From: an uncultured Eubacteriales bacterium
Lineage (GTDB): Bacteria > Actinomycetota > Coriobacteriia > Anaerosomatales > PHET01
Assembly: GCA_964607705.1 (NCBI GenBank)
Contig: CAZSLI010000002.1
Coordinates: 2,791-66,790, forward strand
Length of the DNA stretch: 64,000 nucleotides
Direction of reading: 5' to 3'
The notes under the pieces are model-generated. The model made no database searches. It saw only the letters and a program-made list of their open reading frames with translations, and was not told where the DNA came from. A program made the position numbers and the translations under genes. This document shows positions 1 to 64,000 of the stretch, piece by piece (the first letter of the stretch is position 1; each line of letters begins with the position of its first letter).

Positions 1-310
1 GATCCTTCGACAGCGTGGCGACCTTGGTCCGGTTGGGAGCAGCCGAGCCGCTCTCGATGCCGAGCGCCTGCTTGATCAGCACTGCAGCCGGCGGGGTCTT
101 GGTGATGAAGTCGAAGCTGCGGTCTTCGTAGACCGTGATCTCGACCGGGATGATCGTGCCCTGCTTGTCTGCCGTGGCGGCGTTGAACGCCTGGCAGAAC
201 TGCATGATGTTCACCTGGTGCTGGCCCAATGCGGGACCGACCGGCGGGGCCGGGTTGGCCTGGCCGCCGGGAATCTGCAACTTGATGAAGCCTGCCACTT
301 TCTTGGCCAT
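1..310 (-). CDS. rplK: 50S ribosomal protein L11, first ~103 codons (gene runs off the left edge)
   Basis: Reverse translation from the ATG at 308-310 reads [46 protein letters not shown]..., the L11 N-terminal signature. It is absent from the ORF track because no stop lies in the window. It follows nusG as in the conserved secE-nusG-rplK cluster. Confidence 0.9.
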
Positions 311-446
311 GACTATCGTCCTTCTCAATGTAGCGGGCGAACGCGCCCGCATCGCTTCCTGTTATCAGTACGGCTTGCCGGAGAAGCGTCCGCATCGAGG
401 AGGGAGTAGCTCCATCGGGCGGCCAGCGTGCCGTTGGTACCCAGAC

Positions 447-977
447 TTAGACGCGCGTTACCTGACCGAACTCAAGCTCGACCGGGGTCTCTCTGCCGAA
501 GATCGTGACCATGACCTTGAGAGTCGAGCGGTCGAGGTTGACCTCGGCGATGGTGCCGTCGAACTCGGCGAAGGGACCGGACGTCACCTTGACGTTCATG
601 CCCTCAACGAAGTCGGTGGTGGTCTTCTGCTTCGCGCCGGCCTCGGTGCGCTTCATGATCCGGTTGAACTCATCACGAGACAGCGGGACCGGCTTTCCCT
701 GGCTGCCGACGAAGCCGGTTACACCGGGCGTGTTGCGCACGACGTACCACGACTCATCGTCGAGTTCCATCTGCACCAGGATGTAGCCCGGGAAGACCTT
801 CTTCTCGGAGGTGACCCGGCGGCCGCCCTCCTTGAGGTCCGTGACGGTCTCCGTGGGGATCTTCACGTCGTAGATCTTGTTCTGCATGCCCATGGACTCG
901 ATGCGGTGCAGCAGGTTAGTGCGGACCTTGTTCTCGTAGCCCGAGTAGGTGTGGATGACGTACCACTTCTTAGCCAT
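447..977 (-). CDS. nusG: transcription termination/antitermination factor NusG
   Basis: 176-aa ORF. N-terminal WYVIHTYSGYENKV (NGN domain) and C-terminal KOW region (VKVTSGPFAEFDGTIAEV). Located between secE and rplK. Confidence 0.97.
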   Translation of the reverse strand: MAKKWYVIHTYSGYENKVRTNLLHRIESMGMQNKIYDVKIPTETVTDLKEGGRRVTSEKKVFPGYILVQMELDDESWYVVRNTPGVTGFVGSQGKPVPLSRDEFNRIMKRTEAGAKQKTTTDFVEGMNVKVTSGPFAEFDGTIAEVNLDRSTLKVMVTIFGRETPVELEFGQVTRV

Positions 978-980
978 CGG

Positions 981-1268
981 TTAGCCGATCCCGTTGACGA
1001 GGCGCAGGACGTACACCACGACGGTGTCGATGGCGAAGATGAGTGCCGAGAAGAAGATCAGCGTCACGATGACCACGACGCTCGAGTTGATGATCTCGGG
1101 GCGGGTCGGCCACACGACGCGCTTCATCTCCCCCCGCACGTCCCTGAAGTACTGCATCAGGCGCGCGAAGAAGTTCGGCTTGTCGCTCTTGGTCGGCTTG
1201 GCCGCCTTGGGCGTCTTTGCCGCCTTGGTCTTGCCATCGGCGGTGATTGCCTTAGCCATTGTCGTCAT
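981..1268 (-). CDS. secE: preprotein translocase subunit SecE
   Basis: The inner ATG (1266-1268) of track ORF 981..1403 gives a 95-aa protein. It has a Lys/Ala-rich N-terminus, then FFARLMQYFRDVRGEMKRVVWPTRPE and one TM helix, typical of SecE. The upstream part of the track ORF overlaps tRNA-Trp. A start at 1259 is also possible. Confidence 0.85.
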   Translation of the reverse strand: MTTMAKAITADGKTKAAKTPKAAKPTKSDKPNFFARLMQYFRDVRGEMKRVVWPTRPEIINSSVVVIVTLIFFSALIFAIDTVVVYVLRLVNGIG

Positions 1269-1342
1269 CCGTCCGTTCCGGCAGCTCACGGTTGAGCCGC
1301 CCTCAACAAACGTCGCGGCGGTGAGCCGCGACGGGAGAGTAC

Positions 1343-1419
1343 TGGCAGGCCAGGAGGGACTCGAACCCCCAACATCCGGTTTTGGAGACCGGCGCTCTAC
1401 CAATTGGAGCTACTGGCCT
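1343..1419 (-). tRNA. tRNA-Trp (anticodon CCA), CCA end encoded
   Basis: Minus-strand cloverleaf folded by hand: AGGCCAG-TA-GCTC..GAGC-G-CCGGT-CTCCAAA-ACCGG-ATGTT-GGGGG-TTCGAGT-CCCTC-CTGGCCT-G-CCA. 77 nt. Classic position upstream of secE. Confidence 0.9.
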
Positions 1420-1444
1420 GCATCCCCCACGCGGGGTTCGGAGA

Positions 1445-1594
1445 CTAGCGGGTCTCCTTGTGAACCGTGTGGGTCTTGCACCACTTGCAGTACTTCTTGA
1501 ACTCGATGCGCTCAGGGTTGTTCTGCTTGTTCTTGTTGGTGGTGTAGTTACGGCGTTTGCACTCGGTGCACGCCAGCGTCACCAGCGTTCGCAT
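1445..1594 (-). CDS. rpmG: 50S ribosomal protein L33
   Basis: 49-codon ORF, below the track cutoff. It reads [49 protein letters not shown] with the L33 CxxC...CxxC zinc knuckle. An AAGGAGGA Shine-Dalgarno (ribosome-binding site, RBS) sequence lies just upstream. Confidence 0.9.
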
Positions 1595-1646
1595 GGATCC
1601 TCCTTGGGGCCGCGCGGGACCGCTCGGGGCGCGGGCGCGGTAGGGT

Positions 1647-1676
1647 ACATTAGCACCCTGTTTTCAGCACTGTCAA
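1647..1676 (-). promoter_or_regulatory. candidate sigma-70 promoter for rpmG-secE-nusG
   Basis: The minus strand reads TTGACA (1671-1676), an 18-nt spacer ending in TGC, then TAATGT (1647-1652). This lies about 50 nt upstream of the rpmG start. Confidence 0.45.
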
Positions 1677-1709
1677 ACGAGCGTACCGCCCATATCTAGG
1701 CGGCGAAAC

Positions 1710-1733
1710 GGGGCTCGGCACACGCCGAGCCCC
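1710..1733 (-). terminator. GC-rich hairpin downstream of tuf
   Basis: GGGGCTCGGC-acac-GCCGAGCCCC, a perfect 10-bp stem 28 nt after the tuf stop. On the minus strand it is followed only by GTTTCG, a weak U tract. Confidence 0.5.
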
Positions 1734-1760
1734 GCGCAATTCGCTTCGTATCAGAGGTCC

Positions 1761-2948
<1,188 letters not shown>

Positions 2949-3088
2949 GAGTCTCCTCCTTCAAGGACCTCTTGCGACGGAGCCGGCCCCTTCAGGGCGC
3001 CGGCCGCGGTCCGTCTTCTCTCGTGCGTTCCATGTGCTTCGCGCGTGCATGCGTTATTCGAAACGCCGCTCGCGCGGCGTGTAGAACC

Positions 3089-3165
3089 TGGTAGCGGTGG
3101 CTGGACTCGAACCAGCGACGCCGCGGGTATGAACCGCGTGCTCTGACCAGCTGAGCTACACCGCC
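3089..3165 (-). tRNA. tRNA-Met, elongator type (anticodon CAT), CCA encoded
   Basis: Minus strand: GGCGGTG-TA-GCTC..GAGC-A-CGCGG-TTCATAC-CCGCG-..-GCTGG-TTCGAGT-CCAGC-CACCGCT-A-CCA. It lacks the three G-C pairs of initiator anticodon stems. A tRNA-Ile2 (lysidine) identity cannot be excluded by eye. Confidence 0.85.
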
Positions 3166-3197
3166 ATTGGTGTTCGTCCCGCCGCAGTGCGGTTCGG

Positions 3198-3273
<76 letters not shown>

Positions 3274-3309
3274 GTGACCTGGCCGAACGTGCTGCTGAAC
3301 GAGGTCTCG

Positions 3310-3394
3310 TGGTGGGGGCGCATGGATTCGAACCATGGTAGGCGTAGCCAACGGGTTTACAGCCCGTCCCCTTTAGCCACTCGGGCACACCCCC
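3310..3394 (-). tRNA. tRNA-Tyr (anticodon GTA), long variable arm, CCA encoded
   Basis: Minus strand: GGGGGTG..GACGGGCTGTAAACCCGTT.. with a long extra arm, TTCGAATCC T-loop and CGCCCCC-A-CCA end. 85 nt. The Tyr-Thr-Met-tuf order resembles known tRNA-tuf operons. Confidence 0.9.
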
Positions 3395-3466
3395 GCACGA
3401 AAAAAAAGGACCTCTGTACGCTTTTCAAGTTGCGCGCCGAGAAATGCCTCGGCTAAGGCGAAAGGG

Positions 3467-3496
3467 ATAGTACTCCAACGCTTCTTCAAGTGTCAA
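3467..3496 (-). promoter_or_regulatory. candidate sigma-70 promoter for the tRNA-Tyr/Thr/Met-tuf transcription unit
   Basis: The minus strand reads TTGACA (3491-3496), an 18-nt spacer, then TACTAT (3467-3472). This lies about 70 nt upstream of tRNA-Tyr. Its architecture matches the rpmG promoter candidate. Confidence 0.5.
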
Positions 3497-3567
3497 CGAC
3501 TACCACGGTGCCGGGCGTACCCACGATTCCGAGCCGCGACCGTCGAACTTCCGCATCGCCCCGAGTA

Positions 3568-4185
3568 TCAGGGAACGAGCGAGCGAAAGATAGGTCCCAC
3601 GTTGCGTGTACCCGCGATGGTCCGTTCGATGTCGGCTCGAGGCACAAGCCGGTACCACGCCGATGCACCACCCACGAGAACAGGGCGAGGCGTGTACCGT
3701 TCGAAGTTCGCCTCGAACCAGGCACGCGTAGGCGCCATCGGCAGGATCATGAGGTCGTCGCGGTCCACCAGCAACTCAGAGAAGAGGACCTCGTCCGGCT
3801 CGTTGACGAGTGCCTCGATCTCCTCGTCGGACTGAGCGATGGCAACGTAGTAGTAGTAGAGGTCGTCCGCGTCGGACTGGAACATCCAACCGGGCTCCCT
3901 CGTGGCGGCGTTCGCGACGGCCTCGAAGGCGTAGCTGCCTTCATCGTTGCGGTAGAAGGCGAGTGACCGGTCGGCCACCTTGGCGGCGTCGGACCCATAG
4001 TACGGATCCGGCTTCACCTTGATACGCCTGCGCGACGACTCCCAGGCATAGGTGATCTCAACGCCGCGGCCCATGCTCGCCCGCCCTTCCGAGCGCGCCA
4101 CGTCCTGACGTCCACCCTGCGTGAGCCAGCGGGCGATGATCCTCTCGGCGACGTTCTGATAGGCCTGCGGTCCGCGTATCGACAT
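3568..4185 (-). CDS. hypothetical protein (205 aa)
   Basis: Track ORF with a protein-like composition (mixed charged and aromatic residues, YYYY run, GC-rich third positions). I recognise no family. Confidence 0.6.
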   Translation of the reverse strand: MSIRGPQAYQNVAERIIARWLTQGGRQDVARSEGRASMGRGVEITYAWESSRRRIKVKPDPYYGSDAAKVADRSLAFYRNDEGSYAFEAVANAATREPGWMFQSDADDLYYYYVAIAQSDEEIEALVNEPDEVLFSELLVDRDDLMILPMAPTRAWFEANFERYTPRPVLVGGASAWYRLVPRADIERTIAGTRNVGPIFRSLVP

Positions 4186-4188
4186 CCC

Positions 4189-4602
4189 CTACCGCCCGAG
4201 CCGTTCGTCGGCCACGCGGAGACGGCGGCTCAGCACCTCGAGCAGCTTGATGGCGATGGACGGATGCTTCTCGAGCAACGCTTTGAAGTCCCAGCTCGAG
4301 AGCATGAGGCACTGGGTCAACTCAAGCGCCCGAATGGTCGCCGACCGTGGCGCTTGGTCGAGCAGGGACATCTCGCCGAAGAAGTCGCCCGGGCCAAAGG
4401 CGCCCAAGGACGTGCCGTCACGGAGGATCTCCACGCGACCGGCGAGCACGAGGTAGAAGGCCTGGCCGGGAGTGCCTTGGGTCACGATGATCTGGCCGGG
4501 CAGGAACTGGCTCTCCTGAGCGACCTGGGCGATCGCCGCAATCTCCTCGGCGGTGCAGTTCGCGAAGATAGGCACGCGGGACAGGAATGATTCGTGTGCC
4601 AC
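4189..4602 (-). CDS. stand-alone cyclic-nucleotide-binding domain protein
   Basis: 137 aa. Contains GDFFGEMSLLDQAPRSATIRA, the cNMP-binding phosphate-binding cassette. No DNA-binding domain follows it. Confidence 0.85.
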   Translation of the reverse strand: MAHESFLSRVPIFANCTAEEIAAIAQVAQESQFLPGQIIVTQGTPGQAFYLVLAGRVEILRDGTSLGAFGPGDFFGEMSLLDQAPRSATIRALELTQCLMLSSWDFKALLEKHPSIAIKLLEVLSRRLRVADERLGR

Positions 4603-4717
4603 GGCTCTCCCCCTTCATAGGCGTCCACTTTGGCAAGCCCATCAAGTGTAGCGCAGACGCAGACGTGCCGATGCTTCAAAATGAGCAGCATTCCGTATCT
4701 CTCGAGGAGGAGTCACC

Positions 4718-6268
4718 TTGGCAGCGGTCACCCGCCGCAAGAACCAGTCGATGCTCGAATGGCTACGCGCGGCATTCGTCGCGCTGGCCACCTACGCCGG
4801 CTTGCTGGGGCTCCATTTCGGGCCCAGCTGGGGTGCGGCAGCCCTGGCGCTGGGCGCCGGCGTGCTGACGCTGGCGGCCGTCGATCTCGGCGTGCTGGTG
4901 GCGCTGGTGGCGCTGGCACTGCCCATGACGGCGGTGGCTCCGGTCGCAGGCATCACGTTCCTGGTGCTGGGAGTCATCGGCATCCGCTACCTCGGCACCG
5001 ACGGCGGCCAGGTCTTCTTCGTGATCGCTGCCGCGCTGGCGGGAGCGTTCTTCGGGCCGGTGTGGGCCTGCGTGGCGCTGGCCGGCTACATCATGGGCGG
5101 AGGAGAAGGGGCGCTTGCCGCTGCCATCGCCTGCCTGAGCGTCGAGGCCCTCGGCATCGCGCTCGGCAAGCCGGCCATAGGGGTCACCTACACGGGGGGC
5201 GCAAAGGCGCTGTTGGACCTGGCGCAGATGCCCGCCAACCTCTTCTCGGCAGCGTGGGTCAAGGAGGCGTTCGGCGGGCTTGGGACAGACTCGGTGAACG
5301 GCACCATCGCGGTCTTCACCGCCGTGAACAACGTTCCCGTGTTGATCCTTCAGCCCGCACTCTGGGCTGCGGCGGCCGGCCTGACAGGCATGCTGGCTGA
5401 CGCCGCGCGACGGCGCCGTAACCGGCTCCTGGCACTCGCCGCTGTGGCCGGCGGCGCGCTGGTGCCCGCTCTCGGCGCAGCGCTGCTACTCCCGCCGCTC
5501 GGCGCTTCAGCGGCGTGGAGCAAGCTCGCCTTCGCTGCCGTGTCCTCGGCAGCTGCTGCGGTGGTCTTCGCTTGGGTGTGGGACCGGGTGTTCCCCCGCG
5601 AAGTGCCGGCAGCCGAGGTCGCGGCTCGTCCCGCCACCATGGCGGCCGAGGACGCCGACGTCGATGAGCTGCTGCGCCTGATCTCCACTGCCGAGGAGAA
5701 GTTGACCAACGAGCACACGACCAACAAGACGGTCATGATCACCGACATGAAGTCCTTCTCGCGCATGACCGAGGAGGACGGGAGCATGCTCACCGCCAAG
5801 GCGATCCAGAAGCACCGGGACCTGCTCATGCCCATCATCAGCCAGTACGGAGGCAGCGGGAAGTCCACCGGCGGCGACGGGCTCATCGCGGCGTTCGATG
5901 CGCCTGCTTCCGCGCTCAGGGCCGCGGCCGCCATGCAGGTGGCACTCGCCGAGCACAACCGAGCGCATCCCGATGAACGCGAGATGTTCGTGCGGATCGG
6001 CGTCGCGGACGGCGAGGTCGTGCTGGACAAGAGCGGCCGTCCGTTCATCGGCGCCGCCCTCAATCTGGCGGCTCGGGTGATGAACCTCGCCGATGGCGGC
6101 CAGTCATTCACGACGGCCGCCCTCGTGGACAAAGCAGGCTCCGCCGTGCGCGTCCACTCCCACGGGACGTTCGAACTCAAGAACATCGCGGCCCCGGTGG
6201 AGATCTTCGAGATCCTCGCTACGAATGAGCAGGAACCCAAGGATCCGCGCGAGCGCTTGGCGTCGTAG
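4718..6268 (+). CDS. polytopic membrane protein with C-terminal class III adenylate/guanylate cyclase domain
   Basis: 516 aa. About 330 aa of Ala/Gly/Leu-rich TM segments are followed by VMITDMKSFSRMTE...GGDGLIAAF...RIGVADGEVV...GAALNLAARV, a CYTH-less class III cyclase core. TTG start 5 nt after GAGGAGGAG. Confidence 0.85.
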   Translation: MAAVTRRKNQSMLEWLRAAFVALATYAGLLGLHFGPSWGAAALALGAGVLTLAAVDLGVLVALVALALPMTAVAPVAGITFLVLGVIGIRYLGTDGGQVFFVIAAALAGAFFGPVWACVALAGYIMGGGEGALAAAIACLSVEALGIALGKPAIGVTYTGGAKALLDLAQMPANLFSAAWVKEAFGGLGTDSVNGTIAVFTAVNNVPVLILQPALWAAAAGLTGMLADAARRRRNRLLALAAVAGGALVPALGAALLLPPLGASAAWSKLAFAAVSSAAAAVVFAWVWDRVFPREVPAAEVAARPATMAAEDADVDELLRLISTAEEKLTNEHTTNKTVMITDMKSFSRMTEEDGSMLTAKAIQKHRDLLMPIISQYGGSGKSTGGDGLIAAFDAPASALRAAAAMQVALAEHNRAHPDEREMFVRIGVADGEVVLDKSGRPFIGAALNLAARVMNLADGGQSFTTAALVDKAGSAVRVHSHGTFELKNIAAPVEIFEILATNEQEPKDPRERLAS

Positions 6269-6329
6269 AACACACGCCATGAGTCAACGAAACGAGGCCC
6301 CTCAAGAGAGGGACCTCGTTCTGTTTCCG

Positions 6330-6404
6330 TGGAGCTGGCGACAGGAGTCGAACCTGCAACCTACTGCTTACAAGGCAGTTGCTCTTCCATTGAGCTACGC
6401 CAGC
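6330..6404 (-). tRNA. tRNA-Thr (anticodon TGT), CCA encoded
   Basis: Minus strand: GCTGGCG-TA-GCTC..GAGC-A-ACTGC-CTTGTAA-GCAGT-AGGTT-GCAGG-TTCGACT-CCTGT-CGCCAGC-T-CCA. 75 nt. Confidence 0.9.
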
Positions 6405-6440
6405 GGCGGCGTACAGTGTAGTGCAGCCGCCGCCTGTGCT

Positions 6441-7091
6441 CTAGTGGGCACGACACCGCCGGATCTGCGTCTCCATCTTGCGCTTGATCCGCTGGAGCGC
6501 GTTGTCGACGGCCTTCGTGTGCCGGTCTAGCTGCTCGGCGATCTCCTGGTATGACTTACCCGCCGTGTAGAGACGGAGGACGTCAGCCTCGAAACCGGAC
6601 AGCGCGTCCACCACTCCGTTACGGATGAAGCTCGTCTCCCAAGCGCCGATCACTATCTCGGCGGGGTCACAGACTTCTTTGGCGGCCAGGATGTCCGACA
6701 ACACGCGCTCACCGTCTTCATCGCTCGACGTCGAGCGTGAAAGGGAGACGTAGCCGTTGAGTGGCGAGTGCTTGCGCCGCGTGGCCGACTTGACCGCCGT
6801 GATGATCTGGCGCGTGACACAGAGTTCGGCGAACGAGTGAAAGCTCGCCTGGCGAGTGGGATCGTAGTCCCGGATGGCCTTGAAGAGGCCGATCATCCCC
6901 TCTTGGATGATGTCATCGCGGTCAGCGCCGATGAGGAAGTACGTTCGCGCCTTGCACCGGATGAGGTTCCGGTAGCGCCTGACCAGTTCGCAACTCGCGG
7001 TCTGGTCGCCTTGCTGTGCAGCCCTCACGAGGGCCATGTCCCCGCCGCGCGTCCCAGGCACCCGATGCGCAACAGGCATCCGATCGTTCAC
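6441..7091 (-). CDS. sigH: RNA polymerase sigma factor, SigH (sigma-30) type
   Basis: 216 aa. YFLIGADRDDIIQEGMIGLFKAIRDYD, SFAELCVTRQIITAVKSATRRKH and SYQEIAEQLDRHTKAVDNALQRIKRK parallel Bacillus SigH as I recall it. The locus (after rlmB-yacP) matches Bacillus sigH. GTG start preceded by AAGGGGG. Confidence 0.85.
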   Translation of the reverse strand: MNDRMPVAHRVPGTRGGDMALVRAAQQGDQTASCELVRRYRNLIRCKARTYFLIGADRDDIIQEGMIGLFKAIRDYDPTRQASFHSFAELCVTRQIITAVKSATRRKHSPLNGYVSLSRSTSSDEDGERVLSDILAAKEVCDPAEIVIGAWETSFIRNGVVDALSGFEADVLRLYTAGKSYQEIAEQLDRHTKAVDNALQRIKRKMETQIRRCRAH

Positions 7092-7329
7092 TGGCGCACA
7101 CCCCCTTGTGTCGCACCACCCGAGTTTCGCCTGCCCTATTGGGAGACCGCCGCCGGCACGGCACTCGGGTATGCAGCGAACGTATCTCGACCGTAGACCC
7201 GCTTTCGAGTGCGGTCAAGGGTGGTCGGGATGACATTGAATCCCCCATTGGTATGACTCTTAGGCAGTCGGCATGAGATTCTTCGCCGTTCACCGAGTGT
7301 CAAAGCCCGAGAACGCGCGCGTCCACGGC

Positions 7330-7836
7330 CTAGTCGAGGCCTCGCGCCCACCTGCTGAGCCGGTCCCGGACCGTCGGATCCACCCGGTCCTCCAGCCGAG
7401 AGACCGCGCTGCCGGCGGGCGCGTGCTCACGCCACTCAGCGTCCCCCGCGCGAAGCTCCGCCGAGAACTCGGCCGAGGACCGCCGAGCGACCGTGCCGCC
7501 CATGACCGCCCACTGGGTCTGCGCGTCGCTCGTCACAACTTCGACGACATCGCCTTGCTCGCGATGAGTCCGCGCAAGCTGCTCGATGACCGTGTCAGCC
7601 TCGGTGCCGTACTTCGAGAAGACGATGCGGATACCGGCCGCGCGATGTGCCATGCCGTCCGAGTGCGGGTTTCGCCCACCATCGAACACGACAGTGGCGT
7701 TCCACTCACCTTGGGCATACGCGGCCACATCGGAGACGAGCGCAGCGCGCGCAGAGTCGAGGTCCTGCGCGGCGATCTGGCTGTATGGCGGGCTCGTGCG
7801 GATCACGTTGTAGCCGTCGACGATCAGAACCTTCAC
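7330..7836 (-). CDS. NYN-domain ribonuclease, YacP/Rae1 family
   Basis: VKVLIVDGYNVIR...ATVVFDGG... matches the YacP-like NYN domain. The GTG start at 7836 is preceded by GGAGGA and overlaps the rlmB stop as GTGA. The track ORF extends to 7869. Confidence 0.8.
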   Translation of the reverse strand: MKVLIVDGYNVIRTSPPYSQIAAQDLDSARAALVSDVAAYAQGEWNATVVFDGGRNPHSDGMAHRAAGIRIVFSKYGTEADTVIEQLARTHREQGDVVEVVTSDAQTQWAVMGGTVARRSSAEFSAELRAGDAEWREHAPAGSAVSRLEDRVDPTVRDRLSRWARGLD

Positions 7837-8573
7837 CTGGCGTCCTCCACCGATGAGCGGCGCAGCCACTCATAGGCAAGGGCCGTCGTCGCCTGCGCCA
7901 CGTTGAGCGAGCCGACCTTGCCAGCCTGGGGCAGACGCACCAGGAAGTCGCAGCGCTCCTGCGTCAACCGTGCGAGACCGGTCCCCTCGGCGCCCATGAC
8001 GAGGACCAGACGGCCCTCCAGCGGAGCCTGCCATACGGTCTGCGGGGCACGCTCGGAAGCGCCGGCGACCCAGAAGCCGGCCTTCTTGAGACGCTCCAGC
8101 GCTGTCGCTAGATTGGCCTCCTGGGCGACGGGCACATGCGCCAGGGCACCCGCGGCCGACTTCCACGCGGCAGGCGTGAGCGATGCGCTGCGTTTGGAAG
8201 GCACGAGCACACCCGTGGCCCCCACGACTTCGGCCGTCCGAATGACCGCGCCCATGTTACCGGGGTCGGTCACATGGTCGAGAGCAATGATCAGCGCGTT
8301 GGGCAGGCCCTCGGACTTGCAGATGAGGTCGTCGAGGGAGGCGTACTTGTACGGCCGCGCCTCGGCGATGACGCCCTGGTGCGCGCCGCGCTCGCTCATC
8401 TCGTCCAGACGCCGTCGCGCGATGCGCTGCACGGTGACGGACGCCTCCTGCGCCCGGCGCTCTATCTCCTCGATCGTGCGGTCCGGAGCAAGGCCCTCGG
8501 CGATGTGGATGCGCTTGAGCGGCATGTCCGCCCGAAGCGCCTCGATGACGGCGTGTCGCCCTTCGAGCTGCAC
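7833..8573 (-). CDS. rlmB: 23S rRNA (guanosine-2'-O)-methyltransferase, SpoU/TrmH family
   Basis: 246 aa. An N-terminal SpoU_sub_bind-like region is followed by LDHVTDPGNMGAVIRTAE...LVMGAEGTGL...IPQAGKVGSLNVAQA-type TrmH motifs. The start overlaps the cysS stop. Confidence 0.85.
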   Translation of the reverse strand: MQLEGRHAVIEALRADMPLKRIHIAEGLAPDRTIEEIERRAQEASVTVQRIARRRLDEMSERGAHQGVIAEARPYKYASLDDLICKSEGLPNALIIALDHVTDPGNMGAVIRTAEVVGATGVLVPSKRSASLTPAAWKSAAGALAHVPVAQEANLATALERLKKAGFWVAGASERAPQTVWQAPLEGRLVLVMGAEGTGLARLTQERCDFLVRLPQAGKVGSLNVAQATTALAYEWLRRSSVEDAR

Positions 8574-10057
8574 TAGGACACGTATGACACGCGTGCGCCC
8601 TGCGGCGTGTCCTCGATGGTGAATCCGAGCCGCCCAAGACCGTCGCGAACCGCGTCTGCCAGAGCCCAGTTCTTCTCGGTGCGCGCAGCTTCACGCGAAG
8701 CAAGCAGCGCGTGCACCGCCGCCTCCCTGTCGGAGCCAGCGTATCCGGCGAGGTCGAGCGCGAGCGCCAGTACTTCCTCGGGATACTCGGCCTGCGACTC
8801 CTCCGGAACATCGATCCCCAGAACGCCGAGAAGCTCGGCGACTGTCTGCTCGGCGAGGAGGATGGCTTCCTTGTCCTCGGCGCACAGGTCGACTTGGAAG
8901 TCGGCGAGGAACACGTTCGCCGCCTTGGCGAGCTCGAAGACGGCAGCGACTGCACCGGCCGTGTTGAAGTCGTCGTCCATCTCGGCTTCGAACTTCTTGC
9001 GGGCGGTGTCCACTTCGAAGCGCAGACCGCTGCACGCGTCGGCTGGCGCCCCCTTGCCGTGAGCCGCGAGCGTGTGAGCCCAGCGCAGGTTGCGCAGGAG
9101 GTTCGCAAGCCGGTCGTAGGCGTGGATCGTCTCATCGAGACGCGAATCGGAGAAGTCCAGCGGGCTGCGGTAGTGCGTCTGCAGCATGAGCAGCCGGATG
9201 ACCGGAGTCTCATAGCGCGCAAGCACGTCCTCGAGCAGCAGGAAGTTGCCAAGGGACTTGCTCATCTTCTCGGCGTTGATCTGCAGCATGCCGCCGTGCA
9301 GCCAGTACTTGACGAAGGGGACGCCGGTCGCCGCCTCAGACTGCGCGAGTTCGTTCTCGTGATGCGGGAAGACGAGGTCGGAACCGCCGCCGTGGATGTC
9401 GAACGGCAGGCCCAGCTCCTTCTCGGACATGGCCGAACACTCGATGTGCCAGCCAGGCCGGCCCTCGCCCCACGGGCTCGGCCAATGCGGCTCGCCTGGT
9501 TTGGCCGACTTCCACAGCGCGAAATCGAGCGGGTCCTTCTTGCGCTCGTCCACCTCGACACGCGCGCCGGAGCGCATCTCGTCGATGTCGCGTCCCGAGA
9601 GCTTGCCGTAGTCGGGGAAGCTGCGGACGGAGAAGTAGACGTCTCCGTCGACCTCGTAGGCATTGCCGCCACTGATCAGTCGCTCGATGAGGTCGATCAT
9701 CTCAGGGATCATCTCAGTCGCCATCGGGCGTACGTCGGGATCCTCGACGCCGAGCCGACGCATGCCTGATATGAACGCCTCGGTGTACTCCTTGGCGACC
9801 TCGGCGGCCGGGCGGCCCTCCTCGTTCGCGCGGTTGATGATCTTGTCGTCAACGTCGGTCACGTTCTGCACGAAGGTGACGTCGAAGCCCTTCCAGACGA
9901 GGTACCGACGGATGACGTCGAACGACAGGAACGTGCGCGCATTGCCGATGTGGATGTAGTTGTAGACCGTCGGGCCGCAAACGTAGAGGGAGACCTTTCC
10001 CTCCTCGCGCGGCACGAATTCCTCTTTGCTTCTTGTGAGCGTGTTATAGACGCGCAT
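8573..10057 (-). CDS. cysS: cysteine--tRNA ligase
   Basis: 494 aa. Class I motifs HIGNARTF (HIGH) and KMSKSLGN (KMSKS), and the CGPTVYN start region. Confidence 0.97.
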   Translation of the reverse strand: MRVYNTLTRSKEEFVPREEGKVSLYVCGPTVYNYIHIGNARTFLSFDVIRRYLVWKGFDVTFVQNVTDVDDKIINRANEEGRPAAEVAKEYTEAFISGMRRLGVEDPDVRPMATEMIPEMIDLIERLISGGNAYEVDGDVYFSVRSFPDYGKLSGRDIDEMRSGARVEVDERKKDPLDFALWKSAKPGEPHWPSPWGEGRPGWHIECSAMSEKELGLPFDIHGGGSDLVFPHHENELAQSEAATGVPFVKYWLHGGMLQINAEKMSKSLGNFLLLEDVLARYETPVIRLLMLQTHYRSPLDFSDSRLDETIHAYDRLANLLRNLRWAHTLAAHGKGAPADACSGLRFEVDTARKKFEAEMDDDFNTAGAVAAVFELAKAANVFLADFQVDLCAEDKEAILLAEQTVAELLGVLGIDVPEESQAEYPEEVLALALDLAGYAGSDREAAVHALLASREAARTEKNWALADAVRDGLGRLGFTIEDTPQGARVSYVS

Positions 10058-10103
10058 GCGTCCCTCTCCCTCGGCTTCCGTGCGGCGTCACCGTTTGGCA
10101 ACG

Positions 10104-10850
10104 CTAGATCTCCCAGTACCAGCCCTCTGCCTCGACGCGAATAGGCTCTCTTTGCGGTGAAGGAGCAGCGTCTACCGGACAGATCTCTCCGTCGATGCCG
10201 ATGTCCTCGGCAGGCGTCTTCTCGGGCGCCAAATTGCGCTCGACCCGGTCGAGCCGGCGCGTGAGGCAGCGGAACATCTCGACCACCGGGTCGGGCAAGT
10301 CCTCGTGGTGCAGGTCGATCGCCTCCACCCGCTCGCCGGCTCTCACCACGACCCGTCCGGGCACGCCCACGACCGTGCTGTTGGGCGGGACATCGTCGAT
10401 CACGACGGCGCCACCACCGACCTTGCTTCCGTGCCCTACCGTGATATTTCCAAGTACAGAAGCGCCCACACCTACGACGACACAGTCCTCGAGCGTCGGG
10501 TGGCGCTTTCCCGATTCCTTGCCGGTACCGCCGAGAGTGACACCCTGATACAGGGTCACGTCGTCCCCGATGATCGTCGTCTCACCGATCACGACACCCA
10601 TACCGTGATCGATGAAGAAACCCTCGCCGATGGTGGCACCGGGATGTATCTCGATTCCGGTGAACCAGCGGGCCGCTTGCGAGCCGAAGCGCGCGAGACC
10701 GTGCCGCCCATGTGACCACAGCCAGTGGTTGATTCGATGCGCCCAGGTCGCGTGGAGTCCCGGATAGTTGATCAGGACGCTGGCGGTCGATGTCGCAGCG
10801 GGATCGCGCTCTCGAACGGCGCGTATGTCGTCACGCATGCGGTTGAACAT
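10104..10850 (-). CDS. cysE: serine O-acetyltransferase
   Basis: An inner ATG gives [19 protein letters not shown]... followed by left-handed hexapeptide repeats ([28 protein letters not shown]). The long C-terminal tail ends in Ile, as in SATs that dock into CysK. Confidence 0.9.
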
Positions 10851-10925
10851 CCCCGCCTGCCCTTTCCGGTCACGTCGGATCGCGCCGTTAGGGCGCCGCA
10901 CCAGTCTAGCAGGACAGTTACCCGT

Positions 10926-11405
10926 TCACGCCCTGTCGAGAAGCACCACTGCGTAGGCAGCGACTCCCTCGGATCGGCCTTCGAAGCCCAAGCCCTCTGT
11001 GGTAGTCGCCTTGACCCCCACGCAGTCGACGTCGACTTGAAGCGCCCCTGCGAGACGCGCACGCATCTGTGCCCGATGGGGCGCGATCTTCGGCTGTTCG
11101 AGCACCAGCACGCAGTCAGCGTCGATCAAACGGTAGCCCCGGTCGCGCATGAGGGCACCCACCGAAGCGAGGAGATCTATCGAGTCGGCTCCGGCGTACG
11201 CAGGATCGGTGTCCGGGAACAGCTTGCCGATGTCCCCCTCACGAAGTGCCCCGACGATAGCATCCATGAGGGCGTGCGCAAGGACGTCGGCGTCGGAGTG
11301 ACCGAGCAGCCCTCGCTCGTGATCGATCCTCACGCCGCCGAGTATCAGCGGCCGGTCCGCGGCGAAGGCGTGCACGTCGTAACCCATGCCAACACGCATC
11401 GTCAC
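10926..11405 (-). CDS. ispF: 2-C-methyl-D-erythritol 2,4-cyclodiphosphate synthase
   Basis: 159 aa. Contains GMGYDVHAF...GHSDADVLAHAL...DIGKLFPDTDP, the IspF signature. Confidence 0.95.
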   Translation of the reverse strand: MTMRVGMGYDVHAFAADRPLILGGVRIDHERGLLGHSDADVLAHALMDAIVGALREGDIGKLFPDTDPAYAGADSIDLLASVGALMRDRGYRLIDADCVLVLEQPKIAPHRAQMRARLAGALQVDVDCVGVKATTTEGLGFEGRSEGVAAYAVVLLDRA

Positions 11406-12115
11406 TCGCCCTCTCTCCGACGACCCAACGCAGCCTGAACGAAAGCAAGGTCCTCGGGGACCGTCACCTTTATGTTGTCACGCGGTCCCTCGACGACTAT
11501 CACGGGGCGGCCGTCCCACTCGAGCAAGGACGCATCGTCTGTGCCGGTGAACCCCTCGGATGCAGCGCGCACATGCGCGGCAACCAGGTCCGCCCGCACG
11601 AACGTCTGGGGGGTCTGCACCGCCCAGTAGAGTGCGCGATCGGGCGTCTCCACGACCCGGCCCCCTTCGACGACCTTCAACGTGTCGAAGGAGGGATGCG
11701 CTACGATGGCGCCCGACGCGCCGGAATCAAGAAGCTTCACGATCGTTCGCCGGGCGAGATCGGGCGTCACGAGCGGACGCGCGCCGTCGTGCACCAGCAC
11801 GACCTCGACTTCAGGAGGGAGTTGCTGCAAGCCTGACATGACCGACTGCTGTCGCGTCGACCCCGACGGGGCCAGGACGACCGGCGTCGACAGGGCGAGC
11901 GGCTCGATCGCCTCGGCGAGGTACTCGGACTGCCTCTCTTCAGGACAGACGACGATGAGTAGCTTTACGTCAGGCACTGCGTCCATCGCCCGCAACGCCC
12001 AAGACAGCACCGGCCAGCCCGCGACGGTAGCGAGCTGCTTCCCACCCTCGCGTCCGTATCGCTCCCCGCTCCCGCCCGCGACCACGATCGCTGCAGCCAT
12101 CGCTGTCGCGCTCAC
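11402..12115 (-). CDS. ispD: 2-C-methyl-D-erythritol 4-phosphate cytidylyltransferase
   Basis: 237 aa. VVAGGSGERYG...KQL P-loop-like motif and VLVHDGARP. 4-nt overlap with ispF. Confidence 0.93.
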   Translation of the reverse strand: MSATAMAAAIVVAGGSGERYGREGGKQLATVAGWPVLSWALRAMDAVPDVKLLIVVCPEERQSEYLAEAIEPLALSTPVVLAPSGSTRQQSVMSGLQQLPPEVEVVLVHDGARPLVTPDLARRTIVKLLDSGASGAIVAHPSFDTLKVVEGGRVVETPDRALYWAVQTPQTFVRADLVAAHVRAASEGFTGTDDASLLEWDGRPVIVVEGPRDNIKVTVPEDLAFVQAALGRRREGE

Positions 12116-13212
12116 GCGTCCCCCTCATCGGCCCGCTCGCTTCCGGCGTCCTCGGCGTTCAGCAGGCCGGTCGCTGCCGGACGGCCGAAGATCATGCGGC
12201 CAGCCGATGTCTGAAGCACCGACGTCACCTCGACATCTGCTTCCTGGCCGATGGCGGGTTTGCCCTCAGCGACGACCACCATGGTGCCGTCCTCGAGGTA
12301 GCCGACGCCCTGACCCGCTTCCTTGCCGGCCTTGGCGATGCGGATACGCAACTGGTCGCCGGGGAGGAAGTTGGGACGCAGGGCCCCAGCCGCTTCGTTG
12401 AGGTTGAGGACTGTGATGCCCCGCACGCGGGCCACCTTGGTCAGGTTGTAGTCCACCGTGACGATGGACGCGTCCGAGTCGACCGCGAGACGCATAAGCT
12501 TGTCGTCCACGGTGGGAAGTTCGGGATAGTCGATCTCGACAACCCCGACCGCCTGGTCCTCCGGCAAGGTGGCCAGCAGGTCAAGGCCCCGACGACCGCG
12601 CGCACGTTTGGTGTCATCGGCGCTGTCGGACAGCGTGTGAAGCTCCGCCAGCACGAACCGGGGGACGCGCGGCATCCCGGGCATGAAGCCCGATCGGCGA
12701 AGCTCGGTGAAGCGGCCGTCGATTATGGCGCTCGTGTCGAGCACGACGAGACGGGCCTCTCTTGGCAGCATGTCGGTCGGCGCGAACTTCGGGAAGATCG
12801 CTACGAACTCGCGTCGGCGAGTCAGCGCGATGACCACACCGACGTAGCCGGAAACGACGACTATCGCAGCGGACAGAGTAATCGCGAGGGAGGCCGGCTC
12901 GAGCATGCGCAGTGGTTGCGATGCCAGGAACGCGACAAGGAGGCCGACGAGTAGTCCGATGGCCCCGAGGATCACGTCCACACCGGCGAGTTCCGAGATA
13001 CGAGCCTCTGCGCGGGACCACGCTAGTGACAACTCCCGGCCGACAATCCCGCCGAGAACGAAACCGATCGCGCCTCCAAGAATGACGAAAAGAAAGATGA
13101 CGTATGAGCGATCGAGTCCGAGTTGCGTCTGCCAGTCGACAGACTGAGTCACCACGTAGCCGCCCAGGAGCCCCGCCGCGACTAGCACGAAACGGGTGAT
13201 CGCCTGGATCAT
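12112..13212 (-). CDS. membrane-anchored PIN/TRAM-domain protein, YacL family
   Basis: 366 aa. Four N-terminal TM segments, a PIN domain (VLDTSAIIDGR) and a C-terminal TRAM-like beta region. Same position as Bacillus yacL, between disA and ispD. Confidence 0.85.
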   Translation of the reverse strand: MIQAITRFVLVAAGLLGGYVVTQSVDWQTQLGLDRSYVIFLFVILGGAIGFVLGGIVGRELSLAWSRAEARISELAGVDVILGAIGLLVGLLVAFLASQPLRMLEPASLAITLSAAIVVVSGYVGVVIALTRRREFVAIFPKFAPTDMLPREARLVVLDTSAIIDGRFTELRRSGFMPGMPRVPRFVLAELHTLSDSADDTKRARGRRGLDLLATLPEDQAVGVVEIDYPELPTVDDKLMRLAVDSDASIVTVDYNLTKVARVRGITVLNLNEAAGALRPNFLPGDQLRIRIAKAGKEAGQGVGYLEDGTMVVVAEGKPAIGQEADVEVTSVLQTSAGRMIFGRPAATGLLNAEDAGSERADEGDA

Positions 13213-13334
13213 ACGAATGGCGAAGACGGCACAGTTACCGCCGCGCCCTCACCTCCTTCGCCGCCGCCTCTGCAGCGGATCGGTTCCCCTACCAGCGATG
13301 ATACCACGTGGGGTACTCGCGAGCTGTGCGGGTG

Positions 13335-14369
13335 TCAGACGGAGACGTGTGCCTTGACGCGAGCGAGGCCCGCATGGATCGCCCGCGCGCGGCGCTCACC
13401 GATACCATCGACGGAGTCCAGGTCGGGGATGCTGGCTCTGGAAATCTCCACGAGGCTGCCGAATCTCTCGACGATCCTGGCCACGACGCTGGCCGGCAGC
13501 ATGGGGATCAAGGCGAGGGCTCGGTAGCCCCTGGCGCGGATGTGCTGCTCGGCGTGCTCGGCCGTCGCGAGGCTCAGCTCGTGCGCGATCGACTCAGGCT
13601 CGAACAGGCGGTCGGGCGGTAGTTCTGCGAGTCGCTCCCTGACTTGAGCGGCACGCCGCGCGCCGGGCTCATCGGCGTAGTCCCGGATGACAAGCGCGTA
13701 CTGCTCGGTGACAGCAGCGGTCAACTCGTCGGTCTGCATGCGGATGAGCCTACCCTCGGTGCCCAGCTCCCCGGTGTAGCGGTTGACCTCGCGCTGCACC
13801 CGGCGAAGCATCTCGAAGCGGCCGAGGACTTCCGTGACGTCACCGAGGGTCACAAGATCCTCGAACTCGAGCACCATGAGACGCTCGAGCATCTCGTCGA
13901 GCCGTTGGCGGTAGTTCTGAAGGGCCTGGAGCGCCTGGTTCGCCTTCGCCAGAAGCACCTCGATGTCCTCGAGTGTCAGACGGCGACCCTGCAAGTAGAG
14001 GTTGACCACGTTGCGGCGCTGGGAGATCGCAATGGCGAGCGCCTCCGTCTGCCGGCTCACCCGCTCGGCCGTACGGTGCCGCATGCCGGTCTCGCTTGTC
14101 GGCAAGTCTGCATCAGGGACGAGGTGAACGTTCGCTCTGAGGATACGGTCGCAGTCGCCATCGAGAACGATCGCGCCGTCCATCTTGGCGAGTTCGAACA
14201 GGCGCTGTGGGGTGAACGGCATGTCGATGACGAAGCCGCCGTTGCAGAGCGGCTCGAGCGTGGCGATGTCGCCGACGACGATGAGTGCCCCGCTCCTGGC
14301 TGAGATGAGCATATCGAGCGCCTCGCGCAAACGGGTGCCCGGCGCAACCTTGCGCAGTTCGGCCGTCAT
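13335..14369 (-). CDS. disA: DNA integrity scanning protein / diadenylate cyclase DisA
   Basis: The inner ATG (14367-14369) gives MTAELRKVAPGTRLREALDMLISARSGALIVVGD..., the DAC domain (DGAIVLD, GMRHRTAERVS), a linker and a C-terminal helix-hairpin-helix (IDGIGERRARAI). The upstream 120 codons of the track ORF are Arg/Pro-rich junk. Confidence 0.92.
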   Translation of the reverse strand: MTAELRKVAPGTRLREALDMLISARSGALIVVGDIATLEPLCNGGFVIDMPFTPQRLFELAKMDGAIVLDGDCDRILRANVHLVPDADLPTSETGMRHRTAERVSRQTEALAIAISQRRNVVNLYLQGRRLTLEDIEVLLAKANQALQALQNYRQRLDEMLERLMVLEFEDLVTLGDVTEVLGRFEMLRRVQREVNRYTGELGTEGRLIRMQTDELTAAVTEQYALVIRDYADEPGARRAAQVRERLAELPPDRLFEPESIAHELSLATAEHAEQHIRARGYRALALIPMLPASVVARIVERFGSLVEISRASIPDLDSVDGIGERRARAIHAGLARVKAHVSV

Positions 14370-14496
14370 GGCCTCGCTCACTCCTGGTCGGCCTTCAGCC
14401 ACGTGCCCCTCCTCGGTATGCGCTCTCGATGAGTCGCATTCTGCCAGAACCCGTGCGTCCGACGAAATCTCGCGCCCGCCGAGTATGCCCGGCGGC

Positions 14497-15849
14497 TCAG
14501 AGCCCCGCTTCGCGCAGGGCGTCCCCCACGGTCGCGACGCGCAGCAGCCGCGCGGCGCCGTCCTCGGACCGGCCTCCCGAGCCGGTGAGCACCGTCGTGA
14601 AGCCCAAGCGAGTGGCCTCATTGGCCCGAGCGGCCGCCTGAGGCACCGGGCGCACATGACCGGTGAGTCCGATCTCGCCGAAGGCCGCAAGCCCGACCGG
14701 CACCGGTCTGTCGGTGCGTGCCGACGCCAGGGCAAGGGCCAACGGCAGGTCCACTGCCGGCTCGCTCACGCGGACGCCGCCCGCAACCGAGACGAGCACG
14801 TCGAGGCCTCCGAACGACAGAGAGGCTCGGCGCTCGAGAACGGCGAGGACCTGCAGGAGACGGGCGGTGTCGATGCCAGTCGCCAATCGGCGCGGCGCGG
14901 GGAGATAGGTCGGAGTCACGAGGGCCTGCACCTCCACGAGCAGCGGTCGGGTGCCCTCCATCATCGCCATCACCGCCGACCCGGGAACGCTGTCGGTGCG
15001 CTCCGCGAGCAGCGCGGACGAAGGAGACTCCACCGCGATGAGCCCATCGACCGTCATCTCGAAGATGCCGAGCTCGCTCGATGAGCCGAAACGATTCTTG
15101 ACCGACCTGACGATGCGGAACGCGTGGTCCCGGTCGCCCTCGAAATAGAGCACGGCGTCGACCATGTGCTCGAGCACCCGTGGGCCGGCGATCGCGCCCT
15201 CCTTGGTGACATGCCCGACGATGAGGGTGGTCACTCCGAGGTCCTTGGCAATGCGCATGAGGCGGGCGGTGCAGGCACGGACCTGCCCGACGCTTCCGGG
15301 GGCGCCACCCAACTCGGGATCGAAGGCCGTCTGAATGGAGTCGAGCACCAGCACCCCCGGTCGACTCTCGCGCACAGCCGCCTCGACGGCAGTGACGTCG
15401 AGCTCCGGCAACAGCCGGACCTTCTCGGAGGCGGCACCCAACCGACGCGCCCGAAGGCCGATCTGCTGCGGAGACTCCTCGCCGCACACGTACAGCACGT
15501 CGGTTCCCTGCCGAGCGATGCGTTCGGCCGCTTGGAGGAGCAATGTCGACTTGCCTATGCCGGGTTCCCCACCTAAGAGCACGAGCGAGCCGGACACGAG
15601 GCCGCCGCCGAGCACACGGTCGAGCTCATCGATGCCGGTCGGTTGCCGCTTCGCCTCGTCCACTCCCACCTCGGAGAGGGGCACTGCGACTGCAGGCGCA
15701 CGAGCAGCCCGCGACCCGGAGGCCGCAGGCTGCTCGATCTCTTCTACGAATGTGCCGAACTCGCCGCACTCAGCGCAGCGCCCGATCCAGCGGGGCGAAC
15801 TGGCCCCACAGACCTGACACCGCCACGTGGTGCGCGGCTTTGCCGCCAC
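14497..15849 (-). CDS. radA: DNA repair protein RadA/Sms
   Basis: 450 aa. Zinc ribbon CQVCGASSPRWIGRCAECG, Walker A GGEPGIGKST, KNRFG motif and a Lon-protease-like C-terminus. Confidence 0.97.
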   Translation of the reverse strand: MAAKPRTTWRCQVCGASSPRWIGRCAECGEFGTFVEEIEQPAASGSRAARAPAVAVPLSEVGVDEAKRQPTGIDELDRVLGGGLVSGSLVLLGGEPGIGKSTLLLQAAERIARQGTDVLYVCGEESPQQIGLRARRLGAASEKVRLLPELDVTAVEAAVRESRPGVLVLDSIQTAFDPELGGAPGSVGQVRACTARLMRIAKDLGVTTLIVGHVTKEGAIAGPRVLEHMVDAVLYFEGDRDHAFRIVRSVKNRFGSSSELGIFEMTVDGLIAVESPSSALLAERTDSVPGSAVMAMMEGTRPLLVEVQALVTPTYLPAPRRLATGIDTARLLQVLAVLERRASLSFGGLDVLVSVAGGVRVSEPAVDLPLALALASARTDRPVPVGLAAFGEIGLTGHVRPVPQAAARANEATRLGFTTVLTGSGGRSEDGAARLLRVATVGDALREAGL

Positions 15850-15851
15850 CC

Positions 15852-18407
<2,556 letters not shown>

Positions 18408-18528
18408 GGAACGCTCCCCTTGGACCCGACGGCTGCGAAAGAGCCGGTTGATTACTACGGCGAGTATACCCGTCGCTTCGGACACCGAAGGCGGGTTGGC
18501 GCTGTAGAAAGCAAGGAAAGTGCCACCA

Positions 18529-18551
18529 ATCTGAGTGCGATGCGCTCAGAT
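18529..18551 (-). terminator. hairpin between lysS and clpC
   Basis: ATCTGAGTGC-gat-GCGCTCAGAT (one G-U pair) 16 nt after the lysS stop. The T run lies on the plus-strand side and an A run on the minus side, so its function on the minus strand is uncertain. Confidence 0.3.
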
Positions 18552-18566
18552 TTTCGGGCGGGTCGC

Positions 18567-20066
18567 CTAGGCCTCGGGCCGCATATGCGGGAAGAGCAGC
18601 ACGTCGCGGATGCTGGGCGAGTCAGTGAGCAGCATGACGAGGCGGTCGATGCCGATGCCGAGCCCACCGGCGGGCGGCATGCCGTACTCCTGTGCCCTGA
18701 GGTAGTCCTCGTCGACCCACATCGCCTCGTCGTCACCAGCATCCTTGGCGGCCGCCTGCGCCTCGAAGCGACCTCGCTGATCGATCGGATCGACCAACTC
18801 AGAGAATGCGTTGGCGAACTCACGCCCCGTGACGATGAGCTCGAACCTGTCGGTCAGCTCGGGGTCTTCATCGTTGCGCCGGGCAAGCGGAGACGTCTCA
18901 GCGGGGTGCATGGTGACGAAGGTCGGCTCGATCAGGGCGTGCTCGGCCAGCTTCTCGAACAGCTCGGTCAGCAGCTTCCCGGGACCCCACGAATCCTCGA
19001 TCGGCACCTCGTGCTTTGCGCACTCGGCCCGCAACTCGTCGAGCGGCGTGTGAACCGAGAGCTCGCGGCCGGCCTTCTCGGAGGTGAGCTCGGCCATGGT
19101 CGCGCGGCGCCATGGCGAGCGCAGCGACACCGGCGTCCCCTGGTATTGGAAGTCCAGCGTGCCGAGAACCTCCTCGGCGGCATTCGTGATGATGCCCTCG
19201 GTGAGCTCCATCATCGACTGCATGTTCCCGTACGCCTGATAGGCCTCGAGCATGGTGAACTCAGGGTTATGGCGAGGGCTCATCCCCTCGTTGCGGAACG
19301 AGCGGTTGATCTCGTACACGCGCTCGAAGCCGCCGACGAGGAGGCGCTTGAGATAGAGCTCGGGCGCGATCCGCAGATACAGGGGCATGTCGAGGGCGTT
19401 GTGATGCGTGATGAACGGCTTGGCCGTAGCCCCGCCCGGAATCGGCTGCAGCATGGGCGTCTCGACCTCGAAGTAGCCCTGCGACTCCATGTACCGCCGG
19501 ATTGCGGCGATGACCTTGAAACGAGTCTCGAAAACGGTACGGACCTCGGGGTTGGCGATCAGGTCGACGTAGCGCTGGCGGTAGCGGGTCTCGGTGTCCG
19601 AGAGCCCGTGATACTTCTCGGGAAGTGGGCGCAGCGACTTGGACAGCAAGGTGACCGAAGAAGGCTGCACTGAGAGCTCGCCTCGGCGAGAACGGAGCAC
19701 GACGCCCGTGGCGCCCACCCAGTCGCCGAGGTCGAGCGACTTCACCGCTTCGAATGCCTCATCGCCGAGCACGTTCACCCGACAGAAGAGCTGCATCTCG
19801 CCGGTCGCATCCCTGAGGACCAGGAACGCCATCTTGCCCTGGTCGCGCCTTGCGACCAGACGGCCAGCGATCGTCACGACGTCCTCGGTCTCGGCCCCCG
19901 GCTCAAGCGAACTGTACCGCTCCGCCAACGCCGCGGTGCGATCGGTGACGTCGAAACCGTTCACGTAGGGTTCGCGGCCCTCGGCACGCAGCGAATCGAG
20001 CTTCGCGCGGCGGACGAGTAGTGGGTCGTCCTCGGGGATCTCCGCGGAGCGCGGCTCGTCGGTCAT
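18567..20066 (-). CDS. lysS: lysine--tRNA ligase (class II)
   Basis: 499 aa. An OB-fold anticodon-binding N-terminus, then FRNEGMSPRHNPEFTMLE and GGLGIGIDRLVMLL class II motifs. Confidence 0.97.
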   Translation of the reverse strand: MTDEPRSAEIPEDDPLLVRRAKLDSLRAEGREPYVNGFDVTDRTAALAERYSSLEPGAETEDVVTIAGRLVARRDQGKMAFLVLRDATGEMQLFCRVNVLGDEAFEAVKSLDLGDWVGATGVVLRSRRGELSVQPSSVTLLSKSLRPLPEKYHGLSDTETRYRQRYVDLIANPEVRTVFETRFKVIAAIRRYMESQGYFEVETPMLQPIPGGATAKPFITHHNALDMPLYLRIAPELYLKRLLVGGFERVYEINRSFRNEGMSPRHNPEFTMLEAYQAYGNMQSMMELTEGIITNAAEEVLGTLDFQYQGTPVSLRSPWRRATMAELTSEKAGRELSVHTPLDELRAECAKHEVPIEDSWGPGKLLTELFEKLAEHALIEPTFVTMHPAETSPLARRNDEDPELTDRFELIVTGREFANAFSELVDPIDQRGRFEAQAAAKDAGDDEAMWVDEDYLRAQEYGMPPAGGLGIGIDRLVMLLTDSPSIRDVLLFPHMRPEA

Positions 20067-20072
20067 CGGTGG

Positions 20073-20549
20073 CTAGCGGGAGATCTTCAGGATCTCGTAG
20101 TCGATGACGCTGCCGCGAGGAGTGGTCACCTTGACGACCTCGCCCTTCTTATGGCCCATGATGGCCTGGCCGACCGGCGATTCGTTGCTGATGCGGTCGT
20201 GAGTAGGGTCCGCCTCGGCGGAGCCGACCACCTGATACTTGTGCACGTCGCCGGTCTCAACGTCCTTGATCTCAACGTGGCAGCCGAGTGCGACCTTGGT
20301 GGGTGCACTCTTAGGCGCATCGATGATCGTGGCATGCGCGAGGATCTGGCCGATCTCGATGATCCGGCTTTCGACCCAGGCCTGCTCGTTCTTGGCATCG
20401 TCGTACTCGGAGTTCTCGGAGATATCTCCGAACTCCTTGGCTTCCTTGATGCGCTCTCCGACCTCGCGGCGGCGAACCGTCTCAAGATGAAGGAGCTCCT
20501 GCTCGAGCTTCGCCTGCCCTTCGGGCGTCAGCGCGATCTCTTTGTGCAT
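20073..20549 (-). CDS. greA: transcription elongation factor GreA
   Basis: The inner ATG (20547-20549) gives MHKEIALTPEGQAKLEQEL...FGDISENSEYDDAKNEQ, the GreA coiled-coil acidic tip, plus the C-terminal FKBP-like domain. Confidence 0.95.
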   Translation of the reverse strand: MHKEIALTPEGQAKLEQELLHLETVRRREVGERIKEAKEFGDISENSEYDDAKNEQAWVESRIIEIGQILAHATIIDAPKSAPTKVALGCHVEIKDVETGDVHKYQVVGSAEADPTHDRISNESPVGQAIMGHKKGEVVKVTTPRGSVIDYEILKISR

Positions 20550-20650
20550 CCGACCTGCTCCCGTCAGTCGCCCCGTTCTCACGCCGAGGCTTGGCGGTAA
20601 CGGTACGGGCTGCCCGATGTCGAGGGCAGCCCGCCGAAAATGTCCACGAA

Positions 20651-20678
20651 AGTATAGCCGATGCTTCCCCGCTGGCAA
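20651..20678 (-). promoter_or_regulatory. candidate sigma-70 promoter for greA-lysS
   Basis: The minus strand reads TTGCCA (20673-20678), a 16-nt spacer, then TATACT (20651-20656). A 9-bp hairpin (GGGCTGCCC...GGGCAGCCC) lies in the leader before greA. Confidence 0.4.
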
Positions 20679-20743
20679 GCCGCAGTATCGAGCGGGCTTG
20701 CGAACCGGGAGGGTCGAGCCGAGACGCGGCTCGGAAGCCCTTG

Positions 20744-20983
20744 CTAGGACTTGGCCTCGGTCTTGGATTCGGCCTTGGCCTCGGCCTTCACTTCGGCGTC
20801 GCCGGTAACAGAACCGGCCTCTTCCTCATCGACGCCCTCGAGCTTGCCGTCGATGCCTTCACGCACGTTACGCATCGTCTTACCGAGCATCTTGCCGAGC
20901 TGAGGCAGCCGCTTGGGGCCGAACAGGATCAGCACGATGACCAGAACGATGGCAAGTTCCTGCCAGCCGATGCTACGAAACAT
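20744..20983 (-). CDS. tatA: twin-arginine translocase subunit TatA/E
   Basis: 79 aa. MFRSIGWQELAIVLVIVLILFGPKRLPQLGK is the TatA TM plus amphipathic-helix signature. Acidic/Lys-rich tail. Confidence 0.85.
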   Translation of the reverse strand: MFRSIGWQELAIVLVIVLILFGPKRLPQLGKMLGKTMRNVREGIDGKLEGVDEEEAGSVTGDAEVKAEAKAESKTEAKS

Positions 20984-21065
20984 ATTCGTACGACCTCCAT
21001 GTCGCTTTCATTACGGCCGATACCGGTCGGCCGGGCGGACGCCGTTGGGTAGCGTACCACCAGTG

Positions 21066-21773
21066 TCAGGCACTCGCCACGCCCTCTGCGCGCGACAAGT
21101 AGTACAGCGTATGAAGCAGCTCACGCACCGGATCGGTGTTGTGCAGCGTCACGTCGGATGGAACGGTCACGAAGGCCGGCGAGTAGTTGAGTATCACCCG
21201 GATGCCAGCCAGGCAGAGGCGGTCCGCCGCCTGCTGTGCGCCTTCGGGTGGAACCGCGACGACACCGAACCGGATCCCTTGTTCAGCAACGACTCGGCCC
21301 AACTCGGCGACGTCCCGGACGATGATGTCGCCGACCCTGCTCCCAATCTTCTTCGGATCATTGTCAAAGAGTCCCGCGACGATGAACCCGCGGGCCCTCA
21401 AGCCATCGTAGCTCGCAATAGCCGAGCCAAGATTGCCCGCACCAACGATCGCGATGCGATGGGCATGGTCCGAGCCGAGGATTCTTTGGATGCGATCGAC
21501 CAGTAAGCTGATGTCGTAGCCTACCCCGCGCTTGCCGAACTGCCCGAAGTAGGCAAGGTCCCGCCGTATCTGCGCGGCATTGACCTCGGTGAGCTCTGAA
21601 AGACGCGCCGAGGAAACGGTCTGGTCGCCCTCGCCCCTGAGGTGAAGCAAGGCGTTGAGATACTGCGGTAGTCTCTCGATGACGCCTTGCGGTATGCGCT
21701 GTTTAGTCGTGCCGTTGAGGCTCACTTCATCCTCGAATCGCTGCCGGACGATTCGTCGCGCATATCGTAACAA
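21066..21773 (-). CDS. rex: redox-sensing transcriptional repressor Rex
   Basis: 235 aa. IERLPQYLNALLHL...VSSARLSEL...AAQIRRDLAYFGQFGKRGVGY winged helix, then the Rossmann motif IAIVGAGNLGSAIA. Confidence 0.9.
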   Translation of the reverse strand: MLRYARRIVRQRFEDEVSLNGTTKQRIPQGVIERLPQYLNALLHLRGEGDQTVSSARLSELTEVNAAQIRRDLAYFGQFGKRGVGYDISLLVDRIQRILGSDHAHRIAIVGAGNLGSAIASYDGLRARGFIVAGLFDNDPKKIGSRVGDIIVRDVAELGRVVAEQGIRFGVVAVPPEGAQQAADRLCLAGIRVILNYSPAFVTVPSDVTLHNTDPVRELLHTLYYLSRAEGVASA

Positions 21774-21838
21774 CTGTTACAAAGTCGGACAACCCAGGAG
21801 CCGGGTTTTCTCGATTCCAGGCCGTGGCGAACTAAGGC

Positions 21839-22966
21839 TCAGCGATCCCGCGCCGCCTGAAGGACGTCGATGACGTCGGACCGCGTGACGATGCCGGTCA
21901 GACGGCCCTCCCCCACCACGAGGAGCGCCCCGGGGCGATCGCCCGCCAGGCGGGCGATCACGGCGTCGACAGGCGCATCCTGAGAGACGACAAGCCGCTG
22001 AAGGTCTCGGTCTGCCACATCGATGGTCTTCACGAACGGCCATTCCGTTCGAGCCACCGCCTTGACGTCCGGCAGCGTGACCAACCCGACGATACTGCCG
22101 TGGTGGATAACCGGGTACCTGCTGTGAGGCTTGCCGAGGAAATGCTCGTTGACCAGGTCCTCGAGCGGCTGTTCTCCATCAACGTACTCGGGGGACGGCG
22201 TCATGATGCTGCTCACCGTCAGTCCCTCGATGCTCGACTTCAGTAGCTGCTGGCGGTACGCCTGACCGGCGAGCGACGCGATGAACCAACCCACGAGCCC
22301 GAACCATATCAAGCCGACGTCACCGCTCAGAACCCTGACGATCGCCAAGACGACCATCGACCAGCCGATGACCTGTCCCACCCTGACCGCCCACTTGGTC
22401 GCACGAAGGAGGTCCCCTGTGATGCCCCAGAGGATCGAGCGCAATACGCGACCGCCGTCGAGCGGGAAGCCGGGTAGTAGATTGAATAGCGCGACTACGA
22501 AGTTGATACCGGCGAGGTACTGAAGCGGTGCCCATATCCACCACGGCGCACCACGGCTCACCGTGAGGGCAAAGCCCATGAAGGCCAGCAATGCGAGCAC
22601 CAGGCTCATGCCCGGCCCGGCCGCTGCCATCAGGAACTCGCGACCGGGCGTCTCAGGCTCTTGGTCGATCTCGGCCACGCCGCCGAATATGAACAGCGTG
22701 ATCTTGTCGACGTGCCCTCCTTCGGCACGGGCCACCAGTGAATGACAGAGTTCGTGGGCGAGTATCGATGCAAAGAACAGCAGCGCCGTGATGGAGCCGA
22801 CCAAGTAATGAAGCCACGGCCGGCTTCCCGACGCAGCAGGCAGCGACGGAAAATAGGTGCCACCAAGCGCGAACGAGACGAGGCCGAAGATCACGAGCCA
22901 CGTCAGGTTGACCTCTATCGGAATCCCGAAGAGCTTGCCGAGCCTGACGGATGGTATGTCGAACAT
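21839..22966 (-). CDS. site-2 (M50) metalloprotease with tandem CBS domains
   Basis: The inner ATG gives MFDIPSVRLGKLFGIPIEV... Contains HELCHSLVA (HExxH), NLLPGFPLDGGRV and two C-terminal CBS repeats. Confidence 0.85.
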   Translation of the reverse strand: MFDIPSVRLGKLFGIPIEVNLTWLVIFGLVSFALGGTYFPSLPAASGSRPWLHYLVGSITALLFFASILAHELCHSLVARAEGGHVDKITLFIFGGVAEIDQEPETPGREFLMAAAGPGMSLVLALLAFMGFALTVSRGAPWWIWAPLQYLAGINFVVALFNLLPGFPLDGGRVLRSILWGITGDLLRATKWAVRVGQVIGWSMVVLAIVRVLSGDVGLIWFGLVGWFIASLAGQAYRQQLLKSSIEGLTVSSIMTPSPEYVDGEQPLEDLVNEHFLGKPHSRYPVIHHGSIVGLVTLPDVKAVARTEWPFVKTIDVADRDLQRLVVSQDAPVDAVIARLAGDRPGALLVVGEGRLTGIVTRSDVIDVLQAARDR

Positions 22967-22992
22967 CGCGCGTGCAGCCCGCCCCTGAAGGC

Positions 22993-23790
22993 TTAGAAGG
23001 CCGCGCCCTCCAGAGCATGCGCGCAGACGCACTCCCGCTCCCGCGGCAGGGCGGGGATCATGTGGTACAGCATGTCCTTGACCTTGCTGTTGTTCTCGGC
23101 GAAGACCCTGACCACGTCATCGTTGGTGACGGGGGCCGCATCTTCGGTTCCCGCGTCATAGTCAGTGATGAGCGAGATATTGCAGTAGCAGATCTCCAGC
23201 TCGCGGGCCAGATAGCACTCGGGGTACTGGGTCATGTTGATGACTTCCCAACCCTGAGAAGCGAACCACTTCGACTCGGACCGGGTGGAGAATCGAGGGC
23301 CCTGGATCACGACGACCGTGCCCTGAGGGTGCGCCGTGATACCGAGTTCTCCCGCGGTCCGCACGGCAACGTCCCGCATGGTGGGACAATATGGATCTGC
23401 CGACGACACATGCGTGGTGATGGGGCCGTCGTAGAACGTGTCCTTGCGGCCCCAAGTGCGGTCGACGAACTGGTCGCATATGACGAAGTGCCCCGGCTCG
23501 ACATCCTTTTGGAGCGAGCCACATGCGTTCGGGCCGATGATTCGCTCAACACCCAGCTGCTTCATCGCCCAGAGGTTCGCGCGGTAGTTGATCATGTGCG
23601 GCGGGAGGGAGTGATCCTTGCCGTGCCGCGGTAGGAAGGCGACGGTGCGTCCGCCGATGTCACCCACCATCACCGGTGAGGACGGCGCGCCGAACGGCGT
23701 GTTCATCCGATGCTCCTGCGGGTTGTCGAGCAGCTCGTAGAAGCCGCTGCCACCGAACACGCCGATCTCGGCCGAAGGTACTGCGGGCAT
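22993..23790 (-). CDS. mtnP: S-methyl-5'-thioadenosine phosphorylase
   Basis: 265 aa. GVFGGSGFY...FLPRHGKDHSLPPHMINYRANLWAMKQLGV... is the typical MTAP/PNP family 2 pattern. Confidence 0.9.
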   Translation of the reverse strand: MPAVPSAEIGVFGGSGFYELLDNPQEHRMNTPFGAPSSPVMVGDIGGRTVAFLPRHGKDHSLPPHMINYRANLWAMKQLGVERIIGPNACGSLQKDVEPGHFVICDQFVDRTWGRKDTFYDGPITTHVSSADPYCPTMRDVAVRTAGELGITAHPQGTVVVIQGPRFSTRSESKWFASQGWEVINMTQYPECYLARELEICYCNISLITDYDAGTEDAAPVTNDDVVRVFAENNSKVKDMLYHMIPALPRERECVCAHALEGAAF

Positions 23791-23875
23791 GTGGTGCCTC
23801 CAGGGTCAGTAGAGAATCTCAACGATGCAGTGTGTACTGCGATTCTATTCCATACCCTCGCGCTGCGCCCCAGCG

Positions 23876-24874
23876 TCACGCCGACTGTCGGTAGTGCTGA
23901 TCGTCGTCGGTCGGAGTCGATGGCGCGTCGTCCTCGACCGCTCTCGGCGCGTAGAGCGGGCGCCGAAAGAGGTTCGACGCCTCGGTCCAACGCTCTTCGA
24001 GAAGCGAGGCACCGCGCAACAACTGCGAGAATCCAGCCGCCTTGGCATCCAGGTTGTCTACGTGGTGGAGGAGCAGCGCTTCGAAGGTGGAAGGCCGCTT
24101 TGGTGCGCCCCACTCGAGTTCCCCGTGGTGCGAGAGCACGGCATGCTCGAGCCGCATGAGCTTCTCCCGATCGATCCGGGCCTTGCCTGCCGCCTGATGA
24201 AGACGCATGGCGCCCGAGACCACGTGCCCGACGAGTCGGCCACTGTCGGTGTAGCCGATCCCGGCTCCGACAGAAAGCTCGTCCACTTTCCCGATATCGT
24301 GCAGGAGGCTCGCCGCGATCAGCAAGCCCCTGTCGACGCCGTCGTAGCGCTCGGCGAGGGAGTCACACGTGGATGCCACATCGACCGTATGCTCCAGCAG
24401 CCCACCCGAGTAGGAATGGTGATAGCTCTGGGATGCCGGGCAGGCACAGAAGCTCTTGAAGAACTCGTTGTCGCCGAATACGGCACGCAGGAGTCGGCGC
24501 AAGTCCGGGTCATCGACCGAACGCACGAGATCGTTGAACCGAGCCACCAGCTCTCCGACAGGACGCACGCTTTGGCCGATCAGGTCCGCAGGATCCCAGT
24601 TGTCGGCAGGCCGGAGTTCGGATACCGAGATGCGGCGTACACCCCGGAATGTCGTTACCGTCCCATTCACGTGAACCACTGTCCCGGTCGGAACCGATGC
24701 CGCCTCGGCCTTGGGGCGGAAGTGCACGGCGGGGATCATGCCGGTCCTGTCGGCAAGTTCAAGCGCCAGATAGGCGTCTCCCGTGCGGGCGGCCCTCATC
24801 TCGCGACTTCTCAGAAGGAACGTCGCGTCGACGGTCGATCCTTCAACGAGTTCTGAGATGAATCTGGCCTTCAT
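23876..24874 (-). CDS. OB-fold/HD-domain 3'-5' exoribonuclease, YhaM-like
   Basis: The ATG at 24872-24874 follows GGAGGG. An N-terminal OB fold (LADRTGMIPAV.F) is followed by an HD domain (LLEHTVDV...LLHDIGK...SHHGELEWG). Confidence 0.8.
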   Translation of the reverse strand: MKARFISELVEGSTVDATFLLRSREMRAARTGDAYLALELADRTGMIPAVHFRPKAEAASVPTGTVVHVNGTVTTFRGVRRISVSELRPADNWDPADLIGQSVRPVGELVARFNDLVRSVDDPDLRRLLRAVFGDNEFFKSFCACPASQSYHHSYSGGLLEHTVDVASTCDSLAERYDGVDRGLLIAASLLHDIGKVDELSVGAGIGYTDSGRLVGHVVSGAMRLHQAAGKARIDREKLMRLEHAVLSHHGELEWGAPKRPSTFEALLLHHVDNLDAKAAGFSQLLRGASLLEERWTEASNLFRRPLYAPRAVEDDAPSTPTDDDQHYRQSA

Positions 24875-24929
24875 GGTATGCCCTCCGCCTCGCCGGTGTT
24901 CGGGCACACCGTAGCTCGACCCTCTGACA

Positions 24930-25736
24930 TCAGGTGGCGGGGCGGACCCTCACATGGGTGCCGGGCTCGGCGCCGTAGCGGTCGGCGGCATCCCCCGTGT
25001 TGACTGCAAGCGTGAGCCATCCAGAAGAATCAACTAGCAGGACCGGGTCACCATCGTCTACGTCGGAGAATGTCGTGCGGAAGGGGACCACCACGGCGTT
25101 GTGCCCCAGGCTGACCTCCAACCTGTCGACTCGCAGGCCGAGACCGTCAACGTCCTCGGCGGGGATGTTGAAACGCAATGAACCGAAACGGTCAGCTTCG
25201 ATGACCTCACCCGTCACGTACCCGGCCGCGACTTGGTGACGGCCGAAGGGCGCAGGCGCCAGTGAATCAGCGTCGAGGGGCGTGCCTAGGGAGGACGGGT
25301 CCACCCCGCAGGCCAGCGCGGCAGCCGCAGGCGCTAGGACGTCTCGAGCGTGGAAGGTCGCCAAGGGTCCTCGAAAGTCGATCTTGGTGGGGTCGATGGC
25401 GTACGCCTCGCTGATGCCGCCAGCCCGCCAAGACGCCGGGATCAGCACCCCGTTGTCAGGACCGACCAGTCGGGTGCCTTGGGCAGTCACCAAACAAAGG
25501 TCCTGCCGACCACCCCCCACACCCGGATCGATCACGACAAGGTGTATGGCCTCAGGCAGCTGGTAGACGCCGGCGGCCGCTATGGCGGCACCCTTCCTGA
25601 TGTCGAAGGGAGGTATCTGGTGGCCGAGATCTACGACGTGCGCCTGTGGACACGCACGATGGATGACCGCATGGCAGACACCGACCCACGCGTCCTCGAG
25701 TCCGAAATCCGAGACGAAGCTGATGATCGACTGCAT
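24930..25736 (-). CDS. SAM hydroxide adenosyltransferase (DUF62) family protein
   Basis: 268 aa. ISFVSDFGLEDAWVGVCHAVI and LVVIDPGVGG motifs of the chlorinase/fluorinase-like SAM hydrolase family. Confidence 0.85.
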   Translation of the reverse strand: MQSIISFVSDFGLEDAWVGVCHAVIHRACPQAHVVDLGHQIPPFDIRKGAAIAAAGVYQLPEAIHLVVIDPGVGGGRQDLCLVTAQGTRLVGPDNGVLIPASWRAGGISEAYAIDPTKIDFRGPLATFHARDVLAPAAAALACGVDPSSLGTPLDADSLAPAPFGRHQVAAGYVTGEVIEADRFGSLRFNIPAEDVDGLGLRVDRLEVSLGHNAVVVPFRTTFSDVDDGDPVLLVDSSGWLTLAVNTGDAADRYGAEPGTHVRVRPAT

Positions 25737-25809
25737 GCCTACCCTCTCTACAGGGCCGCCGTGGGTTTTCGACTACTATGACTGTAGTACCCGAGACCCG
25801 GAGGGGCGA

Positions 25810-26253
25810 ATGCCGCGGATTGCCAGAGTCCTCGCCGCAGTGCTGCTGGGCTTCACTCTGATCGTGGTCGCTGCCTGCCGGGCATCAGGCCCCGAATATG
25901 TCAGCAATGGCAAGTCGTACTCGGCCACCTCGGTAATGAGGCTGCTCGATACGAAAGGACCCGAGGGGGCCGCGGTTGACGCGAACGAGGCCACCGATAG
26001 GCGTCACGACGCCCTCACAGCTCTCAGGGCGCAAGGCGGCGGGGCCGCCAAGGCGGCGACGCTGATAACGGCGTCGCTCCCGGCTGAGACGCGCGGAGTG
26101 CCCTACTACGCGGAGTGGGCCACATTCGACTCAACGCCCGCCCTGGTCGTGCTCGAGGTCACCGGCCGCAAGGGCGGCCCCTTGGCGGACCGGCGGGTCT
26201 GGGTGCTCGATAAGACGGGAGCCGTGCTCTTCTCGGGCATGGGGCGCAACTAG
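25810..26253 (+). CDS. putative lipoprotein (147 aa)
   Basis: The ATG at 25810 follows GGAGGGG. The N-terminus MPRIARVLAAVLLGFTLIVVAACRAS is a signal peptide with a lipobox-like VAAC. The upstream part of the track ORF overlaps the DUF62 gene antisense. Confidence 0.55.
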   Translation: MPRIARVLAAVLLGFTLIVVAACRASGPEYVSNGKSYSATSVMRLLDTKGPEGAAVDANEATDRRHDALTALRAQGGGAAKAATLITASLPAETRGVPYYAEWATFDSTPALVVLEVTGRKGGPLADRRVWVLDKTGAVLFSGMGRN

Positions 26254-26660
26254 GCGCAGAGCTGTCGCCTGTACTCCTCGCGCACGACCGGAGCCAACGA
26301 GGCGGTCCAGCCGCGCTCGATCTCGGCCCAGATGGCCTTCCCATCACGACCCGAATCACTGAGATCGGCTATCACTGAATCGATGACAAGCCTTGCGGCC
26401 CCTTCGGTGGTCCCATGGAGAGTCACGAGCCTGCGCCGCACCACCGCATCGAAGTAGCGGGCGGCGCGGCGCTCAACTTCTTGTGAGTACGTCCGCCCCG
26501 AGAAAGTGCGCGCCGTGACCTCGGCGGCATAGCCCACCAATGACTCGGGGGCTCCGTAGCGCTCGCCGGTCTCCTGGCGTTGAGCATCAAGTAGCGCGGT
26601 GAGCGATCGATATCGAGTGATGGTTCCCATGCGACCCTCCTGCGTGAAGTTCTCACGCAC
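26250..26660 (-). CDS. hypothetical protein (126-136 aa)
   Basis: Track ORF with reasonable composition. No recognisable motif. An alternative start at 26630 gives MGTITRY... Confidence 0.5.
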   Translation of the reverse strand: MRENFTQEGRMGTITRYRSLTALLDAQRQETGERYGAPESLVGYAAEVTARTFSGRTYSQEVERRAARYFDAVVRRRLVTLHGTTEGAARLVIDSVIADLSDSGRDGKAIWAEIERGWTASLAPVVREEYRRQLCA

Positions 26661-26683
26661 AAGGTAGCGCTGGGGTCTGACAT

Positions 26684-26923
26684 CTACTCCATAGGGAAGA
26701 TGACGGCCATGTTCTCGCGGTTCACCGCGACATAGGGTGGCCTGAAGAGCTCTGCGCCGGTCGACGCATCGAAGACTACCGCGTCAGTCACGGCAAGGAA
26801 GTCCTTCGCCTTGGAGTTCAGAGCGTCGGTCAGCCGGCTTCCCGCCAGCACGTGGATGTCGCCCTCGATGCGCCAACTTGCGACGACCATGATGCAGCGG
26901 ACTTTGTCCTTCGACGTGTACAC
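26684..26923 (-). CDS. small conserved-looking hypothetical protein (79 aa)
   Basis: Beta-rich sequence WRIEGDIHVLAGSRLTDALNSKAKDFLAVTDAVVFD... I cannot name the family reliably. Confidence 0.55.
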   Translation of the reverse strand: MYTSKDKVRCIMVVASWRIEGDIHVLAGSRLTDALNSKAKDFLAVTDAVVFDASTGAELFRPPYVAVNRENMAVIFPME

Positions 26924-26983
26924 GGCGCTCCCTTCGCAGGCGTCTCACTGCGAATCTAACTCATATGGCAGAGAACGGAAATG

Positions 26984-27712
26984 CTAGCCGCCGAACCGGG
27001 ACGCCGCCACGAGGAGGATTGTGCGCAACTGCGCAGCCAGCGCCACCTCTGCAAACGACAACGCGAGGGCGATGGCAGCCGGTGTCATGACTTCAACGAT
27101 GCGAGAGGCTCTTCGATCGAAGGCAGGGAACATCGCCACGATCACGAGATTGATACAGGTGAGAGTGAAGAGTACCGAGAGCGCGATCATGACGGGATAG
27201 CCGACGCCAAGATGCGGCAGCACGTACAGGATGACGACATACGACACCGGGATCGCTACTAGCCACGTAGCGAATTTCCGTGCAGGGTCAAGCACACGCT
27301 GTACCGTCGACCGCCGCCACAGTTCGTCGTTGAGCATCGCGACGATGAGAACCGCCGCCGAGAACCCCACTCCGAGACCCGTGATGAGCCTCAGCTCGTT
27401 GGTTGTCGTTCGGAATCCCCCGTACGAGCTCACGCCGTCCCATCCCATCAGGGCGACGAAGACGCCCATCACCGCCCAGACGTAGCCCCTGGGGAAGTCC
27501 CGCGGCCGCTCATTGCGGTGAAGCAGTGTGATGAGGCAGAAGCTCACTACGAAGCCGAGATAGATACCTGTGTCGCGCGCGCAGACAGGTGCCTGCACCC
27601 CGCCACCGAAGAACGAGCGCTCGGGAAGCTGATGACACAGGCCGTAGCCGAACCACTGAAGCACGGATTCAAGCACGCCGAGTCCTTTGGAACGAAGAAC
27701 GGCGGACCGCAT
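26984..27712 (-). CDS. DUF2085-family membrane protein
   Basis: 242 aa. CHQLPERSFF...PVCARDTGIYLG followed by five or six TM helices. Confidence 0.75.
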   Translation of the reverse strand: MRSAVLRSKGLGVLESVLQWFGYGLCHQLPERSFFGGGVQAPVCARDTGIYLGFVVSFCLITLLHRNERPRDFPRGYVWAVMGVFVALMGWDGVSSYGGFRTTTNELRLITGLGVGFSAAVLIVAMLNDELWRRSTVQRVLDPARKFATWLVAIPVSYVVILYVLPHLGVGYPVMIALSVLFTLTCINLVIVAMFPAFDRRASRIVEVMTPAAIALALSFAEVALAAQLRTILLVAASRFGG

Positions 27713-27736
27713 GCGCGGCCCGCCGCTTCAGCCAGA

Positions 27737-27813
<77 letters not shown>

Positions 27814-27899
27814 GCGAGGCGCTATGCTAACACGCCCCCTGTGGCACGCCAAGCCCATCAGCGCAGGTCGGGTCGAGAAAGTCCATTCGACAACAGAAA

Positions 27900-27926
27900 G
27901 GGGGCCCGCCGACTCGGCGGGCCCCC
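27900..27926 (-). terminator. rho-independent terminator after the 24-haem cytochrome gene
   Basis: GGGGGCCCGCC-gact-(C)GGCGGGCCCCC, a perfect 11-bp stem 25 nt after the stop. It is followed on the minus strand by TTTCTGTTG. Confidence 0.6.
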
Positions 27927-27950
27927 TCTTTCACTCTGTGTGCCCGAGCG

Positions 27951-30104
27951 CTAGTTCAGCAGACCGCGCTTAGCCAGGTTCACGTGGCAGTTGGCGCAGA
28001 ACGTCGGCTGGTGGCAGTCGAAGCACGGATCGGCGCCGTTCTTCTTGACGATGTTCGGGTGGTAGCGAACCCACGGCTTGGTCGTCGAGGCACCCTCGTG
28101 GTGGCACGAGTTGCAGAAGTTCGGCTGGTGGCAGTTCGCGCAGGTCTTCTTATTGACCTTCTTCTCCGCGAACAGCTGAGCGTGCTGTCCACCGTTGTCC
28201 TTCGTGGGCTTCTCGCCTTCGGCAGGACCGAACCCGCTCGGGTGCGGCATCTCGAGCTTATGGCAGCTCGTGCAGAACTTGGCGTTCGGCAGCGTCGCGG
28301 CGTCACCCTTATGGCAGTACGTGCAGATCTCGCCGTCCTTGGTGTAGAGCTGGACGTGCTGCGCGTCCGTCGGGCTGAAGTCGCGAACGAACTTCTTCCC
28401 CTTGTGCGACGCAGGCACGACCTTGCGAGCGTTGTGACACTTAACGCAGTCGTCCTTGGTGTGGCACTTCTCGACACACGCACCTGCACCGTTCTTGTTC
28501 ACCGAACCGCCGTGAACCTTGAGCCACGGAGTAGAGGTCGACGATCCGACGTGGTGGCAGTTGCTGCACACTTCCTTGAACTGGTGGCAGTTCTGGCACG
28601 GCTTCGGATTCTTCTTGCTGCTCACGTGGTTCGTCTTGAACTCGGCCGGGTGAGGCATCTCCTGCTTGTGGCATGCCTTGCAGAACGGCGCGTTGGGGCC
28701 GCCCGGGCCGTGGCAGACCTCGCAGGACTCGATGGAGGCAAGGGCGCCGGTCGAGTGGCCCGCGGTCGGCTTCGCAGGAGACGAGCCATAGACGGTGAGC
28801 GCCTGTGGCGGCTTGCCGCGCGTCCAGGTCGAGCTCTTGTGGGAGTCGGGGAAGACCTTCTTGCCCGAGTGGCAATCCACGCAGAACTTGGTGGTGTGGC
28901 ACTGCGTCGTGCACGCCTTCACGCCACCCGCCTTGACGGCCTGCGGGTGCTGCTTGGTGGTCCAGTCCTCGGCCGGCTTGTATTCCCAGCCGCCCGCCTT
29001 CTCGCCGTGGTGGCACTTGTTGCAGAACTGCGGATCGGCCTTCGTGTGGCACATCTCGCACTTCTTCGGCTGTGCCTTCGAGATGACGGGGTGACCGTTC
29101 GGATCCTTGGGATCCTTGGGCTCCTTGAACTCGGCCGGGTGAGGCATAGGCATACCGTGGCAGTCGTTGCAGAACTGCTCGGTATGGCAGGTCGCGCAGT
29201 AGAAGACGCTCTCGACGCTCGGGAGCTCCTCGCCGATGCTCACAGTCTGCGAGCCGGCGTTCTCCTCCTGCTCCTTGATGACCTCGTTGACGTCCTTGGG
29301 AGCTTCGGCGGCTTCTTCGCCCTCAGCCGAAACAGACTCGGACGCGGCCTTGTCGGCCTCGGCCTTGAACTCCTTGGCCATCTCGGCGTGGTTCTTCGGC
29401 AGGAAGCCGGGCTGCTTGTGGCTCGGCGGAACGAGATCGAAGCCGGCCGGGTGACATGCGGCGCAGGCGCCCGGGGCAGCGGCCTCCTTCTCGAGGCTGT
29501 GACAGCGGAAGCAAGCGGTCATCGACATGAAGTTCGCGTGCTTCTCGGACTTCTCGCCGCCCTGCTTCTCCGGGTTGCTCAGTGAGGGCTCCCAGTCGCC
29601 GCTCTCGTTGTGAGCGATGCGGTTGTGGCAGACCGGACACGCGGCATTGATCTCCGAGTGAGCCTCGTGGTCGATCTTGATTCCCGGATTGGTGCTCACC
29701 TGCCTCGTGCTGAGGTTGTGGCACTGAACGCACTGCCTGCTGACCATCGTGAGCGACACTTCGCTCTCGGCGTTCAGCGGCAGCTCGTAGTTGTCGGTGA
29801 CCGTCATATACAACTCGCCCAAGGCCTCAGCCTTGTGCAGGATGAAGATGACCGGGTTGGCACCCACAGGCATGTGGCACGCCATGCAGCTGATCTCTGA
29901 GTGAGATGACCGCTGATAGGCGGTGATCGTGTCGTCCTGCACCTTGTGGCACCCCTCGGCGCAGAACCAACGAGTCGAAGTCACCCCCAGCGCAACGATC
30001 ATGACGGCGGCCAGCACCAAGACTGCAACACCAGTCCAGATGATGTACCTCGGCCGCCGAGCCGGATCTTTGAATCCGGCCAGTGAGATCTTGGCCATAT
30101 GCAT
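27951..30104 (-). CDS. membrane-anchored 24-haem c-type cytochrome (NapC/NirT/NrfH-like N-terminus fused to a triplicated hexahaem module)
   Basis: 717 aa with one N-terminal TM helix. I count 21 CxxCH and 3 CxxxCH motifs. The first about 170 aa (..FCAEGCH..SCMACH..CVQCH..CPVCHNRIAH) look NapC/NrfH-like. The second ATG (30098) has better RBS spacing. Confidence 0.9.
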   Translation of the reverse strand: MHMAKISLAGFKDPARRPRYIIWTGVAVLVLAAVMIVALGVTSTRWFCAEGCHKVQDDTITAYQRSSHSEISCMACHMPVGANPVIFILHKAEALGELYMTVTDNYELPLNAESEVSLTMVSRQCVQCHNLSTRQVSTNPGIKIDHEAHSEINAACPVCHNRIAHNESGDWEPSLSNPEKQGGEKSEKHANFMSMTACFRCHSLEKEAAAPGACAACHPAGFDLVPPSHKQPGFLPKNHAEMAKEFKAEADKAASESVSAEGEEAAEAPKDVNEVIKEQEENAGSQTVSIGEELPSVESVFYCATCHTEQFCNDCHGMPMPHPAEFKEPKDPKDPNGHPVISKAQPKKCEMCHTKADPQFCNKCHHGEKAGGWEYKPAEDWTTKQHPQAVKAGGVKACTTQCHTTKFCVDCHSGKKVFPDSHKSSTWTRGKPPQALTVYGSSPAKPTAGHSTGALASIESCEVCHGPGGPNAPFCKACHKQEMPHPAEFKTNHVSSKKNPKPCQNCHQFKEVCSNCHHVGSSTSTPWLKVHGGSVNKNGAGACVEKCHTKDDCVKCHNARKVVPASHKGKKFVRDFSPTDAQHVQLYTKDGEICTYCHKGDAATLPNAKFCTSCHKLEMPHPSGFGPAEGEKPTKDNGGQHAQLFAEKKVNKKTCANCHQPNFCNSCHHEGASTTKPWVRYHPNIVKKNGADPCFDCHQPTFCANCHVNLAKRGLLN
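27954..29207 (-). repeat. three tandem coding repeats (hexahaem modules, about aa 300-455, 456-590, 591-717)
   Basis: Each copy has three paired motifs. Pair A is CxxCH..FCxxCH followed by (E)MPHP(A/S)(E/G)F. Pair B is CxxCH..(F/V)CxxCHH(G/E/V). Pair C is C(x3 or x2)CH..(F/D)CxxCH. The MPHPAEFK / MPHPAEFK / MPHPSGF landmarks recur at aa 320, 483 and 619. Confidence 0.8.
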
Positions 30105-30178
30105 CTTCTCCTTGCTCAGGTGTCCCGACCCGCGTGTGAAAACAGCGGTCCCCTCCCGCTATCCATCATGAGAACGAT

Positions 30179-30220
30179 ATAAGAATGCGGGGCTACCCAC
30201 AACAGAGGGGCATAAGAATG
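30179..30220. promoter_or_regulatory. AT-rich region with a 9-nt direct repeat upstream of the 24-haem cytochrome gene
   Basis: ATAAGAATG occurs at 30179-30187 and again at 30212-30220 (33-nt period). This is the most AT-rich stretch I saw in the window. A possible minus-strand promoter is TTGTGG-N16-TATATC. Confidence 0.3.
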
Positions 30221-30272
30221 GTTTAGGTATTTTCTCGCCTGGGCGGCCGTACGAAAGAGCCGAGTGGCGCCT

Positions 30273-30734
30273 CTACGCTCGGACAGCGAGAATCAACGAG
30301 ACCTCTACCGGGGCACCGAGCGGAAGTTCCGCCACGCCGACTGCCTCGCGGGCGTGCATCCCCGCATCACCAAAGGCGGCGACAAGCACCTCGCTCGCAC
30401 CATCGATAGCCTGCGGCTGCGCAGTGAAACCGGGTGACGAAGCAACGTAGCCCGTCAGTTTGATGGCATACACCACATCGTCGAGGTCGCAGACGGTGGC
30501 TGCGGCAGCCAAAGCATTGAGGCAACACTGCCGTGCGCACTCCCGTGCCTGTTCCAGAGTGACCCCATCGCCGACGTGCCCCGCCGCAAGGAGCGCTCCG
30601 GCCTGCATCGGCAACTGTCCGGCGGTGAATACCATCGATCCCGTACTCACTGCAGGGACGTAGGAACCTGCGGGCCTGGGTGGCTCGGGCAGCACCAAGC
30701 CGGCAGCGGCGAGCCTGTCCTTGACCGTCGCCAC
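30273..30734 (-). CDS. RidA/YjgF-family reactive-intermediate deaminase
   Basis: 153 aa. LPEPPRPAGSYVPAV...VFTAGQLP... and the C-terminal ..ELPLGAPVEV.. pattern of the YjgF/UK114 family. Confidence 0.88.
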   Translation of the reverse strand: MATVKDRLAAAGLVLPEPPRPAGSYVPAVSTGSMVFTAGQLPMQAGALLAAGHVGDGVTLEQARECARQCCLNALAAAATVCDLDDVVYAIKLTGYVASSPGFTAQPQAIDGASEVLVAAFGDAGMHAREAVGVAELPLGAPVEVSLILAVRA

Positions 30735-30736
30735 GA

Positions 30737-31894
30737 CTAGCGCACCAAGGTGTCGGCCAGGCGGTTGAGCTCCGTGATGACGGCCTGGATCTGCCGAGAC
30801 GACTCGGCCGACTGTGTGGAGACCTGCGCCATCTCGCGCATGGACACGACCACCTGGTCGGATGCCGTGCGCTGCTGCTGGGTGGCGATGGAGATCTGCT
30901 TTGCCGAGTCGGTCGTCTCTTCGACCTGCGAGACGATCCGGTCGAGGGCGTCGGCCGTCCGACGTGCGAGCGCCTTGCCCTCGTCCACCTTCTTCTGCGC
31001 CTTCTCGGTCGACATGACGAGGGAGCTCGCGCTCGACTGGATCTCTCGGACGACGCGACCGATCTCAGAGGTCGACTCGGTGACCGAGTCGGCGAGCTTG
31101 CGGATCTCCTCGGCGACGACGGCGAAACCCTTGCCCGCCTCACCGGCGCGCGCAGCCTCGATGGCCGCGTTCAGTGCGAGGATCTTGGTCTGCTCGGCGA
31201 TGTCGTCGATGATGACGAGCACTCGCCCGATCTCCTGGCTGCGCTCGCCGAGCTGGAGGATCCGGTCGGACGCGGCCTGCGTCGTCTCACGTATCTCGTC
31301 GATGCCGGTGGCAGTGTCTGCGACCGACTGCATGCCCTCCTCGGCGCTCGCGAGAGTGCGCTCGGCGATGGTGGCGACGGCCTGCGAGTTGTCGGCGATC
31401 TGCTTCGAGGTCTGGGCGAGCTCCTCGAGCGTGGCGGATGTCTCGGTGACTGCGGCTGCCTGCTGGGCGGCCCCCGATGCCTGCTGCTCGGTAGCCGCGA
31501 GCACTTCAGTCGTCAGGCTGCGCACGTCGTTGTTGACGGCCTTCGCCTGGTTGAGCATGCCGGTGACGTCGCCGAAGAGCCTGAGGACCTCATCCTGCAG
31601 GTCGTCGCAGTCTCCACGAGAGTCGACCGCGATCCCCATGCGCTCATGAGCTTGGGTGAGGACGCCGACGAACATGGACTCGCCCACCCGTGCAGCGACG
31701 ATAGCGCACGCCACTCCGAGACCCGCACCTGCAACAAGGCACAGCGCCCAGAAGACGATCCATGAGGTGGTGCTTTGCGCATCGACGAAGAAACTCGCCA
31801 CGAGGGGGAAGGCGATACCCACGATGACTCCGGCGCCGCCCATGTAAAGAACCAGCTTGCGCCGAGTCTTGCCCCTACCGCGTTGCTGCGCCAC
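30737..31894 (-). CDS. methyl-accepting chemotaxis protein with two TM helices and no sizeable sensor domain
   Basis: Conserved MA signalling hairpin ([35 protein letters not shown]). Two TM helices are separated by about 8 residues. I place the start at GTG 31894 after GAGGGG. The track ORF extends to 31984. Confidence 0.85.
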
Positions 31895-32070
31895 GTGCCC
31901 CTCATTTCCCCTGCCGACCGTCCAGCACATAGTAGCAGCGTGATGGCAGCACGGCAGCGACGGCGTTCCACTGCTTGGATTCATCGGTGCGCACCCGTTG
32001 CCAAACGATACCCCATGGGGTATATTCCGACAGCGAACGATGCGGCGGACACCAGGACGGCAGGAGGCCC

Positions 32071-32271
32071 ATGTCAGTCAAGATCGAGAACACGAGATGC
32101 GACCGCTCCCCCGGCTGCCCCGCTCGTCGGGCGTGCCCGCGAGGGGCTATCATTCCGATAGCCGGAGGGGCGTATCCTGGAGCCAACGGGTACACGGTTA
32201 TCGAAGACAAATGCACCGGGTGTGGCGTGTGCGCGCGCGTATGCGCGGGTGGCGCCGTCAATCTTCAATAG
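32071..32271 (+). CDS. small ferredoxin-like 4Fe-4S protein (66 aa)
   Basis: The inner ATG follows [17 protein letters not shown] (CxxCxxCxxxC) plus an atypical N-terminal [14 protein letters not shown] cysteine set. Confidence 0.7.
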
Positions 32272-32280
32272 GAGGAACCG

Positions 32281-32625
32281 ATGGCTCTCCCCGTGATAGT
32301 CGAGGTATACGACATCCCCCAGGCCACCGAGTGTTTCTCGGGAGGTTGAGGCCCTTCATGGTCTCCGGAGGAGATCACAGCGATCGTCCGCGCAGAGATC
32401 GAGCGCCGCTACGGCGACGATGCGCAGATCGCCTACCTCAATCTGGATGAGGAAACGGTACGCCACGAGCACGCCGAGATCGTCGCTCAGATAGAGACGC
32501 GCGGCCTGATCTATCCCGTCACCGTCGTCGACGGCGTGCCGCTCTACGATGGTGCGGTAAGTTACCCCGCCATCATGCGAGCGGTACAGAACAAGCTCGC
32601 CGAGATGGAATCCGCAGAAGCCTAG
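32281..32625 (+). CDS. candidate selenoprotein: ArsD/YuzD-like thioredoxin-fold protein with in-frame UGA (114 codons, U at codon 23)
   Basis: ATG 6 nt after AGGAGG. The frame stays GC3-rich on both sides of the TGA at 32347-32349. It reads MALPVIVEVYDIPQATECFSGG-U-GPSWSPEEITAIVRAEIERRYGDDAQIAYLNLDEE...GLIYPVTVVDGVPLYDGAVSYPAIMRAVQNKLAEMESAEA. No usable start codon follows the TGA. The ORF track misses this gene. Confidence 0.5.
32359..32377 (+). other. hairpin 10 nt downstream of the in-frame UGA (candidate bacterial SECIS, the selenocysteine insertion element)
   Basis: TGGTCTC-CGGAG-GAGATCA, a 7-bp stem (one G-U pair) with a G-rich 5-nt apical loop starting 19 nt after the U of UGA. The position and the loop G residues fit bacterial SECIS expectations. 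The stem is short. Confidence 0.35.
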
Positions 32626-32642
32626 TGCGCTAGACTCGTGTC

Positions 32643-33788
32643 ATGAACACAGTCAGCCTCGCGCGATGCGACACGTATCACCCCGATGAAGTGAATCGAG
32701 CACTTGACGCCGCCCTCTCCCCACTCGGGGGGATGGCGGCGTTCGTATCTCCCGGCCAAAGCGTACTCATCAAGGTCAACCTGCTGTCCCGAGCGCTTCC
32801 GGAGCGCGCCGTCATGACGCACCCGGATGTCGTGCGCGGGATCATCCGAGCGGTTCGGGCAGCCGGGGGCGTCCCTCGCGTGGGCGACAGCCCCGGTGGC
32901 CCCAACACTGCCGGACAGTGGCGACGCATCGTCCACGACAGCGGCATAGCCGAGGTCTGTGCCGACGAGGGATGCGAGCTCCTGCTGCTCGACGATGAAT
33001 GCACCCGTGTGACGAGCCCTTCGGGCGGCCTGTACGGTTCATTCACCATCGGGAAGGCGGTCGCGGACGCCGACGTCCTCATCACGGTTCCGAAGTTCAA
33101 GACGCACGGCTTCATGATGTTCACTGGCGCGGTCAAGAACCTCTTCGGCTGCATTCCGGGACTTGAGAAGGCCCAGTACCACCTCAAGGTGCCGGACCGG
33201 GACGACTTCGCGGACATGTTGGTCGACCTCATGCTTGCTTGCCGACCGGCTCTCGCCATCATGGACGCCGTGGTCGGCATGGAGGGAGAGGGGCCCGCTG
33301 GTGGGGTTCCTCGGCAGGTAGGCGCGTTGATCGCTTCGGCCGACTGTGTCGCGCTGGACGTGGTCGCCTCGGCCATGGCCGGCCTCGAGCCGCTCGAGGT
33401 GTACACCAACCGCGCAGCGGCCCGCCGAGGAATCGGACCGTCGTCAGTCGACGAAGTCGACGTGGTGGGCGCGGACTGGCGCTCGCTCGCTCCCGACGGT
33501 TTCGCACTTCCGGCGCGCGACCTCACGGCGCGCATGCCCGCATGGCTGGCGCCCCGGCTTCGCGGCTGGACGACCGCGCGGCCCGTCTTGGAGCGAGCGC
33601 AGGACTGTACGCGATGCGGTACGTGTGGAAAGGTGTGCCCGGTGGAGGCGATCGTCGTCGATGCCAAGGGGCCACACTTCGACCGCGAGAAATGCATCCG
33701 GTGCTACTGCTGCCAGGAGCTCTGTCCGCCGCAGGCTATCGGCCTCACGGTGCCACCGCTCGCGCGACTGCTCTCGAAGCGACGCTGA
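32643..33788 (+). CDS. DUF362-domain protein with C-terminal 2x[4Fe-4S] ferredoxin domain
   Basis: 381 aa. VLIKVNLLS...KFKTHGFMMFTGAVKNLFGCIPG..KAQYH (DUF362), then CTRCGTCGKVCP and CIRCYCCQELCP. Confidence 0.85.
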   Translation: MNTVSLARCDTYHPDEVNRALDAALSPLGGMAAFVSPGQSVLIKVNLLSRALPERAVMTHPDVVRGIIRAVRAAGGVPRVGDSPGGPNTAGQWRRIVHDSGIAEVCADEGCELLLLDDECTRVTSPSGGLYGSFTIGKAVADADVLITVPKFKTHGFMMFTGAVKNLFGCIPGLEKAQYHLKVPDRDDFADMLVDLMLACRPALAIMDAVVGMEGEGPAGGVPRQVGALIASADCVALDVVASAMAGLEPLEVYTNRAAARRGIGPSSVDEVDVVGADWRSLAPDGFALPARDLTARMPAWLAPRLRGWTTARPVLERAQDCTRCGTCGKVCPVEAIVVDAKGPHFDREKCIRCYCCQELCPPQAIGLTVPPLARLLSKRR

Positions 33789-33792
33789 CGGG

Positions 33793-34092
33793 TCAGCTGC
33801 GACCGAATCGGTCGACGAACATGCCCACCAGACCACGGTCCCAGAAGACGTCCCAGGCGTTCGCCCCTTCAGGAGCCAAAGTAGCGTCATAACGACGTCG
33901 CTTCTCGGGATCCTTCAGCACGGAGTGGGCCTCGTTGATGGCCTGCATGCGCTTGGTTGCCGACGCGTGCTCCGCGGCGGGGCGCCGGTCCGGGTGGTAC
34001 TTGAGCGACAGCGCCTTGTACGCCCGCTCGATGACTTCCGGCTCGGCCCGCCGAGAGACCTGGAGCGTCGCGTAGTGGTCTTGATCAGTCAT
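33793..34092 (-). CDS. small J-domain (DnaJ-like) protein (99 aa)
   Basis: The inner ATG gives MTDQDHYATLQVSRRAEPEVIERAYKALSLKYHPDR...INEAHSVLKDPEKRRRYD with the HPD motif. Its start codon overlaps the PBP1A stop codon by 1 nt. Confidence 0.8.
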   Translation of the reverse strand: MTDQDHYATLQVSRRAEPEVIERAYKALSLKYHPDRRPAAEHASATKRMQAINEAHSVLKDPEKRRRYDATLAPEGANAWDVFWDRGLVGMFVDRFGRS

Positions 34093-36077
34093 CAGTGCAG
34101 CGTACACGTCTCTTGAGGCACCAGTTCCGTGGCGAGGTAGAGGTCGATCGTTCTCGGACACTTCTGGTTGGCGAGCAGCATCGAGTCGCGGCAGATCCGT
34201 ACCATCACCACGCTGGTCGACGCGTCGCCGGCCGGAGTCACCGGCGCGGAGCGGACTTTCGTCGCCTGCTTCATGTACGCCGACCATATCTCTGCGGGGA
34301 TGCTGCCGCCGGTCACCTTGTCGCCGTGCACGTTGGTCATCGCGATCTGCGCCTGCGGATAGCCGACCCACACCGCCGTCGCCATGTCGCCTGACCACCC
34401 GACGAACCACGCATCTCGATACGACTGGGTCGTTCCGGTCTTGCCGGCCGCCCACTTGCCGAACTTGGCCTTCGTGGCGGTGCCCTGCTCGACAACTTCG
34501 TGCAGCATGAGCGACGCCTGGACGGCGACGGCACGATCGAGTGCCCGCGTGGGCTTGGTCTTCGGCTCGTACACCGGTTTGCCCGCGTCGTCGGTGACAC
34601 GAAGGATCCCGGTGGGCACGGCGTGGACGCCCTCGTTGGCCAGCGTGCCGTAGGCCGACGCCATCTCGAGAGGCGACACTCCCCTCTTCAGGCCACCGAG
34701 CGCGATCGCGGGGTCCGGGTCGAGCGGGGTGGTGATTCCCATGCGCCGCGCCGTCTTCACGACGTTCTTAGCTCCCACCTGCATGATCAGGCGTGCGTAG
34801 ACGGCATTGACCGACCAGTTCGTGGCAGCCTGAAGCGTTATGCGCGGTTTCGTCTTGCGGTTCTCGTAGTTGTCGACCTGCCAGACGCCGTCCTTCACGG
34901 GCACGCTGTACGGCGTAGCTTCGAACACCTGTTGAGGACCGACGCCCTTCTCAAGGGCCGTCACAAGCACGAACGGCTTGAACGCGGATCCCGGCTGCCT
35001 TCTGCCCTGAGCCGCGAGGTTGAACTGGTTCTTCGCGAAGTCGCGTCCGCCCACCATGGCGAGTACCCGGCCATCGCTCGGCCGTACGGTGACGATCGCC
35101 ACCTCAGGATCCGCCTCCGCTGAGAGCCGTGCGGCCGACTTCTCGGCGGCCTCTTGGATCGCGGGATCGAGCGTGGTGTACACCCGAAGCCCGCCGCCGA
35201 AGACGGCCTTGGAGCCGAGACGATCGATCAGGTCGCGTTTGACGTACTCGACAAAATAGGGCGCCGTCTGACGAACGTCTTCCCGGGGGTTGATGCCTAT
35301 CGGCGCCTCCTTAGCCTGACGCGCCTGGCGAGGAGTTATGTAGCCCTGCTCCGCCATCTTATCGAGCACCACGTCGCGTCGCCGCTTGGAGTCCTCGGGG
35401 TGGTAGATCGGGTCGAAGCGCGACGGCGACTGAATGGTGCCCGCGAGCAATGCGGCCTCGGGCAAGGTGAGCGACGATACCGGGCGGCCGAAGTAGTGTC
35501 TGGAAGCGCTCTCGGCACCATAAGCGCCGCTGCCGAAGTAGACGGTGTTCAGGTAGGTCCCGAGTACGTGATCCTTGTCGATCTTCTGCTCGAGCTGATT
35601 GGCGAGAAGCGCCTCTTTGAGCTTTCGTGTCAGCGTGCGCTCACCCTTGGTGAACAGGATCTTCACCAGTTGCTGGGTGATGGTGCTCCCGCCCTGCTCC
35701 ACTTGCTGAGTCTCAGCATTGACCTTGAGCGCCCTCAGGATCGCCTCGCTGTCCACTCCCTTGTGCTCGTAGAAGCGCTGGTCCTCGATAGCGACGACTG
35801 CATTGCGCAGGTGCATGGGAATGCTGTCGAACGGCACGACGGTGCGGTCCTGCTCGCCGTGCCACTCCGCCAGTACCGAGCCGTCGGCTGCGTAGACGAC
35901 CGAGGTCCTCGGCGTCTCGAGGCCCACCTTGGTGGCATCGAGATCCGGGAGGGTGCGCGCAAGCGAGGACAGGTAGAGCGCGAAGCCGAGCGTCGTGATG
36001 AGGACGAGGACCAGCCCAGTCGCGCACCAGCCGAGTATGAGGCTCAGACGACGGCTCCGGGACATTGCGACTGCCAT
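34092..36077 (-). CDS. bifunctional class A penicillin-binding protein (transglycosylase/transpeptidase)
   Basis: 661 aa. N-terminal TM helix, GT51 motifs (AIEDQRFYEHKGVD, GGSTITQQL), and transpeptidase SAFK, SVN and KTGTT motifs. Confidence 0.93.
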   Translation of the reverse strand: MAVAMSRSRRLSLILGWCATGLVLVLITTLGFALYLSSLARTLPDLDATKVGLETPRTSVVYAADGSVLAEWHGEQDRTVVPFDSIPMHLRNAVVAIEDQRFYEHKGVDSEAILRALKVNAETQQVEQGGSTITQQLVKILFTKGERTLTRKLKEALLANQLEQKIDKDHVLGTYLNTVYFGSGAYGAESASRHYFGRPVSSLTLPEAALLAGTIQSPSRFDPIYHPEDSKRRRDVVLDKMAEQGYITPRQARQAKEAPIGINPREDVRQTAPYFVEYVKRDLIDRLGSKAVFGGGLRVYTTLDPAIQEAAEKSAARLSAEADPEVAIVTVRPSDGRVLAMVGGRDFAKNQFNLAAQGRRQPGSAFKPFVLVTALEKGVGPQQVFEATPYSVPVKDGVWQVDNYENRKTKPRITLQAATNWSVNAVYARLIMQVGAKNVVKTARRMGITTPLDPDPAIALGGLKRGVSPLEMASAYGTLANEGVHAVPTGILRVTDDAGKPVYEPKTKPTRALDRAVAVQASLMLHEVVEQGTATKAKFGKWAAGKTGTTQSYRDAWFVGWSGDMATAVWVGYPQAQIAMTNVHGDKVTGGSIPAEIWSAYMKQATKVRSAPVTPAGDASTSVVMVRICRDSMLLANQKCPRTIDLYLATELVPQETCTLH

Positions 36078-36205
36078 TCACGTAGTGGTGCGCGAGGTCA
36101 TGCATCGAACCGCTCGACCAGCGCTGCCCGGTGATCCGGACGGCCCGGAAATCGTAGCACGCAAAGAAGATGCCTAGATGGTTAGTCGAGCCAGCAGAGT
36201 GTCCG

Positions 36206-37114
36206 TCAGTTGGGCGCCGGCTCGTGGACGACGCGCGCAGCCAGCTCCGAAGCAACGACGCCCGCCAGCACAAGACCCGCGCCCACCAGCTGGAGCGGGC
36301 TAAGCCTCTCACCGAGGACGACGGCCGCAAGCGCGATCGTGAAGAGCGGCTCGAACGTCGAGACGACCGCCGCCTGAGAGGGACCGAGCCCCTGGATGCC
36401 GCCAAGGTACAAGAGCACCGCCGCGAACGTGGGTACCAAGACGATCGCGATCAGAAGCGTCCAGGTCCAGGCGGTCCAGTCGGCAGTCGACAACGATGCC
36501 ACTCCCGCCGTCGCGATGGTTCCCACTGCCGGCAACAGTACCGCGATGCCGAACGTGTAGGTCATCATCGTCAGCCTGCCGCGCCCCGGTAGCCAGCGGT
36601 GCGAGAGCAGGTTGAAGAGCGTGTATCCGACGGCGGCTCCGAGCCCCAATGCGATGCCCTGCCACTCGGCATGGATCTCACCACTGCCCACCCCAACGAC
36701 GAGGGCACAGCCGATGAAGGTGATGAGCACCGCGAGTCCCTGTTGCCAGGTGGCGCGCTCTCCGAGGAACAGCCATCCGGAGACCGTGACCAGTGCGGGA
36801 TAGGCGTACAGCAGAACAGCCACGATCGAGGCGTCCGCGTACGTGAGCGCGTAGAAGAAGCAGACCGAGGCCGCCCCGTACCCGGTGAGAGCGAGCAAGG
36901 CGTACCGTCCGATGTCGGCACGCGGCACGAAGAGCGCGCGGCGATCCCGCACCGTGGCAACGACGCCCAGCAGCACGGCGGCGATCGCGAAGCGCCACGT
37001 CAGCAGTGGCAGCGGCTCGGCGCCCGCGCGGTACGCGAGCGGCGTGAGCACTGCCAGCGTGCCGAAGCAGGCTGCAGAGACGATGACCGCGAACAGAGAC
37101 CAGCGACGATCCAC
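36206..37114 (-). CDS. EamA/DMT-family transporter
   Basis: Ten predicted TM helices in two EamA repeats. The GTG start at 37114 lies 6 nt after AAGGAGGAG. The track ORF extends to 37162. Confidence 0.8.
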   Translation of the reverse strand: MDRRWSLFAVIVSAACFGTLAVLTPLAYRAGAEPLPLLTWRFAIAAVLLGVVATVRDRRALFVPRADIGRYALLALTGYGAASVCFFYALTYADASIVAVLLYAYPALVTVSGWLFLGERATWQQGLAVLITFIGCALVVGVGSGEIHAEWQGIALGLGAAVGYTLFNLLSHRWLPGRGRLTMMTYTFGIAVLLPAVGTIATAGVASLSTADWTAWTWTLLIAIVLVPTFAAVLLYLGGIQGLGPSQAAVVSTFEPLFTIALAAVVLGERLSPLQLVGAGLVLAGVVASELAARVVHEPAPN

Positions 37115-37212
37115 TCGCAACTCCTCCTTGGAATGGCGCCTACCGTCGCATCCAGCCCGCACGCCGTCAACCGTGCTAGACTGCCGCTCGCGTCGAGAGG
37201 CAGGGAGCCGCA

Positions 37213-37599
37213 GTGGGACGAGTCAACACGCGCATAGTGAGATGGTTCATGGTCGCGGTCTGGGCCACGGCGATCTTCCTCATGTCGGCCACGCCGGGCT
37301 CCTCATTGCCGGGCGGCTTCAGCATCCAAGGCCACCTGTTCGAGTACACGGTGTTCGGGCTGCTGCTCTACCGGGCGCTACGACTCAACTGCGGCCGAGG
37401 AGTCGCCCTCGCCATCGCCATCGCGATCGCATCGGCGTACGGCGTCACTGACGAGTTCCACCAGTCGTTCGTGCCGCTGCGCACGCCGGACCCCGCCGAC
37501 TGGATGCTGGACACGCTCGGCGCGACATTCGGCGCCTCGATCGCACTCGCCGCCGAGGTACTCGGCGAACGTCTTCGCGCCAAGAAGGCCGATCAGTAG
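37213..37599 (+). CDS. VanZ-like membrane protein
   Basis: 128 aa, four TM helices. YGVTDEFHQSFVPLRTPDPADWMLDTLGA is the VanZ signature. Confidence 0.8.
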   Translation: MGRVNTRIVRWFMVAVWATAIFLMSATPGSSLPGGFSIQGHLFEYTVFGLLLYRALRLNCGRGVALAIAIAIASAYGVTDEFHQSFVPLRTPDPADWMLDTLGATFGASIALAAEVLGERLRAKKADQ

Positions 37600-38696
37600 A
37601 TCCCGGTCTGGGCGGCCGACTGGGGATCGATGCCCATCTGGCGCACCTTGATCTTGAAGTCGTGCGCGTTATGCGCCATGGCGATCGCGTCGTCGAGAGT
37701 CACCTGGCGGTTCTGGTACAGGCTCAGCAGCGACTGGTCGAACGTCTGCATGCCGTAGTACTGCCCCTCTTCCATGGCGTCCCGGATCATGTACGTCTTC
37801 TCGGCGTCCGTGATGTACTCGCGGATGGTGCCGGTCATGACGAGAACCTCGACCGCCGGGACGAGGCCGCCCTGCAACGACGGGACGAGCCTCAGGCAGA
37901 CGATCCCCTTAAGGGTCGCCGCGAGCATGAGCCGCACCTGCTTCTGCTGGTACGGGGGGAAGAAGTCGATGATGCGGCTGATGGTCTCCGTGGCGTCGAT
38001 AGTGTGCAGCGTGGAGAGGACCAGGTTGCCGATCTCGGCCGCTGTCAGGGCCGCCGAGACGGTCTCGTGGTCACGCATCTCACCGATGAGTACCACGTCC
38101 GGGTCTTGCCTGACGACGTGGCGAAGCGCGTCAGCGTAGCTCTCGGTGTCGATACCGATCTCGCGCTGGTTGACGATGCACTTCTTGTCCTGGTGGAGGA
38201 CCTCGATCGGGTCCTCGATAGTGACGATGTGCCCCTCGCGCGTACTGTTGATGTGATCGATCATCGCCGCGAGGGTAGTGGTCTTGCCCGAGCCGGCCGT
38301 TCCCGTGACGAGGATGAGGCCGCGAGGCTCATCGGCGAGCTGACGGATGACCGGCGGGAGGCCGAGGTCCTCGATGCTGGCGCGCTCGGTGGCCACGCGG
38401 CGAAGCGTCATGCCGACGCTGCCGCGCTGGTGGAACACGTTGACCCGGAAGCGACCGACGCCGGCGCACGAATAGGCGAAGTCGATCTCGCGGTGGTTCT
38501 CGAACGACTGGCTCTGCCGCTCGTCCATCATCCCGACCGCGAGGATCTTGGCCTGGTCGGCGGTCAGAGCGGGGTACTCGCTCAGGATCACGAGGCGCCC
38601 ATTCAGGCGGATCGCGGGCGGGCTACCGACCTTGACGTGCAAGTCGGAGCTTCCTCGCTCCGTCATCACCCTGAGCAGTCCGTCGATCTCAGCCAC
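37593..38696 (-). CDS. pilT: type IV pilus retraction ATPase PilT family
   Basis: 367 aa. Walker A GTAGSGKTTT, Asp box, Walker B VVLIGEMRD, His box and LVLSTLHTIDA. No other pilus gene is in the window. Confidence 0.92.
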   Translation of the reverse strand: MAEIDGLLRVMTERGSSDLHVKVGSPPAIRLNGRLVILSEYPALTADQAKILAVGMMDERQSQSFENHREIDFAYSCAGVGRFRVNVFHQRGSVGMTLRRVATERASIEDLGLPPVIRQLADEPRGLILVTGTAGSGKTTTLAAMIDHINSTREGHIVTIEDPIEVLHQDKKCIVNQREIGIDTESYADALRHVVRQDPDVVLIGEMRDHETVSAALTAAEIGNLVLSTLHTIDATETISRIIDFFPPYQQKQVRLMLAATLKGIVCLRLVPSLQGGLVPAVEVLVMTGTIREYITDAEKTYMIRDAMEEGQYYGMQTFDQSLLSLYQNRQVTLDDAIAMAHNAHDFKIKVRQMGIDPQSAAQTGIY

Positions 38697-38792
38697 TGCG
38701 GTTCATCTCCCCGAATGTCTTGCGAGCGAGAAGGGATCTTGGCCCCTCACACAAGTATCGTCGAGTGACCCGCCGTCCTGAAGTCCAAGCGG

Positions 38793-39899
38793 TTACGGGC
38801 GGCAGGCACCGACGTAGTTCGAGTGCAGAGGGTCGATGCGCACGCTGGCGCCGGTGTGGGGCGCGTGGATCATCATCCCGCCGCCAACATACATGCCGAC
38901 GTGGTGGATCGGTGAGCCGAAGAAGACGAGGTCGCCGGGCTGCAGGTTGCTTCTGCTCACGCGCTCGCCGTAGCCGATCTGCGCGCGCGAGCTGTGCGGC
39001 AGCGAGACCCCCACCTGGCGGTAGACGAACATGGTGAACCCGGAACAGTCGAACGAATTGGGACCGTCGGCCGCCCAGACGTACGGCGCACCGAGGTAGC
39101 GGCGCGCGATGTCGACGACGTCGCTGCGGGGCGCCCTCGTCGGCGCCGGGAAGTCGCGTTCGTCCGGCGCGGGTGACGAGACCAACTGCGCGGCCCTCGC
39201 GGCACGCGCCGCAGTCTCCTGCGCCTCGAGAGCCGCGATCTCCGCCTCGATACCGCTCAGTTTCCGCTTGCGCTCAGCGAGGTCGGATTGGATCTCTCGG
39301 TAGTTCCTCTTCATGACCGCCTGCTTGCGAGCCGCGGCCCGCTCCTTGGCGGTGTACTCTCGATGCGCCTTTGCCGCTTCGATGCGCAAACTCTTGAGAC
39401 GAGCGACGTTCTGGGCATCGGCGGCGCTCAGATCGCGGAGCACGTCCCACGTCGCCGCGAATTCATCGAAGGACTGGGCGCCGAGGAGCACTTCGACGAA
39501 GCCCATCTGACCCGACCGGTACATGCTGCTGGCACGTACGTTCAGGTGGCGCTGCACGACGTTCATGCGCGCCTTGACTTTCTTGAGCCGCGCGCCGGCC
39601 TGCCTCTTCTCTCGAAGCAACTTGCCGTGCTGCGCGCTCGCCTCGTTATAGCGCTCGGCCGCCACCTCGACTCGGTGGTCCAAGCGGTCTATTTGCGCTT
39701 TGACGGTCCGTGCCTGTTCGACCTTGCTGCTCGGCACGGCGCCGGCGGGGGTGGCAGAGAACGCGATCGTCGCCACGAGGGCGAACGTCGCGAATGCCTT
39801 GCTGCGGGTAGTCAGTTCGTTTCCTCCCTGGCGATTCCGGAGGCAGACACTCCGATGGATTCTATCACTGGCGGGACTTGTCAGTCGAACACGACGCAC
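38793..39899 (-). CDS. secreted NlpC/P60 peptidoglycan endopeptidase with N-terminal coiled coil (CwlO/RipA-like)
   Basis: Signal-like FATFALVATIAFSATPAGA, a long coiled coil, and C-terminal DCSGFTMFVYRQVG...GDLVFF...HVGMYVGGGMMIHAP. The start is uncertain: GTG at 39899, or a non-canonical start after AGGGAGGA near 39815. Confidence 0.88.
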   Translation of the reverse strand: MRRVRLTSPASDRIHRSVCLRNRQGGNELTTRSKAFATFALVATIAFSATPAGAVPSSKVEQARTVKAQIDRLDHRVEVAAERYNEASAQHGKLLREKRQAGARLKKVKARMNVVQRHLNVRASSMYRSGQMGFVEVLLGAQSFDEFAATWDVLRDLSAADAQNVARLKSLRIEAAKAHREYTAKERAAARKQAVMKRNYREIQSDLAERKRKLSGIEAEIAALEAQETAARAARAAQLVSSPAPDERDFPAPTRAPRSDVVDIARRYLGAPYVWAADGPNSFDCSGFTMFVYRQVGVSLPHSSRAQIGYGERVSRSNLQPGDLVFFGSPIHHVGMYVGGGMMIHAPHTGASVRIDPLHSNYVGACRP

Positions 39900-40774
39900 A
39901 GTGCATCGAGCAACGCCACCGCGACGCTCTGCTCGCCGCGCTCGCCTTCGACCTGCGGTTCTTCCAGTTCGATGATCACTTCAGGCGGCTTGGACCGCGA
40001 TGAGGTCACTGCCGTGAGAAGCCGGGACGCGAGCGACTCACGCGGCGCGATATGAACTACCGGCCTATCAAGAACAGCAGAAGCCGTGCCGCTTGAGCCG
40101 ATGCGCATGATGAGTCGGGCATCCTCGGCAGGAGGATGCTCCGGCTGTGCGAGCCGTACGCGCGATGTCTCGGTGGTCGCGATCGCAAGATTGGTCACCC
40201 GTCCGGCGACCTTGTCCCCTGCCGCATCGAGACCCGATACCTCGGCGGCGAGGCGTGACAGCACCTCCGCCGCACGCGCCGGACCGAGGGTCGCGGCCGA
40301 GTGTGCGCGCGCCTCCTTGCCCTCCCACACGTGCTTCAGCGACTCGATGACGCGGACGGTCTCCGGCCCGACGATACCGTCGGCCGGAAGTGCGGCATTG
40401 CGCTGCAACTCGCGCACCGCACGCTCGGTGTACGCGCCGAAGATGCCGTCGGGTTGACCGCACGCGAATCCCAAGATGTTGAGCGCCTGCTGAAGGACCC
40501 GGACGTCGCGTCCGTGGAAGTGGGGCACGCGCAGGTAGAGCATGCGGTCCCCGAGCATGAACGTGGCATCGACCAGGGCGGCCCAGGTCTGGTCCCCGAC
40601 CCATCCGTCCTCGGTGATGCGCAGGTCGGACTGGAACGCCCTCACGGCGTCTGCGGTCTCACCAAAGAAGAGGCCGTCGACACCCGCGCGTCCCAGATCG
40701 TAACCCAGCGTCCTCAGGCGGCGCTGTATGTCTTCGACGGCCGGCCCTCTATCGCCGAGCCGCACGGGTCTCAT
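39881..40774 (-). CDS. protein with two PG_binding_1 domains and an uncharacterised C-terminal domain, no signal peptide
   Basis: 297 aa. Contains LGDRGPAVEDIQRRLRTLGY...DGLFFGETADAVRAFQ and GRDVRVLQQALNILGF...DGIFGAYTERAVRELQ repeats. Confidence 0.75.
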   Translation of the reverse strand: MRPVRLGDRGPAVEDIQRRLRTLGYDLGRAGVDGLFFGETADAVRAFQSDLRITEDGWVGDQTWAALVDATFMLGDRMLYLRVPHFHGRDVRVLQQALNILGFACGQPDGIFGAYTERAVRELQRNAALPADGIVGPETVRVIESLKHVWEGKEARAHSAATLGPARAAEVLSRLAAEVSGLDAAGDKVAGRVTNLAIATTETSRVRLAQPEHPPAEDARLIMRIGSSGTASAVLDRPVVHIAPRESLASRLLTAVTSSRSKPPEVIIELEEPQVEGERGEQSVAVALLDALCVVFD

Positions 40775-40792
40775 CCGAGGAACCTCCAGGTA

Positions 40793-41143
40793 TCAGCGCT
40801 CAGTGCCGTAGCGCTGCCGAAACCGCTCCGCCCCCTGCTGCAGACGGTTACCCGCGCCACCGCTCGTGCGCATGAAGCGCTCGATCTCCATGGCGACGAC
40901 GGGGTTCGGCAGGTACTCGCACTCGAACGCGCCCGATTCGCCGCCGCAGTCTATCACGAAGCCGGAGGCTAAAGCGTCGAGGATGACGCGCAGCCGGGCG
41001 CCGGAAACGCCCGTGGCACGCATTATCCGTTCGGAGTCCAGACGCTCGCCTGGGTGTTCACGGAAGAATCCGACCACATCGCGGGTTGCGGAAAGGGTGT
41101 CACGGTCATCCGGCAGGGCTTGTAGTGCCCTGCGAAGACTCAT
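40793..41143 (-). CDS. hypothetical protein (116 aa), possibly winged-helix
   Basis: Track ORF with protein-like composition. Only a weak resemblance to a wHTH (ERIMRATGVSGARLRVILDALASGFVI). Confidence 0.5.
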   Translation of the reverse strand: MSLRRALQALPDDRDTLSATRDVVGFFREHPGERLDSERIMRATGVSGARLRVILDALASGFVIDCGGESGAFECEYLPNPVVAMEIERFMRTSGGAGNRLQQGAERFRQRYGTER

Positions 41144-41157
41144 GACCCCTCCTCTCC

Positions 41158-42651
41158 TCAGCCTCGGGCAGCCTCCACCCGGTTCTTTCCCGCTCGCTTC
41201 GCACGATACATCGCCGCGTCGGCCGCTTCCACTAGCTTGAGCGCGGTCCGAGCGTCGGGCGGGTAGGCGGCGACACCCATGGAGACCGTCCGGTTGACCT
41301 TCGCCCCGTCGGTGGGCGCGAAGTCGATGTTCTCGATGTCGGAACGGATGCGTTCGGCGACCGCCGAAGCACCGTCGCGGTCGGTCTCGGGAAGCACCAG
41401 CACGAACTCCTCGCCGCCGTAGCGCGCCGCGATGTCCATCTCTCTCAGGTTCCGCCGTATGACCGAGGAGACAGCCTTGAGCACGTCATCGCCTCGGGGA
41501 TGGCCGTAGGAGTCGTTGAACTCCTTGAAGTCGTCGATGTCGAGCATGATGAGAGCCATGGGGTGCCCGAAGCGCGCCGAGCGCTTGAACTCCTCCTCGA
41601 GCCGCTGCTGGAAGTGACCGTGGTTGTACAGCTCGGTGAGCCGGTCGGTCACAGAGAGCCTCTCGAGCTCGCCGTGCAGAAGGGCGTTCTGAAGCGACAG
41701 CGAGGCCTGATTGCCCAGCACGTGCAAGCGCTCCATCTCGGCGGCCGAAAGCTCACGATGCGTGGCCGACGCCATGACCATGACTCCGAACACGTTCTCG
41801 CCGGCCCTCAGCGGTACCGCCGCCTGGCTGACGATCTCCTTAGCATCTTGGAGCCAGGCCGCCGAGGACGACCCGGACTGCACGAGTGCCTCCTGGACGG
41901 CTCCTTCACGGAACGCGTAGCCGAGGACCGTCTCGGAAACCGGTACGACCAGCCGAAACGCGCTCTCGGCCCGCCCCTGTGACGCGCGCAGGTGCAGTGT
42001 CCAGTCTTCGCGGTTGAACAGGTAGACGCAGCTGATCTCCGCGCCGAGGATGCCGTTGCAGCCGTCGACGATGAGCGAGCAGACGTCGTCGACCGACGTG
42101 TAGCTGGTGAGCGCCTTGAAGAACTCGTGCGTGAAGAAGATCTCGGCGAGTCGGCTCTCGAGTTCTTCATTCGCCCGCTCGAGCGCCTCCTTGCTCGAAG
42201 AGAGACGGCGCTCGTGGCTGCGGATCTTGTCGTAGGCCACCTGCAGCTCGACGAAGAGCCTCTCCTGCTCCTCGCCGCGCTTCTTGGCGACCATGAGGTC
42301 CCACAGCAGTTCGGAACCCGCGCCGCCGATGAGCCCGACCTGTACCGGACGCTGCGCCTCGAGCTCCGCTCGGATACGCGCGTCGCCGCTCATGTCGACG
42401 ATGAGGTCGAGGTCGGGGACCTGGAAGACCTCGGTAAGTTCCGACGTGCAGAATATCCCGAGGTCAGCGGCCAGACGTGCCGCCGGGCCACCGACACTTG
42501 CGGCACACAAGGCACTCACGGCGACCGTCTCGGACTCGCTCATGAGCCTGAGGATCATCGCGGCGCGCTCTCCCCCTCCGACGATCGCCAGCGTCGTACG
42601 CCGGGCGGTCCTGTCGGAAAGCGATATGCCTATGCCGTCGGTCAATGTCAC
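41158..42651 (-). CDS. diguanylate cyclase: Rossmann-like N-domain, coiled coil, GAF, GGDEF
   Basis: GGEEF active site with an RxxD I-site five residues upstream (REMDIAARYGGEEF), a GAF region and N-terminal LAIVGGGERAAMILRLM. I place the start at GTG 42651. The TTG at 42690 would overlap cheD. Confidence 0.88.
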   Translation of the reverse strand: MTLTDGIGISLSDRTARRTTLAIVGGGERAAMILRLMSESETVAVSALCAASVGGPAARLAADLGIFCTSELTEVFQVPDLDLIVDMSGDARIRAELEAQRPVQVGLIGGAGSELLWDLMVAKKRGEEQERLFVELQVAYDKIRSHERRLSSSKEALERANEELESRLAEIFFTHEFFKALTSYTSVDDVCSLIVDGCNGILGAEISCVYLFNREDWTLHLRASQGRAESAFRLVVPVSETVLGYAFREGAVQEALVQSGSSSAAWLQDAKEIVSQAAVPLRAGENVFGVMVMASATHRELSAAEMERLHVLGNQASLSLQNALLHGELERLSVTDRLTELYNHGHFQQRLEEEFKRSARFGHPMALIMLDIDDFKEFNDSYGHPRGDDVLKAVSSVIRRNLREMDIAARYGGEEFVLVLPETDRDGASAVAERIRSDIENIDFAPTDGAKVNRTVSMGVAAYPPDARTALKLVEAADAAMYRAKRAGKNRVEAARG

Positions 42652-42670
42652 TATCCGGCCCCCATGGCCC

Positions 42671-43186
42671 CTAAAGCCTACGCACGCCAAACTGATAGCT
42701 CTTCACGAGCATCTCACCCGTCTGCAGAACCAATTCCACCGTGCGGGCGTGCGCCTCACCTGTATCTTCGGCTTCCAGCACCACTGACATGAGTGCGAGC
42801 TGCCGCTTGCACTCGGCGACGTTGCGCCCGCCGATCGCCGCGACGTTGGTGTCACCGCGGAACATCGCAGCCCCACCGGCGAGCTTTGCCCTCATGCGGC
42901 GCTTCAGGCAGCCCTCGGCGAGAAGCATCTCGACGAGCCGAGGGATGGCGTAGTCGGCGAACCGGCCGCCGGTCGCTCCCGAGCTTGCGCCGCCCGGTGT
43001 CGGGAGCATCACATGCGCCAGGCCACCGGCATGAGCGTAGGGGTCGTAGATGGCGACGCCGACGCACGAGCCGAGCGCGGGCGTGAACAGGCGCTTCGGC
43101 GCAGTCGCGACCACGAGTTCGCCGATGCCGACTTCTATGAGGTCGGGGTCGCTCTCGAAGTCGAGGATGTCGTGTCCGCCGGCCAT
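42671..43186 (-). CDS. cheD: chemoreceptor glutamine deamidase CheD
   Basis: 171 aa. ALGSCVGVAIYDP...GGLAHVMLP is the CheD signature. Confidence 0.9.
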   Translation of the reverse strand: MAGGHDILDFESDPDLIEVGIGELVVATAPKRLFTPALGSCVGVAIYDPYAHAGGLAHVMLPTPGGASSGATGGRFADYAIPRLVEMLLAEGCLKRRMRAKLAGGAAMFRGDTNVAAIGGRNVAECKRQLALMSVVLEAEDTGEAHARTVELVLQTGEMLVKSYQFGVRRL

Positions 43187-43189
43187 GGG

Positions 43190-43801
43190 CTACGAGACGC
43201 CGAGCCGACCCAGCAACACGGGTATCGAGTCGGTGGCTGGCACGAAGAACAGACCGGCCTCAACAGTCGCGCTCTCGTCGATGAATGCGGTCCGTACCAG
43301 GATCGCGTCCTCGGCAGCCGAACCCACCTCGGCGATCGCAGTCTCCATCACCGCTCCGGCCATGTCGAACGCCATCGCCGCGTTGGATGGCAGGACGTCG
43401 AGATCGGCCATCCGCGCGATCGCCGCAAGATAGGCCGAGATGAGGATCGACGCGGCGTGTCGAAGCAGGGCCTCTTCCTCGTGGCCGATGGAGACGGTCT
43501 GAGGGGTCTCGTGGCCGTGAAGGAGGTCGACCAGCGCGAGCGCGGCCTCCCTCCTGGCGACGAACAGCATCCCGCCCGACAGATCGCCGAGGAGACGCGA
43601 GTAGACGGCCAGCACGAGCAGCTCCGGTCCACCCAACGCCCTCGGCACGTCGGCCAAGTGTATGACCTCGATCTCGGGCACCTTGAGGTTCACGGGCCGG
43701 TCGACGAGCTGCGAGAGCGCGGTGGCTGCGTGTCCTGCGCCGATACCCCCGATCTCGCGGAGCGCATCCAGCTGCAACGGTGTGAGGCTGTCGAGCCGCA
43801 T
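43190..43801 (-). CDS. cheC: CheY-P phosphatase CheC
   Basis: 203 aa. LDALREIGGIGAGHAATALSQL start and a second pseudo-repeat (AFDMAGAVMETAIAEV). Located between cheA and cheD as in Bacillus-type systems. Confidence 0.85.
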   Translation of the reverse strand: MRLDSLTPLQLDALREIGGIGAGHAATALSQLVDRPVNLKVPEIEVIHLADVPRALGGPELLVLAVYSRLLGDLSGGMLFVARREAALALVDLLHGHETPQTVSIGHEEEALLRHAASILISAYLAAIARMADLDVLPSNAAMAFDMAGAVMETAIAEVGSAAEDAILVRTAFIDESATVEAGLFFVPATDSIPVLLGRLGVS

Positions 43802-43802
43802 G

Positions 43803-45782
43803 TCACCCCTCCTGGTACGTGAACAGCGACCGAGGATCGAGGATGAGGATCACACGGCCATCGCCGAGGATCGTCGCGCCCGAGAAGCCACGCGTATCCC
43901 TGAACAGGCGTGACAGCGGCTTGACCACGATCTCCGTCCTGCCTGCGAACGCGTCGACGTGCAACGCCTTGAGCTCCCCCGCCGACTGGACAAGCACGAC
44001 GTTGGAGCCGGGCTCTGGCATGCGATTGCTGTCGCCGCCGAAGAGGGCGACGTCGAGCCGGAACATGGGGACCACGACGCCGTCTCTGAGTATCAGGACG
44101 GGAGCTCCGTCCACGGTGTCGAGGTTGAGGTCCTCGGCGGCTATGACTTCTTCGACCGAGGAAAGCGGGAGCGCGAAGTCCTGCCCGCGCGATGTCACCA
44201 GCAAGGCGTGGACGATGGCGAGCGTGAGCGGCAGCCTGAGAATGAACGACGTACCCACGCCGATGGACGAGTGGATCTCGACGGTGCCGCCGAGATGCTC
44301 GATCTTGCCCTTCACGACGTCCATACCCACGCCGCGACCCGAGACCTTCGTAGCGGTCTCCGCTGTCGAGAAGCCCGGGACGCAGGTGATCATCAGGATG
44401 TCATCGTTGCCGTACTCGTGCCGGGCGGACTCTGCGACGATGCCGCGCTCCACCGCCTTGGCCCACACTCGTTCGGGATCGATGCCCTTGCCGTCATCGC
44501 TGACGGAGATTGCAACGTGATCCCGCTCGCGTGCGGCCGACAGCGTGATGCGCCCGACAGCCGCCTTGCCAGTTGCTGCACGAGCGCTAGGCGACTCCAC
44601 GCCATGATCGATGCTGTTGCGAAGCAGGTGCACAAGGGGGTCGCCGATCTCGTCCAGCACGGTTCGATCGAGCTCGATATCGAGTCCCTGCATGTCGAAA
44701 TCGATGTCCTTGCCGAGCTCGATGGCGAGGTCGCGAACCATGCGAGGGAACCGGTTGAAGATGTTGCCGACCGGCACCATCCTGGTCTGCATGACCTCGT
44801 ACTGGAGATCGGTCGAGATCCTCTGGAGGTCACCTATGGTCTCGGCGAGCGCCGGATCGACTCGAGCGTCGGAGAGCTCCTCGAGGCGCGAGCGGAGGAT
44901 CACGAGTTCCCCGACCAGGTCCACGAGAGTGTCGAGGTGTCCGATCGAGATGCGCACGGTCTGGGTCTCAGAGAGTTTCGGTACGCTCCTGATCTGGGCG
45001 CTCGCTCGCGGCGACAGTTGGGCCGGTGCAGCCGGAGTCGCGCTCTGCCGAGGTGCCACGCTCTTCTCGACGACGGTCACTTGCTCGACTTCCGAGACGT
45101 GCTCGGCAGCCTCCCCTATTGCCGCGGGTGAAGCGTTGCTTGCGAGGATGACCTTGAACTCGCGCTCAAACTCCTCATCTTCGATCTCGCGACCGGAGGG
45201 AACCGTATCGACGACCCGGCCGATGTGGCTCAGGCGCTTGATCACCATATACGCACGAACAGCCTTGAGCACGCACGACTCTTCGAGCCTGACCGTGATG
45301 TCGTACTGGGCCGCTTCATCCGGCGTTGGACCGCCAGCCTGGTCAACCGGCTCATCGGCAGACTCGCCCGGTGCGGCGGGCGGTGCAGCCGACTGAGCTG
45401 CCACGCCCGCCGTCGCCGCCTCAAGAGCCGCGATGACGTCCGAGGGATCCACCGCAGAGCGGCCGTTGGACTCGTCATCTATAAGTTCGCGCACGACGTC
45501 GCTCGCGGCGAGCATCAGATCGATGACCGGCTGGTCGGGCTTGAGATCGCCCTTGCGGACCCGGTCCATCAGTCCTTCCATCTTGTGAGTGAGATCCGCT
45601 GTCCGCTCGTATCCCATGGCAGCAGCCATGCCCTTGAGCGAGTGCGCGCCACGGAACACGATCTCGACCGGAGCCAGGTACGTCGGGTCGCGCTCAAGAT
45701 CGAGCAAACCGTCGGTTATCTGCTGGAGGAAGTCCGCGCTCTCGGCGAGGAATACATCCCTGTAGGCATCCATGTCGGACAT
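43803..45782 (-). CDS. cheA: chemotaxis histidine kinase CheA
   Basis: 659 aa. HPt (FRGAHSLKGMAAAMG), dimerisation domain, HATPase (HLLRNSIDHG, DDGKGID, GRGVGMDVV) and a C-terminal CheW-like domain. Confidence 0.97.
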   Translation of the reverse strand: MSDMDAYRDVFLAESADFLQQITDGLLDLERDPTYLAPVEIVFRGAHSLKGMAAAMGYERTADLTHKMEGLMDRVRKGDLKPDQPVIDLMLAASDVVRELIDDESNGRSAVDPSDVIAALEAATAGVAAQSAAPPAAPGESADEPVDQAGGPTPDEAAQYDITVRLEESCVLKAVRAYMVIKRLSHIGRVVDTVPSGREIEDEEFEREFKVILASNASPAAIGEAAEHVSEVEQVTVVEKSVAPRQSATPAAPAQLSPRASAQIRSVPKLSETQTVRISIGHLDTLVDLVGELVILRSRLEELSDARVDPALAETIGDLQRISTDLQYEVMQTRMVPVGNIFNRFPRMVRDLAIELGKDIDFDMQGLDIELDRTVLDEIGDPLVHLLRNSIDHGVESPSARAATGKAAVGRITLSAARERDHVAISVSDDGKGIDPERVWAKAVERGIVAESARHEYGNDDILMITCVPGFSTAETATKVSGRGVGMDVVKGKIEHLGGTVEIHSSIGVGTSFILRLPLTLAIVHALLVTSRGQDFALPLSSVEEVIAAEDLNLDTVDGAPVLILRDGVVVPMFRLDVALFGGDSNRMPEPGSNVVLVQSAGELKALHVDAFAGRTEIVVKPLSRLFRDTRGFSGATILGDGRVILILDPRSLFTYQEG

Positions 45783-46879
45783 CAGTTGTACTCACCGCCC
45801 GAGCGCGCGCGGACGGCCCGGCGGATCTCGGCCGCCACGAGGCCTATGGGTACCTGCCGGTTGGTCGCGCCCGACCGAACCGTCGCCCCCGGCATGCCCC
45901 ACACGATGCTGGTCGGTTCGTCCTGAACGACGATGTCGCCGCCTGCCTTCTTGATGCTCAATGCTCCATCCGCACCATCAGAGCCCATGCCGGTGAGCAC
46001 CACGCCAACGGAGTGACCGCCGAAGATCGATGCGACACTCTTCATGAGGTAGTCACCAGCCGGCTTGACGCCGTGGAGGGAGGGCCCATCGGTCATCCGT
46101 AACACCGGTTGGCCCTCGCTGCGCTCCACAACGAGATGGCTGCCATGGGGAGCGATGTACGCGTGACCCGGCTCAAGGTGCATGCCTTCCTCGGCGATGC
46201 TGACCTTGACCTCACTCACACTATCGAGCCTGCGAGCGAGTGAGTCGGCGAACCCCGCGGGAAGATGCTGGACCACGATGTAGGTCGCAGGCATCGAGGC
46301 CTGCAAGCCCGAGAAGACGCGTTCCAAAGCAGGAGGGCCGCCGGTCGACGATGCGATCGCCACACACGCGGAGATCCGCGTCGCTGTGATGGTGGGCGGC
46401 GCTACGGCGATGGCGGGCTCTGCTGTCTTGAACAGCTCGGCGGCATTGGCCTGGACGACGAGTGCCGCCCTCTCAGGGGTGATCCGGTATGCCGTCTTGA
46501 TCTTCTTGAGGAGGACCTCGGTCAGTTCGGTGATCGAGGTCGCAACCCCGGCACTGGGCTTGGCGAGGAAGTCCACCGCTCCCAAGGACAATGCCTTGTA
46601 GGTGGTCTCCGGGTCGTCGAGGGACGAGAGCATGACCACGCGCGCCGGCGAGTTCTTGCGGATATGCGGGAGCGCCTCGAGCCCATTGAGCTCAGGCATT
46701 TCGATGTCGAGCGTGATGACGTCGGGTTCGAGGTCCCGCGCCTTCTCGATGGCCTCGACGCCATCTCGCGCGCTGCCGATCACCTGGACGCGCGGGTCCA
46801 TCGCAAGTGCCCTCGTAAGCATTTGGCGGATGAGCGCGGAGTCGTCGACTACGAGGACCCGGATCGACGTGGGCGGCAT
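45782..46879 (-). CDS. cheB: chemotaxis response regulator protein-glutamate methylesterase CheB
   Basis: Receiver domain (IRVLVVDDS...DVITLDIEMP) plus esterase domain (ASSTGGPPAL, LTGMGSDG). Start at the inner ATG 46879. Confidence 0.93.
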   Translation of the reverse strand: MPPTSIRVLVVDDSALIRQMLTRALAMDPRVQVIGSARDGVEAIEKARDLEPDVITLDIEMPELNGLEALPHIRKNSPARVVMLSSLDDPETTYKALSLGAVDFLAKPSAGVATSITELTEVLLKKIKTAYRITPERAALVVQANAAELFKTAEPAIAVAPPTITATRISACVAIASSTGGPPALERVFSGLQASMPATYIVVQHLPAGFADSLARRLDSVSEVKVSIAEEGMHLEPGHAYIAPHGSHLVVERSEGQPVLRMTDGPSLHGVKPAGDYLMKSVASIFGGHSVGVVLTGMGSDGADGALSIKKAGGDIVVQDEPTSIVWGMPGATVRSGATNRQVPIGLVAAEIRRAVRARSGGEYN

Positions 46880-46890
46880 GATCTCGTTCC

Positions 46891-47262
46891 TCAGCCGACC
46901 GAAGCTTGCAGGCACTTCTTGACGGTCTCGAGCACCTTCGTCGGCTGGAAAGGCTTTACGAGAAAGTCGAGCGCGCCCGCCTCGAGCGCCTCAACGATCA
47001 TCTTCTGCTGTCCCATCGCGCTCACCATAAGCACGCGGGCTGCGGGGTCTACGCGCTTGATCTCTCGAAGCGCCTCGATTCCATCGAGCTCGGGCATCGT
47101 GATGTCCATAGTCACCAGGTCCGGCCGGACCTCACCGTACTTCTCGATAGCGTCTCGGCCATTGACGGCTTCATGGATCGCGTAGCCCTCCCGGGCGAGT
47201 ATGTCTCGGATCATCATCCTCATGAACGCTGCATCATCGACGACCAGAATGGTCTTAGACAT
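46891..47262 (-). CDS. cheY: chemotaxis response regulator CheY
   Basis: The inner ATG gives MSKTILVVDDAAFMRMMI...DLVTMDITMPELDG...VSAMGQ...K, a single receiver domain of 123 aa. Confidence 0.93.
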   Translation of the reverse strand: MSKTILVVDDAAFMRMMIRDILAREGYAIHEAVNGRDAIEKYGEVRPDLVTMDITMPELDGIEALREIKRVDPAARVLMVSAMGQQKMIVEALEAGALDFLVKPFQPTKVLETVKKCLQASVG

Positions 47263-47746
47263 CCGCGGGCACCTCTTCGTCGTCGGCTCCGGGGACCGCC
47301 GAGGCATACTCGGAACGGGGAACCGCCTCATCCAGGTTGAGCAGTATCACAAGCTTGCCGTCCCGCTCGACCACACCGGAGAAGGCGCGGGCGGTCTCAG
47401 GCGCCAAGACGCCGTCGGGGACAGGGTTGACGGACTCGGGTTCGAACTCGGTGACCTCGGTAGCGGAATCCACAGCGACACCCACCGCGCCAGCAGCGCC
47501 CTCTGCGACAACGATGCGCGAGAAGGTCCCCGGCTTGAATGGGATCCCCTTGAAGCGCATGTGGAGATCGACCACCGGAATGACGCGGCCACGGAGGTTG
47601 ATCACCCCCAGCACCGAATGCGGGGCCCGGGGGACCGGCGTCGCCTCCTCGAAGCGGATGATGCTGTTGACGGCGGCGACCGGCAGGCCGTATTCCTCAT
47701 CGGCCAGATGGAAGACCACGTAGCTGTTCGCCAGAGGTTTGCTCAT
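47255..47746 (-). CDS. cheW: chemotaxis coupling protein CheW
   Basis: 163 aa. FHLADEEYGLPVAAVNSIIRF...VLGVINLRGRVIPVVDL is the CheW pattern. Confidence 0.92.
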   Translation of the reverse strand: MSKPLANSYVVFHLADEEYGLPVAAVNSIIRFEEATPVPRAPHSVLGVINLRGRVIPVVDLHMRFKGIPFKPGTFSRIVVAEGAAGAVGVAVDSATEVTEFEPESVNPVPDGVLAPETARAFSGVVERDGKLVILLNLDEAVPRSEYASAVPGADDEEVPADV

Positions 47747-47754
47747 CGCGTGCT

Positions 47755-49071
47755 CTAGTCGACCCGGAACCGGTGAACGGTCTCGTCGAGACGCTGCGCC
47801 ATGTCGGCGAGATCCTGGGCCGACGCGGTGATCTCCTGCATACAGGCCGTCTGCTCTTCGGCAGCGGCGGCGGTCTCTTCGGCGGAAGCGGCGTTCTGCT
47901 CGACCACCGCAGCGATCTCGTGCATCGCCCGGTCGACATCCGTCGTGCGTCGCGCCTGCTCGCTCATCGACTTGGCGATCTCGTCGGCCAGCTGGCTCGT
48001 GCGGGAAACGGCGTCACTGATCGCGCGGAGCGCCTTGCCGCTGCGGCCGACGACCTCGCTGCCGACCTCGACCTCGCGCGTACCGATCTCCATGTATCGC
48101 ACGGCCTTGGCTGTCTCCGCCTGAACGTCTTGGATGAGCTCTCCGATCCGCTCGGCCGCCTGCCCAGAGCCCTCGGCCAACTTGCGGACCTCCTCGGCGA
48201 CGACCGAGAACCCGCGGCCCGACTCGCCGGCACGCGCGGCCTCGATCGCTGCGTTGAGCGACAGGAGGTTGGTCTGGTCGGCGATGTTGGTGATGACGTC
48301 GACGATGCCGCCGATCTGCTCGCTTCGCTTGCCGAGGACTTCGACCGAGGATGCGAGCGTCTCGATGGCCTGCTGGACCTCGGCGATCTTCACGATCGCC
48401 TGCTCGGTCGCCTCCTCGCCAGCGCGAGCGACCTGTGCGGCCTCGAGACTCGTGGTCGCCGCCTCGGTCGCCTTTGACGCGACCTGCTCGGTTGTGGAGG
48501 TCATCAGGGCGACAGCGCGGCTGGTATCGTCGACCTTGCGCGACTGCAGCTCGGCACCATGCGCTATCTGCTGCACCGACGAAGAGATCTCGATCGTCGA
48601 TGAGTTGATCTCCTCGGAAGACGCCGAGAGTTCGGATGCGGCCGCTGACACCGAATCGGCCGAGCGTCGCACCTGCGACGCGATGCCGGAGAGCGACTCG
48701 ATGAGCAGGTTGCATTCGCGAGCAAGCTCGCCGATCTCGTCATTGCGCTGGATCCGGGCGCGTACGCGCAGATCCCCCTCGCCGGCCTGGATCATCGTGC
48801 CGCCCAGGTCGCGAAGCGGACGGAGGATCCTGTCCTTGAACTGGATGCGCCACAGCCAGGTCCCGACGGGCGCCATGAGGAACATCGCGACCGCGCCCAC
48901 CGCCATGACCGGCGCCATCTCGGCCAACGAGAGGTCGAGGAAGTAGTAAGCGAAGATCGCCGTCAGAATCAGTCCGAACAAGACCGCCGGTCCGATCGCC
49001 ACCCAGGTGAGCAGCGTAAAGATGAAGGACAGCCCGCCTCTGACGGTGCTATCCCTGTGTTCCTGCGCCAT
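47755..49071 (-). CDS. methyl-accepting chemotaxis protein (2 TM, HAMP, MA domain)
   Basis: 438 aa. HAMP ([21 protein letters not shown]) and the conserved hairpin [35 protein letters not shown]. Very short extracytoplasmic loop. Confidence 0.92.
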
Positions 49072-49121
49072 CTGGCTCGTTCCCCTCCGCGGCCCTTCCG
49101 GGCAGCTGACGTCCCCCCGGC

Positions 49122-49970
49122 CTAGTAGCGGACCGGCTTGCGATAGATACGCTCTCTGCCATCTATCGGCTCAAAGCGCTCCGCGGCTTGAGGGCTCAAC
49201 TTCTCACTGCGCCCCAAGACGAGATAGCCTCCGCGCGCCAACGCTCCCCAAAACGTTTCGAGCGCTCGCGCCTGCTGCTCTCGATCGAAGTAGATGAACA
49301 CGTTGCGGCACATGATGAGATCGATCGATCGCTGTGGCGCCGGATCGAACAGGCTCGCTTCGCGGAACCGTACGATCTTGCGTACCGACGGGTCCATCTC
49401 GAACGCTTCGCGATTAACCGGCTGGGTGAATCGTACCTGATAACTGGCCGGGATGTGGCGCAGCCGCTGGTTGTCGAAGACGCCCAGCTCGGCCCTGCGC
49501 AGCGCCTCCCGGTCGAGGTCCGTCGCCAAGACTGACATCAGGTAGCGTGACTCGTCCTTCCCAACCGCGTCGAGCAGCATCATGGCGAGCGAATAGGGCT
49601 CTTCTCCGGTAGCACACGCCGCAGACCAAAGGCGGATCGTTCGACTTCGCCCCTCGGACTTCGACTCGAGCATGGGCCGCATGACATTACGCTTGATCGA
49701 GTCCCACACGACCTGGTCGCGGAAGAACTCGGTGACGTTGATCGTCAGCGTGTCCAAGAGGCGTTCGTACTCGTTCGGATCCGACTCTAGGACATCGGCG
49801 TACTGCCTGAACGAGTGCAGGTCGAGGGCGCGCAGCCGCGTGGTGATGCGCCGCTCCACGTACGCTCGACGATACAGCGACAAGTCGATGCCGCGTGCAT
49901 CGTTGACCTTGTCGATGAGTCGGTCGAGGCTGCCGCGATAGACTCCTGAGGAACCGCCCTCTTCCACGCG
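49122..49970 (-). CDS. cheR: chemotaxis protein methyltransferase CheR
   Basis: CheR N-domain ([16 protein letters not shown]) and SAM-MTase domain ([31 protein letters not shown]). I place the start at GTG 49970 after GGAGGGGGG. The track ORF extends to 50024. Confidence 0.88.
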
Positions 49971-50025
49971 CCCCCCTCCGACAGACACAACCGACCCCGC
50001 GTGTGAAGTGCTAGATATGCGCACC

Positions 50026-50031
50026 TATAAT
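50026..50031 (+). promoter_or_regulatory. perfect TATAAT box in the cheR / L,D-transpeptidase divergent region
   Basis: Plus-strand TATAAT at 50026-50031 within an AT-rich patch (CCTATAATAGTATGCC). No convincing -35. It could serve the ldt gene or, as ATTATA on the other strand, cheR. Confidence 0.3.
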
Positions 50032-50078
50032 AGTATGCCAGTCAGTTCGTGCATCTCGCCGAAGAAAGGCGCCGGCTG

Positions 50079-51140
50079 GTGAAGGCCCCGAGCATCACTC
50101 AGAAGGTGGTCGCCGTCATTGCCGCGGCCGTCCTGCTCCTGCTCTCAAGCGGCTTGGCCTGGGCCGCCGCCAACGACTACCGAGAACGCGCCTTCGTTCC
50201 CCAGGGAGTCTCCGTCAACGGGACAGATCTCGGCGGCATGACCGAGGCCGAGGCCCGGACCGCAATCGAGCAGGCCGTCGCCGCCCCGCTCATGCGGCCG
50301 TTGGACGTCACGGTGGACAGCAGCACGGTCTCGTTCGATCCGCAGGATGCTGTGCGAGTCGACGTGGAGTCGATGCTCGACCAGGCATACGGCGCGCGCC
50401 GAAAGGCCGCCTTCGTCGCACGCGTACGGCACGACGTGGCGCATGAGCCCCTGACGGCCGTAGTGCGCCCCCAGTACTCGGTCGATGCCACGGCCGTCCA
50501 CACCTGGCTCACGGAGGTCGCCTCCACCGTTGACCGCCGAGCGGTCAACGCCACCATCACGGTAAGCGACGGCGCCGTGAAGCTCCGGCCGTCTGGTACC
50601 GGCAGGAAGACCGCCATCGATGACGGAGTCGCCAAGATCGTCGCGGCCTTCTCCGACGAGAGCGCTCTGTCCTCCTCGGCAGAGCGCGCCGTCGTCGTAC
50701 CGGTGGCCGTTCTCAAGCCGAAGGTCACCGAGAAAGACCTCGGCAAGACCATCGTGGTCGACCTCTCCGAGCGCCGTATCCGCCTCTATGACGGAGCGAA
50801 GATCGAGAAGACGTACCCCTGTGCGATCGGCACTCCGGACCATCCCACCCCGAAGGGGCACTTCGAGATCGTCCTCAAGCGCTACCTGCCCACGTGGGTC
50901 AATCCGGCGCCCAACAGCTGGGGCAAGGACATGCCTCCCTCTATACCGCCGGGGCCGGGGAACCCGCTCGGCACCCGCGCCATCAACCTGAGCGCGTCAG
51001 GCATCCGGTTCCACGGAACGACGAATCTCGGGTCCATCGGAAGCGCCGCGAGCCACGGGTGCATGCGAATGGTTCGGGCTGACGTGGAGGACCTGTACGA
51101 GCGCGTCAAGATAGGCGACCAGGTCTACATCGTCCCCTAG
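50079..51140 (+). CDS. membrane-anchored L,D-transpeptidase (YkuD domain)
   Basis: N-terminal TM helix, a long linker domain and C-terminal YkuD (IRLYDGAKIEKTYPCAIG...HGTTN...SHGCMRM). I place the start at GTG 50079. The track ORF starts at 50049. Confidence 0.88.
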   Translation: MKAPSITQKVVAVIAAAVLLLLSSGLAWAAANDYRERAFVPQGVSVNGTDLGGMTEAEARTAIEQAVAAPLMRPLDVTVDSSTVSFDPQDAVRVDVESMLDQAYGARRKAAFVARVRHDVAHEPLTAVVRPQYSVDATAVHTWLTEVASTVDRRAVNATITVSDGAVKLRPSGTGRKTAIDDGVAKIVAAFSDESALSSSAERAVVVPVAVLKPKVTEKDLGKTIVVDLSERRIRLYDGAKIEKTYPCAIGTPDHPTPKGHFEIVLKRYLPTWVNPAPNSWGKDMPPSIPPGPGNPLGTRAINLSASGIRFHGTTNLGSIGSAASHGCMRMVRADVEDLYERVKIGDQVYIVP

Positions 51141-51194
51141 CAGGCGAGCTCGCTCGCCGAGGGCTGACTCCTCGGCCGCACTGAGCCGTCGCGG

Positions 51195-54100
51195 CTAGCG
51201 GACGTACACCGTGCGGAACGTCGAGTACGACGGCGCGTGAGCGGTGTCCGCGTGGTATGCCCGTATGATCCACTTGCCCGTGTAGGGCAGCGACACGTAG
51301 CCGTAGTAGCGGCTGTAGCTGCTGTAGTTCTTCACCTTCACGCTGATCGTCTTGCGCAACTTGGGCTTGCCGCTCTCATAGCGGTAGCACTGGAGCTTGA
51401 CTGCGTAGGTGCCCGAGGAGTGGCGCGGCTTCAGGTTGCCGTACGTGCTGAAGCGCACGTTGCGTCCGGTTCTTGACGGCGCGTACGGCGTCGAGAGATA
51501 GACCTTCGGAGTCACTGCGAACACCTGCGTCGCTGCCGCGGCCTCGAAATCGGCGTCCGCATCGGTCGTCAGGCGGTACGAGGTCTTCACGGTTGGCTTG
51601 ACCGTGAAAGACACCTTGCCGGCTGCATCGGTCTGGCGGCTGTCGACTCTCCGCCAGCTCCCGGACAGGTACTCAAGGAAGACGGTCTTGCCCGGCAACG
51701 CTCCACTCTCCACGGCGCTCCACGAACCGCTGATCGCCGCGCTGCCGCCGTACGCGATGACGCTCGCCGAAGAAGCGCCCGAGAGCTGCGTCGACTCCTT
51801 GGGGTCTACCGAGAGACGTGTGGCACGAGCGGACTCGTTCCCCGCACCGTCGTACGCCACGAACTCCACCTTCACGGGGCGATAGCCCGACCACGACACC
51901 TCGTCGGGCGTCCAACTGGTCTCCCAGCTGCCGTCCGGGTTCACGGTCACCGGGAGTCTGATGGGCTCAGGCTGCCAACCGGCGCCGCTCCAGTACATTG
52001 CGTCCCGGGTGATCGCTATGCTTGCCGCGTCGATTCCGGACCGTGAGTCTGATGCTGTCCCGGAGAGCGTGACGGTTGCCTCGCGCGTCAGCGGGAACGG
52101 CACGTTCGCTTGAGCGATAGTGGCGCTGGGCGCCGAGGTGTCGAGCACTATCGAGTCGGAGGCCGTGGCCCCCACGGTATGGCTTGCGTCAGACGAGAAC
52201 CGGAACGTCACCGTCCGCGTACCCTCGCCTGCGCCTAGTGACAGCGTAGCCGCCGAGGACCCGCCGTAAGGCATCCACTCGCTGGGCGCACCGCCGTCAA
52301 CCTGATAGCTCACCGAAGTCGCTCCGACCGCGGACACCGTCGCCGTCACCGTCTGCGAGCCGGTGTACCGATCTCCGCCGTTGAGAGCGATCTGCGCTGC
52401 GATCGGCACCGCCGAGACGACGCCGGGCGTGGTGACTGAGACGAGTCCGTAGCCGTCGGTCGCATGCGCCTCGAGGGTGACCATCTCGCCGGGGATGATC
52501 TGATCGGGCGTCAGCGTCCAATCGTAGTACCAGCTGGCCCCGCCCGTGACAGGGAGCCAGACCTCGGCCCCGTTGTTCCAGCCGCTCCCGTTCCAACAAC
52601 GACCGGAACTCCGCCTTATCAGCACCTCGACGCCTTGAACCGTGCCTCCCGTGTCTGCGGCTGTACCCGAGATACGTGTGGTGTTTGCCGACAGCCTGAA
52701 TCCCGCCGCAGGTGAACTGATCGCGACGCTGGGGACCGACGTGTGCAGGACGATGTCGTCACTGGCCGAGGCCTCTACGCTGGCCCCTCCGGTGGACGAG
52801 AAGCGGAACCAGACGCGCTTCACGCCGTCACCGGCAGGCAGCGTGATACCGGTCGCCGAGGCGTACGGCTCCCACGCCGAGAAGGCGCTGCCGTCGAAGC
52901 TCATCTGCATGTGGGTGGGCGTGCCGGTGGTCGCCACGGACGCGATGATGCCGCGCGTCGTGGTGTAGGCCGCACCGGCTTGCAGTGAGACGGCGGCGGC
53001 GATGCCGACGCTCGAGTCCCTCTGGGCACTCGTCCCTTGCAGCCCCACGCCATCGGTCGCCCTGGCCGTCACCGAGACGATGTAGCCCGCGAGCTGATCC
53101 GTCGGCGGGACCGCCCAGTCGTACGACCAGCCGATGCCGGTCATCGGTAGCCAGAAGTCACCGGGCGTCCAGGCGAGGCCATTCCAACTACGCCCGTCCG
53201 AGCGGCGGATGCGCAGCTCCGTGGACGATATGATGCCGTCGACATCTGACGACGTACCGGATACGTGGACGAGCGGTGTGTTGAGCGAGAAGCCGGAGGC
53301 GGGAGTGGCCAACGCCACTTCGGGAATGCTGGTATGCAGAAGGATCGAGTCCGAGGCCGTAGCCTCGACACTGGCCCCGCCGGTGGACGAGAGCTCGAAA
53401 ATGACCGTCTTGGTGCCGTCGCCCGACGGGAGTGACACGGCGGCACTCGGAGCGTAGTCCTGCCAGCCCGTGAAGGTTGCTCCGCTGTCCACGCTCCACC
53501 GCATCTTGTTGGGAGTGCCCGTGGTGGCGAGGGATGCGGTGACTCCGGTGCTCGTCGTGTACGCCGCCCCGCCATTCAACGAGACGGCCGCCGCCACCGA
53601 GACGCTCGATGAGACCGTCGCCGCCGAGCCGACGAGTCCAACCATGTCTGTCGCGCGCGCCGAGATGGAGATGATCTGACCGGCGGCGAGTTGTCCTGCT
53701 GAAGGAGCCCAGCGGTACGACCAGTTGCCCGTTCCGGTCGCCGGGATCCAGGATGTTGCACTGCTCCATCCCGAGCCGGTCCAGGTGTAGCCGTCCGACC
53801 GTGTGATGAGCACTTCGACCGAGGTCAGGCTGCCTCCAGCGTCTGCCGCCGTCCCCGTGATGGTCACCGGCACACTCGTGAGCGAGAACCCGTTCGCGGG
53901 CTGTGCGATCGCGACGGAAGGCACGCTCGTGTGCAGCAGGATGGAGTCGCTTGCCGTCGCATCAGTCGTACCGTCGCCTGCCGATGAGAACTCGAACGTG
54001 ACGGTCTTCACGCCATCACCCGCGGTCAAAGTGACCGCCTTGCTTGCCGAGTACGGCTCCCAAGCGTTGTAGCCCGTGCCGTTGTTCCAGCGCATGCGAT

Positions 54101-56081
54101 TCGGCGTGCCGGTCGTCGCGATCGACGCGACAACGGTAGTTCCGCTGGCATACGTGTCGCCCGTGTTGAGCGCCATCGAGGCCACGACGGGCACGCGTGA
54201 CGTCACGCCCGCACTCGAGCCGGTGAGCCCGGCCGCATCGACCGCGCGTGCGGTGAGCGTGACCGCCCGGCCGGAAGCACGAACCGACGCATCCGGAGTC
54301 CAAGCGAGCTGCCAAGTCGCATAACCATCGCTCGTCGTCACCGGCAGCCAGGTCTCCGTGGCAGTCCAAGCGGTGCCGTTCCACGTCAGGCCGTCAGCCC
54401 GCTGGACGCGAACCGACACACTTGACACAGCACCTACCGCGTCGAATGCCGTGCCGGCTACGGTGACCGGCCCGTTCAGCGAGAATGCCGTGCTGGGACT
54501 GGTGAGCGCGACCGACGGCGCCTGGGTGTCGAGCGTGATGCCGTCGGATGCGGTTGCGGCGATGGTGGCTCCGCCGTCCTTGGAGAACTGGAAGGTTACG
54601 AGCTTAGCGCCATCTCCCGGCGGGAGGACCACAGAGGCGGCGGTGGAGTACGTCGACCAGCCGGTCCATGACGCTCCCCCGTCGACCGACCAGCGCATGA
54701 CGCTCGCCCCGGGCGCCGAGATGCTCGCCTGGACGGTGCCTTGCGTGGTCGTGGCGGCACCGGCGGCGAGCGCCACCGAGGCGACCATCGGGACCTGCGA
54801 CGAGACGGTCCCGCTGACGGTCGTCAGGGGCGTACCGTCGGTGGCGCGCGAGGTGACGGACACGATCTGACCCGAAGCCAAGTCGGCGGCTGAGGGAGTC
54901 CATGAGTAGCTCCAGGTGCTCCAGTCGCCTGCCGCCCGGGGCTGCACGGCGAGCCAGGTATCGGCACTCGTCCATACACCAGGCGTGCCGGTGAAGCACT
55001 GGCCGTCAGCGCGGCGGATCCGCACTCCTACCGACCGTACTCCCGTGCCTATGTCCGACGCGGTGCCCGTGATGAGAACCGGGGATGACGAGAGCACGAA
55101 GTCCGCAGATGGAGAGGCCAAAGAGATGCCCGGCGGGTTCGAGGGGACACTGACTGTCACCTCGGACGAATGTCCGTAGGCGCCGTTGGCGTCCCACGTC
55201 TGCACTGAATAGCGGTACTGCCGGCCCTCGCCCCTGATCGGCTGGGACAGTGTCAGGTCGGCGGCGGCGCTTGAGACCGACGGCGTGATGTCGTTCCATG
55301 CGCTGCTTCCGCCGTCCGCCCACCATGCCTTATAGAGGATGGGACGGGTCTCGAGCGCTGTGGTCGTGGTTGACGAGTACGGCCGCTTCCATGACAGCTG
55401 CACCGCTGAAGTGCCCGCAACGGACGTGAACTCGCGCGGCGGCCCATACTTCCAGCCGAAGAACTCGACGTCATCGATCGTGGGACCCAGACCGTCAGCG
55501 TCCATGGGCTTGTTCTCGAAACGTATGCGCGCGTAGCCCGCGCGTCGCGAAAGGCCGTATGGCGAGCTGCCCAAGTCGTAGCTCACCTTGCGCCAGCTTG
55601 CCGACGTGCCAAGTCGCGCAGGAGCGGAGAACTGGCTGCCTGCGACGCCCCAGTTCGCATAGAAGTCGTCTGCGGCGCCCATGCTCGGATTGATGAAGTA
55701 GTAGCTCAGGTCGCCGGTGTAGTAGTCGGCCATCTGAGGAAGATCGAACCGGATCTCGCTGCTGGCGTAGTAGGAGTACCCGTAAGTCGGATAGGTGCTG
55801 GCTAGGAGTGTGTCGCTTCCGCTGCACCACAGGCCGGTGGACCCCCCGTACACGCTGTTCTTCTCGCTAGTGATGGGACCCCAGGTGACGGCTTCGCTGC
55901 CATCGGCCCATGGCTGGGAGAACATCGTGTACTTGGGAGTGGTTCCGGGCTCGAATCCCTCACGACCGAGCAGCGAGACGCCGGACGTCGCAGGCCCGGC
56001 GAATGCGGGCGCAGGGATACACAGCGCCGCCGCGAGAGCGACCACCAGTAACGTTCTGAGAGAACGTGCCGGACGCTGCAC
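51195..56081 (-). CDS. 1628-aa secreted repetitive cell-surface protein (lectin-like N-domain, FN3, five and a half tandem double-Ig units, two C-terminal Ig-like domains)
   Basis: Signal peptide MQRPARSLRTLLVVALAAALCIPAPAFA. FN3-like aa 216-312. Repeats are delimited by ASD(S/G/D)I.L(H/D)T..P(S/E)VA. Thr/Ser/Gly/Ala-rich with no Cys-rich or haem motifs. Confidence 0.85.
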   Translation of the reverse strand: MQRPARSLRTLLVVALAAALCIPAPAFAGPATSGVSLLGREGFEPGTTPKYTMFSQPWADGSEAVTWGPITSEKNSVYGGSTGLWCSGSDTLLASTYPTYGYSYYASSEIRFDLPQMADYYTGDLSYYFINPSMGAADDFYANWGVAGSQFSAPARLGTSASWRKVSYDLGSSPYGLSRRAGYARIRFENKPMDADGLGPTIDDVEFFGWKYGPPREFTSVAGTSAVQLSWKRPYSSTTTTALETRPILYKAWWADGGSSAWNDITPSVSSAAADLTLSQPIRGEGRQYRYSVQTWDANGAYGHSSEVTVSVPSNPPGISLASPSADFVLSSSPVLITGTASDIGTGVRSVGVRIRRADGQCFTGTPGVWTSADTWLAVQPRAAGDWSTWSYSWTPSAADLASGQIVSVTSRATDGTPLTTVSGTVSSQVPMVASVALAAGAATTTQGTVQASISAPGASVMRWSVDGGASWTGWSTYSTAASVVLPPGDGAKLVTFQFSKDGGATIAATASDGITLDTQAPSVALTSPSTAFSLNGPVTVAGTAFDAVGAVSSVSVRVQRADGLTWNGTAWTATETWLPVTTSDGYATWQLAWTPDASVRASGRAVTLTARAVDAAGLTGSSAGVTSRVPVVASMALNTGDTYASGTTVVASIATTGTPNRMRWNNGTGYNAWEPYSASKAVTLTAGDGVKTVTFEFSSAGDGTTDATASDSILLHTSVPSVAIAQPANGFSLTSVPVTITGTAADAGGSLTSVEVLITRSDGYTWTGSGWSSATSWIPATGTGNWSYRWAPSAGQLAAGQIISISARATDMVGLVGSAATVSSSVSVAAAVSLNGGAAYTTSTGVTASLATTGTPNKMRWSVDSGATFTGWQDYAPSAAVSLPSGDGTKTVIFELSSTGGASVEATASDSILLHTSIPEVALATPASGFSLNTPLVHVSGTSSDVDGIISSTELRIRRSDGRSWNGLAWTPGDFWLPMTGIGWSYDWAVPPTDQLAGYIVSVTARATDGVGLQGTSAQRDSSVGIAAAVSLQAGAAYTTTRGIIASVATTGTPTHMQMSFDGSAFSAWEPYASATGITLPAGDGVKRVWFRFSSTGGASVEASASDDIVLHTSVPSVAISSPAAGFRLSANTTRISGTAADTGGTVQGVEVLIRRSSGRCWNGSGWNNGAEVWLPVTGGASWYYDWTLTPDQIIPGEMVTLEAHATDGYGLVSVTTPGVVSAVPIAAQIALNGGDRYTGSQTVTATVSAVGATSVSYQVDGGAPSEWMPYGGSSAATLSLGAGEGTRTVTFRFSSDASHTVGATASDSIVLDTSAPSATIAQANVPFPLTREATVTLSGTASDSRSGIDAASIAITRDAMYWSGAGWQPEPIRLPVTVNPDGSWETSWTPDEVSWSGYRPVKVEFVAYDGAGNESARATRLSVDPKESTQLSGASSASVIAYGGSAAISGSWSAVESGALPGKTVFLEYLSGSWRRVDSRQTDAAGKVSFTVKPTVKTSYRLTTDADADFEAAAATQVFAVTPKVYLSTPYAPSRTGRNVRFSTYGNLKPRHSSGTYAVKLQCYRYESGKPKLRKTISVKVKNYSSYSRYYGYVSLPYTGKWIIRAYHADTAHAPSYSTFRTVYVR
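52134..55136 (-). repeat. five tandem ~199-codon (~0.6 kb) coding repeats, with a partial sixth copy reaching about 51807
   Basis: Unit boundaries are at aa 316, 521, 720, 919 and 1117, and the last full unit ends at aa 1316. Each unit has two parts. The first is an Ig-like domain with ..(I/V)(T/S)GTA.D..G.(V/L)..V.V.I.R.DG..W.G..W. The second is a ..(L/I)N(G/T)G..YT....V.......G.P..M.......(F/Y)..W..Y......L..GDG.K.V.F.FS domain. Confidence 0.8.
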
Positions 56082-56095
56082 TTACCCACTACCCC

Positions 56096-56896
56096 TTAGC
56101 GCGCTGCGGGCACCTTCGACGCGATGTCGACTCCTAGCGCCTTGACGCTTGCCGGCTTAGTACCGGGCCGAACGGTGACCACCACTTCGAACGCGTACCG
56201 GCCGCGCGCGAATGCCACCGCCGCTACCCCTGCACCATTCGTGCCGAAGTAGCCTGAATCCACTATTCCTACACGCACGGGCTGAGCATCGACCGAATAC
56301 GGCCGCTTGACCGCGTTCTTCACGTAGGCCTGCGCCTTCGCTTCGGATCCCATGTCGTGTGCATAGACAGCAGCACGCGTCACGGTCGCGCGCGCCGCTC
56401 GGTCCTTCAAAGACGGCTCGAACGTGACCAGGGCATCAGAGCCCTGTACGGTCACACGGCCCTTGCTCCACGTCCCGTAAGACGAAGGAAGCAGAGTCCC
56501 GAGGTCCTTGACCGCCTTGGCGTACGGTCCGGCCGGCGGTGCCGCTGGTTCTTCGGCTGGTTGACCGCCCGAGACAGGGGTCTCGGTCGCGGGGGGCGCC
56601 TGCGCCGTATCGATCACACGCTTCGCAGTAGCGTTGTTCGGGTCCGCCTTGAGCGCCTTGTTCGCGAGCGCAAGGGCCGTCGCCGTCTGGTTCTGTGAGA
56701 GCGCCGCATCCGCGCTCGACGCAAGCTTCTCGGCCTCGAGGGTACCCTGCGTCACCGGTGCCGGTTCCTGCTGCTTCTTCGGCGCCGACAACGCTGACAT
56801 GCCGAAGATGACGGCCGCCAGACCCACAACCGCAGCACCCGCGATCGCGAGTTGCTTCCAGGTGAACTTAGGGCTGGCGTTCGGGTCCTTGGCCAT
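56096..56896 (-). CDS. single-pass membrane-anchored protein of unknown function (266 aa)
   Basis: ATG after GAGGGAG. One TM helix (LAIAGAAVVGLAAVIFGMSAL), a Pro/Ala/Glu linker and an extracytoplasmic globular domain of about 130 aa. It lies 21 nt after the 14-haem gene and 14 nt before the giant gene. Confidence 0.6.
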   Translation of the reverse strand: MAKDPNASPKFTWKQLAIAGAAVVGLAAVIFGMSALSAPKKQQEPAPVTQGTLEAEKLASSADAALSQNQTATALALANKALKADPNNATAKRVIDTAQAPPATETPVSGGQPAEEPAAPPAGPYAKAVKDLGTLLPSSYGTWSKGRVTVQGSDALVTFEPSLKDRAARATVTRAAVYAHDMGSEAKAQAYVKNAVKRPYSVDAQPVRVGIVDSGYFGTNGAGVAAVAFARGRYAFEVVVTVRPGTKPASVKALGVDIASKVPAAR

Positions 56897-56917
56897 GGGA
56901 ATGACGCTCCCTCGATA

Positions 56918-59917
56918 TCAGAAGACGTACGGGTAGTCTGCAGAGCTCATGTGACAGCCGCTCACGCACGAGCCACCGATCGGCTGACCGGAGCCCACCG
57001 TCTCGGTCCATTTCACCTCATCGCGCAGCAGATGCTTCTGCCGCGGGTTCCCGTGGCTCTCGTGGCACGAGCCGCACGCCATCCCGAGAGAGGCGTGATA
57101 CGAGTGCAGTCGGCTGGGTGTATCGGCGGTGTTGTAGAAGCCACTCTGCTTCACGCCATGCACCTCGCCGAGACCACTGACGTAGACGGCCGGCTCGTGG
57201 CACGTGACGCAGAGGCCGCTCGTGGAGTCGGCAGCGATAGCCACCTGCGGCTTCTTCAACAGCGGGAAGTTGGTCGAACGGTGAGGTCCTGCCGGCGTGG
57301 AGGCAGACGACCGGCCATGGCACGACGAACAGGTGAGCGTGTCGCCCGGCTGCGCGCCGTTGACGAGGACCTCTCCGAGCGAGTTGTCCGCGCGGGCCTC
57401 GCCCTCGATGGGATGGAACGACGCACCCAGCGTGTTGATCTCGGAGGCGATGCTGCGGACGTCGGCCGAAGCCCAACGGGAGTGGCAACTGAAGCAGACC
57501 TCGTACTCGGCGGTCGCGGTCTCGCGCTTCGAGGCGAGGCTCACCGTGCGCGAATCGATGTTCGTGGCTATGACTCCCTGAGCGCCGATGAGCGCGCCTG
57601 GCATCGAACTGGTGTCCGCGGATGCCGACTTGGCGAGGTGCGAGTTGTGACAGTCGGAGCACTCGACGTGCCGCGTGTCCATCGCGGACTCGGTCGACTC
57701 GTGTGCCCCGGGCGCCTGGCCAACCGTGTGCCGCGAGGGCCCGATCGCGCCTAGGTCCACTGCCACGACATGGGCGTTGCGCCCCGCCGCCTCGACACCG
57801 CCGACCTTGAGGTCGAACGAGCCGGTGACGTCTTGGCCGTCCACATCGGTCTGCAGCACCCTGAGCGACGGCGGCACGGCGTCCGCGGCGTGAGTGAAGG
57901 ATCCGGCGAGCGCCACGGTGACATCGCTCCGGCCGTCGCCGTTCGCATCGCCGAGCGCCAACCCGGAAGGCCTGGCGGCCGCAGGGGTGGCCGTGTCGAC
58001 CATCGAGACGAGCGGCGAGTCGGCTGACGGCATGATGCGCACGCCGCCGTCACCCGCCTCGTCAGTGAAGGTGACCGCGATCTCTCGGCCTGCCGTGCCT
58101 ACGGCCGGCGTCGCGCCGGGGAAGATGTCGCCCACGGCCAGCGCGCTCGCCTGCGCACCGGCAGCGAGCGGGCCGCCACCGGAGAGGTACTCTGTTCCAT
58201 TCGCCCTGTAGAGGGCGACCACGTCGGTCAGCTCGCCCGCGTAGGCCACTGCGATCTCTTTGGTGCTCGCCACGTCATCGATATCGGCGACTGCGGCGGC
58301 GACCGGCTGGCTCAGCGCGGCAACGTCCACATCGATCCGTAAACCGCCCAAGCCGTCGTCTGAGAGCACGTAGAGCCGGTCAGGCGCCGTGGTCGTGACC
58401 ACGATCTCCTCGCCCGGGCCGTCGGTCAGGTCGCCCAGGGCTATCGCCGTCGGGGTGCCCGTCACCGTCGCCGAGGACTTCGGCAGCATGGTGTGCCCGA
58501 GGACATTGGCGGTGATCACCTTGCCGGCGGCCGTCGTGTAGACGGTCTCGGGTGCGTCCATCAGGTCGAAGTAGACGTCGCCCACAGCAAGCGCGGTCGC
58601 CCGCTCCCCGCCGGGAAGCGAGAAGACGGTCTCGCTCACTATCCGGGACGCGTCGCGCTGTAGCATCGCCAGCTTCGCCGAGGACGTGCTGGCCACGAGC
58701 GCCTCGCCGGTGCTATCCCCGTCCACGTCTCCGGCGGCGATCGGGCCGATGGCGCCCAGGCCGCTCATGTCAGGGATCCGCGGGCCGCTGGGTATCGCCG
58801 CGGCTGTGGACTCGCGCGCGTAGAGCGCCACGCGGCCGTAGGCGGCGACCGATGCCTCGAAAGAGGCGAGCACCTCGAGACCGGGAGTCGTGGGACTGTA
58901 CTTCAGCGAGGCGAAGTCCGTCTTGGCCGGACCAGCCGCTTGGTGGCAACGGTCGCAAAGTGCGCGGCCCGAGGCGTCGAGGAGGTTGGGCAGCGGATTC
59001 CCTGTGCCATCCGAAGTACCCATCGCGTTGTGGCACGCCTGGCACTCGCCCACCGTGCGCGTGGCTCCGACACTCGCCCACTCCCCGCCCACCGGAACCG
59101 TGGATGCCGAGGAGGCGTGCGCGGAAGACGCGTACGCCGAGGAACCCGGCCAGACGCCGACACCGACACGGTGACAGCCTGCACACAGTGTCCGGTCGTC
59201 ACCCTTGACGGCAGCAGTCGCGGGCGCGGAAGGCGTGACCAGTGATGAGCGTATGTTCGCCTCGTAGGGTGAGCCATGCGGCTCGTGACATGCCGAGCAC
59301 ACGATCTTGGATGCCGTCGGCGCCTCGATGGCGGCATGAGGCGTCTTCGCCCAGATCGCCGCACCGGGGAAGCGGCTCGCGGAGCGCACCCAGTGGCATG
59401 ACGTGCAGAACTGGTCGCCCTGGTAGACGAGACTGCCGGTGACGGTTACCGAGCGGAGCAGGTCGGGGTACGGGGTCCCCGTCACAACGCGCGCCGAGCC
59501 GTGAGCGTCGTGGCAGGTACCGCATTGCTTGGACGCAGGGCCGAATGCCGATGGGCTCGGCGCGAGCAGATGCGCAGAGCTGGCCTCGAAGGACGACTGC
59601 ACGTCCGTGCCGGATCCCAGGGCGTCGACGCCGTGGCAGGTGTAGCACAACTCGACGTCTGCTTCGCCAGGGACCGCGAGCAAGGCACTCGACGTCGTGC
59701 CGGCTGAGTTCGTCCAGGTGCCCCTGCTCGGGGCGGAATGGGTCCTGTGGCACATCGCACAGACGTCGGTGTCGGCGGCGGCTGCAACGTGCGGCGGGAG
59801 AGTCGCTGTGGCCGAGGCAGGGGCTGCGGCAGCAGCATCGGGGTACGCGCATGCCAAGGCAACCGTCAGTGCGACGGCCGCCACGGCAAGTAGCCCGATG
59901 GTGTTGCGCAACCTCAC
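56918..59917 (-). CDS. 999-aa secreted multihaem cytochrome (8 + 6 haem motifs) interrupted by an FG-GAP/VCBS-like beta-propeller
   Basis: Signal peptide. 13 CxxCH motifs plus a C-terminal CVSGCH. The central part (aa ~345-735, nt 57713-58885) carries six or seven repeats of the type (A/G)(L/V)A(V/L)GD(V/L/A)(D/N/T)(G/D).....E(I/A)(V/A)V. Confidence 0.88.
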   Translation of the reverse strand: MRLRNTIGLLAVAAVALTVALACAYPDAAAAAPASATATLPPHVAAAADTDVCAMCHRTHSAPSRGTWTNSAGTTSSALLAVPGEADVELCYTCHGVDALGSGTDVQSSFEASSAHLLAPSPSAFGPASKQCGTCHDAHGSARVVTGTPYPDLLRSVTVTGSLVYQGDQFCTSCHWVRSASRFPGAAIWAKTPHAAIEAPTASKIVCSACHEPHGSPYEANIRSSLVTPSAPATAAVKGDDRTLCAGCHRVGVGVWPGSSAYASSAHASSASTVPVGGEWASVGATRTVGECQACHNAMGTSDGTGNPLPNLLDASGRALCDRCHQAAGPAKTDFASLKYSPTTPGLEVLASFEASVAAYGRVALYARESTAAAIPSGPRIPDMSGLGAIGPIAAGDVDGDSTGEALVASTSSAKLAMLQRDASRIVSETVFSLPGGERATALAVGDVYFDLMDAPETVYTTAAGKVITANVLGHTMLPKSSATVTGTPTAIALGDLTDGPGEEIVVTTTAPDRLYVLSDDGLGGLRIDVDVAALSQPVAAAVADIDDVASTKEIAVAYAGELTDVVALYRANGTEYLSGGGPLAAGAQASALAVGDIFPGATPAVGTAGREIAVTFTDEAGDGGVRIMPSADSPLVSMVDTATPAAARPSGLALGDANGDGRSDVTVALAGSFTHAADAVPPSLRVLQTDVDGQDVTGSFDLKVGGVEAAGRNAHVVAVDLGAIGPSRHTVGQAPGAHESTESAMDTRHVECSDCHNSHLAKSASADTSSMPGALIGAQGVIATNIDSRTVSLASKRETATAEYEVCFSCHSRWASADVRSIASEINTLGASFHPIEGEARADNSLGEVLVNGAQPGDTLTCSSCHGRSSASTPAGPHRSTNFPLLKKPQVAIAADSTSGLCVTCHEPAVYVSGLGEVHGVKQSGFYNTADTPSRLHSYHASLGMACGSCHESHGNPRQKHLLRDEVKWTETVGSGQPIGGSCVSGCHMSSADYPYVF

Positions 59918-61314
59918 TCTGCGGCGACCCCTTTCTCAGCGGCGAGCGCAGCAGACACGACGGCGGGGTCGGGCCTCTCGGCCCCTTCCCTTGCGGCGAC
60001 GTCTATCGCGACCGACAGAGCAGCGGCGGCGACGTCGAGCCGAGTGCCAGCGGGCACGGCGGCGAGAAGCTCATGGGTCCACACGGGGGGCTCAGCGTCT
60101 ACCGACGCCGAAGCGATCCACTCCTCGACGATATCGCGGTCGAAGACGGCGTCGCGCGCGGAAACGGTCTCAAGCTCGTCGTAGCGCCATGAGACCCGCC
60201 GCGCCGCAGCGAAGGCCTCAGCGACCTCCGGAGCGATGTCCGGCCGAAGGATGAGCATGAGACCGCCGAAGTCCTTCAGTGCCCAACGCAGAGAGGTCAG
60301 AGTGTTGACGATCTTGAGTCGCAGATCCGCGGGCACCGTCGGCCAGATCTCGAAACGGTCGAACATGACGGCGACCGCACGTATGCGCGGCGAAGCGAAC
60401 TTCACGAGCGCCACGAGTGTCTTGCTCGGCGCCTTCGAGACCTTGAGCTCCTCGGCCATCGACGATCGGCCCTGGGCCTGATAGGCCCTGACACCTCGTG
60501 CGACGACGGGTGAGAGATTCTTCTTGAGATAGGCGACAAGGTAGTCGCCGAGCAGCGACTCCACGTCCACAGGCTGAGCGTCGTCCGCAGCCGGGAGCGC
60601 AGTCTCGTCCACGTCGCCGAGCGGCGTGACGAAAGCGGCGGCCATCGGGTCGTCCGGGGAGTCCTCGGAGGCCTTCAGCGACTCCTCGCCCTCGGCCGGA
60701 TCGGTCTCCAGGCGATCGATACGCGCGGTGGACACGCGCATGAGCGCCTCGAGGTCCTCGGCTCCCTCGCGTGACGCAAGCGGCTCGCCGAAGATGCGCC
60801 GGGCGTAACCAGCAGGGTCCTCGGCCACGTCGGTTGCGACCGACGCGACGTCGAAGCCGGCCTCTGTGAGCGCCACCCACTCGGGCAGTGCCTCATCGGG
60901 AGTCGCAAGAGCGGCCTGGAGCCACGTGCCGATGGTCAGGTCCGGCTGACGCGCAGCCACCCACTCGGCTGCGGAATGCAGGACCGCCCGGACGCGCCCG
61001 ATGCGCATCATGTCCAGTGGCACGTAGAGCTGCATGATGCCGGGGACCGCCTCATCGGTGGCGAGCGCCCGCAGCGCAGGGGCAAGCGCCTGCACCGCGT
61101 AGATGGCGGGCAGGTCGCCCTTTTCCACGACGGTCGGACGGTGATCGGGGTCGGACGCGAGCACGTTCACGGCCGAAAGTAGCCGGTACGACGCGGCGAC
61201 GACCGACAGGCGCATACCATCGGAGTCGGTGGTGTCTTCTTGAGGGAGAGACAGCGGGTTGCCGAGCAGCCCAAGCGTGTCGAATGCGGGCGTCACAGCC
61301 TCGCGAGGTTCCAT
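59914..61314 (-). CDS. unknown 466-aa protein without signal peptide, translationally coupled to the 14-haem cytochrome gene
   Basis: The ATG at 61314 lies 8 nt after AAGGAG. The track ORF starts 3 codons earlier at a GTG. The stop TGA overlaps the GTG start of the next gene (GTGA). The protein is acidic and Ala/Leu-rich with no Walker A motif. Confidence 0.6.
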   Translation of the reverse strand: MEPREAVTPAFDTLGLLGNPLSLPQEDTTDSDGMRLSVVAASYRLLSAVNVLASDPDHRPTVVEKGDLPAIYAVQALAPALRALATDEAVPGIMQLYVPLDMMRIGRVRAVLHSAAEWVAARQPDLTIGTWLQAALATPDEALPEWVALTEAGFDVASVATDVAEDPAGYARRIFGEPLASREGAEDLEALMRVSTARIDRLETDPAEGEESLKASEDSPDDPMAAAFVTPLGDVDETALPAADDAQPVDVESLLGDYLVAYLKKNLSPVVARGVRAYQAQGRSSMAEELKVSKAPSKTLVALVKFASPRIRAVAVMFDRFEIWPTVPADLRLKIVNTLTSLRWALKDFGGLMLILRPDIAPEVAEAFAAARRVSWRYDELETVSARDAVFDRDIVEEWIASASVDAEPPVWTHELLAAVPAGTRLDVAAAALSVAIDVAAREGAERPDPAVVSAALAAEKGVAAE

Positions 61315-61460
61315 GCAGTGCACTCCTTACCGGTGGGGCGCGCGAGACCTGCCGGGGTCCCTTGGAGGACGCGTCCTCTGTCCAGCTCGAATTATAGCGG
61401 GATATGGGGTTTTGCACCTGCTGTTTGAGAACTCCGTGCCATCTGGAACGGGTTCACGAA

Positions 61461-61494
61461 GAAGGCCCCGACCGGTTTCCCGATCGGGGCCTTC
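61461..61494 (-). terminator. hairpin after the OmcS-like cytochrome gene
   Basis: GAAGGCCCCGA-(12 nt)-TCGGGGCCTTC, an 11-bp stem 34 nt after the stop at 61528. Weak U tract (TTCGTG) on the minus strand. Confidence 0.5.
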
Positions 61495-61527
61495 GCTCAC
61501 GCCATCAGGCGTTTTGCCACAGACGAA

Positions 61528-62817
61528 CTACTTGTTGTGGCAGCGCTCGCACACGCCGCGGTTGTCCGCGCGGAGCAGGGCGCTCGAAACGTTCGGGTTC
61601 ACGCCGGCCGGAGCAACCGTCGTAGGCTCGACCGTCCACGTGACGGAGGCCGTCGGGTTGTTCTTGAGGCGAGCGTTGGCCCATCCGGTCATCACGGCAG
61701 ACGAGCCGTGTGCACGGTGGCAGGTCAGGCAGCCCATGTAGTCGGTGAGCAGCCAGTTGCCGCTGCCGGTCGCACCCTTGGTCTGCACGGTCTTCTCCAG
61801 CGGAAGCACGGTGCTGGTGACGGCGTTGGTGCCAAAACCGTTGATGGTGTTGGCGCTAGCCGGCGTGATGTCGACCGGGTGGCGGTGACGGCCACGGTTG
61901 CCGATGACCTCGGTCGCGCCCGAGACGGACAGCTGACCGCTGCCGTCGCGAGTGAGCGTACCGTTGGACTCGTAGGCACCGTAGTTGTAGTTCGAGCTGG
62001 TCTCGTTGTAAGCCTCGTGGCACGCGGAGCACCAGGTCGACATGGAGCGGAAGCCCTCGCCCTGAGAGTAAGTGGCGTTGCCGCCGAACAGATACTCAGG
62101 CGTGGTGTAGTTCGGTCGATACGAAGCCATCTGCGCCGCACCCGGCTGATGCTTCAGCCAGCCGCCGACCGCGGTGGTCCCCACGGCAGAGACAGGGTAG
62201 CCCTGCTCAGACGAGAAGACGAACGGCTGCGGAACGTCGGCCGCCGTGTAACCGCCGACCGTGTGGTTGTTCACACGATCCTTGAGAAGGCGGTAGTTGG
62301 ACGAGCCGTGAACGTCGTGGCAGCTGGTGCAGGTGAGATCCGTACCCACGGGTGCCGACGAGCCGGCGCCCCACATCGGGTCGGTGACAGCACCCTTGCC
62401 CATGTCGTGCATGGACGACATGCCCGAGAACGCGCCGCCGTTGAGCGTGGCGTCCAGGGTCGAGTTCGTCTGGTAGAGGATGCCTCCACCGAGCGCGACA
62501 TTCTTCGCGCCGGAAGGACCGCCGTCGAAGATGCCTTCCTCGACGTTGGTCGACGCACCAGGAGCCATGGCACCGTGGCACGCGAGGCAGAACTCCTCCA
62601 TCGTGCTGGCCGACGAGACGAGCAAGGCGCTGTTCTGGCCGCCTGCGCCGTCAGTCCACGTCAGATCCGAGAAGGAAGTGTGAGCGCGGTGACAGCCAGC
62701 GCACGCATCAGTATCGAGCGCGTAGCCGCCGTGCGGGCCGAAGTTTGCAAAGGCGGTGCCGGTCATGGCCAACAGGGCCACGGCTGCGATCGCCAGGATG
62801 ATAAATGCTCTCTTCAC
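61528..62817 (-). CDS. secreted hexahaem c-type cytochrome, OmcS-like
   Basis: 429 aa. Signal peptide ...GTAFA/NFGPHGG. Six CxxCH motifs at Cys39, 77, 163, 263, 363 and 423. Their contexts resemble Geobacter OmcS (see findings). GTG start 8 nt after AAGGGGG, 20 nt downstream of the hydrogenase gene. Confidence 0.85.
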   Translation of the reverse strand: MKRAFIILAIAAVALLAMTGTAFANFGPHGGYALDTDACAGCHRAHTSFSDLTWTDGAGGQNSALLVSSASTMEEFCLACHGAMAPGASTNVEEGIFDGGPSGAKNVALGGGILYQTNSTLDATLNGGAFSGMSSMHDMGKGAVTDPMWGAGSSAPVGTDLTCTSCHDVHGSSNYRLLKDRVNNHTVGGYTAADVPQPFVFSSEQGYPVSAVGTTAVGGWLKHQPGAAQMASYRPNYTTPEYLFGGNATYSQGEGFRSMSTWCSACHEAYNETSSNYNYGAYESNGTLTRDGSGQLSVSGATEVIGNRGRHRHPVDITPASANTINGFGTNAVTSTVLPLEKTVQTKGATGSGNWLLTDYMGCLTCHRAHGSSAVMTGWANARLKNNPTASVTWTVEPTTVAPAGVNPNVSSALLRADNRGVCERCHNK

Positions 62818-62837
62818 TCAGTTCACCCCCTTATCGG

Positions 62838-64000
62838 TTAGTGGACCGCGCAAGCGATGCACGGGTCGAAGGACTGGGCAACGCGGAGAGCCTCGACGCC
62901 ACCACCGGTGGCCTGGACGTTGCCAGCCACGTTGGTGAACGATGCCCCAGCCGCATTGTACGGGATGCCGATCATGGCCTTCTCGATCGGGCCCTCGGTG
63001 CCGCCGGGCACGTCCTTGGGACCCGCGTTCCAGGTCGTCGGGACGATGCACTGGTAGCGGACGATCTTGCCCTTGTCCGTGGCACACATGTGCATGAGGG
63101 CTCCACGAGGAGCTTCCGTCGCACCGAAGCCGAAGCGGTAGCCCGGAGGCATCGTCTTGTGGCTGTAGGTGGCGGTGAACGTACAGTTGTTCAGCTGCTG
63201 GATCCAGCCGATGCCGGTACCCGTGGCGTTGACGGCCTTCCAGGTGAGCGGCGCGCCGCCGACGGCACCCTTGGTGAAGTCGCCCACGATCTTGGTGACC
63301 GTGACGAGCGACTCGAGCGCACGACCGCGCAGGCGGTCCATGGTGGACAGGCCACCCTTGAGGCCGACGATCCAGTCACGGACGACACCCATGATGACGG
63401 CGTTGGCGTTCGTGTAGACCGAAAGCAGCGTGGCATTGTCCGCACCAGCAGTGTTGGACTTGGTGTAGTGCGTGGCGCCGACCCAGACCTCTGCGAGGCC
63501 CTCGCGCAGCAGGGCGACCGCGAGGTCTGCCTCCACCATCGCCGGATCGAGACCGGTGTTGCCGGCCGCGGTCTTGACGTAGCGCATGTAGAGCGGGCTG
63601 AGGCCAGGCTGGCTGGCGAGCGTGGTGACACCGTCGACCGGATACAGGCCGCCGACGACCATGCGCGCGAACGGTCCGACTTCCATCGGGTAGTAGGTCC
63701 CGCTGACGTTCCAGCGAGGAGCCTTCAGCCATGAGTAGCCGACCGCGCGATTCGGGACCGTACGGGCCTCGGTCGCAGGATTGGTCACCGTGGTCGCGAC
63801 GACACTGGAGACGGAGCCGTCGGCGAGAACCTGGCCGCTCGTCACGGAGCCCGCGTAGTGCGAAGCGCCGATGAACTCGCGGAGGTTGTCGAGGACGTTC
63901 TGGCTCGTGATCGTGCCGCTGACACCGGTCTTGAGGCGGTAGCCACGGGCGAGGCCGAGCGTACCGTCCTTCTGCGGGAAGCCACCCCATGCGAGGAAGT
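62838..64000 (-). CDS. [NiFe] hydrogenase large subunit, group-1-like, C-terminal ~385 codons (gene continues beyond the right edge)
   Basis: Contains YSWLKAPRW, EVGPFARMVVG, STMDRLRGRALE, EAPRGALMH, VPTTWNAGPKD and the terminal FDPCIACAVH-stop. The frame is open to the window end according to the ORF track. In the sequence as printed, an extra C at 63900/63901 shifts the frame. Confidence 0.92.
   Translation of the reverse strand, partial: FLAWGGFPQKDGTLGLARGYRLKTGVSGTITSQNVLDNLREFIGASHYAGSVTSGQVLADGSVSSVVATTVTNPATEARTVPNRAVGYSWLKAPRWNVSGTYYPMEVGPFARMVVGGLYPVDGVTTLASQPGLSPLYMRYVKTAAGNTGLDPAMVEADLAVALLREGLAEVWVGATHYTKSNTAGADNATLLSVYTNANAVIMGVVRDWIVGLKGGLSTMDRLRGRALESLVTVTKIVGDFTKGAVGGAPLTWKAVNATGTGIGWIQQLNNCTFTATYSHKTMPPGYRFGFGATEAPRGALMHMCATDKGKIVRYQCIVPTTWNAGPKDVPGGTEGPIEKAMIGIPYNAAGASFTNVAGNVQATGGGVEALRVAQSFDPCIACAVH

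Follow-up and report, generated by a model that had tools for sequence, protein, structure and literature searches.

Genomic context of the cytochrome gene

The analysed DNA (64,000 nucleotides in all, hereafter the window) carries at 56918..59917, on the minus strand, a gene for a 14-haem cytochrome with an inserted FG-GAP propeller, recognized from its open reading frame, motifs, Pfam matches and homologues. Translation from a GTG start gives 999 residues, with a third-position GC of 0.83. Residues 1 to ~32 (MRLRNTIGLLAVAAVALTVALACAYPDAAAAA; 59822..59917, minus strand) read as a Sec-type signal peptide: the strongest hydrophobic window of the protein begins at residue 6, AlphaFold2 places a helix at residues 3–23 within this segment, and cleavage would fall near residue 32. 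Export and haem attachment are predicted from this signal-like segment and the haem motifs, which would make the 999-residue protein a secreted cytochrome. Lipoprotein anchoring was considered and rejected (Cys23 is not conserved and, by our own reading, its context is unlike a canonical lipobox), and no recognizable wall anchor was found within the protein itself.

The neighbouring genes lie on the same strand. Furthest upstream, the C-terminal part of a NiFe hydrogenase large subunit (62838..64000; Pfam NiFeSe_Hases, 3.5e-35) is cut merely by the window edge, its tblastn alignment to residues 331–724 of the large subunit from a related locus (L002) being continuous; the small subunit of L002 begins MAITRRQFV, a twin-arginine motif. 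The gene for the partner hexahaem cytochrome (61528..62817, 429 residues; six CxxCH motifs, Pfam) starts 20 nt downstream of the hydrogenase gene, and in 16 related loci its orthologue is located behind either a NiFe hydrogenase or an FdnG-like enzyme. The N-terminal ~70 residues of this partner are homologous to those of the 999-residue protein (43% identity), and its orthologues conserve eight His and one Met for six haems, a surplus of ligands; homology to OmcS was rejected, as a search of the PDB returned no OmcS match. Next comes an orphan, cytoplasmic protein of 469 residues (59914..61323), whose stop codon overlaps the cytochrome start by 4 nt. It has no Pfam or NCBIfam match and lacks a signal peptide, transmembrane segment and Walker A motif; AlphaFold2 models it with a pLDDT of 89, Foldseek finds a weak AAA+/ORC-like resemblance only (E >0.05). 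It has ~40 homologues and is conserved in hydrogenase-type clusters. On the other side, 21 nt downstream of the cytochrome gene, lies that of a 266-residue protein with one N-terminal transmembrane helix (56096..56896; conserved in L002 and L005), followed by that of a 1628-residue secreted repeat protein with Big_7 Ig-like domains (51195..56081; Pfam Big_7, 7.9e-18). The latter is kept downstream in hydrogenase-type clusters and is a candidate scaffold or partner of the cytochrome. Scanning 50900–62900 for promoters and terminators gave nothing beyond shuffle expectation.

Haem motifs and histidine ligands

A motif scan of the 999-residue translation recovered the eight N-terminal CxxCH, five C-terminal CxxCH and single CVSGCH motifs listed in a preliminary description of this DNA. 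The N-terminal motifs (residues 53, 91, 132, 171, 207, 245, 292 and 321) belong to an octahaem array (residues 41–344; 58886..59797, minus strand) that ends in a paired-CXXCH unit. The C-terminal motifs (residues 753, 808, 863, 903 and 948), together with CVSGCH at 984–989, a motif of the CxxxCH type and the last in the protein, make up a hexahaem module (residues 753–999; 56918..57661, minus strand, stop codon included). The 13 CxxCH motifs are far above chance (2000 shuffles of the protein gave a mean of 0.03 and a maximum of 2). The stretch described earlier as haem-free, 57713–58885, maps correctly to residues 345–735, and residues 325–752 are devoid of Cys.

Pfam assigns the protein Paired_CXXCH_1 (5e-26), MtrC/MtrF II-IV domain (3.5e-16) and FG-GAP_3 (6.7e-8) matches. 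Curated cytochrome models are passed comfortably (PF09699, 90.6 bits against a cut-off of 20.6; PF22113, covering MtrC-type haem domains II/IV, 59.7 against 30; PF14522, 52.5 against 24.8), and TIGR01905 matches at 69.1 bits (cut-off 25.2). AlphaFold2 confidence is low in the haem domains (pLDDT 40–80). No solved relative of these domains emerged from the PDB by single-sequence or profile search (best E 0.01 or weaker), nor is there a haem-domain match among the 50 Foldseek matches listed for the full model, where the propeller dominates.

Fourteen haem motifs and 16 extra His are conserved across 68 homologues, all motifs of the N-terminal array being (nearly) invariant. The first motif, CAMCH57-RT-H60, does contain the His at +3 (CHRTH) previously pointed out, a feature common to the neighbouring hexahaem cytochrome; further +3 His occur at H139, H214, H760 and H955, and with H60 all five are invariant. 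The spare conserved His number seven for the eight N-terminal haems (H43, H60, H116, H139, H194, H214 and H267) and nine for the six C-terminal haems. Three of these, H730, H739 and H750, are (nearly) invariant and sit in the junction segment that follows the propeller (residues 726–752; 57662..57742, minus strand). The N-terminal array is one distal His short and the post-propeller segment has three extra; these counts imply that at least one N-terminal haem would be ligated from the post-propeller segment. We infer from the sequence that haem 8 contacts haem 9 and that the two arrays would form one continuous wire.

The central region as a seven-bladed FG-GAP propeller

Residues 345–725 (57743..58885, minus strand) are predicted to form a seven-bladed FG-GAP β-propeller. 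All the repeat strings quoted in the preliminary description are present, and its proposal of a seven-blade-like propeller is borne out by Pfam (FG-GAP_3, PF13517, 33.5 bits against a curated cut-off of 26.9, in three stretches), AlphaFold2 and Foldseek. The family profile matches human ITFG2 at 6.2e-6 and, weakly, integrin αIIb (0.02–0.09). AlphaFold2 builds 28 β-strands over residues 348–720, with pLDDT values mostly of 87–98 per 10-residue block (residues 351–720), and Foldseek ranks β-propellers highest, seven-bladed ones for the most part, at a probability of 1.00 (TM 0.60–0.72, target-normalised, over 330–394 columns, for example to the propellers of 1ri6, 1l0q and GATOR2 chains). There are six complete repeats, and the seventh blade is composed of the last strand (712–720) and the first three (348–380), blade count and ring closure being taken from the strand list and motif register rather than from coordinates. 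Profile and model together point to a genuine propeller of the integrin-α/ITFG2 type.

The region is rich in Ala, Gly, Val and Asp, as expected if it were a disordered Ala/Gly/Asp-rich linker whose FG-GAP match is an artefact of composition. This low-complexity reading is nonetheless ruled out, and we give it next to no credence: pLDDT exceeds 90 with 28 regular strands, Foldseek relates the region to propellers at full probability, the Pfam score beats its curated cut-off, and length is conserved across the family (an insert of 416–451 residues in 67 of 68 homologues).

Two loops of calcium type are retained, each at a strand 1–2 hairpin. The first, DVDGDSTGE in blade 1 (residues 397–405; 58703..58729, minus strand), fits D-x-[DN]-x-D-[GSN]-x-x-[DE] in 53 of the 68 homologues; for the second, DANGDGRSD in blade 6 (residues 657–665; 57923..57949, minus strand), 60 of the 68 retain the motif and D657 is invariant. 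The corresponding loops of the other blades are degenerate. The propeller probably binds calcium through these two DxDxDGxxD/E loops. The seven blades and the DxDxDGxxD calcium-type 1–2 loops, as well as similarity of profile and fold, are common to the integrin α head, ITFG2 (KICSTOR) and bacterial FG-GAP/VCBS surface proteins; the propeller of the cytochrome differs from these in being an internal insert and in having canonical calcium sites in two of seven loops. Conservation is highest in the 1–2 loops (0.44) and lowest in the presumed top-face loops (0.30–0.31). A variable, presumably outward face would fit a variable partner or surface, and would equally fit a purely structural or steric role.

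Conserved positions within residues 345–725 are confined to Gly, Asp, Glu, Thr and Pro of the repeat scaffold, with no conserved His, Cys, Met, Tyr, Trp, Lys or Arg among the 68 homologues. This bears on whether the haems might feed the propeller as a domain for catalysis or cofactor binding, making the protein an enzyme and not a wire, on the model of cytochrome cd1 nitrite reductase, hydrazine synthase or the quinohaemoprotein dehydrogenases. Enzymes that combine cytochrome and propeller are indeed known, and cd1 nitrite reductase takes ranks 47 and 49 among the Foldseek matches listed. We nevertheless hold an enzymatic role to be very improbable, given the lack of candidate ligands, the short propeller loops (those of the presumed top face being the least conserved) and the sequence kinship to non-catalytic FG-GAP proteins (ITFG2, integrin α). 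Both cd1 nitrite reductase and hydrazine synthase, as here, unite c-type haem and β-propeller in one protein or complex, but their propellers hold the catalytic cofactor or active site, and membership of the cytochrome-propeller redox enzymes was rejected on the absence of conserved ligands from residues 345–725.

Insertion point and propeller-less relatives

In eight propeller-less relatives, 10–13 residues replace the 379 of the cytochrome and both flanks align, such that the haem-8 motif joins the post-propeller His segment via ~10 residues. These relatives derive from Thermoanaerobaculia, Deltaproteobacteria, Holophagaceae, Eisenbacteria, Zixibacteria, Actinomycetota and other MAGs; an NCBIfam scan gave them no family name. 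Propeller-less cytochromes (L024, L083, L040, L021, L025, L027 and L069) share with the 999-residue protein, as homologous parts in the same order, the paired-CXXCH unit closing the N-terminal array and the C-terminal hexahaem module (domain E-values 1e-41 to 1e-63); they differ from it in having fewer N-terminal haems and in being spread over many other phyla. The C-terminal module (profile positions 721–988) is widespread in shorter multihaem cytochromes, again of many phyla. The comparison shows the propeller to be a discrete domain insertion into what would have been a contiguous multihaem cytochrome.

In the AlphaFold2 model a single blade provides both ends of the insert, the chain coming in at its strand 2 and going out after its strand 1, and only 10 residues run from the last propeller strand to the conserved H730; with entry and exit in one blade, the insert would behave as a side-mounted domain. 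The preliminary description had taken the cytochrome to be split by its propeller, and hence to be no simple electron wire, a view not supported by the ~10-residue junctions of the relatives, the single-blade entry and exit, and the balance of His between the N-terminal array and the post-propeller segment. Most simply, the protein is read as an unbroken wire of 14 haems carrying a side-mounted propeller. Were the propeller a true spacer, the arrays would be separate cytochromes with different partners and no electron transfer between them; the ~380 haem-free residues that part them in sequence speak for this arrangement, but we rate it as highly unlikely, because propeller-less relatives join the same two modules directly, entry and exit strands lie in one blade, H730 follows so closely, and the His bookkeeping requires cross-ligation.

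Homologues and conserved gene cluster

Homologue searches returned 88 proteins with 86–100% query coverage, and the ~90 full-length homologues come nearly all from Coriobacteriia/Anaerosomatales. Among the carriers are Parvivirga hydrogeniphila, an obligate Fe(III) reducer, and EMTCatB1, a bacterium of a biocathode. The Parvivirga orthologue, MCL4079376.1, is the first gene of the cluster proposed as the determinant of Fe(III) reduction (PMC9686372); MCL4079376 is not among the entries of the supplement to that paper.

The propeller cytochrome is always clustered with a hexahaem cytochrome set directly behind an exported NiFe hydrogenase or an FdnG-like enzyme, and these clusters usually hold giant surface proteins too. 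Across ~20 loci the cluster is conserved in two variants, one with surface proteins of Big_7 type and the other with those of BNR/CW_binding_2 type; since the surface proteins differ between variants, they do not represent one conserved ligand. Coriobacteriia clusters also contain an NHL protein, and genes for CcmE and CcmF lie near the orthologues in two loci (L003 and L004). Some homologues carry fused extracellular Ig-like domains (Big_7, fn3, Big_13 or Big_5), and in two of them (P0020 and P0023) a Big_7 unit N-terminal to the cytochrome is 42–48% identical to the repeat of the 1628-residue protein. The conserved cluster and these Big_7 fusions lend circumstantial support to a docking role, and docking or assembly is our best guess as to what the propeller may do.

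Comparison with known systems

The decahaem cytochromes MtrC, OmcA and MtrF of Shewanella are, like the 14-haem cytochrome, extracellular wires in which haem domains alternate with all-β haem-free domains; the match to PF22113 adds to this likeness. The β domains of MtrC are split barrels, not a propeller, and MtrC further differs in having 10 haems in place of 14 and in being a lipoprotein on a diderm porin complex. Membership of the OmcA/MtrC decahaem family was rejected, as the cytochrome has no match to the family model TIGR03507, carries 14 haems and has a propeller as its sole non-haem domain. OmcS-type membership was likewise rejected, the one match being of 20 residues to 6ef8_A (E = 0.2).

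Non-catalytic propellers are also genetically tied to multihaem cytochromes in the form of the NHL proteins Gmet_0556, DFE_0451/0463 and UetH/UetI, and OmcE nanowire clusters encode β-propeller lipoproteins as separate polypeptides. Such stand-alone propellers recur in extracellular electron-transfer and nanowire clusters and are presumed to act in adhesion, stabilisation or assembly; they are separate and of NHL type, whereas that of the 14-haem cytochrome is of FG-GAP type and fused inside the chain.

Among Gram-positive bacteria, OcwA of Thermincola potens and CFE_2239 of Carboxydocella thermautotrophica are secreted multihaem proteins that offer functional analogues, having been proposed as terminal reductases across or at the monoderm wall (PMC9686372). 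CFE_2239 joins a 17-haem cytochrome to an adhesin-like part, and is thus comparable as a combination of haem and adhesin-like domains, but its non-haem part is terminal rather than inserted and is not recognized as a propeller. The solved OcwA chain gave no sequence match to the cytochrome in PDB sequence and profile searches. Searching the literature for FG-GAP together with multihaem or c-type cytochromes, we found no description of the inserted-propeller architecture (the sole FG-GAP match was a separate gene adjoining hydrazine-synthase homologues). A cytochrome with a propeller in mid-chain appears to be an undescribed design, conserved in iron-reducing and electrode-associated Coriobacteriia.

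Proposed role of the propeller cytochrome

On balance we favour, with some reserve, an extracellular electron-transfer wire that incorporates a non-catalytic propeller for docking or anchoring. The protein would be a Sec-exported, bis-His-type 14-haem cytochrome serving as a wall or surface wire in an electron-transfer module of Gram-positive (Coriobacteriia-type) cells. Its ancestor would have been a contiguous multihaem cytochrome, whose loop linking haem 8 to the His-rich stretch before haem 9 received a seven-bladed propeller of ~380 residues in the line of descent of this family; being side-mounted, the propeller would leave both haem arrays packed as one chain. Without ligands for a redox cofactor, and presumably stabilised by calcium in its two calcium-type loops, it would by integrin topology turn the face bearing these loops to the haem core and the variable opposite face outward. 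Most probably it would dock and orient the wire on partners from the same cluster (the giant wall-associated surface protein, the NHL propeller protein or the hexahaem cytochrome), or alternatively on the cell wall, doing in cis the work of the separate β-propeller proteins of other cytochrome clusters. Electrons would pass between the exported NiFe hydrogenase (or, in sister clusters, the FdnG-like formate dehydrogenase in its place), the hexahaem cytochrome, the 14-haem wire and a partner outside the cell, acceptor or donor, for instance an Fe(III) mineral or electrode. Against this reading, a chain from exported hydrogenase to external acceptor would on its own generate no proton gradient.

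Propellers of the FG-GAP and VCBS kind are characteristic of adhesins and giant surface proteins, the propeller part of the family profile matches hundreds of repeat proteins of 2000–7000 residues, the presumed outward face is variable in the manner of surfaces that meet the environment, and CFE_2239 has itself been read as a cytochrome-adhesin fusion. All this would suit a propeller that binds an external substrate (Fe(III) mineral, electrode, exopolymer or partner cell) rather than cluster proteins, bringing the terminal haems of the wire into contact with it. We consider such an adhesin unlikely, as attachment in mid-chain is a poor site from which to present terminal haems, and its strict association with one set of cluster proteins argues for protein partners.

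A bolder extension of the docking reading, which we put forward only tentatively and judge to be somewhat doubtful, makes the propeller cytochrome the hub of a previously undescribed machine that spans the wall of monoderm Actinomycetota. Here an exported NiFe hydrogenase, or the selenocysteine-type formate dehydrogenase of sister clusters, may be wired directly to solids along a path of hexahaem cytochrome and 14-haem wire, while the FG-GAP propeller may fasten the wire to giant scaffold proteins bound to the wall; the two conserved His in surplus might also allow haem ligation between subunits, and oligomerisation, as in OmcS. If true, such a machine would couple oxidation of H2 or formate to Fe(III) minerals or, run backwards, make H2 or formate with electrons from cathodes, reduced minerals or Fe(0).

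The succession of an exported hydrogenase or formate dehydrogenase and then a c-type, not b-type, cytochrome points to a direct route from enzyme to surface, with a bearing on subsurface iron cycling, microbial corrosion and electromethanogenesis. As a natural domain-insertion experiment, the propeller marks where haem wires tolerate large additions and suggests a way to fit wires with docking modules, which could be useful for engineered bioelectronic proteins. Structural detail on the passage of electrons through the thick Gram-positive wall is scarce, and this family provides a defined, conserved and experimentally reachable case: Parvivirga hydrogeniphila is cultivated and grows on H2 or formate, and EMTCatB1 dominates a thermophilic methane-producing biocathode. 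The orthologous cluster of EMTCatB1 is transcribed on the working biocathode, its propeller cytochrome at only moderate levels.

A seven-bladed FG-GAP propeller lies between two haem arrays

The cytochrome ORF (56918–59917, minus strand) opens on a GTG start codon, encodes 999 residues, and has a third-position GC of 0.83, high like that of the window's other genes. A motif scan places eight CxxCH motifs in an N-terminal array (aa 53, 91, 132, 171, 207, 245, 292, and 321) and a further six in a C-terminal array (CxxCH at aa 753, 808, 863, 903, and 948; CVSGCH at aa 984–989). This confirms the observation made in the preliminary description, whose haem-motif list is reproduced exactly, whose repeat strings are found in the translated protein, and whose haem-free nucleotide range corresponds to aa 345–735. 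Haem motifs account for all of the 29 cysteines except Cys23, with none falling between aa 325 and 752, and shuffling the protein 2000 times gave a mean of 0.03 CxxCH motifs and a maximum of two. The +3 histidine noted at the first haem motif is real (CAMCH57-R-T-H60, i.e., CxxCHxxH), and the same arrangement recurs at four more haems (H139, H214, H760, and H955). A 68-sequence alignment shows full conservation of these five +3 histidines across the family, and full or nearly full conservation of all 14 haem motifs.

As its repeats had led the preliminary description to propose, the central domain is a genuine FG-GAP propeller, with four independent lines (Pfam, family profile, AlphaFold2, and Foldseek) in agreement. 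The Pfam search that had been suggested for this region returned FG-GAP_3 above its curated cut-off (33.5 bits for the 999-aa protein, against 26.9). Compared with PDB sequences, a 68-member family profile matched human ITFG2, the integrin-alpha FG-GAP repeat-containing protein 2, with an E-value of 6e-6; the values were 6e-4 for a Vibrio haemolysin-related protein and 0.02–0.09 for integrin alpha-IIb. AlphaFold2, given the family alignment as input, modeled aa 351–720 with pLDDT mostly 87–98 per 10-residue block, as 28 β-strands (seven blades of four). The best Foldseek matches in the PDB were β-propellers, mostly seven-bladed, at probability 1.00, and included BBSome subunits, ITFG2 in KICSTOR, an archaeal S-layer YVTN propeller, and GATOR2 chains; 6-phosphogluconolactonase (1ri6) gave a TM of 0.72, normalised by target.

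Comparison of the strand list with the repeat register locates six complete FG-GAP repeats, beginning at approximately aa 390, 442, 488, 538, 589, and 650. The seventh blade is assembled from the last strand (712–720, “HVVAVDLG”, a strand-1 motif) and the first three (348–380), such that, as read from the secondary-structure string and motif register, the chain would enter and exit the propeller within a single blade.

The propeller as an insertion into a pre-existing cytochrome plan

A search of 5.8 billion proteins returned 88 homologues (86–100% query coverage, 34–51% identity) and a few distant ones besides; those with a source name all derive from Coriobacteriia, Anaerosomatales, or “Actinobacteria” MAGs. 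Two stand out: the orthologue (P0044, MCL4079376.1) from Parvivirga hydrogeniphila Es71-Z0120, an obligate reducer of Fe(III) that is in cultivation, and a homologue (P0051) from Coriobacteriaceae bacterium EMTCatB1, which comes from a thermophilic electromethanogenic biocathode. When 1.8 billion representatives clustered at 50% identity were scanned exhaustively with HMMER, ~35 full-length clusters and many fragments emerged, the lower-ranking matches being giant FG-GAP/VCBS repeat proteins that align to the propeller part of the profile alone. The spacing from haem-8 His to haem-9 Cys is 416–451 residues in 67 of the 68 aligned sequences. A divergent branch (P0089, P0149, P0153, and P0155) keeps the same plan with five or six haems before the propeller and five after, P0093 has 11 before and five after, and some members carry N-terminal Big_7, fn3, Big_13, or Big_5 domains. 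Public annotation of the family reads “cytochrome c3 family protein” or “hypothetical protein”, and we found no published description of a multihaem cytochrome with an internal FG-GAP propeller in the literature.

When relatives were sought in one genome per GTDB species, at least 519 were recovered, with the full architecture in only ~20, all of them titled as Actinomycetota or evidently mislabelled. The remainder are spread over many groups, among them Thermoanaerobaculia, Deltaproteobacteria, Eisenbacteria, Holophagaceae, Zixibacteria, Planctomycetota, Bacteroidota, Betaproteobacteria, and Geobacter hydrogenophilus. We mapped 23 relatives without the full architecture onto the family profile: The C-terminal module (profile 721–988) is common to them all (domain E-values 1e-23 to 1e-63), many also match the end of the N-terminal array (profile ~180–340), and the propeller region is unmatched in all except L020, a fragment of a full-length family member, and L036, whose C-terminal stretch starts at profile position 688. 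Direct alignment demonstrates that propeller-less relatives pass from the haem-8 motif (“LCxxCHD-G”) through 10–13 residues to “KPYxHP...H...RHVxCxDCH”, the same junction at which the window protein and its close relatives hold 375–379 residues. Given that the propeller-less form occurs in many phyla and the propeller form only in Actinomycetota, insertion is more parsimonious than repeated loss, and we infer from these alignments, as the chief new result, that the propeller was inserted into a pre-existing cytochrome plan.

The haem parts themselves belong to the broad paired-CXXCH/MtrC-domain-II/IV-like class. Membership of the OmcA/MtrC family was rejected (no NCBIfam model match, a different haem number, and different β domains), as was membership of the OmcS family, the latter by profile search against PDB sequences.

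A probable continuous haem chain

The preliminary description had pictured the propeller as interrupting the wire, a notion opposed by the direct junctions, the single-blade entry/exit, and the histidine counts. Conserved histidines outside the motifs number seven in the N-terminal part (H43, 60, 116, 139, 194, 214, and 267), for eight haems, and nine in the post-propeller part (H730, 739, 750, 760, 835, 879, 938, 941, and 955), for six. Bis-His ligation is usual in multihaem cytochromes of this class; if it is assumed here, the seven spare histidines imply that at least one distal ligand of the N-terminal haems comes from the segment just after the propeller, where only 10 residues separate the last propeller strand from H730. 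These counts and this short gap, taken with the direct junction in propeller-less relatives and the single-blade entry/exit, argue for a single uninterrupted chain of 14 haems across both arrays, with the propeller side-mounted near its middle. The AlphaFold2 models of the haem domains, made without cofactors, are of low confidence (pLDDT 40–80).

A plausible docking role for the propeller

Within aa 345–725, the 68-sequence alignment contains no conserved His, Cys, Met, Tyr, Trp, Lys, or Arg, and the positions that are invariant or almost so are scaffold residues of the repeats (Gly, Asp, Glu, Thr, and Pro). This absence of conserved ligand-type residues makes a redox cofactor or active site in the propeller unlikely, and for the same reason an identity as a cytochrome–propeller enzyme does not fit. 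Two segments match the integrin-type calcium loop, DVDGDSTGE (397–405, kept in 53 of the 68 sequences) and DANGDGRSD (657–665, kept in 60). Sorting of the propeller loops into classes by strand order, with conservation expressed as mean pair identity, reveals the 1–2 loops to be the best-conserved class (0.44) and the 2–3 and 4–1 loops, which are short, the least conserved (0.31 and 0.30, respectively).

In Springer's propeller model of integrin, the 1–2 calcium loops are said to lie on the lower face, with the 2–3 and 4–1 loops forming the ligand-binding upper face. The haem domains take the position of the closing blade's 1–2 loop; by analogy with the integrin topology, it is hence the conserved lower face that should rest against the haem core, leaving the variable upper face turned outward. 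The pattern of loop conservation is compatible with a structural or docking function, in which the outward surface would co-vary with a partner or the environment, and the docking role put forward in the preliminary description is plausible. Separate propeller proteins are known companions of extracellular cytochromes: NHL proteins accompany them in Geobacter metallireducens, Desulfovibrio ferrophilus, and Ca. Tenderia, and every OmcE nanowire cluster has β-propeller lipoproteins. In contrast to these stand-alone companions, the Coriobacteriia family holds a similar element in cis, of a different propeller type.

A conserved hydrogenase- or formate dehydrogenase-linked cluster

The minus-strand cluster starts with a NiFe hydrogenase large subunit (62838–64000, running off the window), followed after 20 nt by a 429-aa hexahaem cytochrome (61528–62817) and after a further 204 nt by an orphan 469-aa protein (59914–61323), whose gene overlaps that of the 14-haem propeller cytochrome by 4 nt; a 266-aa single-TM protein (21-nt gap) and a secreted 1628-aa Big_7 repeat protein (14-nt gap) come next. 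Beyond these lie a divergent L,D-transpeptidase gene and then a chemotaxis operon.

Gene context across ~20 related loci resolves into two variants. Variant A comprises the window, L002, L005, L006, and L019 (parts in L015, L020, and L061), and in its fullest form (L002) runs TPR protein, NHL propeller protein, hydrogenase small subunit (with a twin-arginine signal, MAITRRQFV), large subunit, hexahaem, 469-aa protein, propeller cytochrome, 266-aa protein, and Big_7 giant. Variant B comprises Parvivirga (L004) and EMTCatB1 (L003), with minor differences in L007, L008, L010, L011, L016, and L017 and partial presence in L013 and L014; its fullest form (L003/L004) runs FdnG-like molybdopterin enzyme, Fer4_11 subunit, hexahaem orthologue (~40% identical), two unknown proteins, NHL propeller protein, a 1220-aa BNR/CW_binding_2 wall protein, and propeller cytochrome. 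The two gene orders define a constant core of an exported H2- or formate-oxidizing enzyme, the hexahaem, and the propeller cytochrome, alongside which most loci have an NHL propeller protein and a giant surface protein. No cytochrome b gene is found beside the clustered NiFe hydrogenase (window and L002), a hexahaem c gene being in its place; judged by gene content, the c-type hexahaem stands in for the usual b-type subunit in both variants.

The clustered hydrogenase subunits are unusually long in L002 (3475–7047; small 457 aa, large 724 aa), and their best NCBIfam matches are NiFeSe-type models, sub-threshold. For the FdnG-like enzyme, the best NCBIfam match is formate dehydrogenase-N alpha. 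Two FdnG-like ORFs (L007 434–3286 and L017 912–3929) start at approximately position 200 of that profile, where the FDH-N selenocysteine lies, suggesting an in-frame stop there; both are thus probably Sec enzymes with mis-called starts. The Big_7 unit fused in P0020 and P0023 shares 42–48% identity with the repeat found in the 1628-aa protein of the window, domain-fusion evidence which suggests that this protein and the cytochrome act together extracellularly.

After its signal peptide, the hexahaem begins NFGPHGGY...DACAGCHRAH; over its first ~70 residues it shares homology, at 43% identity, with the N-terminal end of the 14-haem protein. We take this mature N-terminus to resemble that of OmcS (FHSGG...CEGCHTMH), in which the +3 His ligates a haem of the next subunit; OmcS was not matched when the hexahaem was compared with PDB sequences. 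The last haem motif of the hexahaem stops two residues short of the C-terminus.

The 469-aa gene, whose stop codon overlaps the cytochrome's GTG start, encodes a protein with no signal peptide, TM segment, Walker A motif, or Pfam or NCBIfam match. It has ~40 homologues and is present in hydrogenase-type clusters. AlphaFold2 models it confidently (pLDDT 89), in a fold that is only weakly similar to AAA+/ORC/BrxC-like proteins (E above 0.05). A cytoplasmic product is odd within an operon of exported proteins.

The adjoining L,D-transpeptidase (50049–51140, plus strand) is of YkuD type with a PG_binding_4 domain. At least seven related loci (L002, L006, L007, L009, L016, L018, and L020) also have one next to the cluster, in most cases encoded on the other strand, which may point to remodelling of the wall where the cytochrome apparatus sits. 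Directly past the cluster (41158–50024, minus strand) is a complete chemotaxis operon (CheR, MCP, CheW, CheY, CheB, CheA, CheC, and CheD), together with a GAF-GGDEF diguanylate cyclase; the CheR–MCP–CheW order is conserved in L002.

Links to physiology and a proposed path for electrons

Khomyakova et al describe P. hydrogeniphila as an obligate Fe(III) reducer on H2 or formate and consider the cluster MCL4079376-90 (multihaem cytochromes, molybdopterin oxidoreductase) to be probably responsible for Fe(III) reduction, with no propeller remarked on (PMC9686372). MCL4079376 is the orthologue of the window propeller cytochrome. Kobayashi et al place three EMTCatB1 genes within the top 10% of transcripts on working biocathodes: 1c0408 and 1c0407, for formate dehydrogenase, and 1c0406, for a cytochrome (PMC7943316). 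We identify 1c0406 as the hexahaem orthologue and 1c0401 as the propeller cytochrome, for which the TPM values are 2716, 900, and 437 and 297, 139, and 137, respectively (PMC7943316, supplementary table); taking the columns to be, in order, closed circuit, open circuit, and BrES (our assumption), expression is 2–3-fold up under current. The deposited 896-aa model of 1c0401 (GAV31704.1) is N-terminally truncated, the signal peptide and haem 1 (MRVRRLAVIAAF...CAMCHRTH) lying in frame upstream of its start (L003 9600–10060).

We propose that Sec export and haem loading would turn the protein into a 14-haem wire, which the inserted, putatively calcium-stabilized propeller would dock onto cluster partners or the wall, fixing its position and orientation in the monoderm envelope. 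Electrons would pass among the exported hydrogenase, the hexahaem cytochrome, the 14-haem wire, and an external solid. With H2 oxidation and Fe(III) reduction both outside, this path would generate no proton gradient by itself and so may serve other ends; depending on the direction of electron flow, these may be electron uptake or H2/formate production at cathodes, or the feeding of other membrane complexes. What is new, as predicted from sequence, is the unprecedented insertion of a docking-type domain into an extracellular multihaem wire, itself encoded in a conserved hydrogenase-/formate dehydrogenase-linked cluster; this is of relevance to extracellular electron transfer in Gram-positive bacteria. 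Parvivirga offers a cultivated host of matching physiology in which these proposals can be tried.

Elsewhere in the window, 27 kb from the cluster, a 717-aa protein (27951–30104, minus strand) combines 21 CxxCH motifs with an N-terminal TM helix and a NapC/NirT (quinol dehydrogenase-type) domain, and is a candidate for the membrane entry or exit point of the same network.

Follow-up and report, generated by a model that had tools for sequence, protein, structure and literature searches.

Genes and features at the locus

The window, i.e., the whole stretch of DNA that was analyzed (64,000 nucleotides), harbors a gene for a hexaheme c-type cytochrome of the OmcS family, which is located directly behind the gene for the large subunit (HydL) of a [NiFe]-hydrogenase. 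The features of the locus are listed in Table 1. The encoded protein contains exactly six CxxCH motifs, and the sequence of its N-terminus, MKRAFIILAIAAVALLAMTGTAFA/NFGPHGG, was interpreted as a Sec signal peptide. Residues A22, A24, and N25 are invariant among 41 homologues of the cytochrome, and His29 is residue 5 of the mature protein if cleavage occurs at the predicted site. An anchor motif is absent, the protein stopping two residues past heme 6. As more than 1000 homologues were retrieved by protein search and at least 413 genome loci carry the gene, the ORF represents a real, conserved gene. All 12 His and 12 Cys residues are invariant in 61 actinobacterial homologues, such that each of the six hemes has two conserved His (bis-His set).

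Table 1. Coordinates of the features discussed, numbered from the first nucleotide of the window.
Feature	Position	Strand	Remarks
[NiFe]-hydrogenase large subunit (HydL), C-terminal ~386 codons	62838..64000	-	cut by window end; PF00374, 1.1e-36
Ribosome-binding site AAGGGGGTGA in the hydL-cyt spacer	62823..62832	-	read from sequence
OmcS-family hexaheme c-type cytochrome gene	61528..62817	-	429 aa; GTG start; stop included
Sec signal peptide, residues 1-24	62746..62817	-	predicted cleavage AFA/NF; hydrophobic segment residues 5-23
Heme 1 motif CAGCH, residues 39-43	62689..62703	-	followed by invariant His46, counterpart of OmcS His16
Heme 2 motif CLACH, residues 77-81	62575..62589	-	
Heme 3 motif CTSCH, residues 163-167	62317..62331	-	followed by DVH (His170); Paired_CXXCH_1, 9e-16
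Heme 4 motif CSACH, residues 263-267	62017..62031	-	
Heme 5 motif CLTCH, residues 363-367	61717..61731	-	followed by RAH (His370)
Heme 6 motif CERCH, residues 423-427	61537..61551	-	two residues before C-terminus; compare OmcS CNKCHAKD
Strong RNA hairpin, 15-bp stem, GAAA loop	61461..61494	-	starts 33 nt after cytochrome stop
Soluble 469-aa protein, no known family (orf469)	59914..61323	-	stop overlaps start of next gene
999-aa secreted multiheme cytochrome	56918..59917	-	13 CxxCH and 1 CxxxCH; central FG-GAP propeller region
266-aa single-pass membrane-anchored protein (family F4)	56096..56896	-	conserved in both cluster types
1628-aa secreted surface protein, bacterial Ig-like (Big_7) domains	51195..56081	-	

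The hydL gene ends at 62838 with ...SFDPCIACAVH and without a C-terminal extension, and a spacer of 20 nt (62818-62837; coding strand CCGATAAGGGGGTGAACTGA) separates its stop from the cytochrome start. The partial HydL of the window matched the NCBIfam model NiFeSe_hydrog with an E-value of 1.3e-33, below the cut-off. The window truncates the hydrogenase genes; the Tat signal and the missing anchor were judged in orthologous loci only. There, HydS carries a twin-arginine signal (RRQF) and has no C-terminal membrane helix, and a full-length HydL orthologue of 718 aa (locus L002) showed its best PDB matches to periplasmic [NiFeSe] hydrogenases (2.6e-55). The best NCBIfam models were NiFeSe_hydrog (304.6 bits, cut-off 600) and H2_NiFeSe_small (139.5 bits, cut-off 470). 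Both subunits, of 450–481 aa (HydS) and 659–718 aa (HydL), contain large insertions and fall below the family cut-offs, and Cys replaces Sec. Owing to the sub-cut-off scores, the Cys in place of Sec, and the large insertions, the enzyme is best described as a divergent relative of the Group 1a-like periplasmic [NiFe]/[NiFeSe] hydrogenases and not as a clear member. The partner and acceptor of periplasmic [NiFeSe] hydrogenases is cytochrome c3. A cytochrome b gene was not found in the related clusters.

Folding of a 217-nt region that includes the hairpin downstream of the cytochrome gene gave -90 kcal/mol (z = -3.55). A scan for consensus terminators and promoters returned nothing relevant; the hairpin was missed by the terminator scan because it lacks a T-run. 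Equally strong hairpins, mostly 20–55 nt past the cytochrome stop, are present in nearly all the related loci of both cluster types (hydrogenase- and formate dehydrogenase-linked, see below). It is likely that the hairpin functions as a terminator or attenuator without a U-tract, and a published transcriptome shows a 20-fold drop after a paralogous cytochrome gene, the mapping of that gene being inferred.

A first-pass annotation of the window, made from sequence alone, had described a secreted 429-aa protein with exactly six CxxCH motifs, a start 20 nt after the large-subunit stop with its own ribosome-binding site, and a hairpin behind the gene, and all of these held. It had also placed the cytochrome in the slot of the cytochrome b or c3 partner of a hydrogenase, which is supported by the spacing, the Tat signal, the missing anchor, and the absence of cytochrome b. 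The conserved hairpin makes it plausible that, as this annotation proposed, the operon ends with the cytochrome gene; the conserved cluster continues downstream.

Downstream, orf469 always follows the hydrogenase-linked cytochrome and is present in ~27 loci. No match to it was found in Pfam, NCBIfam, or the PDB-profile search. Its AF2 model was predicted with a pLDDT of 90.8, and Foldseek revealed only a weak resemblance to AAA+ proteins (ORC/Cdc6, TnsC, BrxC; E 0.06, TM ~0.2). The 999-aa cytochrome is conserved in both cluster types, and its N-terminal two-heme module shares 47% identity with the one in the OmcS-like protein, the His16 counterpart included. In many related loci, the site of the 1628-aa surface protein is taken by a protein with a related N-terminal region. 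Taken as a whole, the region forms a large island of multiheme cytochromes and surface proteins, and cytochromes with 8 to 20 hemes are encoded upstream in orthologous loci. The clusters also share a conserved gene for an NHL propeller; in Geobacter, a gene for a weakly NHL-like propeller is located directly upstream of omcS.

Relationship of the cytochrome to OmcS

Pfam and NCBIfam searches of the cytochrome identified no OmcS-specific model, only generic multiheme motifs. The match to Cytochrom_c3_2 covered a short local motif only, and the protein, being hexaheme with OmcS homology, does not belong to the tetraheme c3 family. A single-sequence phmmer search of the PDB likewise yielded no OmcS match at E ≤ 10. 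A profile built from 41 family sequences, when searched against the PDB, matched OmcS (6ef8/6nef) with an E-value of 1.2e-10 and no other multiheme cytochrome; profile positions 38–422 were aligned to residues 8–406 of the OmcS chain, with the six heme motifs in register. Pairwise BLASTP of the cytochrome with OmcS showed 24% identity end to end (E 1e-10), and hhalign against a 30-sequence OmcS-family alignment gave a probability of 99.6% (E 1.8e-23). In the hhalign alignment, the 12 invariant His of the cytochrome mapped one-to-one onto 12 conserved His of the OmcS family. Plain MAFFT aligned 10 of these 12 with OmcS, H137 and H313 being matched only in the profile–profile alignment. The cytochrome is thus a true, if remote, member of the OmcS superfamily. 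The first-pass annotation had called the protein OmcS-like, and this held on the family profile, BLASTP, and hhalign; the OmcS motif strings that it had quoted all match OmcS in the PDB search or the OmcS-family consensus, and the conservation of proximal and distal His ligands that it had asked for was confirmed.

Several features of the cytochrome are comparable to those of Geobacter sulfurreducens OmcS (GSU2504; PDB 6EF8/6NEF). The precursors are of similar length (429 aa, and 434 aa in the OmcS-family representative P0121), both have a Sec signal peptide, and the first distal His lies within five residues of the mature N-terminus; the signal-peptide layout AFA/FHSGG of the OmcS family resembles AFA/NF of the cytochrome. 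The six CxxCH motifs occur in the same order with similar spacing, heme 6 being placed at the extreme C-terminus. In the published OmcS structures, heme 5 is ligated by His16 of the neighboring subunit, and this inter-subunit ligand is the counterpart of His46. However, the identity is only ~24%, with a long branch between the two families, and the host of the cytochrome is a Gram-positive-type actinobacterium without an outer membrane. The gene is positioned behind an exported hydrogenase, or in a sister clade behind a formate dehydrogenase, and not in an omcS–omcT context, and filament formation is unproven for the actinobacterial cytochrome.

The surface cytochromes of Gram-positive metal reducers, e.g., OcwA of Thermincola, are likewise secreted and multiheme and have been proposed as electron carriers across a thick cell wall or beyond it (PMC9686372, PMC7943316). 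However, they show no detectable sequence relationship to the cytochrome, as the family profile matched no multiheme cytochrome of the PDB except OmcS, and to our knowledge their genes do not occupy the final position of an enzyme operon.

Conservation of the gene behind exported oxidoreductases

A total of 78 species-level genome loci, mostly from metagenome-assembled genomes (MAGs) of Coriobacteriia and other Actinomycetota, were compared. The cytochrome gene directly follows hydL of a Tat-exported, anchorless hydrogenase in 30 of the 78 loci, with a hydL-cyt spacing of 16–37 nt in most of these genomes. Across the 30 loci, the identity is 38–70% for the cytochrome and 34–57% for HydL; the linkage has survived long divergence, as these low values indicate. 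In another 35 loci, a cytochrome of a sister clade directly follows FdhB and a selenocysteine-containing, Tat-exported FdhA, the latter carrying a TAT_signal match. The hydrogenase-linked and formate dehydrogenase-linked cytochromes formed separate clades in a neighbor-joining tree. Altogether, 65 of the 76 evaluable cytochrome genes follow an exported soluble oxidoreductase. An adjacent enzyme is missing in 11 of the 78 loci, some with the cytochrome placed after a giant 1900-aa multiheme protein and some with tandem copies; hence, the family is not strictly enzyme-bound. Chance adjacency was considered and rejected, as the arrangement recurs in 30 and 35 genomes.

The nearest published case is that of Coriobacteriaceae sp. 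EMTCatB1, in which the formate dehydrogenase 1c0408/1c0407 is accompanied by the multiheme cytochrome 1c0406 (PMC7943316), most probably the formate dehydrogenase-linked sister of the gene in the window. We take these three genes to be those of locus L038, on the basis of gene order and strand only. The cytochrome of L038 is 40% identical to that of the window and the surrounding cluster is alike, but the partner enzyme is a formate dehydrogenase and not a hydrogenase. The authors noted the association of formate dehydrogenase and cytochrome but did not recognize the latter as OmcS-like; they reported that transcripts of the formate dehydrogenase "with" the multiheme cytochrome ranked in the top 10% on a methane-producing biocathode (PMC7943316). 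In the cultured Parvivirga hydrogeniphila, the cluster MCL4079376-90 encodes a formate dehydrogenase in addition to multiheme cytochromes (PMC9686372), and we suspect it to be of the formate dehydrogenase-linked type. A link between a hydrogenase and OmcS was not found described in the searchable literature, and no paper combining OmcS with Coriobacteriia was found in the literature searched. A RefSeq survey of OmcS homologues (PMC10954620) leaves Actinobacteria unmentioned.

Possible roles of the cytochrome and their significance

On balance, we favor, with some reservation, the cytochrome as the dedicated extracytoplasmic redox partner of the exported hydrogenase, wiring the soluble enzyme to a multiheme network in the cell wall. 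The hydS–hydL–cyt gene order would have the cytochrome made together with the Tat-exported, membrane-anchor-free [NiFe] hydrogenase, and its role would be that of tetraheme cytochrome c3 for the periplasmic hydrogenases and formate dehydrogenases of Desulfovibrio. Electrons derived from H2 would pass from the distal Fe-S cluster of the small subunit into the six-heme chain, and from there into a wall-associated network comprising the 999-aa FG-GAP cytochrome and the 8- to 20-heme cytochromes encoded upstream, which may deliver them to quinone-linked or extracellular acceptors. Operation in the opposite direction, yielding H2, is also possible. That enzyme and cytochrome exchange electrons, in which direction, and by what onward path is all inferred, and there is no biochemical or structural evidence of contact.

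The analogy rests on HynAB and HysAB with type I c3 and on FdhABC3, which are periplasmic enzymes of Desulfovibrio with a dedicated cytochrome c3. As in those systems, a soluble enzyme of two subunits, exported via Tat and lacking a cytochrome b anchor, is combined with a multiheme c-type cytochrome; as in FdhABC3, the cytochrome gene is placed within the enzyme operon; and the closest solved relatives of HydL are these periplasmic [NiFeSe] enzymes. However, the cytochrome is an OmcS-related 45-kDa hexaheme protein in place of a 13-kDa tetraheme c3, the hydrogenase subunits bear insertions and score below the family cut-offs, and the actinobacterial host lacks an outer membrane that would enclose a periplasm.

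Further points can be raised against the redox-partner reading. The hemes in OmcS-type filaments are insulated, with no obvious docking surface for an enzyme. The gene occurs without an adjacent enzyme in the 11 loci mentioned above. With H2 oxidation and the acceptor both outside the membrane, an extra quinone or transmembrane step would be needed, and none was identified. Finally, the AF2 model of the cytochrome, built with 41 sequences, was poor (pLDDT 58, pTM 0.55), and Foldseek found no match to this low-confidence model in the PDB with E ≤ 0.001, so that the OmcS relationship lacks support from structure; heme-free models of such loop-rich proteins are unreliable.

The strongest rival, which we consider clearly less likely than not, is that the cytochrome forms an OmcS-type filament, assembled head-to-tail with His46 on heme 5 of the neighbor, whose chief function would be to conduct electrons over long distances, through the thick wall or past it. 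The hydrogenase and formate dehydrogenase would in that case be docked on the wire or merely co-regulated with it. In its favor, every His of the OmcS set, among them the counterpart of His16, is invariant, and the register of the mature N-terminus matches that of OmcS; there is no anchor motif, and the protein ends two residues after heme 6, like OmcS. An anchorless exported hydrogenase in a Gram-positive-type cell needs a holder, and a wall-spanning polymer would serve. The conserved NHL propeller gene, with its weak NHL-like counterpart adjoining Geobacter omcS, also fits, as does the cultured relative Parvivirga hydrogeniphila, which makes thin appendages only with insoluble ferrihydrite (PMC9686372). 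However, these appendages have not been linked to the cytochrome described here, the identity to OmcS is only 24% and the interface residues cannot be assessed, and the gene is placed in the operon as would be expected for a stoichiometric subunit of the enzyme. Ligation of heme 5 within the same chain would equally lead to a conserved His46, which cannot discriminate, as the sequence of a monomer does not differ from that of a domain-swapped polymer. The first-pass annotation had called polymerization no more than conceivable. An OmcS-like polymer as the oligomeric state is neither shown nor excluded, and we consider it less likely than not.

A bolder version, no more than a possibility, is that Coriobacteriia-type actinobacteria thread an OmcS-fold polymer through the wall with the exported hydrogenase and the selenocysteine formate dehydrogenase plugged directly onto it, and that the 999-aa FG-GAP cytochrome docks on or caps the polymer via its OmcS-type N-terminal two-heme module. 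If true, electrons could be exchanged both ways, with H2 or formate on one side and minerals, electrodes, or partner cells on the other, and the OmcS nanowire fold would occur in Gram-negative as well as Gram-positive cell plans and have a defined enzymatic input.

Electron uptake remains conceivable as well. In this case, the module would mainly take up electrons, with a cathode, Fe(0), reduced minerals, or a partner cell as the source; they would enter by the surface cytochromes and pass through the OmcS-like protein to the exported hydrogenase or formate dehydrogenase, which would form H2 or formate, respectively, at the cell surface. In EMTCatB1, the cytochrome reached a mean of 2716 TPM under closed-circuit cathodic conditions compared with 900 and 437 in two controls, and FdhA a mean of 1253 TPM compared with 194 and 194; direct electron uptake was proposed by the authors (PMC7943316). 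The closest solved hydrogenases are of the [NiFeSe] type, and [NiFeSe] hydrogenases are good H2 producers. However, the transcriptome replicates vary widely (345 and 5087 TPM for the cytochrome) and concern the formate dehydrogenase-linked paralogue, not the hydrogenase-linked gene. Further, cultured Anaerosomatales consume H2 and formate (PMC9686372), and what the cell would gain from producing H2 outside the membrane is unclear.

It is unlikely that the cytochrome is unrelated to hydrogenase function, e.g., a terminal metal reductase or catalytic heme enzyme adjacent through island packaging only: the 11 loci without an adjacent enzyme and the island character of the region would fit, but the 16–37 nt spacing behind the catalytic subunit in most of the 30 hydrogenase-linked genomes, the occurrence, in 35 genomes, of a separate clade at precisely this position after another exported enzyme, and the conserved hairpin closing the unit past the cytochrome argue against it. 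A catalytic heme enzyme was rejected, since two invariant His per heme leave no obvious open coordination site for catalysis.

The cellular role of OmcS-type cytochromes and the source of their electrons are still disputed. One 2024 paper proposed the periplasmic PpcA-E as the "charging" route, and physiological evidence for filament function was argued to be lacking in a 2024 paper. The locus described here presents an OmcS relative with a genetically fixed enzyme partner, an exported hydrogenase or, in the sister clade, a formate dehydrogenase; the adjacency is shown and the coupling is inferred. Such a partner offers a concrete, testable input or output for the heme chain. The OmcS family extends to Gram-positive-type Actinomycetota, in which extracellular electron transfer is poorly understood, and OPB41/Anaerosomatales and related lineages are frequently encountered in the subsurface and on electromethanogenic biocathodes (PMC9686372, PMC7943316). 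If the coupling is real, it would amount to a naturally evolved scheme for connecting catalysts of H2 and formate conversion with solid surfaces, with a bearing on biocorrosion, electrosynthesis, and interspecies electron transfer.

The cytochrome gene and its homology to OmcS

The product of the cytochrome gene begins with a hydrophobic signal peptide ending in AFA/NF and contains exactly six CxxCH motifs, whose first cysteines lie at positions 39, 77, 163, 263, 363 and 423. Upstream on the same strand is the large subunit of a [NiFe]-hydrogenase (HydL), which terminates in ...DPCIACAVH and is separated from the cytochrome by a 20-nt spacer that includes AAGGGGGTGA. The hairpin downstream of the cytochrome was not called in a consensus terminator scan of the window because it is not followed by a T-run. 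The gene, motifs, signal peptide, HydL neighbor, spacer and hairpin were all found in the sequence as described in the first-pass annotation.

Features of the window and of related genome loci (L numbers; L079 is the Geobacter omcS locus)
Feature	Locus	Position	Strand	Remarks
Cytochrome	window	61528-62817	-	GTG start, 429 aa
HydL, C-terminal part	window	62838-64000	-	stop at 62838; PF00374, 1.1e-36; cut by window end
Hydrogenase	L002	6357-9983		
Hairpin	window	61461-61494	-	15-bp GC-rich stem, GAAA loop, 33 nt past cytochrome stop codon
orf469	window	59914-61323	-	conserved soluble 469-aa protein, no known family
FG-GAP multihaem cytochrome	window	56918-59917	-	999 aa; 13 CxxCH + 1 CxxxCH
Single-pass protein	window	56096-56896		
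L,D-transpeptidase	window	50049-51140	+	adjoins chemosensory cluster
Chemosensory cluster	window	41158-50024	-	complete: CheR, MCP, CheW, CheB, CheA, CheC, CheD
Formate dehydrogenase unit	L053	5563-11122		
Formate dehydrogenase unit	L038	5635-11113		
12-13-helix membrane protein	L053	11098-12648		
NHL propeller	L001	4625-6136		
315-aa protein	L079	6809-7756		

Pfam and NCBIfam gave only generic multihaem matches such as Paired_CXXCH_1, and a PDB search with the single sequence gave no match. A protein search revealed more than 1000 relatives, the nearest 72% identical; where given, the source names were mostly Actinobacteria, Coriobacteriia or Anaerosomatales MAGs, and one public record already bears the source label 'c-type cytochrome OmcS'. 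A profile built from 41 of these relatives matched OmcS in the PDB (6ef8/6nef; E 1.2e-10; profile positions 38-422, chain residues 8-406) with six of six haem motifs in register, and matched no other multihaem cytochrome there. BLASTP against an OmcS sequence rebuilt from this alignment, with the first seven residues added and confirmed by the OmcS-family consensus, gave an E-value of 1e-10 with 24% identity end to end. Comparison with an OmcS-family alignment of 30 sequences by hhalign gave a probability of 99.6% (E 1.8e-23). Exactly 12 histidines are invariant among the relatives and 12 are conserved in the OmcS family, and hhalign paired them one to one: H29, H43, H46, H81, H137, H167, H170, H267, H313, H367, H370 and H427 correspond to OmcS H2, H13, H16, H51, H110, H144, H147, H243, H257, H332, H335 and H406, respectively (mature numbering, from the family consensus on the assumption that the signal peptide has 25 residues). 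With plain MAFFT, 10 of the 12 histidines and all 12 cysteines coincided; H137 and H313, both in loops, were displaced from their counterparts. Owing to the histidine pairing and the profile matches, the earlier claim of OmcS homology held, and the conservation of distal histidines, which had been named as its check, was confirmed. The AF2 model of the cytochrome was of low confidence (pLDDT 58), and Foldseek gave nothing usable with it.

Linkage to exported enzymes in related genomes

Scanning a single genome for each species gave at least 413 loci, and 78 of these were retained; gene calling was crude, with ORFs picked by third-position GC content and then grouped into families. The cytochrome directly follows the hydrogenase subunits HydS and HydL in 30 of the 78 loci and in the window, the gap being mostly 16-37 nt. 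In 35 loci, a sister clade follows another exported enzyme, a Tat-exported selenocysteine formate dehydrogenase, and is the last gene of that unit. Its molybdopterin subunit, FdhA, carries a TAT signal, its reading frame contains a TGA codon with the classical ...ARI-U-HSSTV... surroundings, and its best model is formate dehydrogenase-N alpha (5e-108); the next gene encodes the 4Fe-4S subunit, FdhB. Eleven loci showed other contexts and two were cut. The hydrogenase-linked and Fdh-linked cytochromes formed two separate clades in a neighbor-joining tree, in which a long branch led to the Geobacter OmcS family. A third context was seen in L025, L027 and L031 (genes ending at about 9912-10603), where the OmcS-like gene lies behind the gene of a giant protein (1900 aa, 10 CxxCH motifs). 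Behind an NHL propeller and without an enzyme, it occurs as a tandem duplicate in L041, L067 and L078 and as a single copy in L033.

HydS of the orthologous loci is 450-481 aa long, bears the twin-arginine signal ITRRQFV and lacks a membrane helix at its C-terminus; HydL there is 659-718 aa long, and the clusters contain no cytochrome b gene. Among solved structures, the nearest relatives of HydL are periplasmic [NiFeSe] hydrogenases from Desulfovibrio and Desulfomicrobium (2.6e-55). Both subunits contain large insertions and scored under the curated NCBIfam cut-offs, which indicates a divergent lineage. HydL of the window and of L002 stops exactly at ...CAVH without a C-terminal extension, the segment that maturation endopeptidases remove, and the cluster contains no protease gene.

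Shared cluster frame and transcription

In both cluster types, multihaem cytochromes with about 7-20 haem motifs, a TPR protein and an NHL propeller, the last two each anchored in the membrane, are encoded upstream of the enzyme, which the OmcS-like cytochrome follows. Further downstream are the single-pass protein, the FG-GAP multihaem cytochrome of roughly 1000 aa and, after the latter, large surface or cell-wall-binding proteins. The gene 3' of the cytochrome differs by type, encoding the soluble orf469 product in hydrogenase-linked clusters versus a 12-13-helix membrane protein of no known family in Fdh-linked ones; the latter is possibly a membrane link or perhaps glycosyltransferase-like. 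The stop of orf469 and the start codon of the gene for the 999-aa cytochrome overlap. The orf469 product has a very confident AF2 model (pLDDT 90.8) whose resemblance to AAA+ ATPases such as ORC/Cdc6, TnsC and BrxC is only weak, with a degenerate-looking P-loop region (RPIVVEK) and an N-terminal GLxxNPF motif. A 9.8-kb contig (Logan assembly, public run DRR182649) encodes a 100% identical orf469 product, followed by the same genes as in the window; hence, the window organism was sequenced in that sample. Residues 42-107 of the 999-aa cytochrome repeat the N-terminal two-haem module of the OmcS-like protein (47% identical, E 9e-14), retaining the His29 and His46 counterparts, and could serve in docking. 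The NHL propeller always lies 2-3 genes upstream of the actinobacterial OmcS-like gene, and in Geobacter the immediate upstream neighbor of omcS codes for a protein of 315 aa that weakly matches NHL/six-bladed propellers; a shared accessory factor is conceivable.

The chemosensory cluster finishes in a GAF-GGDEF diguanylate cyclase. In several of the related loci, CheR, MCP, CheB, the transpeptidase and a probable response-regulator gene, judged from its N-terminal sequence only, recur next to the cytochrome island. The window also contains six tRNA genes (Trp, Met, Thr(GGT), Tyr, Thr(TGT) and Pro) at 1343-6404 and 27737-27813 (-), four of them within 1343-3394.

Nearly all loci of both types have a strong hairpin past the cytochrome stop, mostly at a distance of 20-55 nt, with folding energies of -29 to -49 kcal/mol over 50 nt. 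In the biocathode transcriptome of EMTCatB1, a Coriobacteriaceae organism, mean closed-circuit TPM was 1253 for FdhA, 1242 for FdhB and 2716 for the multihaem cytochrome versus 135 for the next gene (PMC7943316). As gene order and strand match L038, 1c0406 is inferred to be the Fdh-linked paralogue. From these values, with genes mapped by order and strand only, the hairpin is inferred to attenuate or terminate transcription. A TATAAT hexamer was read upstream of orf469.

Proposed role of the cytochrome

The cytochrome would serve the exported hydrogenase as its dedicated extracytoplasmic redox partner, joining it to the surrounding wall-associated multihaem network. This is the explanation we favor, with moderate confidence; electron transfer between enzyme and cytochrome is inferred. 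Periplasmic [NiFeSe] hydrogenases reduce tetrahaem cytochrome c3, and Desulfovibrio FdhABC3 has a c3 subunit encoded in the same operon; the gene arrangement here follows the same logic with a different cytochrome. Cultured Anaerosomatales use Fe(III) or sulfur compounds to oxidize H2 and formate (PMC9686372), and EMTCatB1 appears to take up electrons from a cathode (PMC7943316). The direction of electron flow may vary with conditions.

Whether the cytochrome polymerizes as OmcS does is neither shown nor excluded. In favor are the conserved His16 counterpart, the mature N-terminus in register with OmcS, the absence of any anchor, the need for an anchorless exported enzyme to be retained somehow and, more weakly, the ferrihydrite-induced appendages of a cultured relative. 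However, every one of these points also fits a monomer, with the same histidine binding its own haem 5.

The searchable literature, in which journal coverage is incomplete, yielded no description of OmcS homologues in Coriobacteriia or of a hydrogenase-OmcS gene link. The pieces had been noticed previously: formate dehydrogenase was already paired with a multihaem cytochrome in EMTCatB1 (PMC7943316), and a cytochrome cluster with a molybdopterin enzyme was mentioned in Anaerosomatales (PMC9686372). The new part is therefore a variant, in which the OmcS fold, assigned by homology, would have been co-opted in Gram-positive-type bacteria to partner an enzyme, a role towards which the evidence leans.
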